Of a stretch of DNA of 64,000 nt, positions 1 to 64,000 are shown piece after piece. The position numbers were made by a program, and so were the translations under genes. Each line of letters starts with the position of its first letter. Position 1 is the stretch's first letter. The DNA is taken from NCBI GenBank assembly GCA_043818675.1, contig JBDRFR010000069.1:14877-78876 (forward strand), read 5' to 3'. The DNA is from Nanobdellota archaeon. GTDB lineage: Archaea; Nanobdellota; Nanobdellia; Woesearchaeales; DATDXC01. The notes beneath the pieces were generated by a model that saw nothing but the letters and a program-made list of their open reading frames with translations, searched no databases and was not told where the DNA came from.

Positions 1-1678
1 AAATAGGATAAAGCTACTCTGGACATGAATTTATCTAAGTAGTTGTAAGCAAAAGAGGGGGCAAAAGTCTCACAGATTCCGTAAGTTATCGCTCCCATAA
101 AAAAACCTGCAAATCCAAGACCAGCTCCACCTAGTATTGTAGCCACATATGCAGACTCTTCAACCTTTTCTTTATCAAAATCTTTAAGTTTTGGGATTTT
201 GCTAAATATTGTAGATATTAATTTCCCATAACACTTATCGACCGCGCTGTAGACTGCTCTAATCCTTAATATAGGTTCAAATGACCTGAACCTTTGACTG
301 CTGAACTGGTCTATTTTTGTAAAATTATTTGCTATCCATGTTTCGTTCAATGAACCATCTTTATTGAATAACGTTGACTTGATAAATTCCCTATAATCTG
401 TAATTCTTGATTCAAGCGAGAAGGTTTTAAGGTCAGGTGATCTGCCTTGTGAAAGTAACCTGCTTTTATGCTCTGCATACATCAACACATATTTTAAAAC
501 TGGATCGTCAGTTACAATGTCCCTGCTAAGAATTGTATCAAGTTCATTGCAGTTTATTGCACCTTTATAACCAATACTCTTAACAGACTTTAGCCGGATC
601 CGGTGAGAAAGCAAATCAAGCCTGCCGTAATCCGCCTTTGTCAGATAACCTTCAACTTTTTCTTCCTTAAAACACACTGTATCAGGGATTTCAGGGTTCA
701 ATGGCTTGTTGATTTTTTCTGTCCGGGCGCCGTCCAAATGCAGATAGATTGGTGTTTCAACATAACAACAGTCCTCTTTTAAAATTCTTACAACCCTGTC
801 AAAATCCACTTCAGAATCAGCTGAAAGGTTAATCTCGGTTGTAGTACCTGGTACGGTTCTCTGCGAGGCTGTAAAACCCTCTCTGTAAAGGTTTTTGTCG
901 ACGCTTGTCCTACCACCCAACCCATCTTCAGTCAGGCTGTCAAGTGTGACTGATTCATGGCCTAATGCGTAGCAGCTGCCTACACCTGCTCCGAATTTAC
1001 CTGCTGCATGAGCCAAAAACCGATTTAGCGACTCACCAAAATTAAAATATACCTTTTCCATCACTTCCGGAGTCATACCGCATCCGTTATCGGCAACTCT
1101 AATGATCCTATTTTCTCTGTCCAGGTAAACATCAATCCTATGCTTAGCAGGGTCTGATGCAGCTGCTGCAGAATTTTGTATCAATTCCCGTATGAAGTAT
1201 TCAATATGTTCAAATTGACCGGTTATTATCCTTTTAATGAATTCCAAAAGCTGAACTGTATCTGAAACACCATCTGCATTAAATGTTTCAGCCAGTTGAG
1301 AAAGTCTTGACTGATTATCAAACCTTCTTACTGATTCCTGCTCAATTGCTGCTTCTAAGTTTCTTAGTTGTGTTTCATATCTGCTCTTAAAACCATTGCT
1401 TGCATAAATATGAGCCAGTGCGTTTCCAAGTTTTTTCCCAGGTAAAATATATCCTTCAATTTGTTCTCCATCAATCTGAAACTTACCATAAGAATAATAT
1501 CTTTTAAGAACATCCGGAAGATGGGCCACTAATAATTGCGTTTGCGGATATCTTTCTTTTAAATCTTCAGCAACTTCAAGATTCTTAACTACAGCTAAAG
1601 AAGGAAGGTCAATATTATGAAGTACTTCTTTTCCTCTAAATTCATTCTTCAAAATAGTATACAGCCTTGAAAGTACCA
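1..1678 (-). CDS. GHKL/Bergerat-fold ATPase (HATPase_c-like), partial; the C-terminal end runs off the left edge
   Basis: Absent from the ORF track because it has no in-window stop. My own reverse-strand translation from ATG (1678-1676) stays open to position 1: MVLSRLYTILKNEFRGKEVL... It has an N-box YFIRELIQNSAAAA (approx 1160-1200) and a G1 box IIRVADNGCGMTPEVMEKVYFNFGES (approx 1040-1110). A Gly-rich hydrophobic segment ATILGGAGLGFAGFFMGAITYG lies at approx 65-145. Confidence 0.6.
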
Positions 1679-1808
1679 TATTATGTTAAGATAAAAGGTA
1701 CTATTTATAAATCTTTCGATTTTGTTACCACCTCATAATGATTACAAAATAGGACATTATCAGACAAACTAATCTAATTTAAATATGATAAATTAATTCC
1801 TGATTATA

Positions 1809-2078
1809 ATGAGCCAATGGTATAGAATAACCTCAAATTATAGCGGGCCAGTAAATGGCGATGCAGGATTTAGACTAATCTATGAACAAAATCCGCTTGA
1901 AGCAATAGCTAAAGCTAGAAAGCTGCATATTGTACATCAGCATGAAAATAGAAAGGTAGGTGCACATCCGTTGACTGCATCAGAAGCAGCCAGTTTAGAG
2001 TGCCTGATCAAAATATCTGGCTATTCTATCAGAAAAGCACGACAAAGTGGATATACCATTAATCCGATTAAAAGATAA
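1809..2078 (+). CDS. hypothetical small protein (89 aa)
   Basis: ORF-track ORF in an otherwise ORF-free interval, divergent from the GHKL gene. No motif recognised. Confidence 0.35.
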   Translation: MSQWYRITSNYSGPVNGDAGFRLIYEQNPLEAIAKARKLHIVHQHENRKVGAHPLTASEAASLECLIKISGYSIRKARQSGYTINPIKR

Positions 2079-2481
2079 TAATTGATTATTTTTACAATAA
2101 CTTTGAACCAGGGATTATTTTAAGTCTCAAGCTCAAGTTAGGGGTTAAAAATTCGATTGATTAACATTCGTTCTGAAATATTGATAATTCCATTAAAGAT
2201 ACAAGAGTGTTTGTTTGCCTAAAGATAACTCAGGAATTGAAAGTTTCTAGTGAAATTTCCAATAAAAAAGATTCCATACTATCCCTTAAAAAATTTCCAA
2301 CTAAGTGAGGATGAATTAACCCACTAAATTTCTTTTAAGATATGCAATAACCAAATACTATCCATTTCTCAGAATTACCTTTAAAAAACCAAAAACTTTA
2401 TAAATAAGTAGAATAATTTATACTAGTAATAATAACAATATAAATAATATTAACAATATAAGTTATTTAGGTTATATTTAT

Positions 2482-2700
2482 ATGTTAACAGAAAAGGAAA
2501 TAGAAGTATTAAAACTTAGAAAAAAGGGTTTAAAGCAGACAGATATAGCCAAAAGCCTCTCGATTTCTCAGCCTGCTGTCTCTGCTTTTGAGCGCAGTAT
2601 TTCACGCAAGATAAAGTCTTCAATAAGAATCATCTATTTTCTAAAAGAGGAAAAAATCGATCCGGTAAAATATTCTAAACGAGTCAAAAATGTTTACTGA
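2482..2700 (+). CDS. small Tfx/LuxR-type HTH DNA-binding protein (72 aa)
   Basis: LTEKEIEVLKLRKKGLKQTDIAKSLSISQPAVSAFERSISRKI matches the archaeal Tfx N-terminal / sigma-70 region-4-like HTH pattern. It is a tandem paralogue of the next gene. Confidence 0.7.
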   Translation: MLTEKEIEVLKLRKKGLKQTDIAKSLSISQPAVSAFERSISRKIKSSIRIIYFLKEEKIDPVKYSKRVKNVY

Positions 2701-2881
2701 TAAAGAGATACAAGTGCTAAAGCTAAGAAAAAAAGGGTTAAAACAGATAGAGATAGCAAAAGCGCTGAATATTTCCCAGCCTGCTATATCATCTTTTGAA
2801 CAAAACATTGCCCGCAAGATAAGATCTTCAGTTGAGGTATTAGGATTAGTCAAAGAGCTGGGCATTGATATTGAAAAATGA
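2690..2881 (+). CDS. small Tfx/LuxR-type HTH DNA-binding protein (63 aa), tandem paralogue
   Basis: FTDKEIQVLKLRKKGLKQIEIAKALNISQPAISSFEQNIARKI. It overlaps the upstream paralogue by 11 nt, and its stop overlaps the next start (ATGA at 2878-2881). Confidence 0.7.
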   Translation: MFTDKEIQVLKLRKKGLKQIEIAKALNISQPAISSFEQNIARKIRSSVEVLGLVKELGIDIEK

Positions 2882-5133
2882 ATAAACCTAGAAAACACAA
2901 AAGCGATGTAATATTTCTGCTAATTGCACTAATAGCTTTGATTGTCATAGGCCTGTATATAGGCCCTGCTTATACAGGCTATGTTACATCAGTCAAGACT
3001 TTCACTTATACAGACTCGCTTGGTATTGAAACAAACAAAAGCATTGACAGGTTATGGATCGTCAATAACGCAACTGAAATGAATTCAGTTAGTCTAAGCG
3101 GCAGTGTTTCACTAGAAGGCACTGCTAAAGTATATATTGAATCAGACAGCATATCTTATCTGATTTTTGACTCTGAACTGGTAAAAGAAACCCAGGGCTT
3201 ATCAGCTATTACAACCATTATACCTTTTGAATCAAGCAATGTAAATCTAGAGTACTGTCCTGGCTCTGTATACGATTCAGACAATGACGGTGTTGAAAAT
3301 ACAAACGCGATTATTGACTTCACAGTAAACCAAAGCGGCTTTTCACTAAATAGAAATAATCTATGCACCAGATGGTCTGTCTTAAGCTTAGACAACGGCA
3401 CAAAAACAACTGTTTGTTACGGCGACAGGCTGTGCTGCAATTTCATCGGTCTTGTTCCTTCTGCAGCATCATGGGATAATGTATTCTACCTGAATTATGG
3501 CGCATATAGTTCAACTTACAATAATATTGTAAGTGCCCAGATAATCTCTGTCGACTACAATTTAAGTTTAGATAACCCTTATACAAACATTAGTTATTCA
3601 GATTCTGAAAATTTGTCAGCATCATTTATCCCTGCCAGCGTATCTTTTAACGATATTTGCATAGAAACCTGCTCAGTGAATTTCAACGGATCTATGTATA
3701 ATCTGATTATTGAAGCAGACGGAGCCAGTATAAATCTTGATACAATAAGTTATACCTCCTTAAAAGAGATACCCAACACTGCCCCTGTCTTTGACCATAT
3801 CCCATCATTTAAGATTGATAAAGAGCTAAAGATCAATTTATCCGATTACGCGTCTGACCTGGACAACGACACATTAGATTTTATTGCCTCTCCTGCTGAT
3901 AATCTGTCAATCCGCATTTCAGGGAGTATAGCATCCATTATGCCTGATACATCGTTTATCGGCAAGAGATATATCTACTTTGTAGCAAATGATACTATTG
4001 ATATTGCAGTTTCCAACACAATTGAGATTAACGTTGGAAGGGATGTAGTTGTCAACAAGTCAGAATCAATTAAGCAAGGTGTAGCTGTTATCGGTAAGCC
4101 AGTAAGATGGGTAAAAAGCATCAAGCTTAACGATTCAGTCTATAATATCAGCGTCAACATATCTGATGATGCTATTAATTTTTCTGTTAAGAACGTAAGG
4201 TATGGCTTATCTGAGAGTATTAACTCAAGCAGCATAAAAGTCATCGATAATGGAAAAGAAAAGAACGTAACAGAATACATTAACGATAAAAAAGTAGAGA
4301 TCCTTGAAAAAAAGATCCAGAAATTAGAAGACGCAAAAAAATACAAAACCAAAAAAGAACTTACAGAGATAAACCAAAGATTAACCGACTATAAAAATGA
4401 AAAGAATAAGATAACTGGATATGCAGTCAGTCAACAATATGAAGGTATATTAACCAGGTTATATGATTGGATTTTTAATGTTGGCATAACAGGCAATGTT
4501 GTATTCGAACAAAACCAATCTTCAGCAAACAATACCCAGCTGATCATTGGCGAAGTGGTTGAAGAGTTAGAGATCGAATACTATACAGAAGGTCCGATCG
4601 CAACAGAAATCAATATTTCGCCTGATAAGAAACAGATCATTGTAAGTTCTGATATACACTATGAAAATATCCTGACTTATACCTACCTGCAGCCAGAAGC
4701 AGAAAGAAACGCATTAAAACTCTTCTGGCTTGTAAATGACACTAAAAAACAGGTTAACTTTTCAGCATTTGATACAGACTCAGACGGCTTAATTGACTAT
4801 ATACAATGGATAACGCCAAGCCTTTCTAACCAGACTTATGAATTAGAGATAACAGTATTAAACGTTCAGTCGTATCCGACAGTCGGCGGGAACTGGACTG
4901 TAGAGTTTGAAACTTCTGGCAGCGCAAATCTGACCATTAGTGCTTATTCACAAACAACATTTGCAGAAATTTATGATAATTCATCAACAGAAGATGACCT
5001 GGAATTTTTAGAAGTGAAATGTAATTCTACAATTTTGAATGCTTCTGTTGTTCTAGAAGATGGTACTGTTGTTCCATATGAAGTTTATCTGAAAATTAAA
5101 AGGATCAAAGAGATTGATGAGGTGCTTAGATGA
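2878..5133 (+). CDS. membrane-anchored/secreted surface protein (751 aa), paralogous at its N-domain to the 1342-aa protein
   Basis: N-terminal anchor KSDVIFLLIALIALIVIGLYIG. A Cys-rich conserved domain is shared with 58418-62446. A cadherin/Ig-like segment is present (NTAPVFDHIPSFKIDKELKINLSDYASDLDNDTLDF), plus a coiled-coil stretch KKVEILEKKIQKLEDAKKYKTKKELTEINQRL. Many N-x-S/T sequons. Confidence 0.75.
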   Translation: MNKPRKHKSDVIFLLIALIALIVIGLYIGPAYTGYVTSVKTFTYTDSLGIETNKSIDRLWIVNNATEMNSVSLSGSVSLEGTAKVYIESDSISYLIFDSELVKETQGLSAITTIIPFESSNVNLEYCPGSVYDSDNDGVENTNAIIDFTVNQSGFSLNRNNLCTRWSVLSLDNGTKTTVCYGDRLCCNFIGLVPSAASWDNVFYLNYGAYSSTYNNIVSAQIISVDYNLSLDNPYTNISYSDSENLSASFIPASVSFNDICIETCSVNFNGSMYNLIIEADGASINLDTISYTSLKEIPNTAPVFDHIPSFKIDKELKINLSDYASDLDNDTLDFIASPADNLSIRISGSIASIMPDTSFIGKRYIYFVANDTIDIAVSNTIEINVGRDVVVNKSESIKQGVAVIGKPVRWVKSIKLNDSVYNISVNISDDAINFSVKNVRYGLSESINSSSIKVIDNGKEKNVTEYINDKKVEILEKKIQKLEDAKKYKTKKELTEINQRLTDYKNEKNKITGYAVSQQYEGILTRLYDWIFNVGITGNVVFEQNQSSANNTQLIIGEVVEELEIEYYTEGPIATEINISPDKKQIIVSSDIHYENILTYTYLQPEAERNALKLFWLVNDTKKQVNFSAFDTDSDGLIDYIQWITPSLSNQTYELEITVLNVQSYPTVGGNWTVEFETSGSANLTISAYSQTTFAEIYDNSSTEDDLEFLEVKCNSTILNASVVLEDGTVVPYEVYLKIKRIKEIDEVLR
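3253..3630 (+). other. conserved Cys-rich domain (copy 1 of 2 in window)
   Basis: DSDNDGVENTNAIIDFTV...LCTRWSVLSLDNGTKTTVCYGDRLCCNFIGLVPSAASWDNVFYLNYGAYSSTYNNIVSAQIISVDY aligns by eye with DNNSDGVEGDKSVIDFTV...LCTRWEILSVDTNKMTTVCYGNNVCCNFIGLTATKNKWNDIFYLNYGQYDASVNNKVSARVLYVDY of the 1342-aa protein. Confidence 0.7.
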
Positions 5134-5200
5134 GGCAAATACATATAAATTACAATATACAACTTAGTATGTACATATATACAACTATAGGTGAGAGGAT

Positions 5201-5704
5201 ATGATACCCAAAGGAAAAGATGCTCTTGAAAAGGAATATAGCAGGTGTTTAAATAAAAAAACATTTGTAAAAATCAGTAATGCAAGTTATATAGATTATC
5301 TAGATGAAGCATACTTTGATTTAAATTCTGCAGAGAAGGATACAGATGAAAAATGGGCTATAACTAAAGCATATCAAGCTTTGTTTTTGACTTGTAACGC
5401 ATTATTAGTCCGAAAGCTTGGATACTATTCAAAGGATCATAGTTGCGTTATTATTTCTTTAATGAGAAATAATATTATTTCTGAAAATACCCTTGAAAAA
5501 ATTAAGGATATGCTAAATGAAAAAAGAAAATTATTTTCAGAACTGCAAAGTAAAAATAATTTATTTGATGAAATATCAAATATTAGGATTACAAGGAATA
5601 AATATCTGTACCTTCCAAAGACTCAGAGAAGGTTAAAGAGTTCTGTAAAAGGAATAATTGAGGAAGTAAAGGAATTGATCAAAATTCTGGGTGATATAGA
5701 ATGA
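5201..5704 (+). CDS. HEPN-domain protein (167 aa)
   Basis: HEPN-like helices YIDYLDEAYFDLNSAEKDTDEKWAITKAYQALFLTCNALLVRKLGYYSKDHSCVI and an R-N-x-x-x-Y motif (IRITRNKYLY). SD GGTGAGAGG lies upstream. The stop overlaps the start of the adjacent nucleotidyltransferase gene (ATGA 5701-5704). Confidence 0.55.
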   Translation: MIPKGKDALEKEYSRCLNKKTFVKISNASYIDYLDEAYFDLNSAEKDTDEKWAITKAYQALFLTCNALLVRKLGYYSKDHSCVIISLMRNNIISENTLEKIKDMLNEKRKLFSELQSKNNLFDEISNIRITRNKYLYLPKTQRRLKSSVKGIIEEVKELIKILGDIE

Positions 5705-6303
5705 TCAGTGAAATACTGCCGCTTACCAAAAATAAACTTGAGATTTTTAAATATATTTACGAGAAAAAAGGGTCTCATCTTTTGGATATATCAAAAAATC
5801 TAAAAATACACCCTTATAGTGTTCAAAAGACCTTAAAGTCTATTAAGAAATTGTTTGTCGAGAAAAAAGCAGGAAGGACAATTATTTTGTCACTTGATAA
5901 GAACCTTCCAGGTTATTTTGAACTTCTTTATCTAATTGAGGACTATAAGCTTACAATTGATAGTAAAGATTTGAAAATACTGATAAGAAATCTGAAAGAA
6001 TTCTTCTCCAAAGATAAAAATGTGCTAAGTTGTGTTTTGTTTGGGTCATTTGCGCGGAATGTTTCTGGTGAAGATATTGATTTACTATTTTTGGTTAAGA
6101 AGAGATCAGATTATGTTATTGAAAAATGTTCCCAGCTTTCAACATTATTTGGAAAAGAAGTATCTCCTTTAGTCATGTTAGAAAAGGAGTTCAAGTCTGC
6201 TTTACAAAGTAAAGAGCCAACTATTATATCGATATTGGAGCCTTCTCAGCGGCTTTTGGTTGTCGGAAAAGAATACTTTTTGAGGTTTAGTTATGATGGA
6301 TAA
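5701..6303 (+). CDS. wHTH + minimal nucleotidyltransferase (MNT-like) protein (200 aa)
   Basis: NTase signature VLFGSFARNVSGEDIDLLFLV (GS...D-x-D) preceded by a winged-helix-like N-terminus (LEIFKYIYEKKGSHLLDISKNLKIHPYSVQKTLKSI). It is paired with the HEPN gene. Confidence 0.65.
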   Translation: MISEILPLTKNKLEIFKYIYEKKGSHLLDISKNLKIHPYSVQKTLKSIKKLFVEKKAGRTIILSLDKNLPGYFELLYLIEDYKLTIDSKDLKILIRNLKEFFSKDKNVLSCVLFGSFARNVSGEDIDLLFLVKKRSDYVIEKCSQLSTLFGKEVSPLVMLEKEFKSALQSKEPTIISILEPSQRLLVVGKEYFLRFSYDG

Positions 6304-7225
6304 GATAAACTGTAAATGTTGTGCAGGCGAAAATATTGTAAAGAGAGGATTAAGAAGGTTAAAAAAGAGTACTAAGCAGGTTTATTTCTGCAAAGATTGT
6401 AATCATAGATTCTCCTTAGGGCTAAGTAAGAAAAAATTTGATATTAAGGTAATTTTGACTGCAGTTTCTGCTTATGCTCAAGGATATAACTATTCTGAAG
6501 TTTATGACTTGATATCAAGAAAAAGTAAAGTTATTGTTTCAAAAAGTTCTGTTGAGAGGTGGGTCAAAGAGTTTGATCTGGGTTATTTTGCTATTAGAGA
6601 GAGGATTGTTAAAAAGTATGGTTCAGATTTATTTATCCAAAAGATGTTTAAGCATTCTGGTTTAGTTTATAATTTCAAATTTCATAAAGGAAAATTAAAT
6701 GAGTTTGGCAAATTTGATGGGCTGAAAAAGTTTATTGTTTCTGTTGGGAAAGGAATTGATGATAAATTGTTTAATTCTTCTGCCAATAGATGTTCTCAGA
6801 CTAAAACAGATGTTTCTGTTGATGTTAAGGTTTATGTGAGTAAATTGAATAAAGTTGTTGGAGATGCTTTAAAAGTTGTTAGAAGTAATAAACAAAGGCA
6901 TTCTGTTGTTGAAAAGCTGATGCTGCATTGTGATAGAGATACTGTTGCAGTTGAAGTTCCTGTTTGGTACTGGGATAAGAAAAAAAATATTTCTGTTTGT
7001 GGACATATTGATATTTTACAGGTTAAGTTTGGGAAGGTTTGGATTTTTGATTATAAGCCAAATGCTGGATCTGAGAATTATGATTCTGTTGTTTCGCAGT
7101 TGTTTAATTATGCTCTTGGAATTTCGTTTAGGTCAGGTGTTAAGTTATCGGAAATCAAATGCGGTTGGTTTGATGAAGTTAAGATGTACGTTTTTGATTC
7201 AGATAAGGTGAGGATTCATGGTTAA
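6293..7225 (+). CDS. Zn-ribbon + PD-(D/E)xK (RecB/Cas4-like fold) nuclease (310 aa)
   Basis: N-terminal CKCC...CKDC zinc ribbon. C-terminal nuclease motifs appear in the canonical order: VEVPV (E), CGHIDIL (D), IFDYKP (D-x-K), SQLFNYALG (Q-x-x-x-Y). Confidence 0.55.
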   Translation: MMDKINCKCCAGENIVKRGLRRLKKSTKQVYFCKDCNHRFSLGLSKKKFDIKVILTAVSAYAQGYNYSEVYDLISRKSKVIVSKSSVERWVKEFDLGYFAIRERIVKKYGSDLFIQKMFKHSGLVYNFKFHKGKLNEFGKFDGLKKFIVSVGKGIDDKLFNSSANRCSQTKTDVSVDVKVYVSKLNKVVGDALKVVRSNKQRHSVVEKLMLHCDRDTVAVEVPVWYWDKKKNISVCGHIDILQVKFGKVWIFDYKPNAGSENYDSVVSQLFNYALGISFRSGVKLSEIKCGWFDEVKMYVFDSDKVRIHG

Positions 7226-7518
7226 GGAAATTAAAATGAGTAGTAGGCCCGTCTATCCTACTGACCGTATCAAAGGCACGGGGTTCGTCAGGACCTGTTC
7301 CTCAATGAGTAATAAGATTATGGGGCATATAAAATTTTTGGAAAAAATGGATGGATTTAATGTAAACTGTTTAAAGAAAATTATGCCACGATTCTGGGAA
7401 AAAAATGTCTCTATGATGGGAACTAAAATAGGTCTCGATATTGGGAAAAGTTTTGGATTTTTTGAATTGGTTTTAGAGTTTATTAAGGTTGGATTAAGTT
7501 TATTTTGCATAAAAGAGG

Positions 7519-10500
7519 TTGATTATGGCTGCTAGTTGGTTGAATAAAGCAGGGAAAAGTAAGGTTTTGGTAGCTTTAGCTTTGTTTTGCTTACTGTTAG
7601 GGATGTTTGGCGTAGGGTTATATAATGTAGGAGCCAGTCAAGACGAACTACTAATTGAAAGAGAGAACTTGATTAATGAGTTAGGGAATTATTCATATTT
7701 ACTAAACACATCACTTAAGATTGATCATATATTTGTTGAGAATTATTCTTGTTCTTCAGTTGGATATCATACTGTTAAGGTTTTGACAGAAGGAGTGCAT
7801 GATCAATTATTTAAGTTTGGTGATGTTAATGCGTCAGCGCATAATCTGGCAACGTATTCATCCAGTATAACCAATAACACGATAATATGGTATCATTTCA
7901 ATAATGATTCTTCTGTATATGAGAATTATGGAACTGAAGAGTTAACTGCAGAAGATAGTATGGTTTTATTATTCCACTTTAACAATGATTCTAGTGTTGG
8001 TGAGAATGATACGCATGTTTATGATTTTTCAGGGAATGGGAATAATGGAACTGTGACAGGTGCTGTTTATAATTCTAGTGGGAAGTTGAATGGAGCGTTT
8101 GAGTTTGATGGTGATGGGGATTATGTTGGAACAAATTTTAATACAGATATCCAGAACTTTACTGTTTCTGTTTGGGCTAAAAGTCTGTCTGCTCCAACAA
8201 CAGGGGGTGTATATACAGCGGTTCTAGGAAGGGAGGAGAATTTTATTATTTACTGGGATGCTACAAGTGGCACATTTGATGCTACTGTTGCTTATAGGAA
8301 TTCAGCGGTTGGATGGACAGCTTCTGATTTTGGTCCTGTAAGTGCGAATGTATGGTATCATATTGTTGGGACTTACAATGGAACTACTTTGATTACTTAT
8401 AGAGATGGTGTTGAAATAGACACTTCTACATTTGGAGTTCCTCAGAGTACTTCTGATATGTTAGCAATAGGGGATTCTAGGGTTGGAGCAGGAAATTATT
8501 TCAACGGCTCAATAGACGAAGTAGCAATCTGGAACAGAAGCTTATCCGCAGCAGAAATAAAAGGCATTTACATGAGAGGGCTACCTGCACATGTTTATGA
8601 TTACTCACAATATAATAATCATATAAAAGCCAACAAAACTGATCCGTTTGAGCCAACCTTTACAGCAGCAGGTAAATATAATGGAGCGTTGGAGTTCTCA
8701 AAAGATGATTATCTAATTAAGGACAATTTCACATTAGTCGGCGGAAACGGAACAATATCATTCTGGTTCAAGCTCAAAAATAATTATGATTCAGCCAAAG
8801 ATAAACATATGATACCTTGGGAATACAGGGAAGATGATACCCCAAATAAAATGGTCATCAGGTTTGACGCAGGGACTGGCCAGTTAAGGCTTATAACATA
8901 TCCAGGTTCAGATGTACTGACAGATTCAGATGCAACTTCTTGGACAGCAGGTGTCTGGCATCATGTTGCATGGGTACATAACACTACCCATACTGTGATG
9001 TATGTAGATAATGTGTTACAGTCTGATGTTGACACAGCAACAGTTTGGTGGAATGACTTTGCAACAGAAAATAGTACGCTGTATATTGGAGCCGAATATT
9101 ATAGTGGAAAAATACAAAGTTACTTCAACGGAACAATAGACGAATTTATGTTATTTAACAGAAGCTTATCAGCAGCTGAAATATCAGACCTTTATGGTGG
9201 AAAAGCAATAACAGGATTGACTATATGGGATGATTCTGATAACAAGAAAGTATACGCAAATTACACTAAATTCTATGCAGACTATAATGACTCAAGCGCT
9301 AAGACAGCCATATACGGCGGCGGAAGATGGTGCGAGTTTGCGTTTAATAAGACAAACCTAGACTGGAGCATATATACCTACATCAATATGACCTTTAACC
9401 CCAACACATTAAGATATGAATTGATAGCCGATGGCGGTTATTTCAATAACCAGACAGAAAAACACATAGATGGTATGCCAGCTGGACAGTATTATTATAA
9501 TATATCCTGCTATGATGAGACTGGAGTTTATCAGAATGTTTCAGTTGTTGATTTTGTTAATGTTTCTGAATATGATACAGGTTTAGGTATTACGACAAGT
9601 GTTACTGCGCCTGATGTTAACCAAAATGTTATTTTTTATGCAAACTATTCAAGAAATGATGTTTGGGATGTTGATAATTGGGTTTACGGTAATGAGATTG
9701 GGAGGGTTGTGTGGAATAGTAGTTCTATAGGTAATGAAAGATATTATGATGCTATCCCGGCAGTGTTTGTTGATTTTGACAACGATGGTAAAAAAGATGA
9801 ATTTGTTATCTCTGATGGTAACTCAGGGACAATATATCCTTTTTATTCAAACGGTTCACAAATGGAATGGACAAACACACAACAAGGATATGACTCTGCA
9901 GAAATATCTGTTGGAGATTTGGATAGGGATGGTTATGAAAATGAGATAGCAGTTGGAGATTGGCTGAGCGGAACAAGTGATGTGATAATAATTAATGAGA
10001 CAGGTGCAACAGTCTGGTCAGCTGTGAGTAATGGACAGCCAATATATGCTATTGAAATTGATGATTTAGAAAATGACGGATCTCCAGAAGTTGTATTCGC
10101 TAAGACTACAGTCTTAAGCGTCTATAATATGACTGGCTCAGAAATTTGGAATTATACTCTGCCAAATTATGCTTTGGAAATAAGAATGGCGGATGTTGTG
10201 GGGAATGAAAATAAAGAGATTATTGTAGCTACTGCTTATGGGGATAAATTGATGGTATTTAATTCCTCCGGTACTAATTTATGGAACTATACTAATGGAA
10301 ATGATCCGATTTCGATTGCATTCGCAGATATTGACCATGATGGTGTTGATAACATTATTACAGGGATGAGGACCGGAAACCAAGTATATGCAATGAATGG
10401 TTCAGGATCTATGCTTTGGGGAGGGAGTAGTCTTAGCGGAGTTGCCGGACAGATAAATGAGCTTGCCACTATGGATTTGGATGGGGATGGGTATGAAGAT

Positions 10501-13500
10501 GACATTGTGGTCGGAGACCAAGCTGCTGTTAAAGGATATGATAACGATTCAACCAATCTATGGAATTTTAATTTACCCTCGGATGATATATCCTCAATCT
10601 CCGTAGGAGACATCGATAGCGATGGTGATAAGGAGATTATTGCAGGGGGCCTTACAGACGGTACAGTATGGGTACTTAATAGAACTGGCAGCTTAGAATT
10701 TAGCTATAAAATTGGAACCGGCCATATTGGAAATACCTTCTATGCAAGCTCTCCATCAACTGATATTTCTGATGTTAATAATGATGGAATAAATGATATA
10801 GGTGTTGGTATCTATCTAACTAGTGATGATAGTTATGGATATATCTTCCAGGACGTCTCCTGCACAATAAAATTCAACGATTCTGCAACTATTTATAACA
10901 TGACATGGGATTACGTTACTGACAAATGGAATTACTCAAGAACGTTTTCGAATAATGTTGTCTATGCATATAATGTAACCTGCAGTAAAGGTGGCTATGT
11001 AACTCAAATCCAGGAATCAACAGTTGATTTAACACAGACCTTAATAATATGGGACGACTCTAACTCAAAAGTAACATATGCAAATTACACCAAATTTTAT
11101 GCAAATTACACCAAATCAAACGGAACCCCATTGACAGGCAGCGGTGAATGGTGCGAGTTTGCATTCAATAAAACAGGCCTTAACTGGAGCTTTTATACCG
11201 CCTATAACATGAGCTATAATCCAACTACAAAATTATACGAGATAATTGCTGATGGCGGCTATATTAAAAATAACACAGAATCGCATATTGGCGGGATGCC
11301 TGTTGGCAATTATAGCTTTAATATTTCCTGCTATGGCGGCAAAAACTTAACAGCAACAGACACAGTAAATGTTGCTAAGTATGATACAGGTTTATCTTTA
11401 ACACAGTCAAATGTTCATGCTGATATTAACACAGATGTTGAGTTCTTTGCTAATTACACAAGAGATACTGTATGGAATGTGGACAACTGGTTCAGAGATT
11501 CAGGAGAAATTGGCAGAGTTATATGGAATAGCAGTGATGTTGGAAACAGTCTTGTTGCACTAAGACCAGCTGACTTATCTAATGACGGATATCTGTCTGA
11601 TATAGTTACAGTAAATGACTACAAGATTATTGCACACTATCAAAACGGATCAGTAAGGTGGACTTTTTCAACTGGAGTTATCCAACAGGCAGGATCCTTA
11701 AACATTGTCAATCTGGATAACGACGGATTTAAAGATGATATAATTACAAAATTCTCTTATAACATATTTGTCCTTAATAAGACTGGTGATCAACTAAACA
11801 AAACAACTGTTGCAGACGGCGGTTGGGGAATTGGAGTTGCTGGTGATGCAAATAATGACGGAATAGAAGATGAGTTAGTAGTATCAGGCGTAAATTCTAA
11901 TCCGGCAATATTATACAATATATCTAACAGCGGACTTTCTGTTGTTAAACAATGGAATTTTTCAGTACCAGATGATATGAGGGAAGTAATATTCGGAGAT
12001 TTTGACTCAGACGGTTTGGATGATGATTTTGCAATTAGTGGAGTTGATTCAGGAAAAGGAACTTATGTTTATAAATGGAACGGGACAAATTTATTTAATG
12101 TAACTTATGGTGGACTTGCTATTGCCAAAGCTGATATTGACCATGATGGTTTTGAAGATGATATAGTGATTGCAGAAAACGGCAATTATCTTGTTTATTC
12201 TTTTAATGGAAGCTATAATACAAAATACACAAGCACAGATGAAGCAATGGTATACAATACAGATCCAATATCAGTATCCGCAGAGATGATTGTACTGGAT
12301 TTGGATTCAGACGGATTTAATGATGACATCATACTGGGAGATAGAGGCGGAGCAGCTGGACCTGGAATTGTCTGGGCATTTGACAACAATAGTATTGGAT
12401 TGTGGAATATCACATTACCTGCAAACGGAGATGATGATTACATCTATTCCATGGTCGTTGATGATTTTAATAACGATGGTAAACAAGAATTGATCTTTTC
12501 CAGTGAAGAGTTTGATAAAGTTTATGTTGCCAATCTGTCAGGATATGTACTTTGGGACCAGATCATTGGACAAGGAGATATCTCAGTGATTAAAGGAAAA
12601 TCTCCTGGCATCATAAGTATTGACATAAATAAAGATGGAATTTCTGATTTTGCGACCGCTTCCGCAAATGGTTTTGTCCATGTTCTGCAGGACGTATCCT
12701 GCACAATCCAATATGAATCAGAAGGTGGAGAGATTAACAGGACTGGTCAGAATTGGGAAAATGGTTTAGTTGCTCTATATCATTTTAATAATGAGTCTGC
12801 ATATGGCGAAACAACTGTTGGAGTTAATAATGTAACGTATGACTTTGCACCAGGTCACTGTTATGATAACGAAACAGAAATACTAACTAATGAAGGCTGG
12901 AAATTATTTTCAAAATTAAATAAAACTGAGCAAGTAGCAACATTAAATCAGGAAACAAAAGAATTGGAATGGCAGCATCCAATGGAATATCAAGAGTTTG
13001 ATTATGACAATGATATGTATAAGATTATATTGGAGGATGGATCAGATTTACTTGTTTCAGAAAAACATAGGGTTTATGGAAAATCAGTAAGCATCATCGT
13101 GATGAGTGAAATCTTCAAAGATGATCTTATTTTCTCTGACCTGGAAAGTCAGGACAAAATGCCCCACATGAACTCTTTTGAGATGGCTCAAATCCCCTTT
13201 GAGGTTCTTAAGGTGATTGATGGTGACAATATCCATTTCAGAAATTTGGATAATTTTTCTACTCAAAGCTTTGAAGAGAACAGGGTCTTTTCTCTTAATC
13301 TTGATCAGAGCCTTATCAATCTTGGAAATGTCAATATTCATAATTCATCCAGCCACTTTTTTAGTTCTTCGGGAGTCATTGCCTTGCCTTTAGCTGGGTC
13401 TTTAGATATTTTCTTTAACTTTTCTATGAACTCAGGCTTCATAGGAAATTCATCTAATGGATGCCAGTCAATAGATTCACAAAACTGCTCATCTTCCCTA

Positions 13501-16500
13501 GTTAGTTTCCTTGATACACGAAATTCTTCAAATATTCTTCGCTTGTTCAATTCCTCTCTAGCTGCTTCAGACCAGTTTATCCATGGAAATGCTTCAATTC
13601 TTGCCTTAAAGGATTTGTCTACAGGATATATTATACTAGCCATTTATAATTCACCCCTTGCCCTTAATTTTTCTAATGCTTCTAATTTCTTAAGCACACC
13701 CTGTTTTGCAACTTCAGACCAATTAATGTCAGGATGCTTGTCTAACTTTGCCTTAAAATCATCAGGTACTGATATAGTAAACCTTTCCATTTTTGATGCC
13801 TCCTGGATGATACAAGATAATAAAATTTTGGGTTCATCCAACAATTGTATTACTAAACACAATTGTGTTTATAAATCTTTTGATAATTTCAAGTTGATGC
13901 CTATAACTGATGCGTATGGGCTAATCAATTCAGGAAAACAGGTTTATTTCCTGGATGGTTTTAATAATGAGGTTAAAGTTAAGTCGATTGTTAAAGAAAA
14001 GTACAATGGCAGAATATATGATGTCGATGTAAAAAATGATGTTGTTTTGGTAAGAAGGATTGATAGGAATAATCGCACAAATAATTATGATAAAAAAGCC
14101 ACGCAAGCAGGAAAAAATTCATGCCACAATTCTGGGAAATATTGTTATGATAAAAGGACTAAGGAAAACTTCTTTTCTGAAAATGAGGATGGTTTGGGTA
14201 TATTGAGTGAGAGGGGTTATGAAACTAATTATTATGGTATATGGTCTGGGAATAGCAATAACGGAACTATTTATGGTGCTACAGTTGATATGACTGGTGG
14301 GAAGTGGAATGGGAGTTTGGAGTTTGATGGGGCGGGGGATTATGTTGATGCTGGAGATACATTTGATATGGGAACAAATGATCTGTCATTATCTGTATGG
14401 TTTAAAACATCTGATAGTGGTTCAAAAATTAAAACAATTATTTCAAAATCTTATGCATGGGATACAGGTGCATATAATTTGATTATTACTGCTGGTAATA
14501 ATCTAAGACTTCATGCTGAGAATAATACTGGTCAGGGTGAAGTAGATATAATAAGTCCTCTAACTTATACTGATGGACAATGGCATCATGCAGTAGGTAT
14601 TTTTGATAGAGATAAAAATGCAATATTATATGTTGATGGATCTGAAGTTGGTTCAACAACAATGGCAAATATTCTTAATCAGGATCTGGATACTACCTAT
14701 TCATTTAGAATTGGAATGTCACATTGGAATAGTTGGCCCAGACCTTTCAACGGCTCAATAGACGAAGTTGCAATTTGGAACAGAAGTCTTTCTGAATCTG
14801 AAGTCTGGGACTTGTACATGTCGTCAGCACCAAAATATAACATGACATGGGACTATACAAGAAAGAAATGGAACCATACAAAACAGTTCACTTCATACGG
14901 TAATTATACTTACGGAATAACATGCGAAAAAGGCGGCTACACAACCCAAAGAAGCTCAAGTTATGTTGATCTAACCCAATCATTAACAATATGGGATGAT
15001 TCTGATTCAAAAACAGCCTATGCAAATTACACCAAATTTTATGCAAATTACATAAGATCAAACGGAACAGCAATGAACGGAAACTATTGGTGCGAGTTTA
15101 AGTTCAATAAGACAGGCAGATGGACAAAACCAGTCAATATGAGCTTTAATCCAGTAAGCTTACAATATGAAATAATTGCTGATGGCGGATATATTCAGAA
15201 TTCAACTGAAACGCATATTGACGGGATGCCTACTGGAAATTACAGTTACAATATCTCCTGTTATGGTGGTGAATATAAATCACTAACAGATACTGTAAAT
15301 ATAGCAAAATATGATACTGCACTTGCTTTAACCCAAACAAACATCCATCCAAATACCTATTCAGATGTTGAGTTCTTTGCTAATTACACAAGGGCTACTG
15401 TATGGGATGTAGACAACTGGTGGTGGGATACAACTGAGATTGGGAGGGTGGTTTGGAATACAAGTGCTCTTGGAGGGAGTTCACATACTGTTGATTTCTT
15501 TGATTGTTTGAATAGTGGAAAGAAAAATTGCCTTGCGACCACAGAATATTCTGATATCTGGATGTTTTATCCAAATGGAACACAGATTACAGCATCTGGA
15601 ACTGCCTCAAATCCAGGAGGAGATTTATTAGATGCTAATGTTTTTGACGGAGATGGAGATGGTTATGAAAATGAGGTTCTTATTGTTGGAGATAATAATC
15701 AGGTTTTAGTTGTTAACGAGACAAGAAATACTGTGTATACCTATACTGCTGGAGGAGATATTTTTTCTGTTGTTGGAGCTGATTTAGATAACGATGGAGT
15801 CAAAGATGATTTTGTTATTGGTGCTTATACTGGGTCTGTTTATCAGGTCATGGCATTTAATACTTCTGATGGAGTTAATTGGGTGAATTTTTGGAACGGA
15901 ACTGTTGGAGGAGTTATTCAGGAAATGGTTATTGGTGACTTTGATAGAGATGGAAGGGAGATTGATGTTGCTGCTACAGGGACTTCGAATGGAAATGTTA
16001 CTGTTTTTGTTGGGGATAATGGAACATTGATATTTAGTACTGTTGACCTTGGGGCATTATCTTCACTTACAGTGTCTGATTTGAATCATGATAATTACAA
16101 TGATGAGATAATCGTGGGGGAGACGGGTGCCACTAGGGTTCTTGCGTTTAGGTGGAATGGGACATGGGGAGCAGAAATGCAAGATACAGACAATGATACT
16201 AATGGTTGGCTTTGGTCAAACACTCTTCCAACATACAGTATTACTGAAATTGATACTTTTGATGCAGATTTAGATGGTTACAAAGATGAGATTATTTTTG
16301 AAGATGGAGGCAGTTCATCAAACTCAAAAATTTGGGCAGTGGATGAAGAGGGCAACTACTTGTGGAATTTTACATGGGGGAACACAATTGATGTTTCATA
16401 TAGTCTTAATGTTGCTGATGTGAATAACGATGGAAAGGATGAGATAATTTTTGGACCTAGGAATGCTGCTACATTGTATGTTTTGAATATCTCTGGAGAT

Positions 16501-19500
16501 TTATTGTGGAGTTATCCTCTTAATCAGGGTTGGATTGGTAATGCTTATGGAACTTCTCCAGGGATAGATATTTCAGATTTGAATAATGATGGTATAAATG
16601 ATATTGTAGTTTCAACTAATACTGTGGGTTATAAATATATTTTCCAAGACGCTAAATGCTCAATCCAATACGAATCAGAAGGCGGGGAGATTAACAGAAC
16701 AGGTCAGAATTGGGAAAATGGTTTAGTTGCTTTATTTCATTTTAATAATGAAAGTGCATATGGCGAAAACAGCAGCTATATTTATGATTTCTCAGGTAAT
16801 GATAACAATGGAAGTTGTACAGGTACAACATGCCCAACCTTTGATACAACTAGTGGAAAGTGGAATGGTAGTTTTGAGTTTGATGGCGTGGATGATTATG
16901 TTGCAATGTCTCAGGATGATAGTCTAAATTTTTCAGGAGATAGTGAGATTACCATTTCCTTTTGGGCTAAACTTGTATCAGCAGATAATAGGCATGCTGT
17001 TATTGGGGCGTGGGATGGTGAGTCTGGTTCTACTTCTGCTTATCTCTATATGGACAATTCTGGAGCTAATGGAATTATTATCAAGAATACAATAGGAGGT
17101 GATACTGGAATTAGAACATCAAGCACATCTTTTAATTTAAACACTTGGTACCACATAGTTTATACTTTTAATGGTGTCTTAGAGACAGTCTATCAAGATG
17201 GCACTCAAATTGATACAAATGATATAAGTGGAACCATGCGTAATAATGGTGAGACAGGTCCTTGGGTAGGTCATGCAATGAATGATGGAACAACTCCAGT
17301 ATATTTCAACGGCTCAATCGATGAAATCGCAATCTGGAACAGATCATTATCCGCATCAGAAGTTTGGGATTTGTATATGTCATCAGCACCAAAATATAAC
17401 ATGACATGGGACTATACAAGAAAGAAATGGAACCATACAAAACAGTTCACTTCATACGGTAATTATACTTACGGAATAACTTGCGAGAAAGGCGGATATA
17501 CAACTCAAAGAAGCTCAAGCTATGTTGATCTGACTCAGTCATTAACTATATGGGATGATTCCGATTCAAAAACAGTCTACGCAAATTACACCAAATTTTA
17601 TGCAAATTACAAAAGATCAAACGGAACCGCATTGAACGGTAATTATTGGTGCGAGTTTAAGTTCAATAAAACAGGTATATGGACAAAACCAATCAACATG
17701 AGCTTTAATCCGGTTTCCCTACAGTATGAGGTAATAGCAGATGGTGGATATATCCAAAACTCAACTGAATATCACATTGACGGTATGCCAAACGGTTATT
17801 ATGGGTATAATATAACATGTTACGGTGGTGATTATAAATCATTAACAGATATGGTCAATGTTTCTTTATATAATACAACTTTGGGAGTCAGCAGGAATAA
17901 TCTTGCGCCAGAGGTGAACGTTGTTACAACATTTTATGCAAACTATACAAGAAATGATGTATGGGATGTTGATAACTGGAAATTGGGACATGAGATTGGG
18001 AGGGTTGTTTGGAATACTAGTTGTCCAACATGCGGCAGTGTTTCTGCTATACCTGAATTTGTAGACTTCAATGAAGACGGTAAGAAAAGTGAATTATTCA
18101 TTCTTGCTGATGGTTTCCCTTATGCTATTTCAAGTAATGGTTCTAAGATCTGGACAAGTTCAACAGAGAGATATGTTCCTAGCCAAGCAGTAGCTTTTGA
18201 TGGAAATGGAGATGGATATGATAATTATGTTGTTGCAGTTGAGGATGTAAATTCTGGTTCAGGTATACGTGTGTATAACAGTACAGGGAATATCATTTGG
18301 GAATGCGGCTTTCCCGGAGACTTTATGTCTGTTGTTGCAACTGACTTAGATAATGATGGAAAGAAAGATGATTTTGTTGTAATTGATACATATACTCCTG
18401 TGGGTAATGTTTCCGCATATACTACTACTAACGGGCAAACATGGGTGATTAATTGGAGCCATATATTTCCAGCGACTAATACCGCAGATGGATCTATTAA
18501 GATAGGAGATTTAGACAACGATGGAAAAAAAGATGATTTTGCAATTGCAGGTGTGGAATATACGATTGCCCTAAATGAAACTGGAGGCGTTATATGGAAC
18601 ACAACTGACTTAGTTGATAGAGTAAATGGTGTTGGAATTGGAGATTTTGACCATGATGGTTATGAAGATGATGTGATTGTAGGGAATAGGGGATATTTAT
18701 ACATCTTCACTTTTAATGGAACTTATGGAGTTACATATACTACAAATGATGCAATTGCATCTTCTTCCTACCCTAACAGTGGAACACAATCAACTGTTAC
18801 TAGTATAGTTGTATTTGATTTGAATAATAATGGATTTAAAGATTCATTTGCTTTATCAGACATAACATATGATTCCATAGGTGTTTTTGACAACAATACT
18901 AATAATGTTTGGTTCCACAATACAAATGATTTTGGTGATGGAAGCATAGATGTAAATACTGTACGGGCAAGTGATTTTAATAATGATGGCAAAGATGAAC
19001 TGATGTTTGGTGCAGATAACGGGCTTATATATATTTTTAACAGCACAGGTTCTCTTTTGTGGAAATATGTTTTGATAGATCACGTGGGGGAGTCTTCTAG
19101 AGAGGATGCCGTTAAATCAGGCGACATCAATAATGATGGAATCTCTGATTTTGTAGCTGTCACTGTGAATTCTTACACTTACATATTCCAAGACGTATCC
19201 TGTTTCATAAGATTCAACGATTCAACATCAGTCTACAACATGACCTGGAACATAACTTTAGACAAATGGCAGTACCAAAGGACATTTCCTGACGTATCAA
19301 GATATAAATACAACATCACCTGCTCAAAAGGCGGATACATTACACAGTTTACAAACACTTCTTTTGCAACAGAAGACGGAAACCCAAGATGGAGTTCAAA
19401 TAAGACTAACCTAACAAGAAATTCACCATATTTAGCAGATGTCCATTTCAACATTACATTAAATGACATCAATCCAGCATCATACATATTCAGCTGGTAT

Positions 19501-22500
19501 AATGGGACTGCATGGGAGAATAATTCCCCTGTAAGTTATGATGATAATACAGAAATCTCTGTTACAAAAACATTAAACATAAGAAACGAATCTGCTGCTA
19601 TCAGCTGGACATTCTACTTTAATGATACTGTTGGAAATAATAATCAAACAGATGTATGGAGCATTACAGTTGATAATATACTGCCAAGGATAGATTATTC
19701 AGGTGGAACTAACGCAGATGGCGAAAACATAGCTAAAAATTATATTTATGTCAATGTATCAGTTACAGAAGAAAATGTTGATAAGGTATGGTTTAACCTG
19801 TACAATGATGATTATTCTTTGAACAAAAGCATGATACATGGTGAGTTACCAAATTATAGACCTGAGACTTATATTAATATGACCGGCAATGTACTTTTAA
19901 TGCATTTTAATAATGACAGTTCTGTTAGAGAGAATTCAACACATGTTTATGATTGGTCAGGTATGGGGAATAACGGGACTGTTTATTTTAATTCATATCC
20001 AAACCTAACAAACCCTAAGCTTGGTTTAGGAGCATTTTCATTTGACGGAACTGATGACTTTATCAATATATCTGACGTTCCATCATTAAGGTTAACTTCG
20101 ACAGGTACAATATCTATGTGGATCAAACAAAGCGGTGCAGACCAAGATCCATACGCTACATATGTAGGAAAAACCAGGGGTGGTGTGACAGCTACAATTG
20201 CATATATTCTTTACCATAGAGATTCAGAAGGTACAATTAGGGGAACTATCTGTAATGATGCTAACTGTGACTTGATCCAAACACAGGAATTTGCTCAATC
20301 AGATGTTGATTGGCATCATCTGGCATTTACATGGGACAGCGTAAACTTATCTTTATATAAAGACGGCATTTTGTTTAATAAGACCCCTCAAACCCGAAGC
20401 GTAGATAATGATGCAGGAGATCATCTCAAGATTGGCGGATATGGTTTCAATGATGTGGGAAGTGATGATTTCAGCGGTTTAATGGATGAGGTTGCAATCT
20501 GGAACAGAAGCTTAAGCGCAGATGAAATAAGAGACATATACGAGATCCAGAAATCTGCATATTACCATAACTTTACAGTATCAGACGGAACATATCATTA
20601 CAATGTTACAGTCAATGATACTTCTGGTAATCAAAATGTTACAGCAACAAGAAGTGTTTCACTGGATCCAACTTATCCTAAAGTTTCATTTGTCTCTCCA
20701 ACTTATAGTGATGGTAAGTTTACTAAGAATACTTCTATTCCAATAAATGTAACAATAACAGAAGCTAATCTTGACAGGATAATATATGAATGGGATGGTG
20801 TTAATGAAACAGACTTCAAGCTGGATGCGCCAATAACTGAAGTAAACTTTACAGTCTCAAGCTTAGAAACTTTAACTGTAAGTAACGGTTCCCATAAGAT
20901 TGATCTGTTTAATGATAGTTCTCTTGTGTTGGCTATGAGTTTTGATAATTTGTCTGCTCTTGGAGAGAATGATACTCATGTGTTTGATTGGAGTGGGGGT
21001 GGGAATAATGGGGCTGTTTATGGAGGAACTGACGCTGATTCTGGTTTCACAACGAGCGGGAAATATTCAGGAGGACAGATGTTTGATGGGGAGTGGGATT
21101 ATGTTTTTGTTAATGATTCAGATGTATTCAGTGGAAATTTGGCGATATCTTTATGGATAAATGCAAAACAATGGAGTACAGATGGAACACTGGTAAGAAA
21201 ACTAGATGAGTGGCAATTAGATATTAATGATGGTACTGTGGTTAGATTTTGTGATACTGCGGCATGTAGCGATATTGCTACTTCTGAATTGAGTTTAGGT
21301 AAATGGTATCATGTTGTGGGAATTAGAAATAGTTCTGGAGTAGAGTTATTTGTAGATGGGATAAGTCAAGGATATGTTGCAGACCCAATTGCTTCAAGAA
21401 CAACTAGTCATGTTTATATTGGTGCAGAGGAAGGAGCGTTTGACTTTTTCAACGGCTCAATAGACGAAGTAAGAATCTACAATCGTTCTCTTTCTGCCTC
21501 AGAAGTTGCAATGCTTTACAAATCTAATCTAAGAAAATACGACGTAAACAAATATAATTTATTTTTCAACCAATCAGGAAATTTCAGTTTAACCTACAAC
21601 ATTAATCAAAACACAACAATCAACCTAAGAAAAAACAGCACCAGAAACTACTGGCTGGATATCAATAAGCAAAGTTTAGCTGATGATTCCTACGCTTACA
21701 GAGTATTTACAAAAGACGACATGCAAAACTGGAACAGCACAGAGCAAAGAACAGTAAATGTTGACCTGGAAAGCAGGATTGTATTAGGCGATGACTCAAA
21801 CAACAAAAAAGTTTATGCTAACTACACAAGATTCTATGCAAACTTTACAGATGTTGAAAACAATACAATAAACGGTTCAGGGTATTATTGTGAGTTTGCT
21901 TATAATAAAACAAACCTGGCATGGAACAGATATACAGTAACAAACATGAGCTATAATCCAATTACAACACAGTATGAAATCATAGCAGATGGTGGATATA
22001 TACAAAATGCAACAGAGAGTCACATTGATGGAATACCTGTAGGACTTTATTATTATAATATAACATGCAAAGACTCAAGCGGGGGCTACACAGCAATCTC
22101 AACTGTTGACCTTGTTAATGTTTCTGAATATGACACAAACATAGCAGTAACCCAATCAAACATCCATCCAGATACAAACGCAAATATCGAATTCTTTGCA
22201 AACTATACAAGGGATACTATGTGGGATGTGGATAACTGGTGGTGGGATACTAAAGAAATCGGAAGGATTGTGTGGAATAGTAGTGAATATGGTGCGCTTT
22301 CAGATACTGTGTATTTTGTTAAGGCTATGGACTTAGATAATGATGGAGAAATGGATGAAATTGTTATAGGGGGTATACCCACCATGGAAGCTTTTAGTTC
22401 AAATGGAAGCTGGATTTGGTCAAAAGCCGTTCATAATTATGATACACATTTTGAAGTATGGGATCTAGATAACGATGGCTATAAAAATGAAATCTTAACA

Positions 22501-25500
22501 GGAACAAATGGGGGCGATGTAAAAATTATTAATGAATCTAGTGCAAATGTTGCAGTATGGAATAGTTATAGTTATGGGAGTAATGGGGGGACTATGATAT
22601 TAGGAGATCTAGATAATGATGGATTTAAAGATGATTTTGTAGCTGTAATAGATACAGGCAGCGTTAGAAAAATTCTTGCTTGGAATACCTCAGATTATGT
22701 AACCTGGGTCAATTTTTGGAATTATAGCCTTCCTCATGACATTTATATAGATCAATTAATAGTATCTGACTTGGATGGTGATGGGGATGATGATATCGCA
22801 GGCTCGGTCACTGCAAATGATCCAAGATCGTATACGTTTGCCTTAGTAGGACACAATGGATCCGTACTTTGGAATACCACATCCAATTATGACCAACTTT
22901 GTTATTCATTGATTGCTTTAGATATGGATCATGATGGACTTAAAGATGATATAATTACCGGTTGCACAGGAGATATACATAATTTTAGTTTAAATGGAAC
23001 TTATGGAGCAACATATACTCCTTCGTTATTTAATAATTCACCAACTGGAAATATTTTAGAAATAGCAGCGATTGATTTGGACAATGATGGATATGAAGAT
23101 GAGATTATTGTAGGTGATACAGGAGTTTATAACACTGGTCCAGGATATGTAAGAGCTTTTAATAAAAATGGAATTGAAGAATGGAATTTTGAATTGCCTC
23201 CCACAGGTATTGCTGATGGGGACGATATTGCATCGCTGGTTGTGGGAGATGTGAATAGTGATGGGAAAAAAGAAATAGTGTTTGGTAATGAACAGCTTGA
23301 TACAATTTATGTTTTAAACAAATCAGGATCATTATTGTGGGAATATAAAATTGGATTAGGTAATATCGGATCATCAAGCGATGAATCACCAGGTATTGAT
23401 CTGACTGATATCAACAACGATGGTATTCTTGATATTGTAGCTAGTTCACTAACAGGTTATGCACACGTTCTTCAAGATACAACATGTACAATTCAATACG
23501 AATCAGAAGGCGGAGAGATAAATAAAACAGGAACTAATTGGGATGATGGACTTGTAATGTTAATGCACTTTAATAATGAATCAGCATACGGTGAAACAAC
23601 AGCCGGAATTAATAATGTAACATATGACTTTTCAGGTAATGGCAATAACGGAACAATATATGGTGCAACGTTTAATGCAACCGGTGGTAAATGGAACGGA
23701 AGCTTTGAGTTTGATGGGATTGATGATTATATTGAATTAACAGATATGAACATTAATGATGAATTCACAGTTTCAATGTGGTTCAAAGCTAAAAAGTTAC
23801 AAGACGGCGCTACTTTAATTGGTGATTTGGACAATATTGGAGGTAATGAGGGTTGGTCCATAAGATACTTAACTTCACTAGGTAATGAATTGCACTTCAG
23901 TTTTGATGGAACTACATGTGGATGGACCAATTACGACCTTACTGGGATTAATCCGGATAATGACAACACTTGGCATTTTATTTCTGTTGTCTTTACAAAC
24001 AATACTGTCTCTTGGTTTTATGATGGAACTACTGAAGTTGATAGTCACAGTCAGCAATGTGTAGTTGAAGATTCTAATGAGAATATCAAAATTGGCGTCG
24101 CTTCCAGAGATACTTTCCCAATAAGTGCAAGCGGACACTTCAACGGCACAATCGATGAAGTAGCAATCTGGAACAGATCATTATCAGCTGCAGAAGTTTG
24201 GGACTTATACATGTCATCAGCACCCAAATACAACATGACATGGGACTATACAAGAAAGAAATGGAACCAAACAAAACAGATAACGACATACGGCAACTGG
24301 ACTTATGGCATAACATGCGAGAAAGGTGGATATGTAACCCAAAGAAGCTCAGGTTATATTGACATGACTCAATATTTGACAATATGGGATGATTCTGATT
24401 CAAAAACAGTTTATGCTAATTACACTAAGTTTTATGCTAACTACACAAGATCGAATGGAACTGCATTGAACGGTAACTATTGGTGTGAATTTAACTTTAA
24501 TAAAACTGGAATTTGGACAAATCCAGTCAATATGAGCTTTAATCCAACAACAACACAGTATGAAATAATCGCTGACGGCGGATACATACAGAATTCAACA
24601 AAAACGCATATTGACGGGATGCCGGTTGGAAATTACAGTTATAATATAACATGTTATGGTGGGGATTATAAGTCTCTAACTGACACAGTTAATATTGCTG
24701 AGTATGACACAGTTTTATCAATACTTAATGATACAGATAAAACTGTTGGAGAAAAGATAAAATTCTATGCTAACTATTCAAGAGTTGACCCATACAAAGT
24801 AACTAACTGGAAATTAGGTAAAGAGATTGGGAGGATTGTTTGGACTGATAATTTAACAACTGACACAGAATTGATATCTATTACGTCTTATGATATGGAT
24901 AAAGATGGAAAAAGAGATGAACTTGCAGCTGCGGTAAGGGATCAAAATACCGGAGAATTAGCCTATTTTTATCCAAACGGTACATATAAATGGATCTATT
25001 CAGTTTCCTGGGATTTTACAGAGAGCATATTTGCAGGAGATTTAAACGATGATGGTTACTATAACGAGATATATTATCCAATGGTGGGTGAACCCGCAAT
25101 ATTTAATGAATCAGGAGACCAGGTGTGGACAGGCAGCATCACTTACCCGGCAATGCAGTTTGAGGGAGCCTTACTTCTGGATATTGACGGAGACGGACAA
25201 AAAGATGATCTGGTTGTGGTAAATGCTACTGGTGTGTTTGCATATAATACATCTGATGGGATTACCTGGCATAATTTATGGAACTATTCTCACCCAATCA
25301 GTCTTGGCTTAAACAATCTGTGGGATGCTGCTTCAGGAGATCTGGATAATGATGGTAGAGATGATATTCTGTTGGGAACATATCTCCCTCCCAATTTATA
25401 TGTGATCAATTCCACCGGTAGTCAAATGTGGAATTATTCCTACATACAATACGGACTGGCAGTTGAATTGATAGATCTTGACAGTGACGGCAAAAAAGAT

Positions 25501-28500
25501 GAAGTTATCCTGGGTAGTCTATATCAAATTATCCATGGTATAAATGGGTCTGGCGGACATCTGTGGAACATATCTGGCGGAAATCTCAGGCATTATGAAC
25601 TTAATGTTCTTGACCTGGATGATGACGGATTTGAAAATGATTTTGTTGTAGGTGATGCCAATGGAAATGTCACAGCATATAATGCTTCTCTGACAAACCA
25701 TGACATGATGTGGTCAATTGATCTAAACGGGGTAGGGGCTAATGATATCTATTCAGTTTCAAATGCAGATATAAATAATGATGGAATAAAAGAAATTCTA
25801 GTGGGTGGAGAAGATGCAATTTTATGGGTTTTAGATAAGTCAGACGGAAGTGTCCTGTGGGATTATACTGTCGGAACAGGAGACATTGGATCAGGGGCTG
25901 GAAAATCCAGAATAACAACCACAGATATAAACAATGATGGAATAAACGAGATTATTGTGGCATCACGAACAAACGCACAAATCCACACCTTCCAGGATGT
26001 AAACTGCATCATAGAAATCAGCGACGGAACATCAGCTGACATGAATTATAACTCAACCTCCAGAAAATGGGAATACAATAAAACATTCATTATTGCAGCT
26101 GACTACGAATATAATGTAACCTGCACAAAGGGAGGATATACTGAACAGGTACAAAGCTCTACTTTATCAGTTGCAAGCTTAAGGACATATCATCAGCCGT
26201 CAGCTGTTTATTCAAACTATACAAGGTTTGTCGCTAATTTCACTGAAGGCACTGGCAAATGCAGGATGAAATACAATAAGACAGGCATATGGAGCAGCTG
26301 GCATAACATGAGCTGGAATGGGACGATAAACGCGTTTGAGCTTGAAGCTGACAATGGGTATAGAAGAGGGCATATGCGCTCAATGCCGGCCGGAACTTAT
26401 GACTATTATATTGACTGCAATAACTCTTTAGGCCAGGCTGTAAATGCAACAGATTCGATAACTGTAAATGATTATGATACAAACCTATCAATATCAAACA
26501 CTAATAATAATCCAGTTATCGACCAACCTATCATTTTCTATGCTAACTATTCAAGAGTTGATCCATACAAAGTAGATAACTGGAAATTAGGAAATGAGAT
26601 TGGACAGGTTGTATGGAATACAAGTGATATTGGCACAAATGCAAATGCGATCGCAGCCATTGACCTGAACAATGATGGAAAGAAAAATGAGTTAATAATA
26701 GTAATGGACAGTGATATTACTGGCTTGTATGCAAATGGCAGTGAGAAGTTCAGCCAGACTTCTGGCATAGGTAATTCAATCTTAGATATAGCTGTTGGTG
26801 ATTTTGACAATGATGGTTATGAAAATGATTTTGCAATTGTAAGAGGCGCAAGCACCCTCGAGGTGTTTAATGAAACAGGCCAGGAAGTATGGGAAAGCGG
26901 CGATTACGGATCTACGCCTGCAATACCGGCTATAGGAGACTTTGATGGAGATGGCATCAAGAATGATTTCTTTATGATGGATGGCGGAAGTGTTTTTGTT
27001 TTTAACTCAACAGAAGGAAAGGTTTGGAGCGAGAGATGCAGCATTACGCATGGTGCCAACGTTTATGCTGGATATGATGCTATAACAACTAGAATTTATG
27101 ATTCATCTAAAGATGATATAGTTTTTGTTTCCAGTGAGAATAGTGCAACACCTGGCATTTGGGCGATTAATACATCATCTATTGGAACATGCAAACAATA
27201 TTATAATGGTTCAGGGAATTTATTTAGATCACTTGATGTTCTGGATATTGACCATGATGGAATTGAAAATGAATTTGTTGTAGGTGAAAATGGAGATGTA
27301 CTTGTATTTAATTTAAGCTTAGATATAATCCTTAGTGATTCTACACCTGATGATAATATTTGGGAGATCAGAAAAATTGACCTGGATAATGATGGATTTA
27401 AGGATGATTTTGTCGCTTCAGAAGATAATCCTCCAAGAATCAGGGCGTATGATAATAATTCTGATTTGAACTGGACATTTAATACTGGCGAATCTGCAGG
27501 AGTGTCTATCTTTTCGATGGAAATAGCTGATGTTAATAATGATGGAATAGAGGATATTTTATTTGGAACAAGCACTGGTATTGTTTATGCTGTTAATATT
27601 AGTGGAAACTTAATGTATAAATATGATATTCAATTAGGAACAATCGGAAATGACAACTCAAGAGCTTCATCAACAGACATCTCAGACATAAACAACGACG
27701 GAATAAATGATGTAGCAGTTGCATCCTTTGATGGCTACGCACACATCCTTCAGGATTCATCCTGCACTATAAAATTCACAGACGGATCATCATACAACAT
27801 GACCTGGAACATAAGTAAAGACAAATGGCAGGCAAACAAATCATTCAGATTAGCAGGGACATACAGCTACAATATTACATGTAATAAAGGCGGATACATA
27901 TCACAAAACCTAACTGCAAGCATTACAGCTGCAAAACAAGGTTCATTCTGCGATTGGGGAAGCTTAGCTACAACATGCCATATTAATACAAGCATAACTG
28001 TAAAGAATAACTACCAATTAAACGCATCCAACATAATAATCCATGAGCTTGGAAACCTATACAATAATTCAGGCATAAGCTTCATAATAAATCTAACCGG
28101 AAACCTAACAATAAAAAGCAGCGGAACAATCAATTTATCCGCAGCAAACTGCGCAAGCGGAACTTGCACAAACGGCGGAAACCTGACAATTATTGCATCC
28201 ACATTCAACCTAAGCAGGGGTTCATTTATTTATTCCAATGGCGGCTCTTTAACATCTGATGGAACCAAGGGTGGTAGTGGAGGAATAATAAATATCACAG
28301 CCAGATCATTCTATTTTGACGGAAATATAACATTAGATGGTGGAGATAATGCAGGAACATACAGTACTGGAGATGGAGGCATAGGTGGCACCATGGTTAT
28401 AGATGTTAATACCAACCTTAACATAGGTGGTAATCTGCTTGGAAAAGGCGGAACCGGAAGATCAAACATCTGCGCTGCAAATAGCGGCAGCAGGGGTAAT

Positions 28501-31500
28501 GGTGGTAAACTGATAATTAATGAAAACAATCTTAACCTGACAGTAAACGGAATTATTGACTTGCCTCCTGGAGAAAGAGGATATTGTGCAAATGGCACAT
28601 TTGGTGCAACTGACCTAAACATAAATACCTTAACTGTAAGCCAAAATGGGCAGCTTAAGATTGGAGGAACAATCAACTCATCAACTATAACCATAAGCGG
28701 TATTTTAGGACCAAAAGAAAGTTTGGGCGGAGACGGCAGGGTAAGCAGAAATAACGCTAGTGAACTGACAATCCTAAGCAATGTTTTAAATTTAACTTCA
28801 GGTGGAATAATTACAGGCAAAGGCCAAAGTGAAACAAACAACCTTGACTATTATTCAGGAACAGGTGCCACAATAAACATTTCAGTTGCAACCTTCTATT
28901 TTGATGGAAATATATCGATCGAAGGCGGAGAAGACTCAAGCGGAAATACTAACGGCGGAGGAGATGCAGGAATTTTGTATTTGGATGTGAATAGTAATTT
29001 GATTGTTAATGGAAACATTTTAGCAGATGGCGGAGTTGGAAGACCAAATGTCTGCGACAGTACAACTACAGGACATAGGGGGAGTGGTGGAACAGTCATC
29101 ATTAATGAGCCAAACCATAACATTAGTTTAGTAGGTCAGATTATTTCAAATAGGGGCACTACTGGACTTTGCGATGACGGCTCCGGCGGAACAATAAATA
29201 TCACAGCATCAGTATTAAACATAACAAACAACATTGAAGCAAAAGGAAACATCTCAGGAAATATTAACCTAAAAGCAGTCAGATTATACATTAACTCAAC
29301 ATTAAACGTAACCTCGGAAACAAATGACCAAAACGGAACAATAAGGATAACTTTCAAAGACAACTTCAACGCAACATATTCAAAGATTGAACCGGTTACA
29401 TACTTAGAAAGAAACACAACAGATGGAATGGTTTCTTTCTTACAATCATTTAACAGAAGATTAAACTCTACAATCCCGTATGAAAACGCAATAACTATAG
29501 CTTACAACAAAATAAACATTAACTCCACGAAATACAAAGACTTAAACAAGTCTGCCGATATAAAACTCTACAGCGCATTCGTCGGCGATATCAGGTTATT
29601 AAAAGACGGATTATTATGCACCTCCTGCAATCTAAAGGATTACTCGTTAGGCACTGCATACTTCAACGTAACATCGTTTACCAACTATTCGATAATCGGC
29701 AACACTACTTTAGTCTTATTTGATTCAGAGTATGATGTTCACCCGTTAAGCAATAACCCGATTATTTTCCAAAATGAAGTGGCCATATTCTACGCAAACT
29801 ATACAAGAAACAACGATAGTATTATTCTAACCGATGCAACTTGCGTTATTTACTTTAACGACACACAATCATGGACAGCTATGAGTTATAAGCCTGATAA
29901 ACAGTTGTTCTCGTATAACAGGACCTTTACAGCTGGCGGCAACTACACATGGAACACCAGCTGCGGCAGATCAGACTATTTAACCCAGTCAACAGAAGAT
30001 AACATATCAATCTCCGCTAACACCCCTCCTGTAATAAACTCTGTAAATATTACTATCAACAACAGTCTTTCAACTTTAGCCTATACTAACTCAACCTTAA
30101 ACTGCATGTTTAATATTACCGATATGGACGAAGGAGAACTTGTAAGAGCGAATATCACCTGGTTTCGGAATTTAGGTGATGGTTATATCCCCTGGACAAT
30201 GGACAACGAAGACGAGATTACCATAACACACAATATCTCGATGAACACAACATCAGGCGACATTGAGCCAGGCAAAACCAACCACAGCGACAGCTGGATC
30301 TGCCAGGTTACAGCATACGACTTATATAACGGCACCTCAATAACAAACTCCTCACCGTTGACAATCCAAAACTACAGCACTGTTTTAGTAATCTTTGACG
30401 AAGAAACAGACATTGAACAGCACAGGCGCTCAAACACAAGCACAATCTACAAGTTCCAGAACACCTCATTTTATGCTAATTACACCTTAAACCATCAGAT
30501 CATAAATCCTGCAATCTGCAGTATCTATTTCAACGATTCAGTAAGCATCAACATGACATACAAAGACACCCTATATTATTATAACAGAACTTTTACAAAA
30601 GGCGGCAATTTCACATTCAATATTACGTGTAAACGGTTCAATTACACAACAAAGACCAACTTTAGCTGGCTATGGATAACCTACAACTCATCACTAAGCA
30701 TCTTTGACCAGGAATCAGACGAAGAGACCAACCTATTAAGCAATAATGAGATCTACCAAAACGAAAACAGCTTTTTCTACGCAAATTATACAAGGGACGA
30801 TGATAACGCAACGATTACACAAGGCAATTGCACTATCTCTTTTGATGACAAAAAAGCCAACATGAGCTACAACACAAGTTTGCAGCTATTCACATACAAT
30901 AGGAGTTTTGCAGTCAGGGGCACTTATACTTGGTCAATAAATTGCACGACTAAAGGCTACGAGCAGGAGAACAAAACTTCCAGTATAACGGTTCTCTCTG
31001 CCGAGTTTGAGCATATTTATATTACACCCGAGATAGCATACAGCTCTGACAATCTGACTTGCATAAACACTACTGTAACGAATCAGGGCTCGGAAAATTA
31101 TACATTGGTCTATGAGTGGTTTAATGACGACGTTAGGATTGCAATTCTGGATTTAGCTTCCGATGGATCGGTAACACGTAACAACCAGGGCCAGGGAGCT
31201 GCATCTAATGCAATCGACAACAACCTGGCAACAGTTTGGCAGACAGACGAATTATCACTTGGCTGGATAAAGTTCACATTAGATAATACAAGAACCATCG
31301 GCAAATTAGACTATACGTTTAACGGTTCTGGCAATAGGGATAATTTCAACATATCATATTCAACTGACGATTCCACCTACATTACATTATACAGTTCACT
31401 GTCCGACCCAGGAAACGAGGTTACAATAACAAAAACCTTCGACCCTGTAAACATGAGGTATATCAGAATTGATTTCAGGAGCGGCTCGACCCAGGAATTT

Positions 31501-34500
31501 GGCGGATTGGCAGAATTCAATGTCTACCCGACAAACATACTATACAGCTCTTACACAACAAAAGGCGACAGTATCCATTGTACGATAACAGCCATGTTAG
31601 ACGATATTAATGCAACCACGTACACAACAAAATCCAGGTACAGGATTTTTACTAATCAAAGCGATTTCATAGGCGGAACATTAGTTAACACCTCTATTAC
31701 TCACCAGCCCGGCAATATCACGCTATACCCTAACTCAACAGGCAACTATTCAAACACAACAGGATACTACATTTCACCTTCCATTGATTTCCAAAGATTA
31801 TCACCCTCCATCTCGACGATAAGCTGGAACGGTTCAGATACAGGCATCAGTATCCAGACAAGGGTTTCAGCTGACAACAGCACCTGGTCAGAATGGCAAG
31901 GGCCGCAATTGACAAACAGCCCAAATATTTTGGCGCTTATGCATTTCAATGACGCTAACACCACAGTGAACAACGACCTGCCATTGTCAGGCAATTTCAG
32001 TTATAAACAGGCCAAATGGAACAATGGATTATTGATAAATCACACAAGCTATATTAGTTACAATACAAGCTTGTTGAACTATTCAACAGGCACGATCGCT
32101 TTCTGGCTAAAGCCTCTTGCCAATTTACAAGAAGGTTACCTGTTCGACACAGCATACAATGTAAGCATCAACCGAATCTCCTTATACCTTGAAAACTCTG
32201 TTTTATTCTTTAGGATCAGGGACAGTAATGACCGCGACCATATTGTTAACACTACGGTTGACTTCCAGGAAAATGTATGGCAGCATTTAGCAGTAACCTG
32301 GAACTTAACTAACATGTCAATTTACGTAAACAATACTTTGTTCACATCAAACATCAGGTCAAATGAGATCAAAAATGATAGTAACACTCTTCTTTTAGAA
32401 AGATTTGAAGCAGGATCAAAAATACAGAATAATGGCGGCATTTTACAGGGCAGCCTGGTTGATGGTAAATACAGTAATGGGTTTTTATCAGCAAATACAG
32501 GAGACGTTATCAATTATTCCACAACAAACCTTAACATCACAAAAGGCACTATTGAATTCTGGCTGAAACTTCAAAACTCTTTAGACTCAAAAACTTACTA
32601 TTTGTTTGACACTGCGTATAATGACAGTATTGACAGGTTATCAATCTATTTAGAAAATTCAAAACTTAATTTCCTGATAAGGGATAAAGATGACCGCGAC
32701 CATTTGATTAACGCAAGCGTTAATTTCCAGGATGACATTTGGTATTCAATAGCTGCTGCATGGAACCAAACTAATATGAGCTTATACATCAATAATAGTT
32801 ATCAGGCAGGTGATTATAGAAGCACTGAAGTAGCTAACGATTCTGATACCTTACTGATAGAAAGGTTTGAATCAATCAATAAGATAGACACTAACGGCGG
32901 CAGTTTTAAAGGCAGCCTTACCGATGGCAAACATGATAAAGGCTTCTTATCAGCTATAAGCGGAGACGTAATCAATTATTCCACAACAAACCTTAACATC
33001 ACAAAAGGCACTATTGAGTTCTGGCTAAAACTTCAAAACACCTTAGATTCAAAAACTTACTATTTATTTGATACTGCTTATAATGACAGTATTGAAAGGC
33101 TGTCAATCTACCTGGAAAACTCAAAACTTAATTTCCTGATAAGGGACAAGGACGACCGTGACCATTTGATCAACGTAAGTGCAGATTTCCAGGCAGGTGT
33201 TTGGTATTCAATAGCTGCTGCATGGAACCAGACAAACATGAGCTTATACATAAATAACAGCTATCAGGCAGGCGATTATAAAAGTACTGAGATAAAAAAT
33301 GACACAAGCACATTGCTCTTAGAAAGGTTTGAATCAATAGCTAAAATAACAGCTAATAACGGTTATGTTTCAAGCGGCGTAAATCTCACCCAGGGCAGGC
33401 ACAGTAAAGGAATGATCACCGACAGACCAGGCGAATTTGTAAATTATTCTAGTGATTATTTCAACCGCACCAAAGGCACTATCGAATTCTGGATTAAACC
33501 TGTTTGGCCAGGAACTGCTGATAAAACTGATTATTTCTTTGACCAGGGCAGCGGTTCACAAGCAAACAGGATGTTTATTTCAAAAGGCAGTGATCCGGCA
33601 AGCGAATTAAGCATATCAAACTCAAGCATAGTATTTGCCATTTTTGACGGTGCAGGAACATCTCATTATGTAAGTTCTGATATTAGTTCATGGCAATCTT
33701 CGGAATGGCACTCAGTTGCAGCAGTTTACAATTTCACTGGATCATCTTCCTACATGGCTTTATATGTTGACAACGTTTTGCAGGACAACACCCCGACAAA
33801 TCCAGGCGCCTTCACACTCAGCGCAAAATCCATTTTATACATTGGTTCAAACAGGCTAAAGGATCATTATTCAAATGCCACAATTGACTCTTTAAGGATT
33901 TCAAACAACCCAAGGTCAAACTTCAGCTATATTTACGCTGACGATACTATTCCGATTAGTAATAAAGCAGCCTTACAGCATATTGGCAATAGTTATAATT
34001 TAAGTTATCCAGCTAATGCAACAATTGACTCCTTTAGAATATCAAACATACAAAGAACAGGCTTTAGCTATATCTACGCAGATACAATACCATTGCTTAA
34101 CAAAGCAGCCTTATTGCATATTGGCAATAGTTACAATCTAAGTTATCCAGCTAATGCAACTATTGACTCTTTAAGGATATCAAACACACAAAGAACAGAC
34201 TTTAGCTATATTTACCCAGGTGACACACTTCCGATGTCTTCCAAAGCAAAAGAGTTTTTCATAGGCACAAACTACACAAAACACCAGCAGATAAACTCCA
34301 CTATTGATGAGTTTGTAATATACAACAGTATTCAAGATATAGGCGACATTTATCAGACATCGCATACAGCTTTCCAGGGCACTGTTCCCACGCCGCACCT
34401 TAGGTTTTTACAGTACAAGATTAACTTCCAAACAAACTTCACTAACCAAACACCAATCCTTGAAAAGCTGACTATTCAGCAGGATGATTTCCCTATCATT

Positions 34501-37500
34501 ATCAAAAACAAGGCTCCGACAGCCCCTTCCTTATTAACCCCTGCTGATAATAATTGGCTTACGACAGCCACACCTCTGCTAAACTGGACAGAAAGTATCG
34601 ACGTTGACAACGATATTGTTTATTATAATTTATTGATTGACGATGATAGTGATTTCTTAACACCCTATATTGAAAAGGCCAATCCCGGCTTTAATTTAAC
34701 TGACAGTAATTATACAATTAACAGCTCAGAAGCACTCGAGCAATCAACCTATTATTGGAAAGTTAGGGCATTTGATTTGGACAACGCTGATCAGCCCGGC
34801 GAATCAAACGCATCGTCGTTTTCCCAGACTTTCACACTAAGCGTTGATTCTGTTTATCCTAAGATATTCAATGAATCCAAAAGTCCTGATGGCTTTATCT
34901 ATGAGATTTACAACGTAACATTTTTCGTTAACGTATCAGAGTCAAACATTTTGAACGTGACATTAGAAGCTAACTGGTCAAGTGCAATGGTTAATTATAC
35001 AGTCAATAATTATACTGGCACAGGTTCTAACAGGAGGTATAATTATACTGTAAGTAGCACAGAGCTTAGTGCACTTGAGCTTGTCATGTGGCGGTTCTAT
35101 GTAACAGACTCTTCCGGCTCGGTCAATAGAACCCCTCAGCATAACTTCACTGTCCAGCCGGCTGTTGATCTGAACTTATCAGGCATAACACCGCCTGATA
35201 TTATCTATTCCAATCTGACCAGGTTTAATGTTACAATTTTTAACCAAGGCGACGGTGCCGCATCGAATATTAATGTAAGCTGCTATGTTAATGATACGTT
35301 CATTGACAGTTACATTATATCAACAATTGACGGCTTATCCCAAAACAGTTCATATTGCAGCTATACAGCTGTTTTTGGCACAAGTTTCATTCTCGATGCA
35401 ACTGTTGACCCAGCTAACACTATCCCTGAATCAAACGAACTTAATAATGATGGCAACATATCATTTAGTGTCCTGCAAAAAACAGGCATGTCTGCTTATG
35501 ACCAGGAAGACGACGATGAAGATAACGCAGGATGGTTATCTGAGCACGAGACTGCCCCGCTGCAGATGACCTACTACTTTGTAAATTATACAAGCGATCT
35601 GGACAACTCTGCCATTTCTGACGGCATTTGCACAATCTACCTGAACAATTCCGCGATACAGATGACTTATAATTCCAGCGCAGGGTTATATTATTACAAC
35701 CGTTCCTGGGCATTTGCCGGAAGCAACGACTGGAACATAACCTGCAAAAAACCCTTGTATGAAAACAAGACCTATATTTCAGAGACCTATGTCAGGATCT
35801 TATTAAGAAACGCATCAGCTATCGGTTTAACTACACTAACAAGGCACCTAAACCCAGCCGATCCTGTTAATATAACAGTTACTGTCCCAAATCAGAACAT
35901 TCTCTTAAACCTTAGCAGTGTCTGGACAGAGATCATAAAGCCTGACGGGTATAAAGAAAACCTATCGATGAGTGGCGAGCCTTCTGGTGGAATTTACAAT
36001 TTAACATTCAGGAACACTTCCCTGGTCGGAACATACACTGCTAAGTTCTTTGCCAATTTAACTGACGGGTTCAAAGGTGTTGAAACAGCTCGGACTAATT
36101 TCTCTGTTGAAAATATAAGTATGCCGATCTATCTGAACAAATCCAGGATTAATGTTAGCGAACATGTAAAGATATACGGAAAAGCAAGAAGATTTAACAA
36201 CAGCAACTATTTCAATATAACAGGCACAAACCTGTCAATCTGGCAGGATGGTATATTTAACGCAACTGTTATAACTAATTCCACTGCTGATTTTAATAAG
36301 ACAATCATATTTAAGATAGCAGGCACAAGGACTATCAAAGTTAACATTACATCAGCTGAAGGCATATACGGCAATAACCAAACTTCATTAATTGTCAATA
36401 TTCCCCTGCGAAACATTTCAGCAAGAGGTATTACAACAAACACCCGATATGTTAATTATAATGAGACTGTAAATTTATCTATCACTATTCCCACTGAAAA
36501 CATTGGCTCTGCAGATCTTAGCAGTGTTTGGGCAGAAATTACAAAACCCGATTCAAGAAAAGTCAACATAAGCTTATCAGGATCTAGTCAAGGTGGTGTT
36601 TGGAATACCACATTTACTAATAATACATTGCTTGGTACATATACTGTCAGGTATTATGCAAACTTATCAGACGGATTCCGGTACGTAGAACAGGCTATAA
36701 CAAACTATTCGGTGGAGAATATCTCGTTATCGATATATCTTAACAAATCCGTAATCAACAACACTGAAACTATAAAAGTTTACGGAAAAGCCAGACGGCA
36801 CAACGGTTCCAGCTACTTCAATATAACCGGAACAACAATATATATTTGGCAGGATAATGTTTCAAACGGTTCCATAATTACGAATACATCTGGAGATTAT
36901 AACACCACAATTTCCTCATATGTTGCAGGCATAAGGCACCTAAAAGTCAATATTACAACACAAGAAGGATTATACAGTTACAATCTAACAACTTTAAATA
37001 TTAGCATACCGCTTCGTAATAAACAGGCATTAGGTCTTACTACTGATACTAACATGATCCATTACGATGAAGAAGTCAACATCTCAATCAATATACCCTT
37101 GGAATACATAGGAAACGATGAATTAGATAGTATCTGGGCAGAAATTACAAAACCTGACTCCAGAAAAATTAACATAAGCTTTTCAGGATTGAGCACTGGC
37201 GGTATTTGGAACGCATCATTTGATAACACCACGGTTTTAGGCAGATATACTATAAGATATTATGCTAATTTATCGAGTGGTTTTTCTATAACTGAAACAT
37301 CGATTACAAATTTCACCGCAGCTAACATTTCTATTTCGCTTGTGCTAAGCAGGTCAATCCTAAACACAACAAACAACTTAACAGTCAGTGGTAAAGCAAT
37401 AATCTTCAATGGGTCAGTGGCTCAAAATGTAACAGACAGAAACGTTACAGTATTTTTGGGAGGTATACTAGTATCTAACGCAACAACTGACTCTTATGGC

Positions 37501-40500
37501 AATTATAATACAACTTTTTCAGTGCCTACGACAAACCTGGGTGCTGTAATTATAAAAGTTAACATCACTTCAGCTGACAACCTCTATGCATCAAACCAGT
37601 CCGCAGTCACTTTATGGGCTGAAACCATTTTAAATTACACAGCGTCTGCTGATTATTCTGGCACTGTAACAAACTTCACTGTTACAGCCAATTTTGTGCG
37701 TACAGATACAAACACATCTGTCCCCGGAACCTTCAATATTACTATACACAATAACAGCCTAAGATATTACAGGGACTGTAACGGAACTTTATGTATTAAT
37801 TCATTCCTTGTGCCTGGCAGCGTTATCTGGGGTAATTACAGCTTTAATATAACAGCGACTAACATATCTGGTTATTATCATAATGCTTCTGTAAATTTTA
37901 CAGCAATGTTAGAATATAAGAGCACCACTGCTTCGGTCCTTAACTCTAAAAACAAGACTATCATTGATTTTGCAACAGGTTCAACTTATGTATACTATCA
38001 TAACATTACAATTGTCAATTTAGGCAATGCAACAATGAACAATGCTTACGCTCTTGCTGACTTATCCGATCTGGATTTTGATTCTATTGTTAACACCTCA
38101 AGCTGCGGCAATATTCCCCCTAAAAGCAGCTGCAACCAGTCGTTTGCCTTAACTCTTAATTCAAACTCCGAACCTGACGTAAAACTTATCATTTGGAGGG
38201 TAAACCACACCAATAACGACGGCTCGTACTCAAAATCTTCAAATTCTGTCAGGATGACCACCACAATTGTTGGCGCAGTCATAATGGACACATCCACTGG
38301 TTTGATTGACCAGGACATAGAACATGGCCAGTCAGTTAGTTCAGGTTTTGCAATTCAAAGTAATGGTAATCTGGTCCTAAGCAGTGTTGCTGTAGAGCTT
38401 ATAAACGACACTATGCCAAGCTCTTGGTTTAGCTTCACCGGTTCTACGAGTTTTGGCACGATCCCGGCAGGCCAGACAGGCACGGTTACATACTCAATTA
38501 CTATCCCAGAACATTACGCTCCTGGCACATATAATGCAACCATAAACGTAACTGCATCAAACCATAATGAAACATACATTAAGGTCAACATTACCGTTCC
38601 TCTAAATGGCACATGGATTATCAGCGGGGATATCGGTAAGACCACAAATTTCACCCAGAATCTTAATGGCACTGTTGGCAATCTTACGCTCAGCAATCTG
38701 GGCAATATTGAGATGAATTTCAGCATATCCTACTTGCCTGGCGGAAGCAGGCTATACACTGATTTTGGCAGTGATTTATTCCAGGAAAACCAAGCTGGGT
38801 ACAATCCCACCTGGCTGAATATACCAAAAAATACAAGCAGGAATCTCAGCATTTTCCAGAAAAGCTGGTCAAGCAGCTTATCAGATGTTGGCATTAACAT
38901 TTCCATCATTAATTTAAGCGGCACCCCTACAAACAGGAGCATCTATATGGTGTTTAATATTAAAGATGATCCACCTGTTGTTGAAGCCATGTTTTACCTT
39001 GTAAACAATTCCGTCCAGAATTACACTGAATTTAACAAGTCTATTACCATAAAAGCAACTGTAACTGACGACATTGATATTGAACATACCACAAGCAACT
39101 CATATTTCAATGTTAGCTACTATGGAGATTATACAGTTATCAACGCTTCATTTACCGAGTACAGGTACGATAGCGGTTATAAGGAGATAAATTTCACAGC
39201 TAACTTCACACCCACAACGATAGGAGCCCACAATGTCACATTAACTGTCAAAGACAGCGCTTCCCAGATTACAAGATATTCAGGCTACAATTTCACCTCA
39301 ATCGGCAACACTTCCGTCAATATTACATTTAATCTATCAGTCGCCCAAATAACCCAAATAACCCAAAGATTAAGCAAGAATATTACAGTTAATATCACAA
39401 TCAAAAATACTGGATTTGTAAAAGCATATTATAACAATTTAACATGGATTTTACCTTCGGGGTGGTCGATTTATCCAACATTTGACTATTTATCAAGCAT
39501 ATCTTCCGGTGCATCAAAATCAAAGCTTTTCAACTTATCAATCCCTATAGCTACCAGTCCAGGATTATATACAATAACGGCAATCACTAACTGGACAAAT
39601 CCGATAAAAACAAGAAATAGCACTACTGAAACCTTCAGGATAAATGTAACATCCAATAAAATCCTGAATTTAACCATTAACAATAAGACAATAACAATAA
39701 ATCATAGCTCTCAGCGGTCGTATGTGTTTGGTGTGAATGCTACAGGAAATGATAATTTGACCAATGTAAATATAAGTTGTATATCCGGTGAGGTATGCAA
39801 TTTCACAATATCCTATAATAATTCCTTATTTAACGTTAGTGCTGGTTCAGTTATTTATGTAAACACTACAATTACTGTCCCGGAATATCAGGCTCCGGCC
39901 AACTACACCGGAATCTTCAATGTTTCCACAAACAGCTCAAACTCAAAGACTATAAATTTAACAGTGGAAGTGCCTGCTGACGAAACATGGAATATTAGCA
40001 TAGCCACTATTTCAAAAAGTGTCGGCGCTTTAAACTCAGGTATTGTCAGCAAATTCAACATAACAAACAATGGCAACATTATGATAGGTTTCAAGCTTAA
40101 CACCACGAACAACACTATTATTAGTCTTAACGCAACCAGTATAACCGTCCAAAAAAACAGTACAAGTGAAGTATTGATAAGTTACAGCTCACCACAACAG
40201 GCAGCTGATTATATAATCGTTATTATGATCACTAATAATTCTCTGTCGCAAAGGCAGCGCAATTTAACAATTAATCTAACTGTACTTCAGTTCCAGGTAA
40301 ACATAACTTATCCATTAAATATATCTCCGTTAACTAACATTACAGCAAACCAAAACATAACAATAAACGCCACAGCCTATTATATCAATGAAAGCTTGTC
40401 TGAAAATGTGACATGGGCTGTTAAATTTAATGATAGTGTATGCAATGTTTACAATTATACGTACATTAACAGCGTATGGCAGGTCAGGTGCACAACCCCT

Positions 40501-43500
40501 GACATAGACGACGGCAAATACTATTATCTTAAGCTCACTGCTAATTATACAACCTTAAACAATGCATTGACTGACACTGAACCCAACGCTATTTTATACC
40601 GTGACGTCACCGCTCCAACCATCATTTCAAAGAATAAGAAGAACATTGCGCCAGGTAGTGACGTGAACCTAACATTAAACATTACTGACAATGTTAATGT
40701 TTCAACTGTCATTGCTCAGCTGACCTATCCAAATATCACAGGCAATATATCCACCATAATTAATTATACAGCCTCCTATACAAACGGATTATATATTATC
40801 AGCTTATATGATTTGGTCCATATAGGCGATTATGATATTACATACTATATTAATGATACAACAGGCAATTCCCTAACCGACACAGACAATTTCGAGGTTT
40901 ATTTGATAAAACCCAGATTTTCCGGAACCATATCTGACTATCAGGGTAATGGTGTGCCATCTTTTTGGGAATTTTATAGGTCAAACACCTCTACCCTTCT
41001 CACGAATATAACGACTAACTCAACAGGAAGATACAATAGCGGAGATATTCATAACCGGACTTATGACCTTAGAATTAGCGCTCTTGGCCATAAAATAATC
41101 ATTAAAAATCTGAACTTCACAACAATTAAAAATGACGCAATAGACCTTGATTTGATTATTGGCACTGACATTGACACAATTATTACTAACTACAGGCCGT
41201 TAAAAGGTATCGGTGTTAATACAACCTTTAATGTAAGCTATGTCAACTTCACGATTAATTATAGCGGCACAAGTCCTGTATCAGAAACAGGCATAAAGAT
41301 TTTTAGATGTTCAAACTGGTCTTATAAGGTCAGAATTTGCGATAACACCTGGACAGAATTAAACAGCACTGTTTATGTTAGCAGGGATATAGTAATCGCT
41401 TCTTCTTCAGGATTTTCTGCATATATAGCTGCCGAGCTAAAATGCGGCAACGGCATATGCGAAGAGATATACGGTGAAACTTCAGCAAACTGCGCAGCTG
41501 ACTGCATAACAGCCCAGGGTCCAGCTTCAATTTCTGTTAGCAGCGGTGGTGGCGGTGGTGGCGGTGGCGGAGGCAGCGGACTGTCAAAAGAAGACTTAAG
41601 AGCTGAATTAGAAGCATTAAACTTGCTAAACATTACTGATAAGATTGAAGATATTGTCAAAGCCACAAAAAAACTGGCAGGTGTAGAAATGGCGACCACC
41701 TCGATATATAAGGAGCTTTTCCCAAAAGAAGACGCCTCAGCAAGGATTAGGATGCGAAACACTCTCGATACCAACATCAGATTAAACACCAAAGTTGAAG
41801 GCGCTGTAAAAGATTTTGTATTCTTTGAAAATTATGCAGTAACTCTTTCAGGCGGTGAAGAAAAAGACATTATAGTAAGAATAACCATCCCGCAGTTTAC
41901 AAAACCTGGATCATACGATGGTGACATTATTTTAATGCGTGACAATGAAGAGGTCAGGATCCCGACGACCATTAGAGTTTTACAGGAAGAAGGAAAACTT
42001 TTAGACGTCAAAATCCAGCCGTTAGTAGACTCAATCTCGCCTGGCGAAACTCTGCTTCTTCGAACAGACTTGATAAACCTTGGTAAGACTAAACGTGTGG
42101 ATGTCCAGTTTAAGCTGCAATTAACCGACCCCAGGACAGGTGAAATACTAAAAGAAACAGAAGAGGCATTTGCAATCGAGACATCACTAACAACAACAAA
42201 AGAACTTGAGATTCCAAAAGAGATCAAATTAGGCAAATATTTAGTTCAGGGCACTGCATATTATAGCAGTCTTGAAGACCGTAATCAGGAAGCAGTATCT
42301 ATTGCAACCATAAACATCCAGCAGCCATTTTTAGAAAGGGAATTTTTAGGCATTAAGAATGAAAGTTATATGTTCGGATTTATTATAGCTTTAGCATTGA
42401 TTGCACTGTTTATTTTCTACACATATAAGCAGAAAAAGAAGAAACGGTACATTAAGGTAATAGATCTTAAAACTTTGCCAAAACCCGGAAAGAATTCTGG
42501 ATTTATCGGTAAGATAGCAGAAACAGGCATTAGGACTTTCATTGACATTAACAAGCTTCAGACACATACACTTATAGCTGGCGCAACAGGCAGCGGTAAA
42601 ACAATAGCTATCCAGGACATTATCGAAGAGTCTCTTTTAAAAGGCATCAGTGTGATAGTCTTTGATCCTACTGCTCAATGGACCGGCTTTTTAAGAAAGT
42701 GTAAACAGCCGTCTATGTTAAAACGCTACAGTTATTTTGACATGAAGCCAAAAGACGCAAAAGCTTTCAAAGGCAACATCAGGACCATTACAAATCCGCG
42801 TGAGATTATTGAAATTAAGCAATTCATGGCTTCAGGTGAGATCACAATCTTTAACACAAGCAATCTCGAGCCAAAAGAGATGGACATTGTAGTAGCATCG
42901 ACTGTCCAGCAAATATTCAAGGCAAACCTAGAGGAAAGCCCTGACCTAAAAACTCTGATAGTCTATGACGAAGTTCACCGGCTGCTTCCAAAATTCGGCG
43001 GCAGCGGCAAAGGCTTTATACAGGTTGAAAGAGGCGTTAGAGAATTCAGGAAATGGGGTGTTGGCATTGTATTGATAAGCCAGGTGCTCAGCGACTTCAT
43101 CGGTGAGATCAAAGCTAATATAGGCACAGAGATCCAGTTAAGGACCCGTTACGAAAACGATCTCGAAAGGATCAGCATGAAATACGGTGAAGATATTCAA
43201 AAATCTATTGTAAAGGCCGCTGTAGGAACAGGTATGATCGTCAATGCTGAATATAACCATGGCCGCCCATATTTCGTCAGTTTCCGGCCAATACTTCATT
43301 CAATAACAAAAATAAATGACAAAGACCTTGCTAGTTATACACAATACGCAAAACGCACAGAGGATATTACTTACCAGCTTGAACAATTAAAACTTTTAAA
43401 TGTTGACATATTTGATTTAGAATTAGAGCTGAAGTTGTCCGATAGTAAAATTCGTTCCGGCCAGTTTGAAATGGTCGAGATTTACCTAAAATCTCTTGAG

Positions 43501-43815: not shown

Positions 43816-43857
43816 TTTTCATAAAATATTTAAAGAGCAAAAACCCATTAATGTCAA

Positions 43858-44919
43858 ATGAAACAAAACATGGTCCCGCCGGATATTGAACAGTCCTCAG
43901 ATGAGGAAGTAATTGAAGAAGAGTCTGTTGAAGAAAGGGCCGATATATCAAAAGAAGTAGCATTTGAAAAATTAAAAACCCAGCTTGAATCATTAAACCA
44001 GGTAAGGGAAACCAATAATGAGCGATTTTCAAGGATTAGTGAGCAAATAGGTGAAATTCGCAGCATGGTTATTGAAAACGAGAAGAATATGCGTGATGTT
44101 AGTATTAAAGCCACAATGGCCTCTGATTCTGTTAAAGAAGTAAAACCAGAAATTTTAGGGACCCAGGTAAGAAAAATCGACATGAAGGTTGAAACATTAA
44201 AACAAAAAATTGAGGCTAAAAACGTAATGGACAATATGATCATGCAGGAGCTTAAAGAACTGAGAGCAAAAATTAACCTTTTCAAAGGAACTGACGCAGT
44301 TTTAAGCCTTAACGAAGAAGTAAAAAATGAACTAATCAATATCTCCAAAATTAAAAATTCTGTTGAGATTCATGCAGACAAGGTTGAACAGGTTTTCGTC
44401 CATATTCAAAAGAACTTTGTAGAATTCGAAAAATTAAAAAGCCAGAATGAAAATATGCTGGCTGTAAGTTCAGCATTGCAAAAACAAGTAAATGGCCTTC
44501 AGACTCAATTAAAAACCATATCTACAAAAGATGATTTAAGCAGGTTTCGCAAAACCATAAACGATAACCTTAGCTCTATTAATAAATTCTCAAAAAATTT
44601 AAGAAAAAATAAGCAGCTGATAACTTTGCTAAAAAAGATAGAATTTCGTCTTCAAAGCATGGTTTTTGATAATAAAAAAAAGATCGGCGAATTAAAAGAG
44701 GAAGACGGAACAATAAAAAGCAGCATAGCAGAAATTGACTGTCATCTTAGCACTTTGTCAAAAAAAATAAAAAGCGCTACTCCAAAAAATCATATTAAGC
44801 ATGTCAAAAAACACTTCATGCTCCATAAGAAAAAATCAGGGATCATATTAAAAACTCTTGAAAAAATTGAAAATAAATTTTTTAGATGGTCAAAAAAATG
44901 TCAAAAGAAGAAGTTATAA
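43858..44919 (+). CDS. coiled-coil protein (353 aa)
   Basis: An acidic N-terminus is followed by long heptad-like K/E/L/I/N-rich sequence (LKTQLESLNQVRETNNERFSRISEQIGEIRSMVIENEKNM...). The gene starts 42 nt after the giant gene stop. Confidence 0.6.
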   Translation: MKQNMVPPDIEQSSDEEVIEEESVEERADISKEVAFEKLKTQLESLNQVRETNNERFSRISEQIGEIRSMVIENEKNMRDVSIKATMASDSVKEVKPEILGTQVRKIDMKVETLKQKIEAKNVMDNMIMQELKELRAKINLFKGTDAVLSLNEEVKNELINISKIKNSVEIHADKVEQVFVHIQKNFVEFEKLKSQNENMLAVSSALQKQVNGLQTQLKTISTKDDLSRFRKTINDNLSSINKFSKNLRKNKQLITLLKKIEFRLQSMVFDNKKKIGELKEEDGTIKSSIAEIDCHLSTLSKKIKSATPKNHIKHVKKHFMLHKKKSGIILKTLEKIENKFFRWSKKCQKKKL

Positions 44920-45770
44920 AAAACGCTGTTGAGAAGTTAAACAAAGACTACGAAAAAGCCAGAATAGAAGAAAATAAGGCACAAGCCATGCTTGCAAACT
45001 ACAAAAAACTGCACGATGCAGAAAAAGCTATATTAAAAAGCAAAAATGACCAGCTTCAGGCTGTAAAGCTTAAAGCTGACAAAATCAGAGAAGAGCTGAA
45101 AATCGCAGAAGAAGACTTCGAAGAAGAAAAACTGCGCTTAATAGATATTGAAAATGCAGAGCAAAAAGCAGGCCAGGATATTAAAACAAAAAATAAGCAG
45201 ACACTGGAGATTGCAGAGCATATAAAAGACATTATTGAGGAAGAAAATAGCGTTAAGGCTGCAAAAAATAAATATAATAAGATCCGGCAATTATATGACA
45301 ATGCAAAAATGGAGCTTGAAAACGCAAAAAATAAAGCAGAAGCAGAGATTAAGAAAACACTTAAAAGCGAAGGCGTGCAAAGGGTTACTAAAGCTCATTT
45401 AGAAAAAGCCAAAACATTTATTGACCAAAATTATATATCTAAAGATTTAGAACAGGAAATAAAAACTGACGAAATGATCAGAAAAGACCTTGAAAAAGAA
45501 GAGCTTCTCGATAAAGAGATCCAGGTTGACGAAAAAATAATTGAAGAAGATACCAATTTAGAAGACCTTCAAAAACTGAACAAGGATTTAGAGCAGGAAA
45601 TAAAAGAAAAAAAGAAAGAAGAGAAGGTTATCGACAAAGACCTGAACCAAAAAAAGGAAGAAGGATCTTTAGCCAAAAAATTTCTTGGCAAGCTAAAACA
45701 AAAAGTCCTGCCCAGTAAAGAAGACGATTTAGAAGATCTTGAAAAAAGGTTTAAGGATTTGGATGATTAA
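44886..45770 (+). CDS. K/E-rich coiled-coil protein (294 aa)
   Basis: Charged heptad-like repeats run throughout. It overlaps the upstream gene by 34 nt and converges on rfcL with a 20-nt overlap. Confidence 0.55.
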   Translation: MVKKMSKEEVIKNAVEKLNKDYEKARIEENKAQAMLANYKKLHDAEKAILKSKNDQLQAVKLKADKIREELKIAEEDFEEEKLRLIDIENAEQKAGQDIKTKNKQTLEIAEHIKDIIEEENSVKAAKNKYNKIRQLYDNAKMELENAKNKAEAEIKKTLKSEGVQRVTKAHLEKAKTFIDQNYISKDLEQEIKTDEMIRKDLEKEELLDKEIQVDEKIIEEDTNLEDLQKLNKDLEQEIKEKKKEEKVIDKDLNQKKEEGSLAKKFLGKLKQKVLPSKEDDLEDLEKRFKDLDD

Positions 45771-46971
45771 ATTTCATAAGCCATGCTACTTCTTCCTTAT
45801 CAAGGTCTGCATATCGGGTTATTGCATCTCGCATATTTTTGTTTTTAAACATTATTTTATAAAATTCGATATCTTTAACTATATCTTTGCTTGAACAATG
45901 AGTTTTAGCAGCTATTTTTTGTGCAATGGCTTTTTTTTTCATGCTTTTTTGCTTTGCCCACCATAATTTTAGCAGCCTGCCAGTAGGTTTATATGATACA
46001 AATTTTTTATATTTTTCATCTTTGGATACAGCAATACCTGCAGTTAATAATGCATTAACATAGACTAAAAACCGCCAATACTGCCATCTTTTGATTCTTC
46101 TTTTGAAGATATCTGCCTTTGAAAGCTTATCATACGCCCTATAAAGATCATTTGGTTTGATATATTCCAATGGAAGATTTTTATCAATCCAAAGGAACTG
46201 CTGGTCAATATCTTCTTTAACATTATCAAACGCTGTGATTGCAAGTTTTGGGTCTGTGGATTTAAACACTTTCAAAAGCGCATTCAGTATAGACTCTTCT
46301 TTATTTCTATCAGCAAGTTGGTCTAAATTTTTTTTTGTCAGCTGATGGGTAGTTTCGGATAATGTCTGCAGATCGTTTATTGCAGCTCTCGCATCGCCTC
46401 CGGCTCTTCTTGCAAGCATTTTCAGCGCACCTGTATCGTAGCATATTTTTTCTGTTTCGCAGATAAACCTAAGAATAGTGGCAATTTCAATATAGTTTAA
46501 CGGCTTAAGTTCCACTGTTATGCTCCTTTTTCTTAGGCTGTTAAATTTTAAATCCCATGGATTTTGTGCTGTAAGGATTATTGGAAAAGTAGTTTTATCT
46601 ATTAGCTTAGCAATCGTAGCAATCCCACCCCTATCTTTATTGCCGGAAAGGCCTTCAATTTCATCAACAAGGATAATTTTGCTTTTTGAAAAAAGGCTGT
46701 ACTGGTTTATTGCAGACCCCACTTTTTGCAGTATCTGATCTTTATTTCGGTAATCACTTGCATTGACTTCAATTATCTCAGTTTCAAAGTCGCTTGCAAG
46801 CGCATGCACAAGACTGGTTTTGCCTGTCCCGGAAAATCCATGCAATAACAGCGCCTTCTTTTTCTGTATTGAAAAATTCTTGACAAAATCTGAGACTTGC
46901 GATACTGCTTCTGGTTGGCCAATAACTTCTGCAAGCTTTGTTGGACAGTATTTTTTTGTAAACGGTGTCAT
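45751..46971 (-). CDS. rfcL: replication factor C large subunit
   Basis: KKYCPTKLAEVIGQPEAVSQVSDFV...ALLLHGFSGTGKTSLVHALA...IIEVNASDYRNKDQI...ILVDEIEGLSG..DRGG...AGGDARAAINDLQ are archaeal RFC-L box motifs. Confidence 0.9.
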   Translation of the reverse strand: MTPFTKKYCPTKLAEVIGQPEAVSQVSDFVKNFSIQKKKALLLHGFSGTGKTSLVHALASDFETEIIEVNASDYRNKDQILQKVGSAINQYSLFSKSKIILVDEIEGLSGNKDRGGIATIAKLIDKTTFPIILTAQNPWDLKFNSLRKRSITVELKPLNYIEIATILRFICETEKICYDTGALKMLARRAGGDARAAINDLQTLSETTHQLTKKNLDQLADRNKEESILNALLKVFKSTDPKLAITAFDNVKEDIDQQFLWIDKNLPLEYIKPNDLYRAYDKLSKADIFKRRIKRWQYWRFLVYVNALLTAGIAVSKDEKYKKFVSYKPTGRLLKLWWAKQKSMKKKAIAQKIAAKTHCSSKDIVKDIEFYKIMFKNKNMRDAITRYADLDKEEVAWLMKFNHPNP

Positions 46972-46986
46972 ACATTTGCAAAGCCA

Positions 46987-47022
46987 TATTTATTTAATAA
47001 TTTTATGGTAAGGTTTATAAAA
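46987..47022. promoter_or_regulatory. divergent TATA-like boxes for rfcL (-) and aRF1 (+), consistent with near-leaderless transcripts
   Basis: TTTATAAAA at 47014-47022 is centred about 27 nt upstream of the aRF1 ATG (47045). TTATTAAATAAATA (reverse of 46987-47000) is centred about 23 nt upstream of the rfcL ATG (46971). Confidence 0.35.
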
Positions 47023-47044
47023 GGGTTTATACTCAGATGTTATC

Positions 47045-48142
47045 ATGTCACTAACAAGCATCCAAAAGATGAAAATAAAGAAGTTCATCAAAGAATTAGG
47101 TGGTTATAAAGGCAGGCATACAGAACTTGTTTCTGTTTATATTCCAAAAGGCTACGATATTATCAAAATTATCCAGCACCTTGATCAGGAAAAAGGCACA
47201 GCAACTAACATTAAATCCACTGCTACAAGAAAAAACGTTATTGCTTCTTTGGAAAAGATGACCCAGCATCTAAGATTATACAAAAAAACACCTGAAAATG
47301 GCCTTGCTGTTTTCTCGGGCAATGTATCAGAAAGAATAGGCCAGGAAGATTACAAGGTATGGAGCATTGAGCCTCCGCTTCCGATTAACACAAGAATCTA
47401 TAGATGTGACAAGGATTTTGTAATAGATATATTAGAAGACATGCTGGAAACAAAAGAAGTTTACGGCCTTGTAGTAATGGACAGAAGAGACGCAAACGTT
47501 GCCTACCTTAAAGGAAAAACTATCGTGCCTCTGTTAAAAACTCATTCTGAAGTTCCAGGCAAGTTTAAAGCAGGCGGCCAGAGTGCGGCCCGTTTTGCGC
47601 GGCTAAGGGAAGGCGCAGCAAAGGATCATTACAAAAAAGTGGCAGAACATGTAAAAAATAAATTTCTTGGAAATGAAAACCTTAAAGGTATAATTGTTGG
47701 CGGCCCGGGCCCTACTAAGTATGACTTTGTGGAAGGCAATTATATAACTTCTGAAGTAAAAAAAAAAATTATAGGTATAAAGGATTTAAGCTACACAGGC
47801 GATTTTGGTCTGCAGGAACTTGTCGATAAAAGCCAGGACATTCTGGCTCAGGAAGAAATTGCAGGCGAAAAAGCTATTATGGCTAAATTTTTTAATATGC
47901 TCGCAAAAAAGCCTGGGATGGTAAGTTACGGTGAAAAAGAAGTAATGACAAATTTAAAATCCGGCACTGTTAATATTCTGCTTCTTTCAGAGGATTTAGA
48001 TGATGAGACAATTGAAAATTTTGAAAAAGAAGCTGAAGTTGTTGGGTCGTCTGTTAACATAATTTCCACTGAAACCCGTGAAGGGGTTCAGTTAAAAGAT
48101 ATTGGCAAAGTCGCAGCAATTTTAAGGTATGAAGTTCAATAA
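47045..48142 (+). CDS. prf1: peptide chain release factor aRF1
   Basis: NIKS motif (GTATNIKS) and GGQ motif (FKAGGQSAARFARLRE). Confidence 0.92.
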   Translation: MSLTSIQKMKIKKFIKELGGYKGRHTELVSVYIPKGYDIIKIIQHLDQEKGTATNIKSTATRKNVIASLEKMTQHLRLYKKTPENGLAVFSGNVSERIGQEDYKVWSIEPPLPINTRIYRCDKDFVIDILEDMLETKEVYGLVVMDRRDANVAYLKGKTIVPLLKTHSEVPGKFKAGGQSAARFARLREGAAKDHYKKVAEHVKNKFLGNENLKGIIVGGPGPTKYDFVEGNYITSEVKKKIIGIKDLSYTGDFGLQELVDKSQDILAQEEIAGEKAIMAKFFNMLAKKPGMVSYGEKEVMTNLKSGTVNILLLSEDLDDETIENFEKEAEVVGSSVNIISTETREGVQLKDIGKVAAILRYEVQ

Positions 48143-48174
48143 ACTTTATTAACAAGGTATTAATTTCTTTTCTC

Positions 48175-48831
48175 ATGTTAAATGAAGCGACCACTGAACT
48201 ATACAATGATTTCCCATACGACATTGCTATAAAATATTCAGGGAAATTTAAGCCATACCGTGCAAATGTAAGGTTATCTAGTGACATAATCCAGTTTAAC
48301 CTGTCAAAATCCTGGAAATCCATATCAAAAGAAATTCAGATAGGTTTAATCCAGGAATTATTATTAAAAATCTTAAAAAAGAGACTAACACCTTTAAAAA
48401 CAACCAGCCAAAACATTGAACTTTATAATATTTTTATCAAAAAGCTTCATTTGGGCATACCAAAAACCAAAATTGATCCTATATTAGAAAAAAGTTTTGA
48501 ACGCATCAATGATAAATATTTCCACGGGTTAATAGAAAAAACCAATTTCACATGGTCAGATTCAGTTAATAAGTTAGGAAGCTACGAATATGGTACTGAT
48601 ACTATAACTATTAGTAAAATCCTGATGGAAGATACAGATTTGCTGGACTATGTAATGTACCATGAAATGCTCCATAAAAAGCATAAGTACCATTCAAAAA
48701 AAGGCAGGCACTACCACCATACTACAGAATTTCGTAATAAAGAAAGTGAATTTAAGGACAGCAAAATGCTTGAAAGAAAGATTAATTCACTTGTAAGAAA
48801 GAAAAGAAAACATTTTTTCAGCCTTTTCTAA
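48175..48831 (+). CDS. HExxH zinc-metallopeptidase-like protein (DUF45/SprT-like)
   Basis: LLDYVMYHEMLHKKHKYHSKKGRHYHHTTEFRNKE has HExxH plus downstream His and an (E)F, as in YgjP/SprT-like proteins. Confidence 0.5.
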   Translation: MLNEATTELYNDFPYDIAIKYSGKFKPYRANVRLSSDIIQFNLSKSWKSISKEIQIGLIQELLLKILKKRLTPLKTTSQNIELYNIFIKKLHLGIPKTKIDPILEKSFERINDKYFHGLIEKTNFTWSDSVNKLGSYEYGTDTITISKILMEDTDLLDYVMYHEMLHKKHKYHSKKGRHYHHTTEFRNKESEFKDSKMLERKINSLVRKKRKHFFSLF

Positions 48832-48885
48832 ACAATAACTTTAAATACCCCCTCTTTTTCCAAAATAACCAAAAGGGTGGTTTAC

Positions 48886-49095
48886 ATGAATGATAGACTA
48901 TTACCATTAGCCGCTATGGAAAAAATAATGAAAAATTGCGGCGGCGAACGCATATCTGACAAAGCAAAAGTTGCTTTAAAAGAAGTTATTGAAGAACGGG
49001 CAGGCGAAATTGCTGCAAGGGCGGTAAAGCTTGCTATTCATGCCGGCAGAAAAACTGTAAAAGCTAGAGACATCAAACTGGCATCTAAAGAATAA
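48886..49095 (+). CDS. archaeal histone (HMf-type histone fold)
   Basis: LPLAAMEKIMKNCGGERISDKAKVALKEVIEERAGEIAARAVKLAIHAGRKTVKARDIKLA. The ATG at 48886 has GGGTGG 6 nt upstream. The track start is GTG 48877. Confidence 0.9.
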   Translation: MNDRLLPLAAMEKIMKNCGGERISDKAKVALKEVIEERAGEIAARAVKLAIHAGRKTVKARDIKLASKE

Positions 49096-49120
49096 TAATC
49101 ATTAATAAAGAGGGATAACA

Positions 49121-49516
49121 ATGAGTACAAAACCAGTATCAATAGGGACATTGCAAAAAGGCAATTATGTAGTAATTGAAGGTGTCGCCTGCAAAGTCAC
49201 AAACACTCAAACCTCGCGGCCAGGAAAACACGGCCATGCAAAAGTCCGCATGGAAGCAGTAGGCCTGATTGACGATAAAAAGCGTGTTATTGTAGGCCCC
49301 GGCCATGATAATATAGACACACCGATTGTCGGCAAAAAAAATGCGCAGGTTTTATCAATCAGTGGCGATTCTGCAAATGTTATGGACTCTGAGACTTTTG
49401 AAACTTTTGACTTAAAAATTCCTGATGAATTAAAAAATGACGTTGTCGAAGGATGCAATATTGTTTATTGGACAATCCTAAAAGACAAAGTCTTAAAACA
49501 GATTAAGAGTGGTTAA
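49121..49516 (+). CDS. eif5a: translation initiation factor 5A (aIF5A)
   Basis: Hypusine-loop motif TSRPGKHGHAKVR. SD GAGGG lies upstream. Confidence 0.92.
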   Translation: MSTKPVSIGTLQKGNYVVIEGVACKVTNTQTSRPGKHGHAKVRMEAVGLIDDKKRVIVGPGHDNIDTPIVGKKNAQVLSISGDSANVMDSETFETFDLKIPDELKNDVVEGCNIVYWTILKDKVLKQIKSG

Positions 49517-49518
49517 TA

Positions 49519-49680
49519 ATGGCAAAATTTCCAGAAGCAGAAGCAAGACTTTTTAAGCGTGTTTTTGTGTGCAAAAAGTGCAAAACAAAAATCAGGGCTC
49601 CAAATCTTAAGATTTTGGCCGGTAAGATTAACTGCAAAAAATGCAGCAGCAGTGCTTTTCGACCGGTAAGAAAGAAATAG
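49519..49680 (+). CDS. rpl40e: 50S ribosomal protein L40e (53 aa)
   Basis: Below the ORF-track size cutoff. My own translation is MAKFPEAEARLFKRVFVCKKCKTKIRAPNLKILAGKINCKKCSSSAFRPVRKK, with a CxxC...CxxC zinc ribbon and the typical L40e N-terminus FPEAEARLF. It starts 2 nt after the aIF5A stop. Confidence 0.85.
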   Translation: MAKFPEAEARLFKRVFVCKKCKTKIRAPNLKILAGKINCKKCSSSAFRPVRKK

Positions 49681-49729
49681 TTCTGTATTTCCAAAAGTTT
49701 TAAAAACAATTGATTTTAGTTAATTAAAA

Positions 49730-50911
49730 ATGGATTTACAATTAATATCAGCAATAATTTTTTCAGTATGTTTGGCTTTTTTTCTTGTATGGAAAAGAAA
49801 AAATTTAGCTGTTCAAAAAATTTTTTTCCCGGTTTTATATTTTGTCATGTATCGCACAAAAATCGGCCTTAAATTAATGGATACTATCTCTAAAAAGTAT
49901 GGAAAATTACTAAAATATTTAGGATATATTGGCATTTTTATTGGATTTTGTGGAATGGTCTTCTTATGTTTTACTTTATCAAAAAATCTGGTGATTTTAT
50001 TAACAAAACCAGAGGCAGCATCTGCTGTTGGCTTGGTTCTTCCTTTCAAGGTCAAAGGAGCATTCTTTGTGCCTTTTTTTTACTGGATAATCTCAATTTT
50101 TGTGCTTGCCGTAGTGCACGAATTTTCACATGGTGTCGTAGCCAGGTATTACGGCTTAAAAATCAAATCAAGCGGTCTTGCATTTTTATGCTTAGTCCTT
50201 CCTGTAATTCCGGCGGCGTTTGTTGAGCCCGACGAAAAAAAAATGGCAAAGCTTTCCACAAAAAAGCAGTTAAGCATTTTTGCAGCTGGCCCATTTTCAA
50301 ACATTATTCTTGCATTTATTGTATTACTATTGTTTAACTTCACACTAGCGCCATTTCTTCAGTCAATGATGTACGAAGACGGTATCAAAATTACCGGTTA
50401 TATTGAAGACAAAACTTATCCTGCGCAGGAAGCAGGCATTGAAATTGGTGAAGTAATAAAAGAAATTAATGGAGCAGAATTCAAAACACTAGACGATTTT
50501 TCAGCATTAATCCAAAATGAAAAGCCAGGTGATCAAATCCAGTTAACAACCAATATCAAAACTTATGATATTACTCTAACAGAAAATCCTGAAGATGAAA
50601 AAAAGGCATATTTGGGTGTTTATTTAATACAAAACTATGAAAAAAAAGACTGGGCAAGAAAAGGTATAGCGTTTTATATTAGTGTATTGACTACCTGGCT
50701 GGGCGGGCTTTTTTATTGGCTTTTTGTTTTAAACCTTGGAATCGGGTTATTCAATCTTATCCCTATTGGTCCGATTGACGGAGGCAGGATGCTGCATGCT
50801 GTATTGTTAAAATATTTCTCTAAGGACAGGGCCCAAAAAATCTGGAAATATACAGGGACTTTCTTTTTCCTTTTAGTTCTTACAAATGTTATGTTTGGTT
50901 TTATTCGATAA
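49730..50911 (+). CDS. site-2 protease (peptidase M50) with PDZ domain
   Basis: HEFSHGVVARYYG (HExxH in a TM helix), a PDZ-like AQEAGIEIGEVIKEINGAEFKTLDDF, and NLIPIGPIDGGRML (NxxPxxxxDG). Confidence 0.85.
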   Translation: MDLQLISAIIFSVCLAFFLVWKRKNLAVQKIFFPVLYFVMYRTKIGLKLMDTISKKYGKLLKYLGYIGIFIGFCGMVFLCFTLSKNLVILLTKPEAASAVGLVLPFKVKGAFFVPFFYWIISIFVLAVVHEFSHGVVARYYGLKIKSSGLAFLCLVLPVIPAAFVEPDEKKMAKLSTKKQLSIFAAGPFSNIILAFIVLLLFNFTLAPFLQSMMYEDGIKITGYIEDKTYPAQEAGIEIGEVIKEINGAEFKTLDDFSALIQNEKPGDQIQLTTNIKTYDITLTENPEDEKKAYLGVYLIQNYEKKDWARKGIAFYISVLTTWLGGLFYWLFVLNLGIGLFNLIPIGPIDGGRMLHAVLLKYFSKDRAQKIWKYTGTFFFLLVLTNVMFGFIR

Positions 50912-50922
50912 GGTTTTAGGAT

Positions 50923-51762
50923 ATGCAAAACATCAAGTCCGAATCAAAAATTGCATGGAAATTATTTAAAGACATTTTGATGCTTCCCGTTAATCTTCTT
51001 CTTCTGGTGTTTGGTAAAAAAAGCATATCAGATGTTTTAAGGCCAGTATCCGACATTTTCAGATTTATATTTGAAGCAAAGGTTACCATTTGGCTGGTCA
51101 TATTAAATATTATTATATATTTTGGAGTTACTTTCCTGTTAATCACTGGCATTATTGAAGAGTCTTTTATCGATTTGTATTTTATTGGGACAACCAGGGG
51201 TTTTTTGAACCTGGATTTCCCGCCTTTAATTGGTTCTTGGTTTTTCCACGCATCAGTCTTTCATTTGTTTGGAAATATGTTATTTTTGTTTATATTAGGA
51301 AGGGTTGTTGAAAAAGAGCTGGGCGGGCCTAAAACTCTGCTTATTTATTTTGGTGCGGCTATTATTTCCACGGTTGCAGACAATTTGGTCCATATTTTCA
51401 TCATACCTATTAAAGATTATGCAGTAGTCGGCGCATCTGGCGCTATTTCAGGTTTAGGCGGTGCAGCATTACTGCTTAGCCCTTTTTACTTAACTTATCT
51501 TGTTGTTGGAATACCATTGCCTATTATTTTTGTGGTTTTGCTTCAGATATACACTGATATTACAGGTGTTTTAAATCCAACATCAAACATTGGCCATATT
51601 GCACATCTAACAGGCTATTTATCTGTTGCAATTACTATGTTTCTTCTTAGCAAAAATGATAGAAATAAAATGAAAAAAGGACTGTTTATATGTATAATTA
51701 CTGTTATAGCGTCTATCTTAGTATTTATATTTGCAAATAGATTTATTGGCCTGCAGATTTAA
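50923..51762 (+). CDS. rhomboid-family intramembrane serine protease
   Basis: FFHASVFHLFGNMLFLFILG, the catalytic GASGAISGL, and IAHLTGYL. Confidence 0.8.
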   Translation: MQNIKSESKIAWKLFKDILMLPVNLLLLVFGKKSISDVLRPVSDIFRFIFEAKVTIWLVILNIIIYFGVTFLLITGIIEESFIDLYFIGTTRGFLNLDFPPLIGSWFFHASVFHLFGNMLFLFILGRVVEKELGGPKTLLIYFGAAIISTVADNLVHIFIIPIKDYAVVGASGAISGLGGAALLLSPFYLTYLVVGIPLPIIFVVLLQIYTDITGVLNPTSNIGHIAHLTGYLSVAITMFLLSKNDRNKMKKGLFICIITVIASILVFIFANRFIGLQI

Positions 51763-51785
51763 TCCTTAATAAATCATGCAATTTT

Positions 51786-52526
51786 CTACGTTAATTCTAC
51801 ATAAAAGTAATAAACAGTTGACGCATCATCATCTCCGTTATCTGCAACCAGCATCTGAAAATCCCATATATTTCCGTCAAACCCTACTGTATTTTGGCTG
51901 ACTTCTGTTGCATATATCACTGTATTCTGATTATATTCTGTAAGTATTGTTTCATTAAAATAACTGGTCTGCGCCCCATTATTATCATACGTATTTGTTG
52001 AACGGCAGTTTAGGAGCTCCCTTGTACCGATTGTAATATTGCTGTATCCTCTGAAAGTCTCATCTATTCCGTCACTATCAGAGCTCGCCATGCCGTACAT
52101 TGACTCAAGCGTTGTATGATTGATTCCCTGTGTTCCAATAGAGCCATTGCCGCTAAAGTTTACACAATTAACATTGCCCCAATCTACTACCGTATTGTTT
52201 GCAGCATATATTTCACCGACCGGAGAAAAGCTTGAACCACCTGTCCAATCAAACATTGTATTGCCGCTTGCATCACCAAGGACAACTTTTCCGGAGATAT
52301 TACCATAGTATCCCTGCCATCTTTTTGTAACAATTGTAGTATTAATTGTAAGTTGCGTTACATTGCCTGCCTGTGCTCCAAGAGCCTGCGGATCCCCTGT
52401 TATATTAGTTCTGCTCGTAGTAACATTTTCAATAGAAGTAGGGCCATATGGATTGGCTAGAGTGATAGGTATTAAAATCGCTGCCACTAATAAAATTATT
52501 GCAATTCTTTTCATTGTTGTTTTCAT
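51786..52526 (-). CDS. secreted N-glycosylation-sequon-rich protein, paralogue 1 of 4 (246 aa)
   Basis: Signal peptide MKTTMKRIAIILLVAAILIPITLA. The conserved body is PYGPTSIENVTT...WQGY(Y/F)GNISG.VVLGD..GNTM.DWT..SSFSP.GEIYAAN...VDW..V.C.N..GNGS...GIN...LESM.GM...D.DGIDETF...YYFYVEL. Confidence 0.8.
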   Translation of the reverse strand: MKTTMKRIAIILLVAAILIPITLANPYGPTSIENVTTSRTNITGDPQALGAQAGNVTQLTINTTIVTKRWQGYYGNISGKVVLGDASGNTMFDWTGGSSFSPVGEIYAANNTVVDWGNVNCVNFSGNGSIGTQGINHTTLESMYGMASSDSDGIDETFRGYSNITIGTRELLNCRSTNTYDNNGAQTSYFNETILTEYNQNTVIYATEVSQNTVGFDGNIWDFQMLVADNGDDDASTVYYFYVELT

Positions 52527-52722
52527 TATAGCAAAGGACGTATTTTTACGAATAGCTGCATATCCTCAACAAAAGTGCATTATGTCCGCTATCATATCTG
52601 AAAACAATCACGCTTTCGTTTACATTCACATTTAATTACGTTTACGTTCACAATCCAAAGTAAGCATGAAGGATCTAAGGCAGTTGCCAAAATGTTTTAG
52701 ACACACCCTTAGTCCGTTGAAT

Positions 52723-53460
52723 TTATGCAAGTTCAACATAAAAGTAATATGCTGTCGCAAGTCCGTCACTGCCGTCATCAGCGACGATCATTTGAAAATC
52801 ATAGCTATTGCCATCAAAACCAGTTGCATCCTGGTCAACTTCTGTTGCAAAAATTACAGTCCCTTGAGATCTTTCTGTTAAAAGAGTCTCATTAAAGTAA
52901 GTGCTTTGAGCGCCATTATTATCGTATGTATTTGTTGCATGGCAATTCTGAAGCAGTGTTCCGGCTATTGTAATGTTATTCAAAGTACTAAACGTTTCAT
53001 CAATACCATCATTATCAGAACTTACCATACCAAACATAGATTCAAGTGCTGTTTGATTGATTCCTTGTGTTCCCACAGAACCGTTTCCGCTAAAATTAAC
53101 ACAGATAACATCACCCCAGTCCACAATTGTGTTGTTTGCAGCATAAATTTCTCCAATTGGTGAAAAGCTTGAATCAGCAGTCCAATCATACATTGTATTG
53201 CCGCTTGCATCACCTAAGACCACTCTTCCAGAAATATTACCAAAATAACCTTGCCAATTGCCGGTTGCTTGTGAGATATTAATCTCAAGTTTAGTATTAT
53301 TCCCTCCGTACGCGCCCAGACCCTGCGGAGCTCCCGCACTCGTATTGGTTTTATAAGTAGTTACATTTTCAATGGTTGTTGGCCCCCACGGTGCTGCTGT
53401 TACAACTGAACATAATACACTAATCACTAATAATCCTATGAGTAATATTCTCGTTGTCAT
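52723..53460 (-). CDS. secreted sequon-rich protein, paralogue 2 of 4 (245 aa)
   Basis: Same family. SD GGAGGAA lies directly upstream of the ATG (53460). Confidence 0.8.
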   Translation of the reverse strand: MTTRILLIGLLVISVLCSVVTAAPWGPTTIENVTTYKTNTSAGAPQGLGAYGGNNTKLEINISQATGNWQGYFGNISGRVVLGDASGNTMYDWTADSSFSPIGEIYAANNTIVDWGDVICVNFSGNGSVGTQGINQTALESMFGMVSSDNDGIDETFSTLNNITIAGTLLQNCHATNTYDNNGAQSTYFNETLLTERSQGTVIFATEVDQDATGFDGNSYDFQMIVADDGSDGLATAYYFYVELA

Positions 53461-53497
53461 TTTATTCCTCCATAATTACGCTTTCATTTACATTTGC

Positions 53498-53530
53498 GCA
53501 TAACAAAAATTATGCATGTTCAGCATAAAA
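53498..53530 (-). pseudogene. 33-nt relic of a paralogue 3' end/junction
   Basis: gcataacaaaaattatgcatgttcagcataaaa matches the stop-codon junction gcataacaaaaattatgcaagctcaacataaaa (53577-53609) at 30/33 positions, then diverges. Confidence 0.5.
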
Positions 53531-53588
53531 CTATATTCTTGTCTTCGTTTTTACCCTCATCAATTAAGTTGTGTAGGCATAACAAAAA

Positions 53589-54332
53589 TTATGCAAGCTC
53601 AACATAAAAGTAATAAGCTGTCGCAACTCCATCGCTGCCATCATCAGCAACAATCATCTGAAAGTCCCACTTGTTACCATCATATCCGGTAGCATCCTGG
53701 TCAACTTCTGTTGCAAAAATCACAGTCCCCTGCGATCTTTCTGTCAAAAGTGTTTCATTAAAATAAGTGCTCTGAATGCCGTTATTATCATACGTATTTG
53801 TGGCCCGGCAGTTCTCAACCATTGTTCCGGCTATTGTAATATTATTTATGCCAGTAAACGTTTCATCAATTCCATCTGTGTCTGTCGCACCCATACCATA
53901 CATAGATTCAAGTGTTGTATGATTAATTCCTTGCGATCCAATAGAGCCATTACCGCTAAAATTGACACAGATAACATCACTCCAGTCCACAATTGTTGCA
54001 TTAGCTGCATAAATTTCACCTATTGGTGAAAAGCTTGAACCAGCTGTCCAGTCATACATAGTATTGCCGTTTACATCACCCAAGACAACTTTTCCGGAAA
54101 TGTTACCAAAATAACCCTGCCAATTGCCCGTTGCTTGTGAGATATTAATTTCAAGCTGAGTATTATTCCCTCCATGTGCGCCAAGCGCCTGTGGAGTGCC
54201 GATACTCGTATTAGTTTTATAAGTAGTTACATTTTCAATGGATGTTGGCCCCCATGGTGCAGCCATCACAACCGAACATAATACAGTTATTACAAACAAC
54301 CCCAAAATCATTATTCTGATCTTCATTTTCAT
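53589..54332 (-). CDS. secreted sequon-rich protein, paralogue 3 of 4 (247 aa)
   Basis: Same family. SD GGAGGAA lies upstream. Only 35 nt separate it from paralogue 4. The 5' and 3' ends are nt-identical to paralogue 4 over 53 and 93 nt. Confidence 0.85.
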   Translation of the reverse strand: MKMKIRIMILGLFVITVLCSVVMAAPWGPTSIENVTTYKTNTSIGTPQALGAHGGNNTQLEINISQATGNWQGYFGNISGKVVLGDVNGNTMYDWTAGSSFSPIGEIYAANATIVDWSDVICVNFSGNGSIGSQGINHTTLESMYGMGATDTDGIDETFTGINNITIAGTMVENCRATNTYDNNGIQSTYFNETLLTERSQGTVIFATEVDQDATGYDGNKWDFQMIVADDGSDGVATAYYFYVELA

Positions 54333-54367
54333 TTCCTCCTTTTTATAATTTCAATTCATAACAAAAA

Positions 54368-55120
54368 TTATGCAAGCTCAACATAAAAGTAATAAGCTGT
54401 CGCAACTCCATCGCTGCCATCATCAGCAACAATCATCTGAAAGTCCCACCTGTTACCATCATAACCAACAGTATCCTGGTCAACTTGCGTTGCATAAATT
54501 ACTGTGCCTTGCGTCTTTTCTGTCAAAAGTGTCTCATTAAATTTGGTGGTTTGAACACCATTACTATCATATGTATTGGTCGCCCAACAGTTATCAATCA
54601 ATGTTCCAGCTATTGTAATGTTATTAATGCTGTTAAACGTTTCATCAATTCCATCAGTATCTGCTGCAAGCATACCATACATGGATTCAAGTATTGAATT
54701 GTTAATACCTGGAGGATTTGATCCATCAATAGAGCCGTTTCCAGTCAAGTTAAGACAAATAACGTCACCCCAGTCCACAATTGTTGCATTAGCTGCATAA
54801 ATTTCACCTATTGGTGAAAAGCTTGAACCAGCTGTCCAGTCATACATAGTATTGCCGTTTACATCACCCAGGACAACTTTTCCAGAAATGTTACCAAAAT
54901 AACCCTGCCAGTTACCCGTTGCTTGTGAGATATTGATTTCAAGCTGTGTATTATTTCCCCCGTGTGCGCCCAGCGCCTGTGGAGTGCCGACACTCGTATT
55001 AGTTTTATACGTAGTTACATTTTCAATGGATGTTGGCCCATACGGCGCAGCCATCACAACCGAACATAATACAGTTATTACAAACAACCCCAAAATCATC
55101 ATTCTTATCTTCATTTTCAT
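54368..55120 (-). CDS. secreted sequon-rich protein, paralogue 4 of 4 (250 aa)
   Basis: Same family. I place the start at ATG 55120 (MKMKIRMMILG) with GGAGGAA at 55121-55127. The track ORF extends 36 codons further (to 55228) with no support. Confidence 0.8.
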   Translation of the reverse strand: MKMKIRMMILGLFVITVLCSVVMAAPYGPTSIENVTTYKTNTSVGTPQALGAHGGNNTQLEINISQATGNWQGYFGNISGKVVLGDVNGNTMYDWTAGSSFSPIGEIYAANATIVDWGDVICLNLTGNGSIDGSNPPGINNSILESMYGMLAADTDGIDETFNSINNITIAGTLIDNCWATNTYDSNGVQTTKFNETLLTEKTQGTVIYATQVDQDTVGYDGNRWDFQMIVADDGSDGVATAYYFYVELA

Positions 55121-55248
55121 TTCCTCCTTTTTTAAATTTTTAATAATGTGTAAGCAAAAAAAAAGGGATTCAAGGCAGAAATCAAAAAGACGTGCGAGGT
55201 GTTTTAGATGTTCCCCTTGTTCTCCCAATTAATATAATACTCTAAATT

Positions 55249-55881
55249 TTAGTTATCACCCCTATCCTGGAATATACCTTTAATATCATATAATATTTGA
55301 AAAGAAGACATCTGCCCTTTTTTGATACCTTTTTCAATTTCTTCCGGGGTTATAATTTCCACCCTAAAATTCTTCAATCCCTGGTTTTGTTTTTTTATTG
55401 ATACGTCTTTAATCTTTTTCTCCAGTTCTTTTGGGAATACTGTCCCAATCATAACATCTACGTTATCGCCGCCTGGTCTAATTGCTATTATTTCAATTTT
55501 GGATAAATAATCTTCAATGCCCCAGACAAATTTTTCAATGTAATATTGGAATTCTTGATCAGGCAGAAACATAATCTTAAACAAAATTTTATGCATACCA
55601 TCAACTTTTACTAGTTTTTTATCGGCAAACCCGTTCATTATAGAAATAACATAAGCATAATCCTCAGGGATATAAAATAGTGTTCTTGGCTTTCCTTTAT
55701 CTCTGTTTGGTATTTTCTTTTTTTTGACCATGTTTGAAAATTCCAGAAGTCTTAATTGTTGGCTGATATTTGCCATTGTAGTGCTTGACTTTTCTGCAAG
55801 CTGCAAAGGAGAAAATTTACCTTTTGCAAGTTCTCTTAGAATATTCCACTTCTGTTCTGTGAATAATGTTACAAGGTCCAT
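55249..55881 (-). CDS. winged-helix (ArsR-like) transcriptional regulator with a C-terminal domain (210 aa)
   Basis: QKWNILRELAKGKFSPLQLAEKSSTTMANISQQLRLLEFSNMVKKKK is an ArsR/HTH_20-like pattern. It lies directly upstream of, and co-oriented with, the four-gene array. Confidence 0.6.
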   Translation of the reverse strand: MDLVTLFTEQKWNILRELAKGKFSPLQLAEKSSTTMANISQQLRLLEFSNMVKKKKIPNRDKGKPRTLFYIPEDYAYVISIMNGFADKKLVKVDGMHKILFKIMFLPDQEFQYYIEKFVWGIEDYLSKIEIIAIRPGGDNVDVMIGTVFPKELEKKIKDVSIKKQNQGLKNFRVEIITPEEIEKGIKKGQMSSFQILYDIKGIFQDRGDN

Positions 55882-56077
55882 CTTTTATCCCACTAATAGC
55901 CAAATAGCTGAATTGGTATACTAGTCTATATCTAAGACAACTTATATATAAATGTTTCGATTATTAGTTAAGTAGTGTATTATTGTACTTTTTATAAAAA
56001 AAGAATTAAAGTAATTATGTAATTAATTAAATACTAAATTAGTATACAATTTATAGTCGATAACCTACTAAAATAAT

Positions 56078-56085
56078 AAAAAAAA
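56078..56085 (-). terminator. oligo-T (T8) run after the ATPase operon
   Basis: On the minus strand the sequence reads TAA TTAATCTTCTA TTTTTTTT ATTATTTT, starting 12 nt after the stop at 56097. Archaeal terminators are typically T-runs. Confidence 0.35.
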
Positions 56086-56096
56086 TAGAAGATTAA

Positions 56097-58421
56097 TTAT
56101 TTATACAGGCTATCTTCAATAACTGCGATTGTATCTTCTTTTGTTTTTGCTGCTCGGAGTTTTTCTGCTGTCTCTTTATCTGACCCCATGATCCAGTCTG
56201 CAAAAATATTTTCAGATTCAGATGCATGCGCTGCATACGTTCCTTCATCCATAGTATTGATTTCATCAATCAATTCCTGCGGCGATGATACGGTAACTCC
56301 GTTCTTAAGCTTCAATGGTGGCAGCTTTTTTTGTTCTTTTTTCTTTTCTTGTTTTGCAGCTGCTTTTTTTGCCTCTTCTGGATGTTCTTTTTCGAATTTT
56401 TCCCTTTCTTTTTTAGCCTTTTCAAATTCTTCCTGCAATTCTTTTTCAGAAACAAGCTTCAGTTTTCTCTTCTTAGCTTGTTTGCCAATTTTATCCCATG
56501 CAGTGTCAAGCCTAGGTTTTAAGCCTTCCAGATAAATATCAACCATGTTAAAACTGCCAGACTTAACTTTATCAAGCGCCATCTTAAGTTCCAGTTTTAG
56601 ATCAAAAATATCAACCTCTTCCTCTCTAAGCTGTTCAATCTGATCATCCAGATCGTCTATTATATCATTATACTTATTGTAATTATCAAGTTCTTCGTCT
56701 GTTAATCTTGCATGTTCATGTAAAAGAGGCCTAAAACTTACAAAATAAGGATTGCCTCTGTTATATGCAGAATTTGAAATCATCCCTGTGCCTGTTGCAG
56801 ACTTCAGTAGAGATTGCAGCATGTAAGACCCATATTTATCTTTTATCCTGTTCAAATCGCCTTCATCACGTGTACGCATTTGAATTTCTGTATTAATATT
56901 TGCTTTTGTTTCACCTATAAAATCTGTCAGAACCTGGCTGATCAACACAAGGCCGACCCCCCATTTTCTAAATTCTCTTGCGCCTCTTTCAATTTGGATA
57001 AAACCCTGTCCGGTTCCGCCGAATTTTGGCAGCAGTCTGTGAACCTCGTCAAAAATTACAATAAGCCTTAATTGCGGGCTTTCTGGCAGGTCGGCGTGAA
57101 ATACTTCTCTGATTGTATTGGCTACAAGTATATCACTGTCTTTGGGATCAAGTTTATTGATAGCAAAAACGTGAATTTCACCAGGAATTAAGTATTTTTT
57201 TATATCAATGATCTGGCGAGCATCCATAATCTGGTGCACATTCCCGTTAAATGCTCTTGCATCCGTTTTCTTGAGTCCGTAACTAGGATACAAAGCTATC
57301 ATTTTTTTATTCGTGCATTTTCTAAGAAAGCCTGTCCACTGCGCTGTTGGGTCAAACACTATAATCGCAACTCCTTTTAACAGCGCTTCTTCTACAAGAA
57401 CTTCCGCAGAAACTGTCTTTCCACCGCCTGTTGAACCGGCAATTAGGCTGTGAATTGTCAGCTGATCCATATCAAAATACGCTTTAACTTTTGATTCAGC
57501 AATTTTTCCGATAAGAATCGACCGCTCGCCAGGTTTTGGCAGCAATTTAAAGTCAATTTTACCTTTATATCTTTTCTTTTTAGCAAGCCTTTTGCGTATT
57601 ATTAAAAATACTAATGCAGCTATTGCAAGAAAAGATAGTGTTAATAACAGCCATCTCACAGGCATTATCCCAAAAATCAGATAATCCCATATCGGTTCAC
57701 TTACTAAGAATCTCGCGCTTGCAGTTGATGATATCCCCAGATAATCCACGCGAGCTGTAATTACATACTCACCCGGTCTGATAAATTCAGGTACTTCAAA
57801 AAATTTTATAAGAGTTGTTGACTTATTAAGTCTTAAGTTCTCAGTTTCTTCCAGAAAAGTTTTGTTGACCAGATAAGTTTTTTTATCTGCCATGCTGTCA
57901 ATCGAATAATGCAAAGTAATATTAAATCCATCTTTCAATAAAAGATTATGAATATTAATCTTATACCTTAAAGTATCCTTAAGATATACTCTTTCTGATA
58001 ATGGCTCAACTTTGATAGAAATTGCGCTAATAGGAACTCCGCTAATATCCCCTACTGTTAGCATTGCAGGTATTCTTTCATTGACATTTCCGGATAAGAC
58101 TAATGTTCCGTTAAAAAAACCCATGTTATCAGCAAAAAATAAAATTTTGGCATCTGCACTTGATTTTGCCTCAAGATTAATAGTCGTCACATCAGGCACC
58201 ATATAACTGCTGATGTTGCCCTCTGATGAAAACATTACCGTTATTGGATTATCGCCTTTATTTTCAATGGTAAGCACATGCTCTTCGAATTTGCCTATTT
58301 TAACATTTTTAATTATTATATCATCCGATATTCGATAATTGCTATTTTCAATTTGTGCAGCAACATTTATAGACATTAATATTACTATTATTACTATCGC
58401 AAAACCTCTATTTTTTATCAT
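56097..58421 (-). CDS. ectodomain-TM-FtsK/HerA-type ATPase (774 aa), stand-alone paralogue of the giant protein C-terminus
   Basis: Signal/anchor MIKNRGFAIVIIVILMSINVAA, a ~240-aa ectodomain, and TM LLLTLSFLAIAALVFLII followed by RKRLAKKKRYK. Walker A AGSTGGGKT lies at 57414-57440. Also present: FDPTAQWTGFLRKC, Walker B IVIFDEVHRLLP, REFRKWGVGLVLISQ, and a K/E-rich coiled-coil tail. Confidence 0.85.
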   Translation of the reverse strand: MIKNRGFAIVIIVILMSINVAAQIENSNYRISDDIIIKNVKIGKFEEHVLTIENKGDNPITVMFSSEGNISSYMVPDVTTINLEAKSSADAKILFFADNMGFFNGTLVLSGNVNERIPAMLTVGDISGVPISAISIKVEPLSERVYLKDTLRYKINIHNLLLKDGFNITLHYSIDSMADKKTYLVNKTFLEETENLRLNKSTTLIKFFEVPEFIRPGEYVITARVDYLGISSTASARFLVSEPIWDYLIFGIMPVRWLLLTLSFLAIAALVFLIIRKRLAKKKRYKGKIDFKLLPKPGERSILIGKIAESKVKAYFDMDQLTIHSLIAGSTGGGKTVSAEVLVEEALLKGVAIIVFDPTAQWTGFLRKCTNKKMIALYPSYGLKKTDARAFNGNVHQIMDARQIIDIKKYLIPGEIHVFAINKLDPKDSDILVANTIREVFHADLPESPQLRLIVIFDEVHRLLPKFGGTGQGFIQIERGAREFRKWGVGLVLISQVLTDFIGETKANINTEIQMRTRDEGDLNRIKDKYGSYMLQSLLKSATGTGMISNSAYNRGNPYFVSFRPLLHEHARLTDEELDNYNKYNDIIDDLDDQIEQLREEEVDIFDLKLELKMALDKVKSGSFNMVDIYLEGLKPRLDTAWDKIGKQAKKRKLKLVSEKELQEEFEKAKKEREKFEKEHPEEAKKAAAKQEKKKEQKKLPPLKLKNGVTVSSPQELIDEINTMDEGTYAAHASESENIFADWIMGSDKETAEKLRAAKTKEDTIAVIEDSLYK

Positions 58422-61400
58422 TTTGACAGTTTCTCTCTCAACTCACCGCATTTCTTAATAACTTCTGATTTATACTCCGGAACAATTTTTTTGTAAATCT
58501 CATTGACTTTGTGATAAATTTCAACTGCTTCAGTTCGCTTATTATTTTCCAATTTGGATATGGCTTTGTCAATAAGGCTCTTGATATGAAACACATCCAG
58601 TTTATATGATAATGCCACAACACTTTGATAGACTTCTTTTCTCATCTCCTTTGGAAGTTTAGAATATGAACTCTGTGAATCCAGATATAGCGATTTGGCC
58701 CGATCATATTTCCCGTCATTAAGCTCTTTTTTAGCATTTTCAATGTTATTTTTTATACTGTCAACATTCTTTAAAGATGCCCGATCCAGAATATGATATT
58801 TAATATTAGTTCCTTTTAGAGTATAACCAAGGTACAAAAGTACAAGAATAATTATAACAAAAACCTCAATAACAATCCGTCTATCGCTTGTCGTAACGAA
58901 TTTTGACTTAAGATTATCGATTACTGCAAACCCGGTAATTGGCGAGAGTTCTGGTTTTTGGCCAGGATCCATAATCACAGAAACTGTAGTTTGTATTTTT
59001 TCCAGCTCAATTTCATCTTGAACGTAATAAGCAATACTTTCCGCTTCTTCTAAGCTAAGCTCAATAATGGGATCTTCTTCAATTACACTGTATTCAAACA
59101 TAAATTCAATATCATTAACGCTTTCTGCTATTTCTTTTGGGATATATTCAATCATAATATATCCATTCGAATCCAAGTCCAGGCTAAAAGCTTTTTCAAC
59201 CAGTGTATATCTCTCTTTATCATTGGATAAATATTCCAACTCAACCACAAAAGCTTTGGTTGTGACTGTCAGAAGTGATTGAAGTTTAGAATTTTGCTCA
59301 ACTACATTATTAATTTCCCTTTTTGTATATTTCTTATTTTTTTTATTCAAATACGCTAATGTTAGATTCCTGATCTCTTCTGCCTTAGGATACACAACAA
59401 ACTCCTTTGAGTCCAGAACTTTCAGGTCGGTGGGTATTGCATCCCGGATATTTGCGATTTCTGCATATATTGCATTTTCTTCCTTTTCATACTCAGTATC
59501 ATTCAGTTTTCTCCATATTAGATTGTTTAAGTCTCTTTTATATCGTGTAAGTTTAACTTTTGATTTGTCAAGTTTGACAAAAATCCCAAGAATATCCATA
59601 ACCTCTTTTTCAGTTTTGCCCTTTTTTTGAAATTCCTGATAAATTTGGTCAATTTTTGAGATCAGCGGATCAATCTCTGTGTTATCCTTATTTAACGTTT
59701 TCCCGAATAAATAAACAATAAATGTCCTTGTAGAGCTTATCTCAGAATTTCCGTGTTCATCTGTGCATTTAATTCTATACTCATAGCTTCCATTCTGAAG
59801 AGAAGTTATGCTAAATTTGTTCTCAGAGCCTTTTAAAACATTGCTTTGGCTCTCCTTTTCTATCCACCAGCTGCTATGTTCATTGATATTAAGCGCGCAA
59901 TCCACATTAGACTGATCTTCCACTCGATACAATATTTCAACACTGGTTCCTTCAATTCGCTGTTGGTCTGGTGGATTTAACAATGTTACAACAGGCCCTT
60001 TTTTGTCATTTGTATCAATTGACAAATTCACATAAAGAGTTGTATCCGCAAAAACTCTTACACTATCGTTTATATAAGTATTATAGCCGTCATGTTTCAC
60101 TTTTAATTTATACGTGCCGTAATACACCAAAAAACTGGTTTTGCCTTCCGATGTTGTATTCTTGATAACAGTATCAAACTCTACATCAGCATTTCCCACA
60201 TTTTGTTTAGAGACATTATTAACAATGATTGTAACATTGAACCTTTTTTTGACAATGATTGTTTCAATATCTGATGCCTTTTGCGCGCTGTCTGTTACAG
60301 TTAGGTTTACTTTATAAGTTCCATTTGTTGCATATGTTTTTACAAGTTCAGATGAATAGCTGTCAATAGACTTATCATTTGAAATATCCCATTGATAGGT
60401 AAGTGATCCTGTATGCCCGCTTACTATCGGAACAAATTTAACAGTTTCCCCTTCATTTATTGTGGTTTTATTGGCGCTGATCTGCACGCTGAGCGTTGAT
60501 GTGGGTGGATAAACAATAAAGCTTACTATTTTACTTTCACTATTTCCTTTGTAATACGATGTTGCATTCAGGGTATATGTGCTAGGCGAATTAATATTAT
60601 CAAGAATAGTTGTTACGTATATTGGATAATCCGAAGAATAGCCGGTTATTGACTTCCTGCTTACAACAGATCCGCCTGTTTTAACAGTCATATTGACTAT
60701 AGAATTCGCTCTTGATATGATTGTTGCTGCGATATCTTCACCTAATTCATAATTACTTTTATCCAGACTAATTGAAAAGCCTACACAATTGCCGCATTGT
60801 CCGCCGCAATCAATGCCTGTTTCACCACCGTTTTTAATACCGTCTAAACACGTTGCAGAATAACTAAAACTAAAAGAATAGCTGTATAGTTGATTATTGC
60901 CCTGCATATCAGTAGCATTTATTAAAAGAATATTTGCACCTGTCTTTAATTCCAATGTGATTGATTTTTCTTTGCCAAAATATGCCTCAGTGCTGTACTG
61001 TCCATTATTCAACTTATATGAGATAAACGCATATTCATTTGGCCGCAGCTTTAGATTGGTAATATTGCTGGAATTAGTTACTACACTATTATTCACAGGA
61101 ATGCTATTATAAGTTAGGTTTATTTTAGGAGCCGCATCATCATTAACGCTAAAACTATAATTGTATGTCAATATATTGGAATTATTATCATTAAGGCTGA
61201 TTGTTACAATATGTGCACCATTTTCAATCACGCCATTAGAAAAGCTGCCATTAAGTAGCACTGAAAAAGTTTTTGACTCAGGCAATGCTGCATATCTCTG
61301 ATTTTTAAACGATATATTTGCATATACAGGGATATCAGTTGAAAAGTTCAGATAAACATTTTCCCCGCATTTCAAAGGGCTGACGGGTGAATTGATTGTC

Positions 61401-62446
61401 AAATTTAGTTCAGACATATTAAGCGCCACAATTATTGATGAAAAGTGTGAAACATATACTTCCAGCTTATCTCCATTTTTGTGATAGCATCCTTGCGCTC
61501 CAAAATCACATTCAGGCAGTTTAACACATTCAAACGAGTCTGAACAATGCAGAACTTGGTTATAGATAATTCCCGTTATATTAAATTCCACGCGTCCCTG
61601 GTATCCTTCCTCAAGTATAACTTTCTCGATACCGCTAACTTCTATCGACTTTCGGACTATTGATCCCAAATTTTCAATATGATTTCTTAAATTCTCATCT
61701 TCTTTACTGATAGTTATTTTATCCAACTCTTCAAATTGAATATTATTGCTCTTAAAATTTTCAATACTGACAATATCACCTCCGTGGTACATATCCAGCC
61801 TCAGGTTTTGATTATGAAAATCTGATACAGCCGAACCCCCCTTTAAGTCTGTAAGTGAGATTTTACTAAGCTTATTATTTTTCTTCAGCCTCTCCAGTTT
61901 TTCAATCACAGAAAATTCTTTACTCGAAGGCTGCTTTCCATTAAAATAATCTTCATCAAGAAATACCGCATATAGATAATCATAATTACTGTAATATATT
62001 TCTGAATAGGGGTTTTCTGAGCTTACCGAATAATCAACATATAATACTCGCGCGCTCACCTTATTATTAACCGACGCATCATATTGCCCGTAATTAAGAT
62101 AAAAAATATCATTCCATTTATTCTTAGTTGCAGTAAGTCCAATAAAATTACAGCAAACATTGTTCCCATAACAAACTGTTGTCATTTTGTTTGTATCAAC
62201 GGACAATATTTCCCATCTTGTGCACAGCTTATTTTTGTTAAGATCCCAGTTGAACTCTGTATCTTCAACAGTAAAGTCAATTACACTTTTATCACCTTCA
62301 ACCCCGTCAGAATTATTGTCATAATATTTATCATTCTGATATTTAAGATTAATCTGAATTTTTTCAGATTCTGCGCAAATTACAGAAAGATTAAGCGCTA
62401 TCATTAGTAAGATTAGACAGCCCAAAATCTTAGAGTATTTCTTCAT
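58418..62446 (-). CDS. large surface protein (1342 aa): signal, Cys-rich conserved domain, Ig/PKD-like modules, C-terminal TM and helical cytoplasmic tail
   Basis: Signal MKKYSKILGCLILLMIALNLSVICA. The Cys-rich domain is shared with the 751-aa protein. A CLDGIKNGGETGIDCGGQCGNC motif lies at approx 60785-60852. A PKD-like module is present. The TM RIVIEVFVIIILVLLYLGY is followed by a ~150-aa helical tail. ATGA overlaps occur at both ends (62443-62446 and 58418-58421). Confidence 0.85.
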   Translation of the reverse strand: MKKYSKILGCLILLMIALNLSVICAESEKIQINLKYQNDKYYDNNSDGVEGDKSVIDFTVEDTEFNWDLNKNKLCTRWEILSVDTNKMTTVCYGNNVCCNFIGLTATKNKWNDIFYLNYGQYDASVNNKVSARVLYVDYSVSSENPYSEIYYSNYDYLYAVFLDEDYFNGKQPSSKEFSVIEKLERLKKNNKLSKISLTDLKGGSAVSDFHNQNLRLDMYHGGDIVSIENFKSNNIQFEELDKITISKEDENLRNHIENLGSIVRKSIEVSGIEKVILEEGYQGRVEFNITGIIYNQVLHCSDSFECVKLPECDFGAQGCYHKNGDKLEVYVSHFSSIIVALNMSELNLTINSPVSPLKCGENVYLNFSTDIPVYANISFKNQRYAALPESKTFSVLLNGSFSNGVIENGAHIVTISLNDNNSNILTYNYSFSVNDDAAPKINLTYNSIPVNNSVVTNSSNITNLKLRPNEYAFISYKLNNGQYSTEAYFGKEKSITLELKTGANILLINATDMQGNNQLYSYSFSFSYSATCLDGIKNGGETGIDCGGQCGNCVGFSISLDKSNYELGEDIAATIISRANSIVNMTVKTGGSVVSRKSITGYSSDYPIYVTTILDNINSPSTYTLNATSYYKGNSESKIVSFIVYPPTSTLSVQISANKTTINEGETVKFVPIVSGHTGSLTYQWDISNDKSIDSYSSELVKTYATNGTYKVNLTVTDSAQKASDIETIIVKKRFNVTIIVNNVSKQNVGNADVEFDTVIKNTTSEGKTSFLVYYGTYKLKVKHDGYNTYINDSVRVFADTTLYVNLSIDTNDKKGPVVTLLNPPDQQRIEGTSVEILYRVEDQSNVDCALNINEHSSWWIEKESQSNVLKGSENKFSITSLQNGSYEYRIKCTDEHGNSEISSTRTFIVYLFGKTLNKDNTEIDPLISKIDQIYQEFQKKGKTEKEVMDILGIFVKLDKSKVKLTRYKRDLNNLIWRKLNDTEYEKEENAIYAEIANIRDAIPTDLKVLDSKEFVVYPKAEEIRNLTLAYLNKKNKKYTKREINNVVEQNSKLQSLLTVTTKAFVVELEYLSNDKERYTLVEKAFSLDLDSNGYIMIEYIPKEIAESVNDIEFMFEYSVIEEDPIIELSLEEAESIAYYVQDEIELEKIQTTVSVIMDPGQKPELSPITGFAVIDNLKSKFVTTSDRRIVIEVFVIIILVLLYLGYTLKGTNIKYHILDRASLKNVDSIKNNIENAKKELNDGKYDRAKSLYLDSQSSYSKLPKEMRKEVYQSVVALSYKLDVFHIKSLIDKAISKLENNKRTEAVEIYHKVNEIYKKIVPEYKSEVIKKCGELREKLSK
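60245..60485 (-). other. PKD-like domain in the 1342-aa protein
   Basis: INEGETVKFVPIVSGHTGSLTYQWDISNDKSIDSYSSELVKTYATNGTYKVNLTVTDSAQKASDIETIIV. Confidence 0.65.
61960..62330 (-). other. conserved Cys-rich domain (copy 2 of 2 in window)
   Basis: See 3253-3630. The shared strings are LCTRW, TVCYG, CCNFIGL and FYLNYG. Confidence 0.7.
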
Positions 62447-62748
62447 TTACTAGCCTCAATCTTAAGTTGATTTTTGATCTCATTTAATTCACTGACCACT
62501 TTCTTAGTGACTTCTTTTTCACTCTTTTTTCTAATTTCATCCATGATATCCTTTCTTAATCTTGCAACCTCTGCAAGTTCTGGATACATCGATTTTAGCC
62601 AATTTTTTCTGGTAATGCTCCTAATCTTTTCACTAACGTCCATATAGTGCTCTTTTTCAGCGAGCTCTTTAAGTTTAGACAATAATGATTCAGGCATCCT
62701 TACAGAAACCAGGACATCACTCAAACAAATCACCCTTATCACAAACAC
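62443..62748 (-). CDS. RHH (CopG-like) DNA-binding protein
   Basis: VLVSVRMPESLLSKLKELAEKEHYMDVSEKIRSITRKNW has a strand followed by two helices. The real start is probably TTG 62724 or ATG 62697 rather than the track GTG 62748. The stop overlaps the 1342-aa gene start. Confidence 0.55.
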   Translation of the reverse strand: MFVIRVICLSDVLVSVRMPESLLSKLKELAEKEHYMDVSEKIRSITRKNWLKSMYPELAEVARLRKDIMDEIRKKSEKEVTKKVVSELNEIKNQLKIEASK

Positions 62749-62869
62749 TGTCTCTGGAAAATTCCCTGATAGCTTCAGCTCTGCTTTTATATACCCCTTT
62801 AGAAACCATATAATCCAGCCATTCCACTATTTCTTTTGACAATCTTATGTTAAAAATAGCCACTTTCAT
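62717..62869 (-). CDS. RHH/CopG-family DNA-binding protein (50 aa)
   Basis: Below the ORF-track cutoff. My own translation is MKVAIFNIRLSKEIVEWLDYMVSKGVYKSRAEAIREFSRDSVCDKGDLFE, which matches the classic CopG pattern (.v.v.L..e....LD.lv..g.y.SRSEaIRea). Confidence 0.65.
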   Translation of the reverse strand: MKVAIFNIRLSKEIVEWLDYMVSKGVYKSRAEAIREFSRDSVCDKGDLFE

Positions 62870-63196
62870 TTTGTATTCACAATGATATTTATTGTATGCC
62901 CCTTGTATTTTAATTAATCATTTAAATATTTTTCGGTATTATTACAAACGATTAGTTAAATTAAGAGATAATTTGTAATTGAAATAATACTTATATGTAT
63001 GTTATATGTAATTCAAATAAAGATTATATAAACCTTTTGATTTTAGATAAATTCCAACATATTAATCAAATTATTAATCAAATAAATAAATTAAGTAATT
63101 AATAAATCAGTTAATTATAATAAAAATTTTTCATATGAATATTGAAATTCATCAAATATACATAATTTTAAATATTAGATAACCCTAACAAGCTTA

Positions 63197-63532
63197 ATGA
63201 GCTTATCAACACGCGAACTGGAAGAAGACGAAACCAGGATTGATAATTTACTGCATAAAGTATTAAGCGCATCCCAGGCAATCGAAGATATAAATAGGCA
63301 GATAATCTCTTCAGAAGATTCCGGCAATTTTGATAAAGATTATGTCCTGGAACGAGCCAAAAAAACTGACATTTTAATTAAGACTGTAATTAACATCGTA
63401 ACTCTGGCAGATGATATTGACATAACCGATGAAACTCTAACTGAAGGGCTAAGAACAGAAACAAAAGAAAAGCTTAATCAGGCAATTAGGCTTATTTTAG
63501 ATGCAAAAAAATTTTTAGGCAAAGAGGAATAA
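63197..63532 (+). CDS. hypothetical acidic helical protein (111 aa)
   Basis: ORF-track ORF preceded by a long AT-rich intergenic region. No motif recognised. Confidence 0.4.
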   Translation: MSLSTRELEEDETRIDNLLHKVLSASQAIEDINRQIISSEDSGNFDKDYVLERAKKTDILIKTVINIVTLADDIDITDETLTEGLRTETKEKLNQAIRLILDAKKFLGKEE

Positions 63533-63584
63533 AAACATTTATATAGTACTATATCCAAAATAATTTTAAAGGGGGTGAAATAAT

Positions 63585-64000
63585 TTGAAGAAATTACAGT
63601 TAATTTTTGTTATGATTATTATTATGACAGCTGCAGTTCTTGCGCAGCCTGCAAAAATTAAAATTACTTCAAATCTGCATCCCAAATACATTATTGAAGA
63701 GATATGGAAAAAGCCCTACATTCTTTATTTTAACGTTGGCAAATTCTATTATAATGCTCAAGATTGGAACAAAGCCGAATGGATGTTTAAAAAAGCTATA
63801 GAACATAATCCGGATTTTGTTCCAGCATATCACAATTTAGGTACTGTTTATTATGAAAAAGGCAATTATGAACAGGCAGCTATTCAATTCAAGAAGGCAA
63901 CAGAAATTGACCCGGAATATTTAAAAGCATACTACTCAGCCGGCATTTTACATTTTAAAAATGGCAATTTTGATAAAGCAATCGATAATTTTCTGACTGT
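63585..64000 (+). CDS. secreted TPR-repeat protein, partial (runs off the right edge)
   Basis: Not in the track because it has no in-window stop. SD AAAGGGGGTGA lies upstream of TTG 63585, with an in-frame ATG at 63612. The hydrophobic N-terminus is LQLIFVMIIIMTAAVLAQPA. TPR units include AEWMFKKAIEHNPDFVPAYHNLGTVYYEKGNYEQAAIQFKKATEIDPEYLKAYYSAGILHFKNGNFDKAIDNF. Confidence 0.75.
   Translation, partial: MKKLQLIFVMIIIMTAAVLAQPAKIKITSNLHPKYIIEEIWKKPYILYFNVGKFYYNAQDWNKAEWMFKKAIEHNPDFVPAYHNLGTVYYEKGNYEQAAIQFKKATEIDPEYLKAYYSAGILHFKNGNFDKAIDNFLT

Follow-up and report, generated by a model that had tools for sequence, protein, structure and literature searches.

Donor-strand filaments are represented by the threads of Sulfolobus, the bundling pili of Pyrobaculum (AbpA), the cannulae of Pyrodictium (CanA), and TasA of Bacillus (PMC9715654; PMC9245690; bioRxiv 10.1101/2024.12.30.630787; PMC9674648). 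Their subunits are Sec-exported, beta-rich proteins of ~20-25 kDa that are often glycosylated, carry a conserved N-terminal segment, are encoded by clustered paralogues, and assemble extracellularly without a dedicated cytoplasmic assembly ATPase. The features of the subunits and their genes recur in the protein family described here, four members of which are encoded in the stretch of DNA that we analyzed (hereafter, the window; 64,000 nt). The Woesearchaeota and Pacearchaeota, to which this family is essentially confined, are among the most widespread uncultured archaea; how they build their surface and contact other cells is hardly understood, and most of their envelope genes are unannotated.

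The array consists of four co-oriented open reading frames on the minus strand (51786-55120) encoding proteins of 245-250 aa, as a previous sequence-only reading had described, with a winged-helix (wHTH) gene directly upstream on the same strand, 128 nt before copy 4:

51786-52526, minus strand: copy 1, 246 aa, without an obvious Shine-Dalgarno sequence; family HMM score, 317
52723-53460, minus strand: copy 2, 245 aa
53498-53533, minus strand: relic of a family-gene 3' end and flank, in the spacer between copies 3 and 2
53589-54332, minus strand: copy 3, 247 aa, the source of both structure models
54368-55120, minus strand: copy 4, 250 aa, the first gene after the wHTH regulator, 35 nt upstream of copy 3 (the spacing given by the sequence-only reading)
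55249-55881, minus strand: wHTH protein, 210 aa, with an N-terminal wHTH of ~75 aa and a C-terminal domain of ~130 aa

The open reading frame of copy 4 can be extended to a TTG at 55228; we placed its start at MKMKIR, with a GGAGG Shine-Dalgarno sequence, because this is the same as in copy 3. Pairwise protein identity among the four copies was 63-87%, copy 1 being the most diverged paralogue (63-66% to the other three). The relic reads FYAEHA-stop as against FYVELA-stop, followed by TAATTTTTGTTATGC, and is a footprint left either by the loss of a copy or by unequal crossing-over.

Each of the four proteins starts with a basic segment followed by a hydrophobic stretch of ~17 aa and an A-x-A-type site located 1-2 residues ahead of a conserved P-x-G-P. 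With cleavage sites assigned by rule of thumb, the predicted mature proteins comprise 222-226 aa (~24 kDa; pI, ~4.05). Neither a C-terminal transmembrane segment nor PGF-CTERM was found in the four copies, which end 1-2 residues past YYFYVEL; the N-terminal signal may stay uncleaved and act as a membrane anchor. A class III (prepilin) signal was rejected, given that the A-x-A site follows the hydrophobic stretch instead of preceding it and that the mature protein starts with x-P-x-G-P. The two conserved Cys residues, the C-terminus YYFYVEL(A/T), and the abundance of N-x-S/T sites pointed out earlier were all present, with both Cys invariant and 11 positionally conserved sequons per copy. The same features extended to the family: an N-terminal hydrophobic segment was found in 110 of 116 members, with small residues at -1/-3 ahead of a conserved P-x-G-P/A, and 107 of the 116 contained exactly two Cys residues. 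Family members carried 9.3 sequons each, compared with 3.9 after shuffling (2.4-fold enrichment), and were acidic, with K+R at ~3%. The Sec-type signal, its cleavage context, the Cys pair, the sequon enrichment, and the acidic, K/R-poor composition thus agree with the extracellular appearance that had been noted.

The sequence-only reading did not recognize the family, and neither did any resource that we searched. Pfam, NCBIfam, PHROGs, and PADLOC contained no family for the four copies or the 61 family members scanned. Pfam matches were absent even at E ≤ 5, Peptidase_M73/TasA included, and no catalytic motif was detected in these proteins. A profile search of PDB sequences returned nothing below E 0.15, with only noise such as LRR designs. 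The structure prediction and fold search proposed earlier gave a beta-rich fold: two single-chain AlphaFold models, both of copy 3, predicted an all-beta mature protein without an N-terminal alpha-helical stalk, and neither model had a significant structural neighbor among solved structures, filament and S-layer proteins included. The sole low-confidence part of both models was the N-terminal 45 residues of the mature protein (pLDDT ~44-66, compared with 85-96 in the core), which contain the invariant or near-invariant positions P2, G4, A28, A30, G31, N32, and T34. Invariant polar and aromatic positions include W71, W95, W117, D223, and E245.

The family comprises 1,469 clusters at 50% identity, with 1-6 family genes per locus. 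It divides into two subfamilies that commonly occur as adjacent A-B pairs; the window copies are A-type only. The domain is also found at the very C-terminal end of multidomain proteins with an N-terminal anchor (stalk proteins), which contain low-complexity stalks, Ig-like domains, and beta-helix regions. Some of the family-domain fusions have a Nup98-like S59 autocleavage module. Full-text literature searches found no descriptions of the family, of the ATPases carrying its domain (see below), or of archaeal S59 fusions.

Between copies 3 and 4, tracts of perfect identity alternate with divergent sequence:

53578-53670: 93-nt tract made up of the 3' end of copy 3 and 11 nt of flank that include a T5 run; the matching tract at copy 4 is 54357-54449
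53982-54082: 101-nt tract in copy 3, the longest conversion tract; identical to 54770-54870 in copy 4
54259-54311: 53-nt tract in the signal-peptide region of copy 3; the matching tract in copy 4 is 55047-55099

The 93-nt and 53-nt identities had been reported before and were confirmed, the former being exact and extending no further, whereas the 101-nt tract, longer than both, had been missed. A further 26-nt tract covers the Shine-Dalgarno sequence and start codon common to both copies (54319-54344 = 55107-55132). Permutation of polymorphic sites showed that three identity tracts of copies 3 and 4 are non-random (p ≤ 0.0002), and dS between the two copies was 0.14, 0.28, 0.82, and 0.00 along the gene. 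The contrast between the ends (0-0.28) and the middle (0.82) therefore shows that gene conversion between these copies is real, and the homogenization proposed earlier is upheld. The companion claim that the genes were diversified in the middle was overstated: dN/dS of the mid-segment was ~0.18 for copies 3 and 4, indicating purifying selection, and diversifying selection on the variable middle was rejected (dN/dS 0.15-0.25). The divergent middle is just older divergence that conversion left unerased. The mid-region of copy 4 does differ at DGSNPPGIN, as stated; the supposedly extra block is a 3-residue insertion within a replaced segment.

The closest relatives of the locus (L004 and L070-L074, with ATPases 72-74% identical) have the arrangement BIG-ATPase-wHTH and one family gene, and the best match of every window copy is another window copy. 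Because of these two observations, the four copies appear to be a recent, lineage-specific tandem amplification from one gene to four, and the array offers a clear natural case of tandem gene amplification accompanied by gene conversion within a reduced archaeal genome.

The upstream gene (55249-55881) clearly encodes, as judged from its sequence, a wHTH protein. The protein scored below the cut-offs of HTH_20 (17.9 bits; cut-off, 27), HTH_5 (13.6; 22), and HTH_metalloreg of NCBIfam (26.1; 55), and the Lrs14 and MarR models scored at levels similar to the ArsR-type models. Homologous wHTH genes lie immediately upstream of 21 of 126 family genes in other genomes, so the linkage seen in the window is maintained across many genomes; for another 10 of the 126, the preceding gene encodes an HTH_38-type protein. 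No palindrome or inverted repeat was found between the wHTH gene and copy 4 (55100-55260).

Upstream of the regulator lies an operon for a membrane-anchored ATPase, and two further genes in the window are related to this module:

56097-58421, minus strand: membrane-anchored HerA/FtsK-type ATPase, 774 aa
58418-62446, minus strand: surface protein, 1342 aa, with a signal peptide, PKD/Ig domains, and a C-terminal transmembrane segment and coiled-coil tail; its gene overlaps the ATPase gene by 4 nt
62443-62748, minus strand: small ribbon-helix-helix protein, encoded first in the ATPase operon; its gene overlaps the next by 4 nt
43858-44919, plus strand: coiled-coil protein, 353 aa, homologues of which sit between ATPase and family genes in other Woesearchaeota
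7519-43815, plus strand: giant open reading frame, 12,098 aa, with a giant ectodomain, one transmembrane segment, and a C-terminal HerA ATPase (context, outside the array)

The ATPase is composed of a signal/anchor, an Ig-like ectodomain (residues ~23-250), a transmembrane segment, a cytoplasmic DUF87 ATPase, and a coiled coil. Its scores for PF01935 (46.2 bits; cut-off, 23.2) and PF05872 (27.5; 22) place it in DUF87/HerA, and HerA structures in the PDB were matched with E values down to 2.6e-5. The HerA domain of the giant open reading frame is 44% identical to it; this gene represents the same class of ATPase a second time, in fused form. Elsewhere, the module reads ATPase, ~110-aa protein, ~285-aa coiled coil, family gene, wHTH, family gene; when 13 conserved neighbor families from related loci were compared with the window by tblastn, the coiled-coil protein at 43858-44919 was the only one present. 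In 25 of 80 ATPase homologues, which are long versions, the N-terminal ectodomain consists of the family domain (hhalign probability 99.6%; E 7.4e-25); the ectodomain of the window's own ATPase lacks it (score, -1.7). Synteny with the ATPase was observed at 7 of 64 genome loci. The link between ATPase and family is facultative, because standalone family genes occur within 10 kb in only 14 of 80 ATPase loci.

Based on these data, we tentatively favor, at a little below an even chance, a role of these proteins as surface subunits, acidic and glycosylated, that associate with one another and dock on anchored domains homologous to their own. A family gene product would be Sec-exported, disulfide-bonded, heavily N-glycosylated, acidic, ~24 kDa in size, and beta-rich. 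The array is probably transcribed from downstream of its dedicated winged-helix regulator, with copies 4 and 3 likely co-transcribed because of their 35-nt spacer and common Shine-Dalgarno sequence. After signal-peptide cleavage, the subunits would be retained on the cell surface and assemble with one another into a coat, fiber, or matrix, in which the N-terminal arm of ~45 conserved residues (x-P-x-G-P ... A-x-A-G-N-x-T-x-L) may touch neighboring subunits. The assembly would dock on membrane-anchored homologous domains, namely the ectodomain of the long ATPases, termed here 'ecto-HerA', and the distal C-terminal end of the stalk proteins, and the several copies could provide dosage and surface variants. 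The conservation of the arm despite its low confidence in both monomer models hints at self-association. The occurrence of the domain in three contexts (free multicopy proteins, ATPase ectodomain, and stalk C-terminus) and the A-B pairing together with the conserved wHTH linkage would also speak for surface subunits, as would the extracellular-type sequence features, the recent amplification, and the gene conversion. The predicted fold, without a match to known filament, pilin, or S-layer structures, would speak against them, as would the A-type-only copies, an ATPase in the window whose own ectodomain lacks the family domain, and the facultative nature of the ATPase link.

The distal-tip position of the domain in stalk fusions is as compatible with a binding module as with docking, and the main rival, which we regard as somewhat unlikely, holds that the proteins are monomeric surface or secreted binding modules (adhesin- or lectin-like) that would recognize glycans or host cells, with an uncleaved signal anchor keeping them at the membrane or stalks displaying them, and with paralogues as alternative specificities. 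DPANN archaea are thought to depend on contact with a host, the far C-terminal end of anchored multidomain proteins is where a tip adhesin would be expected, and the neighborhood is full of giant adhesin-like proteins with Laminin_G_3, FG-GAP, and PKD domains. The family proteins also evolve fast, with 52-54% identity to that of L004, whereas the ATPase and the wHTH protein are 74% and 60% identical, respectively. However, they resemble no lectin or adhesin fold, their divergent segments (dN/dS 0.15-0.25) show no diversifying selection, and their most conserved parts include the low-confidence N-terminal arm rather than an obvious pocket; A-B pairing and high local copy number better suit structural stoichiometry. 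Secreted enzymes, toxins, or nutrient scavengers of new fold without a structural role are a quite unlikely alternative: several tandem copies under a dedicated regulator are more often seen with structural surface proteins, and the domain serves as a module on anchored surface proteins and an ATPase ectodomain. A secreted protein with a fold unlike solved structures would suit such a role, and W71, W95, W117, D223, E245, and other invariant residues could form an active or binding site, but neither a catalytic motif nor a family match was detected.

The sequence-only reading had suggested that the proteins are cargo or partners of the neighboring ATPase. The link itself gains support from synteny (7/64 and 14/80 loci) and from the domain in 25 of 80 ectodomains, and a partner role fits better than cargo. 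Export or energization by the adjacent FtsK/HerA-type ATPase, as in type VII secretion (EssC with small secreted paralogues), is consistent with the adjacency of family genes and such a membrane ATPase in the window and at several other loci; it is nevertheless very unlikely because every copy has its own Sec-type signal peptide. Moreover, most family loci have no ATPase within 10 kb, most ATPase loci have no free family genes, the predicted fold is beta-rich, unlike the helical hairpins of WXG-type proteins, and an ATPase that itself shows the domain outside the cell points to interaction, not transport. Still less probable is an integrated virus or plasmid (with a capsid or spike, a packaging-type ATPase, and RHH and wHTH genes) or an assembly artefact. 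Archaeal mobile elements often carry HerA/FtsK ATPases, RHH, and wHTH genes, and a single contig of a single MAG is the only known source of the four proteins. However, 2.9 million IMG/VR contigs contained no family members, PHROGs gave no match, the 64-kb window has no tRNA genes, and the flanking genes are housekeeping genes (aIF5A, histone, eRF1, and M50 and rhomboid proteases). The same module is also found at chromosomal loci, in contigs as long as 965 kb, and four intact copies differing at 13-37% of residues, with identical tracts of ≤101 nt interleaved with divergent sequence, do not resemble a collapsed or duplicated assembly.

The analysis defines a large lineage-specific family of predicted exported glycoproteins with a fold unlike solved structures, shows that a dedicated regulator travels with it, and connects it, by homology and beyond proximity, to an unusual HerA-type ATPase that is anchored in the membrane and whose ectodomain is the homologous part. 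The occurrence of the domain in ATPase ectodomains and at the ends of stalk proteins is new. Family and ATPase are thus concrete, testable candidates for the cell-surface or host-interaction machinery of DPANN archaea. A bolder and decidedly unlikely extension is that the domain is the building block of an unseen DPANN surface apparatus, in which a hexameric ecto-HerA displays the domain or giant adhesin-like ectodomains and nucleates or anchors free glycosylated subunits. If true, a cytoplasmic pumping ATPase would be coupled to the exterior through an archaeal appendage or conduit of a new class, which might serve for host attachment or to move DNA or other substances between a Woesearchaeote and its partner.

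Compared with known systems, the array resembles archaellins and type IV pilins in its tandem paralogues homogenized by gene conversion and in encoding putatively N-glycosylated surface subunits in multiple copies under a local regulator. The mature family protein, predicted to be all-beta, differs from them in having no alpha-helical N-terminal stalk, and FlaI/PilB ATPase, FlaJ/PilC, and prepilin peptidase were not found among the scanned subset of window ORFs (HerA-type ATPase, PKD protein, RHH, wHTH, M50, rhomboid, AAA, and eRF1). S-layer glycoproteins share the combination of Sec signal and dense sequons, the acidic, K/R-poor composition, and the envelope-gene neighborhood, whereas the family proteins are far smaller than typical S-layer proteins, multicopy, and without a known S-layer Pfam domain or a C-terminal membrane or lipid anchor. 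Type VII systems (EssC/EccC with WXG100 proteins) and archaeal Ced and conjugation ATPases likewise place a membrane FtsK/HerA-class P-loop ATPase beside small exported paralogues. Those of the window, however, are Sec-signaled and beta-rich rather than Sec-independent helical hairpins, and ATPases of the window class carry a large ectodomain (Ig-like, family-like, or, in the fused giant, >11,000 aa) that EssC, VirB4, and CedB-type proteins do not have; scores of the ATPase against CedD and TraD of NCBIfam were far below cut-off. In the two-domain FimH-type tip adhesins of chaperone-usher pili, an extra domain is fused to a pilin-like domain, and the family fusions could likewise be anchor or tip subunits, although this is an analogy without homology, chaperone and usher are absent here, and the fusion orientation is different. 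Donor-strand filaments differ in that their subunits show no sequence match and no fold similarity to the family proteins, and they nevertheless offer the best functional analogy for the proposed self-assembly.

Four intact, co-oriented ORFs encoding proteins of 246, 245, 247, and 250 aa (copies 1–4) were found on the minus strand at 51786–55120, with protein identities of 63–87% among them. Each N-terminus is basic and is followed by a hydrophobic stretch of ~17 residues and an A-x-A-type site. Mature proteins are predicted to start with (A/N)-P-(W/Y)-G-P and to comprise 222–226 aa (~24 kDa, pI ~4.05), including only 4–7 Lys and Arg residues each. All copies have two Cys residues and end in YYFYVEL(A/T), and their 11 N-x-S/T sequons occupy conserved positions; this confirms the four tandem paralogues described in an earlier sequence-only reading. 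The four-copy array was found in one assembly only (NCBI MAG; locus tags ABIC04_04055 to ABIC04_04070). The array and its surroundings contain the following features.

Features of the array and its surroundings (window coordinates)
7519–43815, plus strand: giant uninterrupted ORF of 12,098 aa with a signal/anchor at the N-terminus followed by a very large ectodomain
43858–44919, plus strand: 353-aa coiled-coil protein, directly 3′ of the giant ORF
49730–50911, plus strand: M50 site-2 protease with PDZ domain (intramembrane protease)
50923–51762, plus strand: rhomboid protease (intramembrane protease)
51786–52526, minus strand: copy 1
52605–52626, minus strand: shared motif upstream of copy 1
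52614–52630 and 52636–52652, plus strand: direct repeat
52723–53460, minus strand: copy 2
53474–53494, minus strand: shared motif upstream of copy 2
53498–53533, minus strand: relic between copies 3 and 2 (final ~18 nt of a family gene and its 3′ flank, 36 nt in total)
53589–54332, minus strand: copy 3
54368–55120, minus strand: copy 4
55249–55881, minus strand: winged-helix (wHTH) regulator gene
56097–58421, minus strand: 774-aa ATPase (signal/anchor, Ig-like ectodomain, TM, and cytoplasmic HerA/DUF87 domain)
58418–62446, in the operon upstream of the regulator: 1342-aa PKD/Ig surface protein
62443–62748, in the same operon: RHH protein

The regulator is separated from copy 4 by 128 nt, followed by spacers of 35, 128, and 196 nt along the array. 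GGAGG lies 5–8 nt ahead of the ATG in copies 4, 3, and 2, and TAATTTTTGTTATG follows copies 4 and 3. The shared motif, ATGTAAA(C/T)GAAAGCGT(A/G)ATT, may be a promoter or operator element; no instance was found ahead of copy 4, and a partial second copy occurs 22 nt away upstream of copy 1. The M50 and rhomboid protease genes point towards the 3′ end of the array in convergent orientation, and ORFs of an archaeal histone-fold type and an aIF5A-like type as well as an eRF1 gene lie nearby.

Comparison of copies 3 and 4 verified the 93-nt identity noted previously (53578–53670 = 54357–54449) and revealed further exact tracts of 101 nt (53982–54082 = 54770–54870), 53 nt (54259–54311 = 55047–55099), and 26 nt, the last spanning the SD and start codon. 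The dS between these copies was 0.14, 0.28, 0.82, and 0.00 for codons 0–25, 25–125, 125–222, and 222–250, respectively, compared with 1.59, 0.54, 0.79, and 1.24 between copies 2 and 3. The similar values in the middle segment indicate that copies 2, 3, and 4 are about equally old there and that both ends of copies 3 and 4 have been homogenised, for which selection alone is an insufficient explanation because the signal lies at synonymous sites. Permuting the order of 312 polymorphic sites gave p ≤ 0.0002 for three of the tracts; the dS pattern is the stronger evidence, since the permutation test ignores rate heterogeneity along the gene. Both results uphold the earlier proposal of gene conversion, whereas its companion, diversification of the middle region, was contradicted by a dN/dS of 0.15–0.25 in the divergent segment, which indicates purifying selection. 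The relic is about 89% identical to the true ends of copies 3 and 4 and suggests that a fifth copy was lost or that an unequal crossover took place.

A word-indexed search retrieved 171 homologues, all annotated as hypothetical and none with a Pfam domain; source names, where given, were Woesearchaeota, Pacearchaeota, Nanoarchaeia, or the generic "bacterium". An exhaustive profile search returned 1,469 cluster representatives (50% identity) at E ≤ 1e-3 and 497 at E ≤ 1e-30. Models from Pfam, NCBIfam, PHROG, and PADLOC did not match the family, nor did PDB sequences in a profile search, in agreement with the initial failure to recognise it. Among 116 full-length members from 64 genome loci, 110 had an N-terminal hydrophobic segment, 107 had exactly two Cys residues, and the mean number of sequons was 9.3 vs. 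3.9 after shuffling. Small residues predominate two and four positions ahead of a conserved P-x-G-(P/A), a cleavage context judged by rule of thumb. In predicted structures, modelled as monomers, the first ~45 mature residues were the sole poorly modelled part and include positions that rank among the best conserved in the family, such as an invariant Asn in A-x-A-G-N-x-T. Divergent members (HMM scores of about 104–106) also occur in records labelled Ca. Methanogaster (ANME-2; L066 9527–10576) and Nitrosotalea (L060 9746–10567), and about ten further family-bearing records are labelled "uncultured Methanosarcinales"; these non-DPANN labels could reflect horizontal transfer, mis-binning, or mislabelling.

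Across the 64 loci, taken from species-representative genomes, the family occurs in 1–6 mostly co-oriented and adjacent copies per locus. A-B pairs of its two subfamilies, A and B, are common; the four window copies are all A-type, with no B-type present. Within 400 nt upstream on the same strand, the neighbour was another family gene for 38 of 126 family genes, a homologue of the window wHTH (33–60% identity) for 21, and a small HTH_38-type protein for 10. Regulator linkage is therefore conserved rather than an accident of the window; the ArsR-like assignment of the regulator is insecure, since all HTH models fell below their cut-offs and Lrs14 and MarR scored similarly. Related-locus ORFs were called from the first ATG and grouped by single-linkage clustering; cluster 0 merged unrelated multidomain proteins, and counts there rest on direct BLAST or HMM hits. 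E-values of the local searches refer to small databases.

The closest relatives of the window by ATPase (72–74% identical; L004, L070, L072, and L074) share a gene order that runs from the big surface protein through ATPase and wHTH to a single family gene and then a 308-aa secreted protein. Every window copy has another window copy as its best hit, the nearest outside homologues (L004 and L005) being only 52–55% identical; together with the single copy in relatives, this identifies the array as a recent amplification. Lineage-specific duplications of a similar kind were found at L006 and L011. The family gene is much more diverged (52–54% identity) than the ATPase (74%) or wHTH (60%). The protein directly following the family gene(s) in relatives is a conserved, Cys-rich and sequon-rich secreted or anchored protein of 308–327 aa (L004 6575–7501, L006 7974–8930, L003 9459–10442, L013 12424–13389, and L070 6863–7789), which has no Pfam match and is absent from the 64-kb window.

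The adjacent membrane ATPase, of the class termed here ecto-HerA, belongs to an operon upstream of the regulator with 4-nt gene overlaps. An ATPase homologue lay within 10 kb of family genes at 7 of 64 genome loci. In the reverse test, 80 metagenomic loci chosen by their ATPase contained free family genes in 14 cases, wHTH in 13, a big-surface-protein homologue in 42, and RHH in 20. A recurrent module consisted of the ATPase, a ~110-aa protein, a ~285-aa coiled coil, a family gene, wHTH, a second family gene, and a polytopic membrane protein. Moreover, 25 of the 80 loci encode long ATPases (1,100–1,700 aa), in which the family HMM aligns along almost its entire length to the initial ~250 extracellular residues; profile–profile comparison of the family with these ectodomains gave 99.6% probability (E 7.4e-25, 177 columns), with AG-x-x-T-E-L...W-x-G-x-Y-G and F/Y-Q-M...YYF among the aligned motifs. 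The family domain was absent from the short ATPase of the window and from the giant ORF. The latter has Laminin_G_3, FG-GAP, NPCBM_assoc, and CarboxypepD_reg domains in its first and last 1,500 aa, one TM (residues 11616–11634), and a C-terminal cytoplasmic HerA/DUF87 ATPase that shares 44% identity (485 bits) with the 774-aa ATPase; this predicted giant surface protein is fused to the ATPase class that adjoins the array. In other Woesearchaeota, homologues of the neighbouring 353-aa coiled-coil protein (30% identity, E 3e-23) are found in the interval separating the ecto-HerA ATPase from the family genes.

Other architectures also carry the domain. About 12 of the best 150 matches in the exhaustive search were proteins of 470–1,635 aa that end in the family domain, preceded by a signal or anchor, low-complexity stalks, Ig-like domains, or a right-handed beta-helix; in such fusions the domain is the part of the anchored protein farthest from the membrane. 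Several contain an S59 autopeptidase module of Nup98 type in which the canonical H-F-S cleavage motif is retained; in the metagenomic relatives P0197, P0231, P0241, and P0254 this module lies between Ig-like domains upstream of the family domain, and P0197 scored highest (PF04096, 31 bits, above cut-off). PF04096 is generally regarded as eukaryotic, and our literature search found no description of a prokaryotic S59 module.

It is well supported that the copies are exported surface proteins, probably N-glycosylated and disulfide-bonded, of a DPANN-specific family. Equally well supported are their dedicated local regulator, recent amplification, and ongoing gene conversion. Regarding function, our tentative preference is for surface subunits that self-associate and dock onto homologous domains in anchored proteins, because the same domain is found both free in high local copy number and anchored in ATPases and stalk proteins, A-B pairs point to stoichiometric partners, the conserved unmodelled N-terminal arm is of a type through which subunits of filaments and lattices contact each other, and the composition resembles that of archaeal envelope proteins. 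A monomeric adhesin or lectin-like module, the main rival, accounts equally well for the tip position in stalk fusions and for the fast evolution, and is possible but distinctly less probable.

The association with the ATPase is real and facultative, so that the link offered speculatively from the sequence gained from ectodomain homology and synteny and lost its cargo component: the free proteins carry their own Sec signals, which argues for shared extracellular modules rather than cargo and pump and makes secretion cargo very improbable. A secreted enzyme, toxin, or nutrient-binding protein is unlikely, though less so than cargo. Least probable of all is a mobile element or an assembly artefact; no family member was found on IMG/VR contigs, which speaks against the former.

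The full-text literature searched contained no description of the family or of the ecto-HerA ATPase, with coverage incomplete enough that an earlier description is possible. Membership among archaellins or pilins was rejected, as the copies have no class III signal, and type IV machinery was not identified among the scanned window ORFs. No sequence or fold similarity to subunits of donor-strand filaments, archaella, or pili was found, and the likeness to these systems would be one of function, closest for chaperone-free donor-strand filaments (threads, AbpA pili, cannulae, and TasA) and for the tandem, gene-converted arrays of archaellins and pilins.

What the first reader, a model, noticed from the sequence alone, without database searches (positions are those of the whole stretch)
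56097..62869. Compact minus-strand operon RHH - RHH - 1342-aa surface protein - 774-aa ectodomain/TM/ATPase: a miniature version of the giant system
Seen: four co-oriented genes show translational coupling. The 50-aa RHH stop (62717) overlaps candidate starts of the second RHH. ATGA overlaps occur at 62443-62446 and 58418-58421. A T8 run lies 12 nt after the last stop. The 1342-aa protein is type I (signal, long ectodomain, TM, ~150-aa helical cytoplasmic tail). The 774-aa protein has a short ectodomain, a TM and the HerA/FtsK-type ATPase. Inference: the tight coupling suggests a stoichiometric two-component apparatus, with an adhesin whose cytoplasmic tail could dock on the ATPase or its coiled coil. 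It is the likely ancestral form from which the 12,098-aa fusion expanded.
Basis: partly seen in the sequence, partly recalled or inferred. Interest (0 to 1): 0.72.

Follow-up and report, generated by a model that had tools for sequence, protein, structure and literature searches.

The report
Split mini SPEARE-like adhesin–ATPase operon
This is a real four-gene operon, strictly conserved in tiny symbiotic (DPANN) archaea, that pairs a sugar-coated surface protein with a membrane-anchored HerA-type motor ATPase; it is a small, two-gene version of the poorly understood giant "SPEARE"-type surface proteins and so gives a tractable way to study them.

Summary
Four co-oriented minus-strand genes (RHH1, RHH2, a 1342-aa type-I surface glycoprotein and a 774-aa type-I membrane HerA-class ATPase) overlap at every junction. 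The only T8 run in the region follows the last stop.

In public archaeal genomes the surface-protein gene lies directly upstream of the ATPase in 50 of 58 informative loci. Both RHH genes precede it in 49 of 49.

The family has three architectures:
- A: this operon.
- B: the same cassette with a ~1300-aa ATPase plus a coiled-coil gene downstream.
- G: 2,500–12,098-aa proteins with the same TM–ATPase–coiled-coil C-terminus, the coiled-coil gene downstream, and no RHH or surface-protein partner.

The window's 12,098-aa ORF is class G. It has the architecture published for nanohaloarchaeal SPEARE giants.

The "ancestral form of a fusion" reading is not supported: the giant has no surface-protein-derived segment, and its ATPase groups with other giants.

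Function is inferred, not shown. The likeliest is an adhesin-coupled, ATP-driven envelope or translocation machine acting at host contacts. I class it as a new variant of a known kind.

The parts
62717..62869 (-). RHH1: 50-aa ribbon-helix-helix (CopG/NikR-N type) protein, first gene of the operon
   Evidence: ORF. Pfam RHH_1 19.5 bits in the window copy; orthologues score 26-32 bits, above the 20.5 cut-off. Present upstream of the surface-protein gene in 49/49 testable loci.
62443..62724 (-). RHH2: 93-aa divergent RHH with a ~50-aa helical C-terminal extension. The start is revised to TTG 62724 and overlaps the RHH1 stop by 8 nt.
   Evidence: The conserved N-terminal beta-strand 'DVIVSVRMP' in orthologues lies upstream of the internal ATG. 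With the revised start: Pfam RHH_1 19.4 bits and Arc 18.1 bits. hhalign RHH1 vs RHH2 gives probability 96%, E 2.8e-9. Its stop overlaps the surf ATG in nearly all loci.
58418..62446 (-). 1342-aa type-I surface glycoprotein ('surf'): signal peptide, variable head, Ig/PKD stalk, membrane-proximal domain, TM, cytoplasmic helical tail
   Evidence: ORF. PKD 44 bits. Hydropathy and sequons. Homologue directly upstream of the ATPase in 50/58 loci. Conserved core is aa ~360-1342.
61958..62365 (-). surf aa 28-163: Cys-rich N-terminal 'head' domain, also found in ORF 2878-5133 and in other large surface proteins
   Evidence: 48.5% identity to ORF 2878-5133 aa 118-251. Hits covering only ~10% of the query at 41-52% identity to unrelated 745-1928-aa proteins. 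Absent from class-B surface proteins.
60254..60487 (-). surf aa 654-731: PKD domain
   Evidence: Pfam PKD E 2.1e-11, PKD_4 E 1.3e-10.
58970..59683 (-). surf aa 922-1159: conserved membrane-proximal ectodomain (helical bundle plus alpha/beta domain)
58802..58900 (-). surf aa 1183-1215: single transmembrane helix
   Evidence: Hydropathy 2.64; helix in the AF2 model.
58421..58801 (-). surf aa 1216-1342: 127-aa all-helical cytoplasmic tail, the candidate docking element for the ATPase
   Evidence: AF2 helices, pLDDT 78-92. Occupancy >=0.95 across 55 family members. Only weak TPR/MIT-like hints. Docking is inferred, not tested.
56097..58421 (-). 774-aa type-I membrane-anchored HerA-class P-loop ATPase
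57699..58337 (-). ATPase aa 29-241: ectodomain of two Ig-like (PapD/ASH/CARDB-like) beta-sandwiches; carries all 5 sequons
57576..57683 (-). ATPase aa 247-282: transmembrane helix
   Evidence: Hydropathy 2.78; AF2 helix 255-282.
56733..57521 (-). ATPase aa 301-563: RecA-type HerA/VirB4-class NTPase core (Walker A K335, Walker B D458/E459, the R482-E-F-R-K-W-G488 motif)
56334..56699 (-). ATPase aa 575-696: long cytoplasmic helices / coiled coil
   Evidence: AF2 helices 575-600, 606-621, 624-645, 659-696. Homologous to the giant ORF up to its residue 12059.
56103..56282 (-). ATPase aa 714-773: small helical C-terminal domain with a DUF5752-like 'H..N.FADW' motif
   Evidence: AF2. DUF5752 passes its threshold in long-class relative P0095 (26.1 vs 23 bits) but is only E 0.11 in the window copy. 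Consensus.
56078..56085 (-). T8 run, candidate archaeal oligo-T terminator ending the operon
   Evidence: Sequence. It is the only T>=8 run on this strand in 55.2-63.3 kb. Function inferred.
62919..62931 (-). Candidate TATA-like element (aaatatttaaatg) ~55 nt upstream of the RHH1 ATG
   Evidence: Read from the sequence. Inference only: the region is ~80% A+T and the sigma-70 scan is irrelevant to archaea.

Best explanation
What is shown. This is one conserved operon of Nanoarchaeota/Woesearchaeota-type DPANN archaea. It encodes:
- two paralogous ribbon-helix-helix proteins;
- a Sec-exported, heavily N-glycosylatable type-I surface protein, made of a variable head, an Ig/PKD stalk, a conserved membrane-proximal domain, one TM and a conserved helical cytoplasmic tail;
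- a type-I membrane protein with two Ig-like ectodomains, one TM, a catalytically intact HerA/VirB4-class ATPase, a coiled coil and a small C-terminal domain.

The ATPase protein is a minimal member of the family that includes the window's 12,098-aa ORF. The domain order (signal, ectodomain, TM, VirB4/HerA-like ATPase, coiled coil) matches the one published for nanohaloarchaeal SPEARE giants. Where the ATPase protein's own ectodomain is short (classes A and B), a separate surface protein is always encoded immediately upstream. Where it is giant (class G), that partner and the RHH genes are absent.

What is inferred. The RHH pair, probably as a heterodimer, autoregulates the operon. The ATPase forms a hexameric ring under the membrane, held by six TM helices with a collar of Ig domains outside. 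The surface protein stands next to it, with its tail engaging the ATPase or its coiled coil. Together they form an adhesin-coupled, ATP-driven envelope machine at host contact sites. The likeliest job is to power translocation of a macromolecule (DNA or polypeptide) across the symbiont membrane, or to remodel the adhesin mechanically. In effect this is a split, miniature SPEARE-type system.
For: - Operon anatomy and overlaps.
- Topology, with sequons confined to the predicted ectodomains.
- Conserved partnership: surf directly upstream in 50/58 loci, 38 of them overlapping or within 40 nt. RHH1 and RHH2 in 49/49. The surf tail is retained in both classes.
- Relation to giants: 44% identity over 606 aa. 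The giant's nearest relatives are 2.5-6.3-kaa proteins with the module at the C-terminus. Three further giant loci lack any RHH. The two with about 9 kb of upstream sequence also have no surf orthologue directly upstream, and all three keep the coiled-coil gene downstream.
- Published SPEARE architecture and its proposed adhesion/secretion role: PMC10266531, section 11.
- Chromosomal, housekeeping context: aRF1, RFC-like, S2P and rhomboid in the window; gyrB, SRP54, MCM and DnaJ next to giants.
Against: - No experiment or expression data exist for any member.
- Physical contact between the surface-protein tail and the ATPase was not testable, because no multimer prediction was available.
- The tail and the membrane-proximal domain give only generic helical fold matches.
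- No channel-forming polytopic membrane protein, pilin or other secretion component is in the operon, so a translocation path through the membrane is not evident.
- The surface protein carries its own Sec signal, so it does not need the ATPase for export.
- Sequence homology to actual SPEARE proteins could not be tested, since no SPEARE sequence was available. The link rests on identical architecture and on the same weak ResIII-type match that led to SPEARE's original misannotation.
- SPEARE loci are reported to have a second VirB4-like ATPase downstream. Here the downstream partner of the giant is a P-loop-less coiled-coil protein.
- 8 of 58 loci lack the partner. These include a separate ~780-aa clade plus some artefacts of my filter.
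Confidence: 0.5

Rival explanations
1. Envelope biogenesis or maintenance machine. The surface protein is the cell's S-layer-like coat protein. The ATPase is its dedicated assembly, anchoring, quality-control or extraction motor, acting on the single-pass TM and tail much as VirB4 dislocates membrane pilin. It would have no role in moving cargo to a host.
For: - The surface protein has the archaeal S-layer hallmarks: Sec signal, many sequons, Ig/PKD domains and a C-terminal TM anchor.
- The cassette is near-universal and chromosomal.
- VirB4 is among the closest folds.
- No channel component is present in the operon.
Against: - Several paralogous cassettes occur per genome or contig.
- Head domains are highly variable and ectodomains range from 0.2 to 11.6 kaa. 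This looks more like diversifying interaction surfaces than a structural coat.
- S-layer proteins are not otherwise known to need a dedicated HerA-type ATPase.
Confidence: 0.2
2. FtsK-like chromosome or DNA pump. The membrane-anchored HerA-class hexamer translocates DNA for segregation, division or DNA uptake. The RHH proteins act as DNA-loading adaptors, as RHH accessory proteins do for conjugative coupling ATPases. The surface protein only positions the pump.
For: - The closest solved relatives are dsDNA translocases: HerA and DptH, then TrwB and FtsK further off.
- The best NCBIfam hit, though far below its cut-off, is the DNA-translocating ATPase CedD.
- Two DNA-binding RHH proteins are invariably co-encoded.
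- The 'TM then ATPase' topology resembles FtsK and type IV coupling proteins.
Against: - All family-specific thresholds are missed by a wide margin: CedD 34.6 vs 600 bits; FtsK_SpoIIIE 16.6 vs 24; TrwB_AAD_bind 19.1 vs 20.5.
- There is no FtsK gamma domain, no HAS barrel, no NurA, and no pilin or VirB6-like partner.
- A division or segregation motor would not be expected to carry ectodomains of up to 11,600 aa, nor to exist as several paralogues per genome.
- RHH genes at the head of an operon are most simply autoregulators.
Confidence: 0.15
3. Mobile-element or anti-virus defence module built on HerA (conjugation, virus packaging, or a HerA-effector defence system).
For: Weak matches to PADLOC mad8 (E 2e-15) and HerA models, and to PHROG families including a terminase and an FtsK-like protein. 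A HEPN/nucleotidyltransferase pair lies elsewhere in the window.
Against: - No nuclease, Sir2, methylase, integrase, relaxase, capsid gene or tRNA target lies in or next to the operon.
- The other three proteins have no defence hits.
- The cassette is conserved in gene order across dozens of species and sits among housekeeping genes.
- Composition is not atypical for the window.
Confidence: 0.05

Closest known systems
SPEARE / 'giant membrane-anchored extracellular proteins' of Nanohaloarchaeota (Hamm et al. 2019; re-analysed in Front Microbiol 2023, PMC10266531)
   Same: - Identical domain order: Sec signal, Ig-rich ectodomain, single TM, cytoplasmic VirB4/HerA-like P-loop ATPase, C-terminal coiled coil (one search compared).
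- DPANN host lineage.
- The same spurious ResIII-type match.
- The window's own 12,098-aa ORF has this architecture and is a 44%-identical paralogue of the 774-aa ATPase.
   Different: - Here the ectodomain on the ATPase protein is only ~220 aa, and the long adhesin-like part is a separate type-I protein with its own TM and cytoplasmic tail.
- Two RHH genes head the operon.
- No second VirB4-like ATPase lies downstream.
- The lineage is Woesearchaeota/Nanoarchaeota, not Nanohaloarchaeota.
- Direct sequence homology to SPEARE was not tested.
HerA (archaeal/bacterial DNA end-resection and defence-associated hexameric translocase)
   Different: - No HAS-barrel N-domain: only ~45 residues separate the TM from the P-loop.
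- It is membrane-anchored, with an ectodomain.
- No NurA, Mre11/Rad50, Sir2 or DUF4297 partner.
- NCBIfam HerA equivalogs score 15-31 bits against cut-offs of 800-970.
VirB4 / type IV coupling proteins (TrwB/VirD4) of type IV secretion, and the archaeal Ced/Ted DNA-import ATPases
   Same: - Membrane association.
- Coupling proteins also have N-terminal TM segments followed by the NTPase.
- RHH accessory proteins accompany conjugative coupling ATPases (established knowledge).
   Different: - No VirB4 N-terminal domain.
- TrwB_AAD_bind is below threshold (19.1 vs 20.5 bits).
- No pilin, VirB6/CedA-like channel, relaxase or other T4SS gene is present.
- CedD scores 34.6 bits against a cut-off of 600.
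EssC/EccC of type VII secretion
   Same: A membrane-anchored FtsK/HerA-superfamily ATPase that works with single-pass membrane partners bearing extracellular domains. Operons there also begin with small helical proteins.
   Different: - One ATPase domain, not three.
- The small proteins here are RHH, not WXG100.
- There are no EssA/EssB/EsaA homologues.
- This is an analogy only.

Membership tests
SPEARE-type giant surface ATPase proteins | N-terminal Sec signal and extracellular Ig-like domains | tested here: met
   Hydrophobic N-terminus at aa 1-27. Two Ig-like sandwiches at aa 29-241, carrying all the sequons.
SPEARE-type giant surface ATPase proteins | Single TM followed by a cytoplasmic VirB4/HerA-like ATPase and a C-terminal coiled coil | tested here: met
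   TM at 247-282, NTPase core at 301-563, long helices at 575-696.
SPEARE-type giant surface ATPase proteins | Giant size (thousands of residues) in a single polypeptide | tested here: not met
   The ATPase protein is 774 aa, and the adhesin-like part is a separate 1342-aa gene. The window's 12,098-aa paralogue does meet this feature.
SPEARE-type giant surface ATPase proteins | Sequence homology of the ATPase domain to bona fide SPEARE proteins (Nanohaloarchaeum antarcticus, SVXNc_0300) | not testable with these tools
   No SPEARE sequence could be retrieved. Named relatives found are from Woese-, Pace-, Aenigm-, Alti- and Hadarchaeota.
HerA helicase (HerA-NurA type) | Passes curated HerA equivalog models; N-terminal HAS barrel; NurA or another nuclease partner | tested here: not met
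   NCBIfam HerA models score 15-31 bits against cut-offs of 800-970. No domain lies between the TM and the P-loop. No nuclease gene is in the operon. Only the central DUF87 domain passes (46 vs 23 bits).
VirB4 / type IV secretion system | VirB4 N-terminal domain (CagE_TrbE_VirB) and co-encoded pilin/VirB6-like components | tested here: not met
   No such Pfam match at E<=0.01. TraC scores 25 bits against a cut-off of 567. The operon holds only the RHH genes, the surface protein and the ATPase.
Type IV coupling protein (TrwB/VirD4/TraD) | T4CP-specific NTPase/all-alpha domain models above threshold; relaxase/oriT context | tested here: not met
   [not shown]
FtsK/SpoIIIE | FtsK_SpoIIIE motor domain above threshold, polytopic N-terminal anchor, gamma (KOPS-binding) domain | tested here: not met
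   [not shown]
Ced/Ted archaeal DNA import | CedD/CedB equivalog score; CedA/CedA1/A2 membrane partners | tested here: not met
   CedD scores 34.6 bits against a cut-off of 600, over the P-loop region only. No polytopic membrane partner.
Ribbon-helix-helix (CopG/Arc/MetJ) DNA-binding proteins | N-terminal beta-strand plus two helices matching RHH profiles | tested here: met
   RHH1 orthologues score 26-32 bits against the 20.5 cut-off; the window copy scores 19.5. RHH2 copies score 17-22 bits. RHH1/RHH2 profile-profile probability is 96%.
HerA-based anti-phage defence systems (PADLOC) | HerA model hit plus the cognate effector (Sir2, DUF4297, nuclease, MADS partners) | tested here: not met
   The ATPase gives only weak hits (mad8 55 bits; HerA at most 48 bits). 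The surface protein and both RHH proteins give none, and the two neighbouring genes also scanned (ORF 43858-44919, ORF 55249-55881) give only marginal hits at E about 2e-3 to 3e-3 to models unrelated to any HerA effector (LmuB, CARF). No effector gene is present.

The most novel reading that the evidence does not exclude
The cassette and its giant relatives would together be a previously unrecognised, archaea-specific class of contact-dependent envelope machine. It would be built from a single-pass, membrane-anchored HerA/VirB4-class hexameric motor plus an adhesin that is either separate (classes A and B) or built in (class G, SPEARE-like). The adhesin reach would be tuned from 0.2 to 11.6 kaa to match host envelopes. 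The 774-aa + 1342-aa pair would be the minimal working unit through which DPANN cells move DNA or protein to or from their hosts.
Probability: 0.3. Interest if true: 0.85.

Novelty: new variant of a known kind. Interest (0 to 1): 0.6.

Why it matters
How DPANN archaea attach to and exploit their hosts is an open problem. The giant SPEARE-type proteins are prime suspects, but they are close to intractable: 9-12 kaa, uncultured hosts, and disputed annotation. This operon shows that the same TM-ATPase-coiled-coil motor also exists in a 774-aa form, paired with a separately encoded 1342-aa surface protein, in gene order conserved across the archaeal genomes surveyed. That gives three things:
- a minimal pair small enough for AlphaFold-Multimer, heterologous expression, ATPase and substrate assays, and cryo-EM;
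- a natural comparative series (A, B, G) in which ectodomain length and the presence of a partner trade off, which predicts what the ectodomain and the partner do;
- a defined regulatory handle, the RHH pair.

It also corrects database annotation, which currently reads 'DUF87', 'DUF853', 'PKD domain protein' or 'helicase HerA-like'.

Tried and rejected
- The sigma-70 promoter and hairpin-terminator scan does not apply to archaea and showed no enrichment (43 sites found vs 38.6 expected; 0 hairpin terminators).
- tRNA scan of the window: none found, so there is no integration-site signal.
- The predicted archaeal secretion system of Makarova et al. 2015 (arCOG01314/arCOG02884) uses MoxR AAA+ ATPases. 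It is a different system.
- The 'Dark matter islands' paper lists HerA-like arCOG00280 only as virus-associated. Iyer et al. 2004 is not in the held library.
- A 2026 preprint on 208 complete Nanobdellota genomes mentions none of HerA, DUF87, VirB4 or giant genes.
- Fold search of the surface protein's membrane-proximal domain and tail returned only generic helical bundles.
- AFDB Foldseek was unavailable.
- The word-indexed protein search with the giant's C-terminus returned mostly fragments. The exhaustive representative search was needed to see the giant clade.
- Short direct repeats upstream of RHH1 (a 26-nt pair 33 nt apart; ATTAATCAAAT twice, 12 nt apart) could be operators. In ~80% A+T DNA they are not distinguishable from chance, so I make no claim.
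- The idea that ORF 43858-44919 is the 'second VirB4-like ATPase' of SPEARE loci is rejected. It is a coiled-coil protein with no P-loop and no significant family or PDB match.
- A first, mis-framed domain-scan call failed and was repeated.
Full report
**1. The observation**

The region 56097-62869 holds four co-oriented minus-strand ORFs of 50, 85-101, 1342 and 774 aa.
- The RHH2/surf junction is an ATGA at 62443-62446. The surf/ATPase junction is an ATGA at 58418-58421.
- A T8 run at 56078-56085 begins 12 nt after the last stop. It is the only T>=8 run on the coding strand between 55.2 and 63.3 kb; 0.2 are expected inside the operon.
- Orthologues of the second small gene share the N-terminus 'M-x-D-V-I-V-S-V-R-M-P'. 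That places the window's start at TTG 62724, giving a 93-aa protein that overlaps the RHH1 stop (62717-62719) by 8 nt.

**2. The parts**

*RHH proteins.* The window RHH1 scores just under the Pfam RHH_1 threshold (19.5 vs 20.5 bits), but five orthologues score 26-32 bits. RHH2 is a divergent paralogue of RHH1 (hhalign probability 96%, E 2.8e-9) with a ~50-aa helical extension.

*The 774-aa ATPase.*
- Topology: signal (aa 1-27), a ~220-aa ectodomain carrying all five of its sequons, and a TM at aa 247-282.
- Motifs: Walker A at 329 and Walker B at 454.
- Model: the AF2 model (pLDDT 85.4) shows two Ig-like sandwiches, the TM helix, a RecA-type core, long helices at 575-696 and a small helical C-terminal domain.
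- Sequence profile: a family profile matches only HerA chains in the PDB.
- Conservation: catalytic residues are invariant across 60 homologues.

It is not a canonical HerA, VirB4, coupling protein, FtsK or CedD. The family-specific models are missed by wide margins, and the defining accessory domains and partner genes are absent.

**3.

The exact protein is annotated 'Nanoarchaeota archaeon'. The window is archaeal, with aRF1 and an RFC-like gene. Eighty loci from species-representative genomes were fetched. Nearly all are labelled Woesearchaeota, Nanoarchaeota or Pacearchaeota, apart from generic 'archaeon' labels, many 'uncultured Methanosarcinales' labels and a few bacterial or Euryarchaeota ones, which look like mislabelled MAGs.
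- Among 58 loci with at least 4 kb upstream of the ATPase ORF, 50 have a surf homologue directly upstream on the same strand. Of these junctions, 25 overlap (mostly -4, -8 or -11) and 13 are 0-40 nt apart.
- All 49 loci with a complete surf ORF and at least 700 nt upstream have both RHH1 and RHH2 in the same order, by profile search. The RHH2 stop overlaps the surf start almost everywhere.
- The conserved core of surf is aa ~360-1342, including the TM and the whole tail (occupancy >=0.95). The N-terminal ~340 aa are variable. The Cys-rich head (aa 28-163) recurs in ORF 2878-5133 and in unrelated large surface proteins.

**4. Three architectures**

| Class | ATPase protein | Upstream | Downstream |
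|---|---|---|---|
| A (this operon) | ~775 aa | RHH1-RHH2-surf (~1350 aa) | no 353-like gene (0/20 loci) |
| B | ~1300 aa: extra CarboxypepD_reg-like ectodomain plus C-terminal TPR/DUF5752 | RHH1-RHH2-surf (~1000 aa) | homologue of window ORF 43858-44919 in 33/47 loci |
| G | 2,500-12,098 aa | no RHH, no surf orthologue | 353-like gene immediately after |

ORF 43858-44919 is a coiled-coil protein with no P-loop. Classes A and B can sit in tandem on one contig.

Class G rests on the following. An exhaustive search with the giant's C-terminal 659 aa found 390 representative clusters at E<=1e-30. The nearest (47-57% identity) are mostly 2,500-6,253-aa proteins carrying the module at their C-terminus. 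Named members come from Woesearchaeota, Pacearchaeota and Hadarchaeales. Three such loci (3,865, 4,862 and 6,253 aa) lie among housekeeping genes. None has an RHH1 or RHH2 homologue, and all have the 353-like gene immediately downstream. The two with about 9 kb of upstream sequence have no surf orthologue directly upstream, although one of them (the 6,253-aa locus) has a divergently transcribed 934-aa CARDB/fn3 protein that matches the surf profile at E 6e-16, which I read as generic Ig-domain similarity. The third locus has only 1.5 kb upstream. The window has the same layout: giant 7519-43815, then ORF 43858-44919.

**5. Testing the 'fusion / ancestral' idea**

A surf-family profile finds nothing in the giant at E<=1. 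The giant has only two hydrophobic segments, the N-terminal signal and aa 11614-11638. It is therefore an ATPase-family protein whose own ectodomain is enormous, not a surf+ATPase fusion. Its ATPase module is about equally distant (44-47%) from classes A and B and branches separately. Which form is ancestral cannot be said. What the data do show is a complementary pattern: a separate surface-protein partner, with RHH genes, accompanies short-ectodomain ATPases and is missing from giants. This suggests, by inference, that the partner and the giant ectodomain do equivalent jobs.

**6. Comparison with the literature**

The closest described entities are the SPEARE giant surface proteins of Nanohaloarchaeota. 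A 2023 re-analysis describes them as Sec signal, Ig/beta-propeller ectodomain, TM, cytoplasmic VirB4/TraG-like ATPase and terminal coiled coil. It proposes adhesion plus a type-IV-like secretion 'straw', and attributes the earlier 'restriction endonuclease' call to a helicase-type match (PMC10266531). That is exactly the architecture of the window's giant and, in miniature, of the 774-aa protein, which shows the same weak ResIII match. Direct homology to SPEARE sequences could not be tested here.

**7. Mechanism**

Shown: the architecture, topology, intact ATPase motifs, conserved gene partnership and chromosomal context.

Inferred:
- RHH1 and RHH2 autoregulate the operon.
- The ATPase forms a sub-membrane hexamer tethered by six TM helices, with an external Ig collar.
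- The surface protein's conserved tail contacts the ATPase or its coiled coil.
- ATP hydrolysis drives either translocation of a macromolecule or mechanical remodelling of the adhesin at host contacts.

I put about 0.5 on this adhesin-coupled motor model. The substrate is unknown.

Rivals:
- A dedicated coat-protein assembly or extraction motor (0.2).
- An FtsK/coupling-protein-like DNA pump with the RHH proteins as adaptors (0.15).
- A mobile-element or defence module (0.05). This is disfavoured by context and by PADLOC and PHROG results.

Weak points: the operon has no channel component, no interaction test was possible, and no expression data exist.

**8. Verdict**

The operon is real and strongly conserved. 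It is a new, split and miniature variant of a known but functionally unresolved kind, the SPEARE-type surface ATPase proteins. The 'ancestral fusion' story does not. Interest is moderate to high, because the compact pair makes the SPEARE question experimentally and computationally tractable.

Noticed in passing
window 43858-44919 (+): A 353-aa coiled-coil protein with no P-loop, TM, Pfam or PDB match lies directly after the giant ORF. Homologues follow 33/47 long-class ATPases and all three other giant-type genes examined, but 0/20 short-class ones. It is a conserved, unannotated partner of the long and giant systems.
   Followed up: partly
window 7519-43815 (+), about aa 1780-2170 (nt ~12860-14030): A segment of the 12,098-aa ORF starts 'C-YDNETEILT' and ends '...VVLVRR...SCHN|S'. 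It gives weak Intein_splicing and Hint_2 matches (18 bits, below threshold) around an S/N/L-rich low-complexity core. It may be a degenerate intein or Hint insertion in a surface protein.
   Followed up: partly
window 2482-2881 (+) and 2878-5133 (+): Two tandem paralogous LuxR/GerE-type small HTH genes (72 and 63 aa) sit upstream of a 751-aa signal-anchored, sequon-rich protein; the second overlaps it by ATGA. That protein shares the Cys-rich head domain with the 1342-aa protein, and its C-terminal domain matches the N-terminus of a 6,253-aa giant (L083). The layout 'two small DNA-binders + surface protein' echoes the RHH operon but uses a different fold.
   Followed up: partly
window 51786-55228 (-) and 55249-55881 (-): Four tandem paralogues (62-86% identical) of a ~246-aa secreted, sequon-rich protein with no family match lie downstream of an ArsR-like HTH gene (210 aa). 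The same HTH + secreted-protein pair follows the ATPase in the closest class-A loci (L001-L003, L015) and lies within ~10 kb in several class-B loci.
   Followed up: partly
window 5201-6303 (+): An overlapping HEPN (167 aa) and minimal nucleotidyltransferase (200 aa, with an N-terminal HTH) pair sits between the 751-aa gene and the giant gene. It is a toxin-antitoxin-like module of a type noted as unusually conserved in DPANN (PMC6393860).
   Followed up: no
window 6293-7225 (+): A 310-aa ORF immediately upstream of the giant gene has an N-terminal CxxC...CxxC zinc-ribbon-like motif and no significant family match.
   Followed up: no
window 49730-51762 (+): Adjacent intramembrane protease genes: a site-2 protease (Peptidase_M50 with PDZ, 393 aa) and a rhomboid (279 aa). 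They lie between the giant locus and the secreted-protein paralogues, and might be relevant to processing single-pass surface proteins.
   Followed up: no
loci L070, L072, L074, L078: A separate clade of ATPases (three of ~780 aa, one of 1,249 aa) lacks the surface-protein gene directly upstream. L070, L072 and L074 have surf-like genes on the opposite strand nearby; L078 has none. This may be a fourth arrangement.
   Followed up: no
window 62971-63029 and 63061-63083: Direct repeats lie in the A+T-rich region upstream of RHH1: a 26-nt pair 33 nt apart, and ATTAATCAAAT twice with 12-nt spacing. They could be RHH operator sites but cannot be told apart from chance at this composition.
   Followed up: partly
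protein P0275 cluster: Giant-type members of this ATPase family (5,203-7,818 aa) occur in Hadarchaeales, which are not DPANN. One is annotated 'PGF-pre-PGF domain-containing protein' and another 'predicted phage tail protein'.
   Followed up: no
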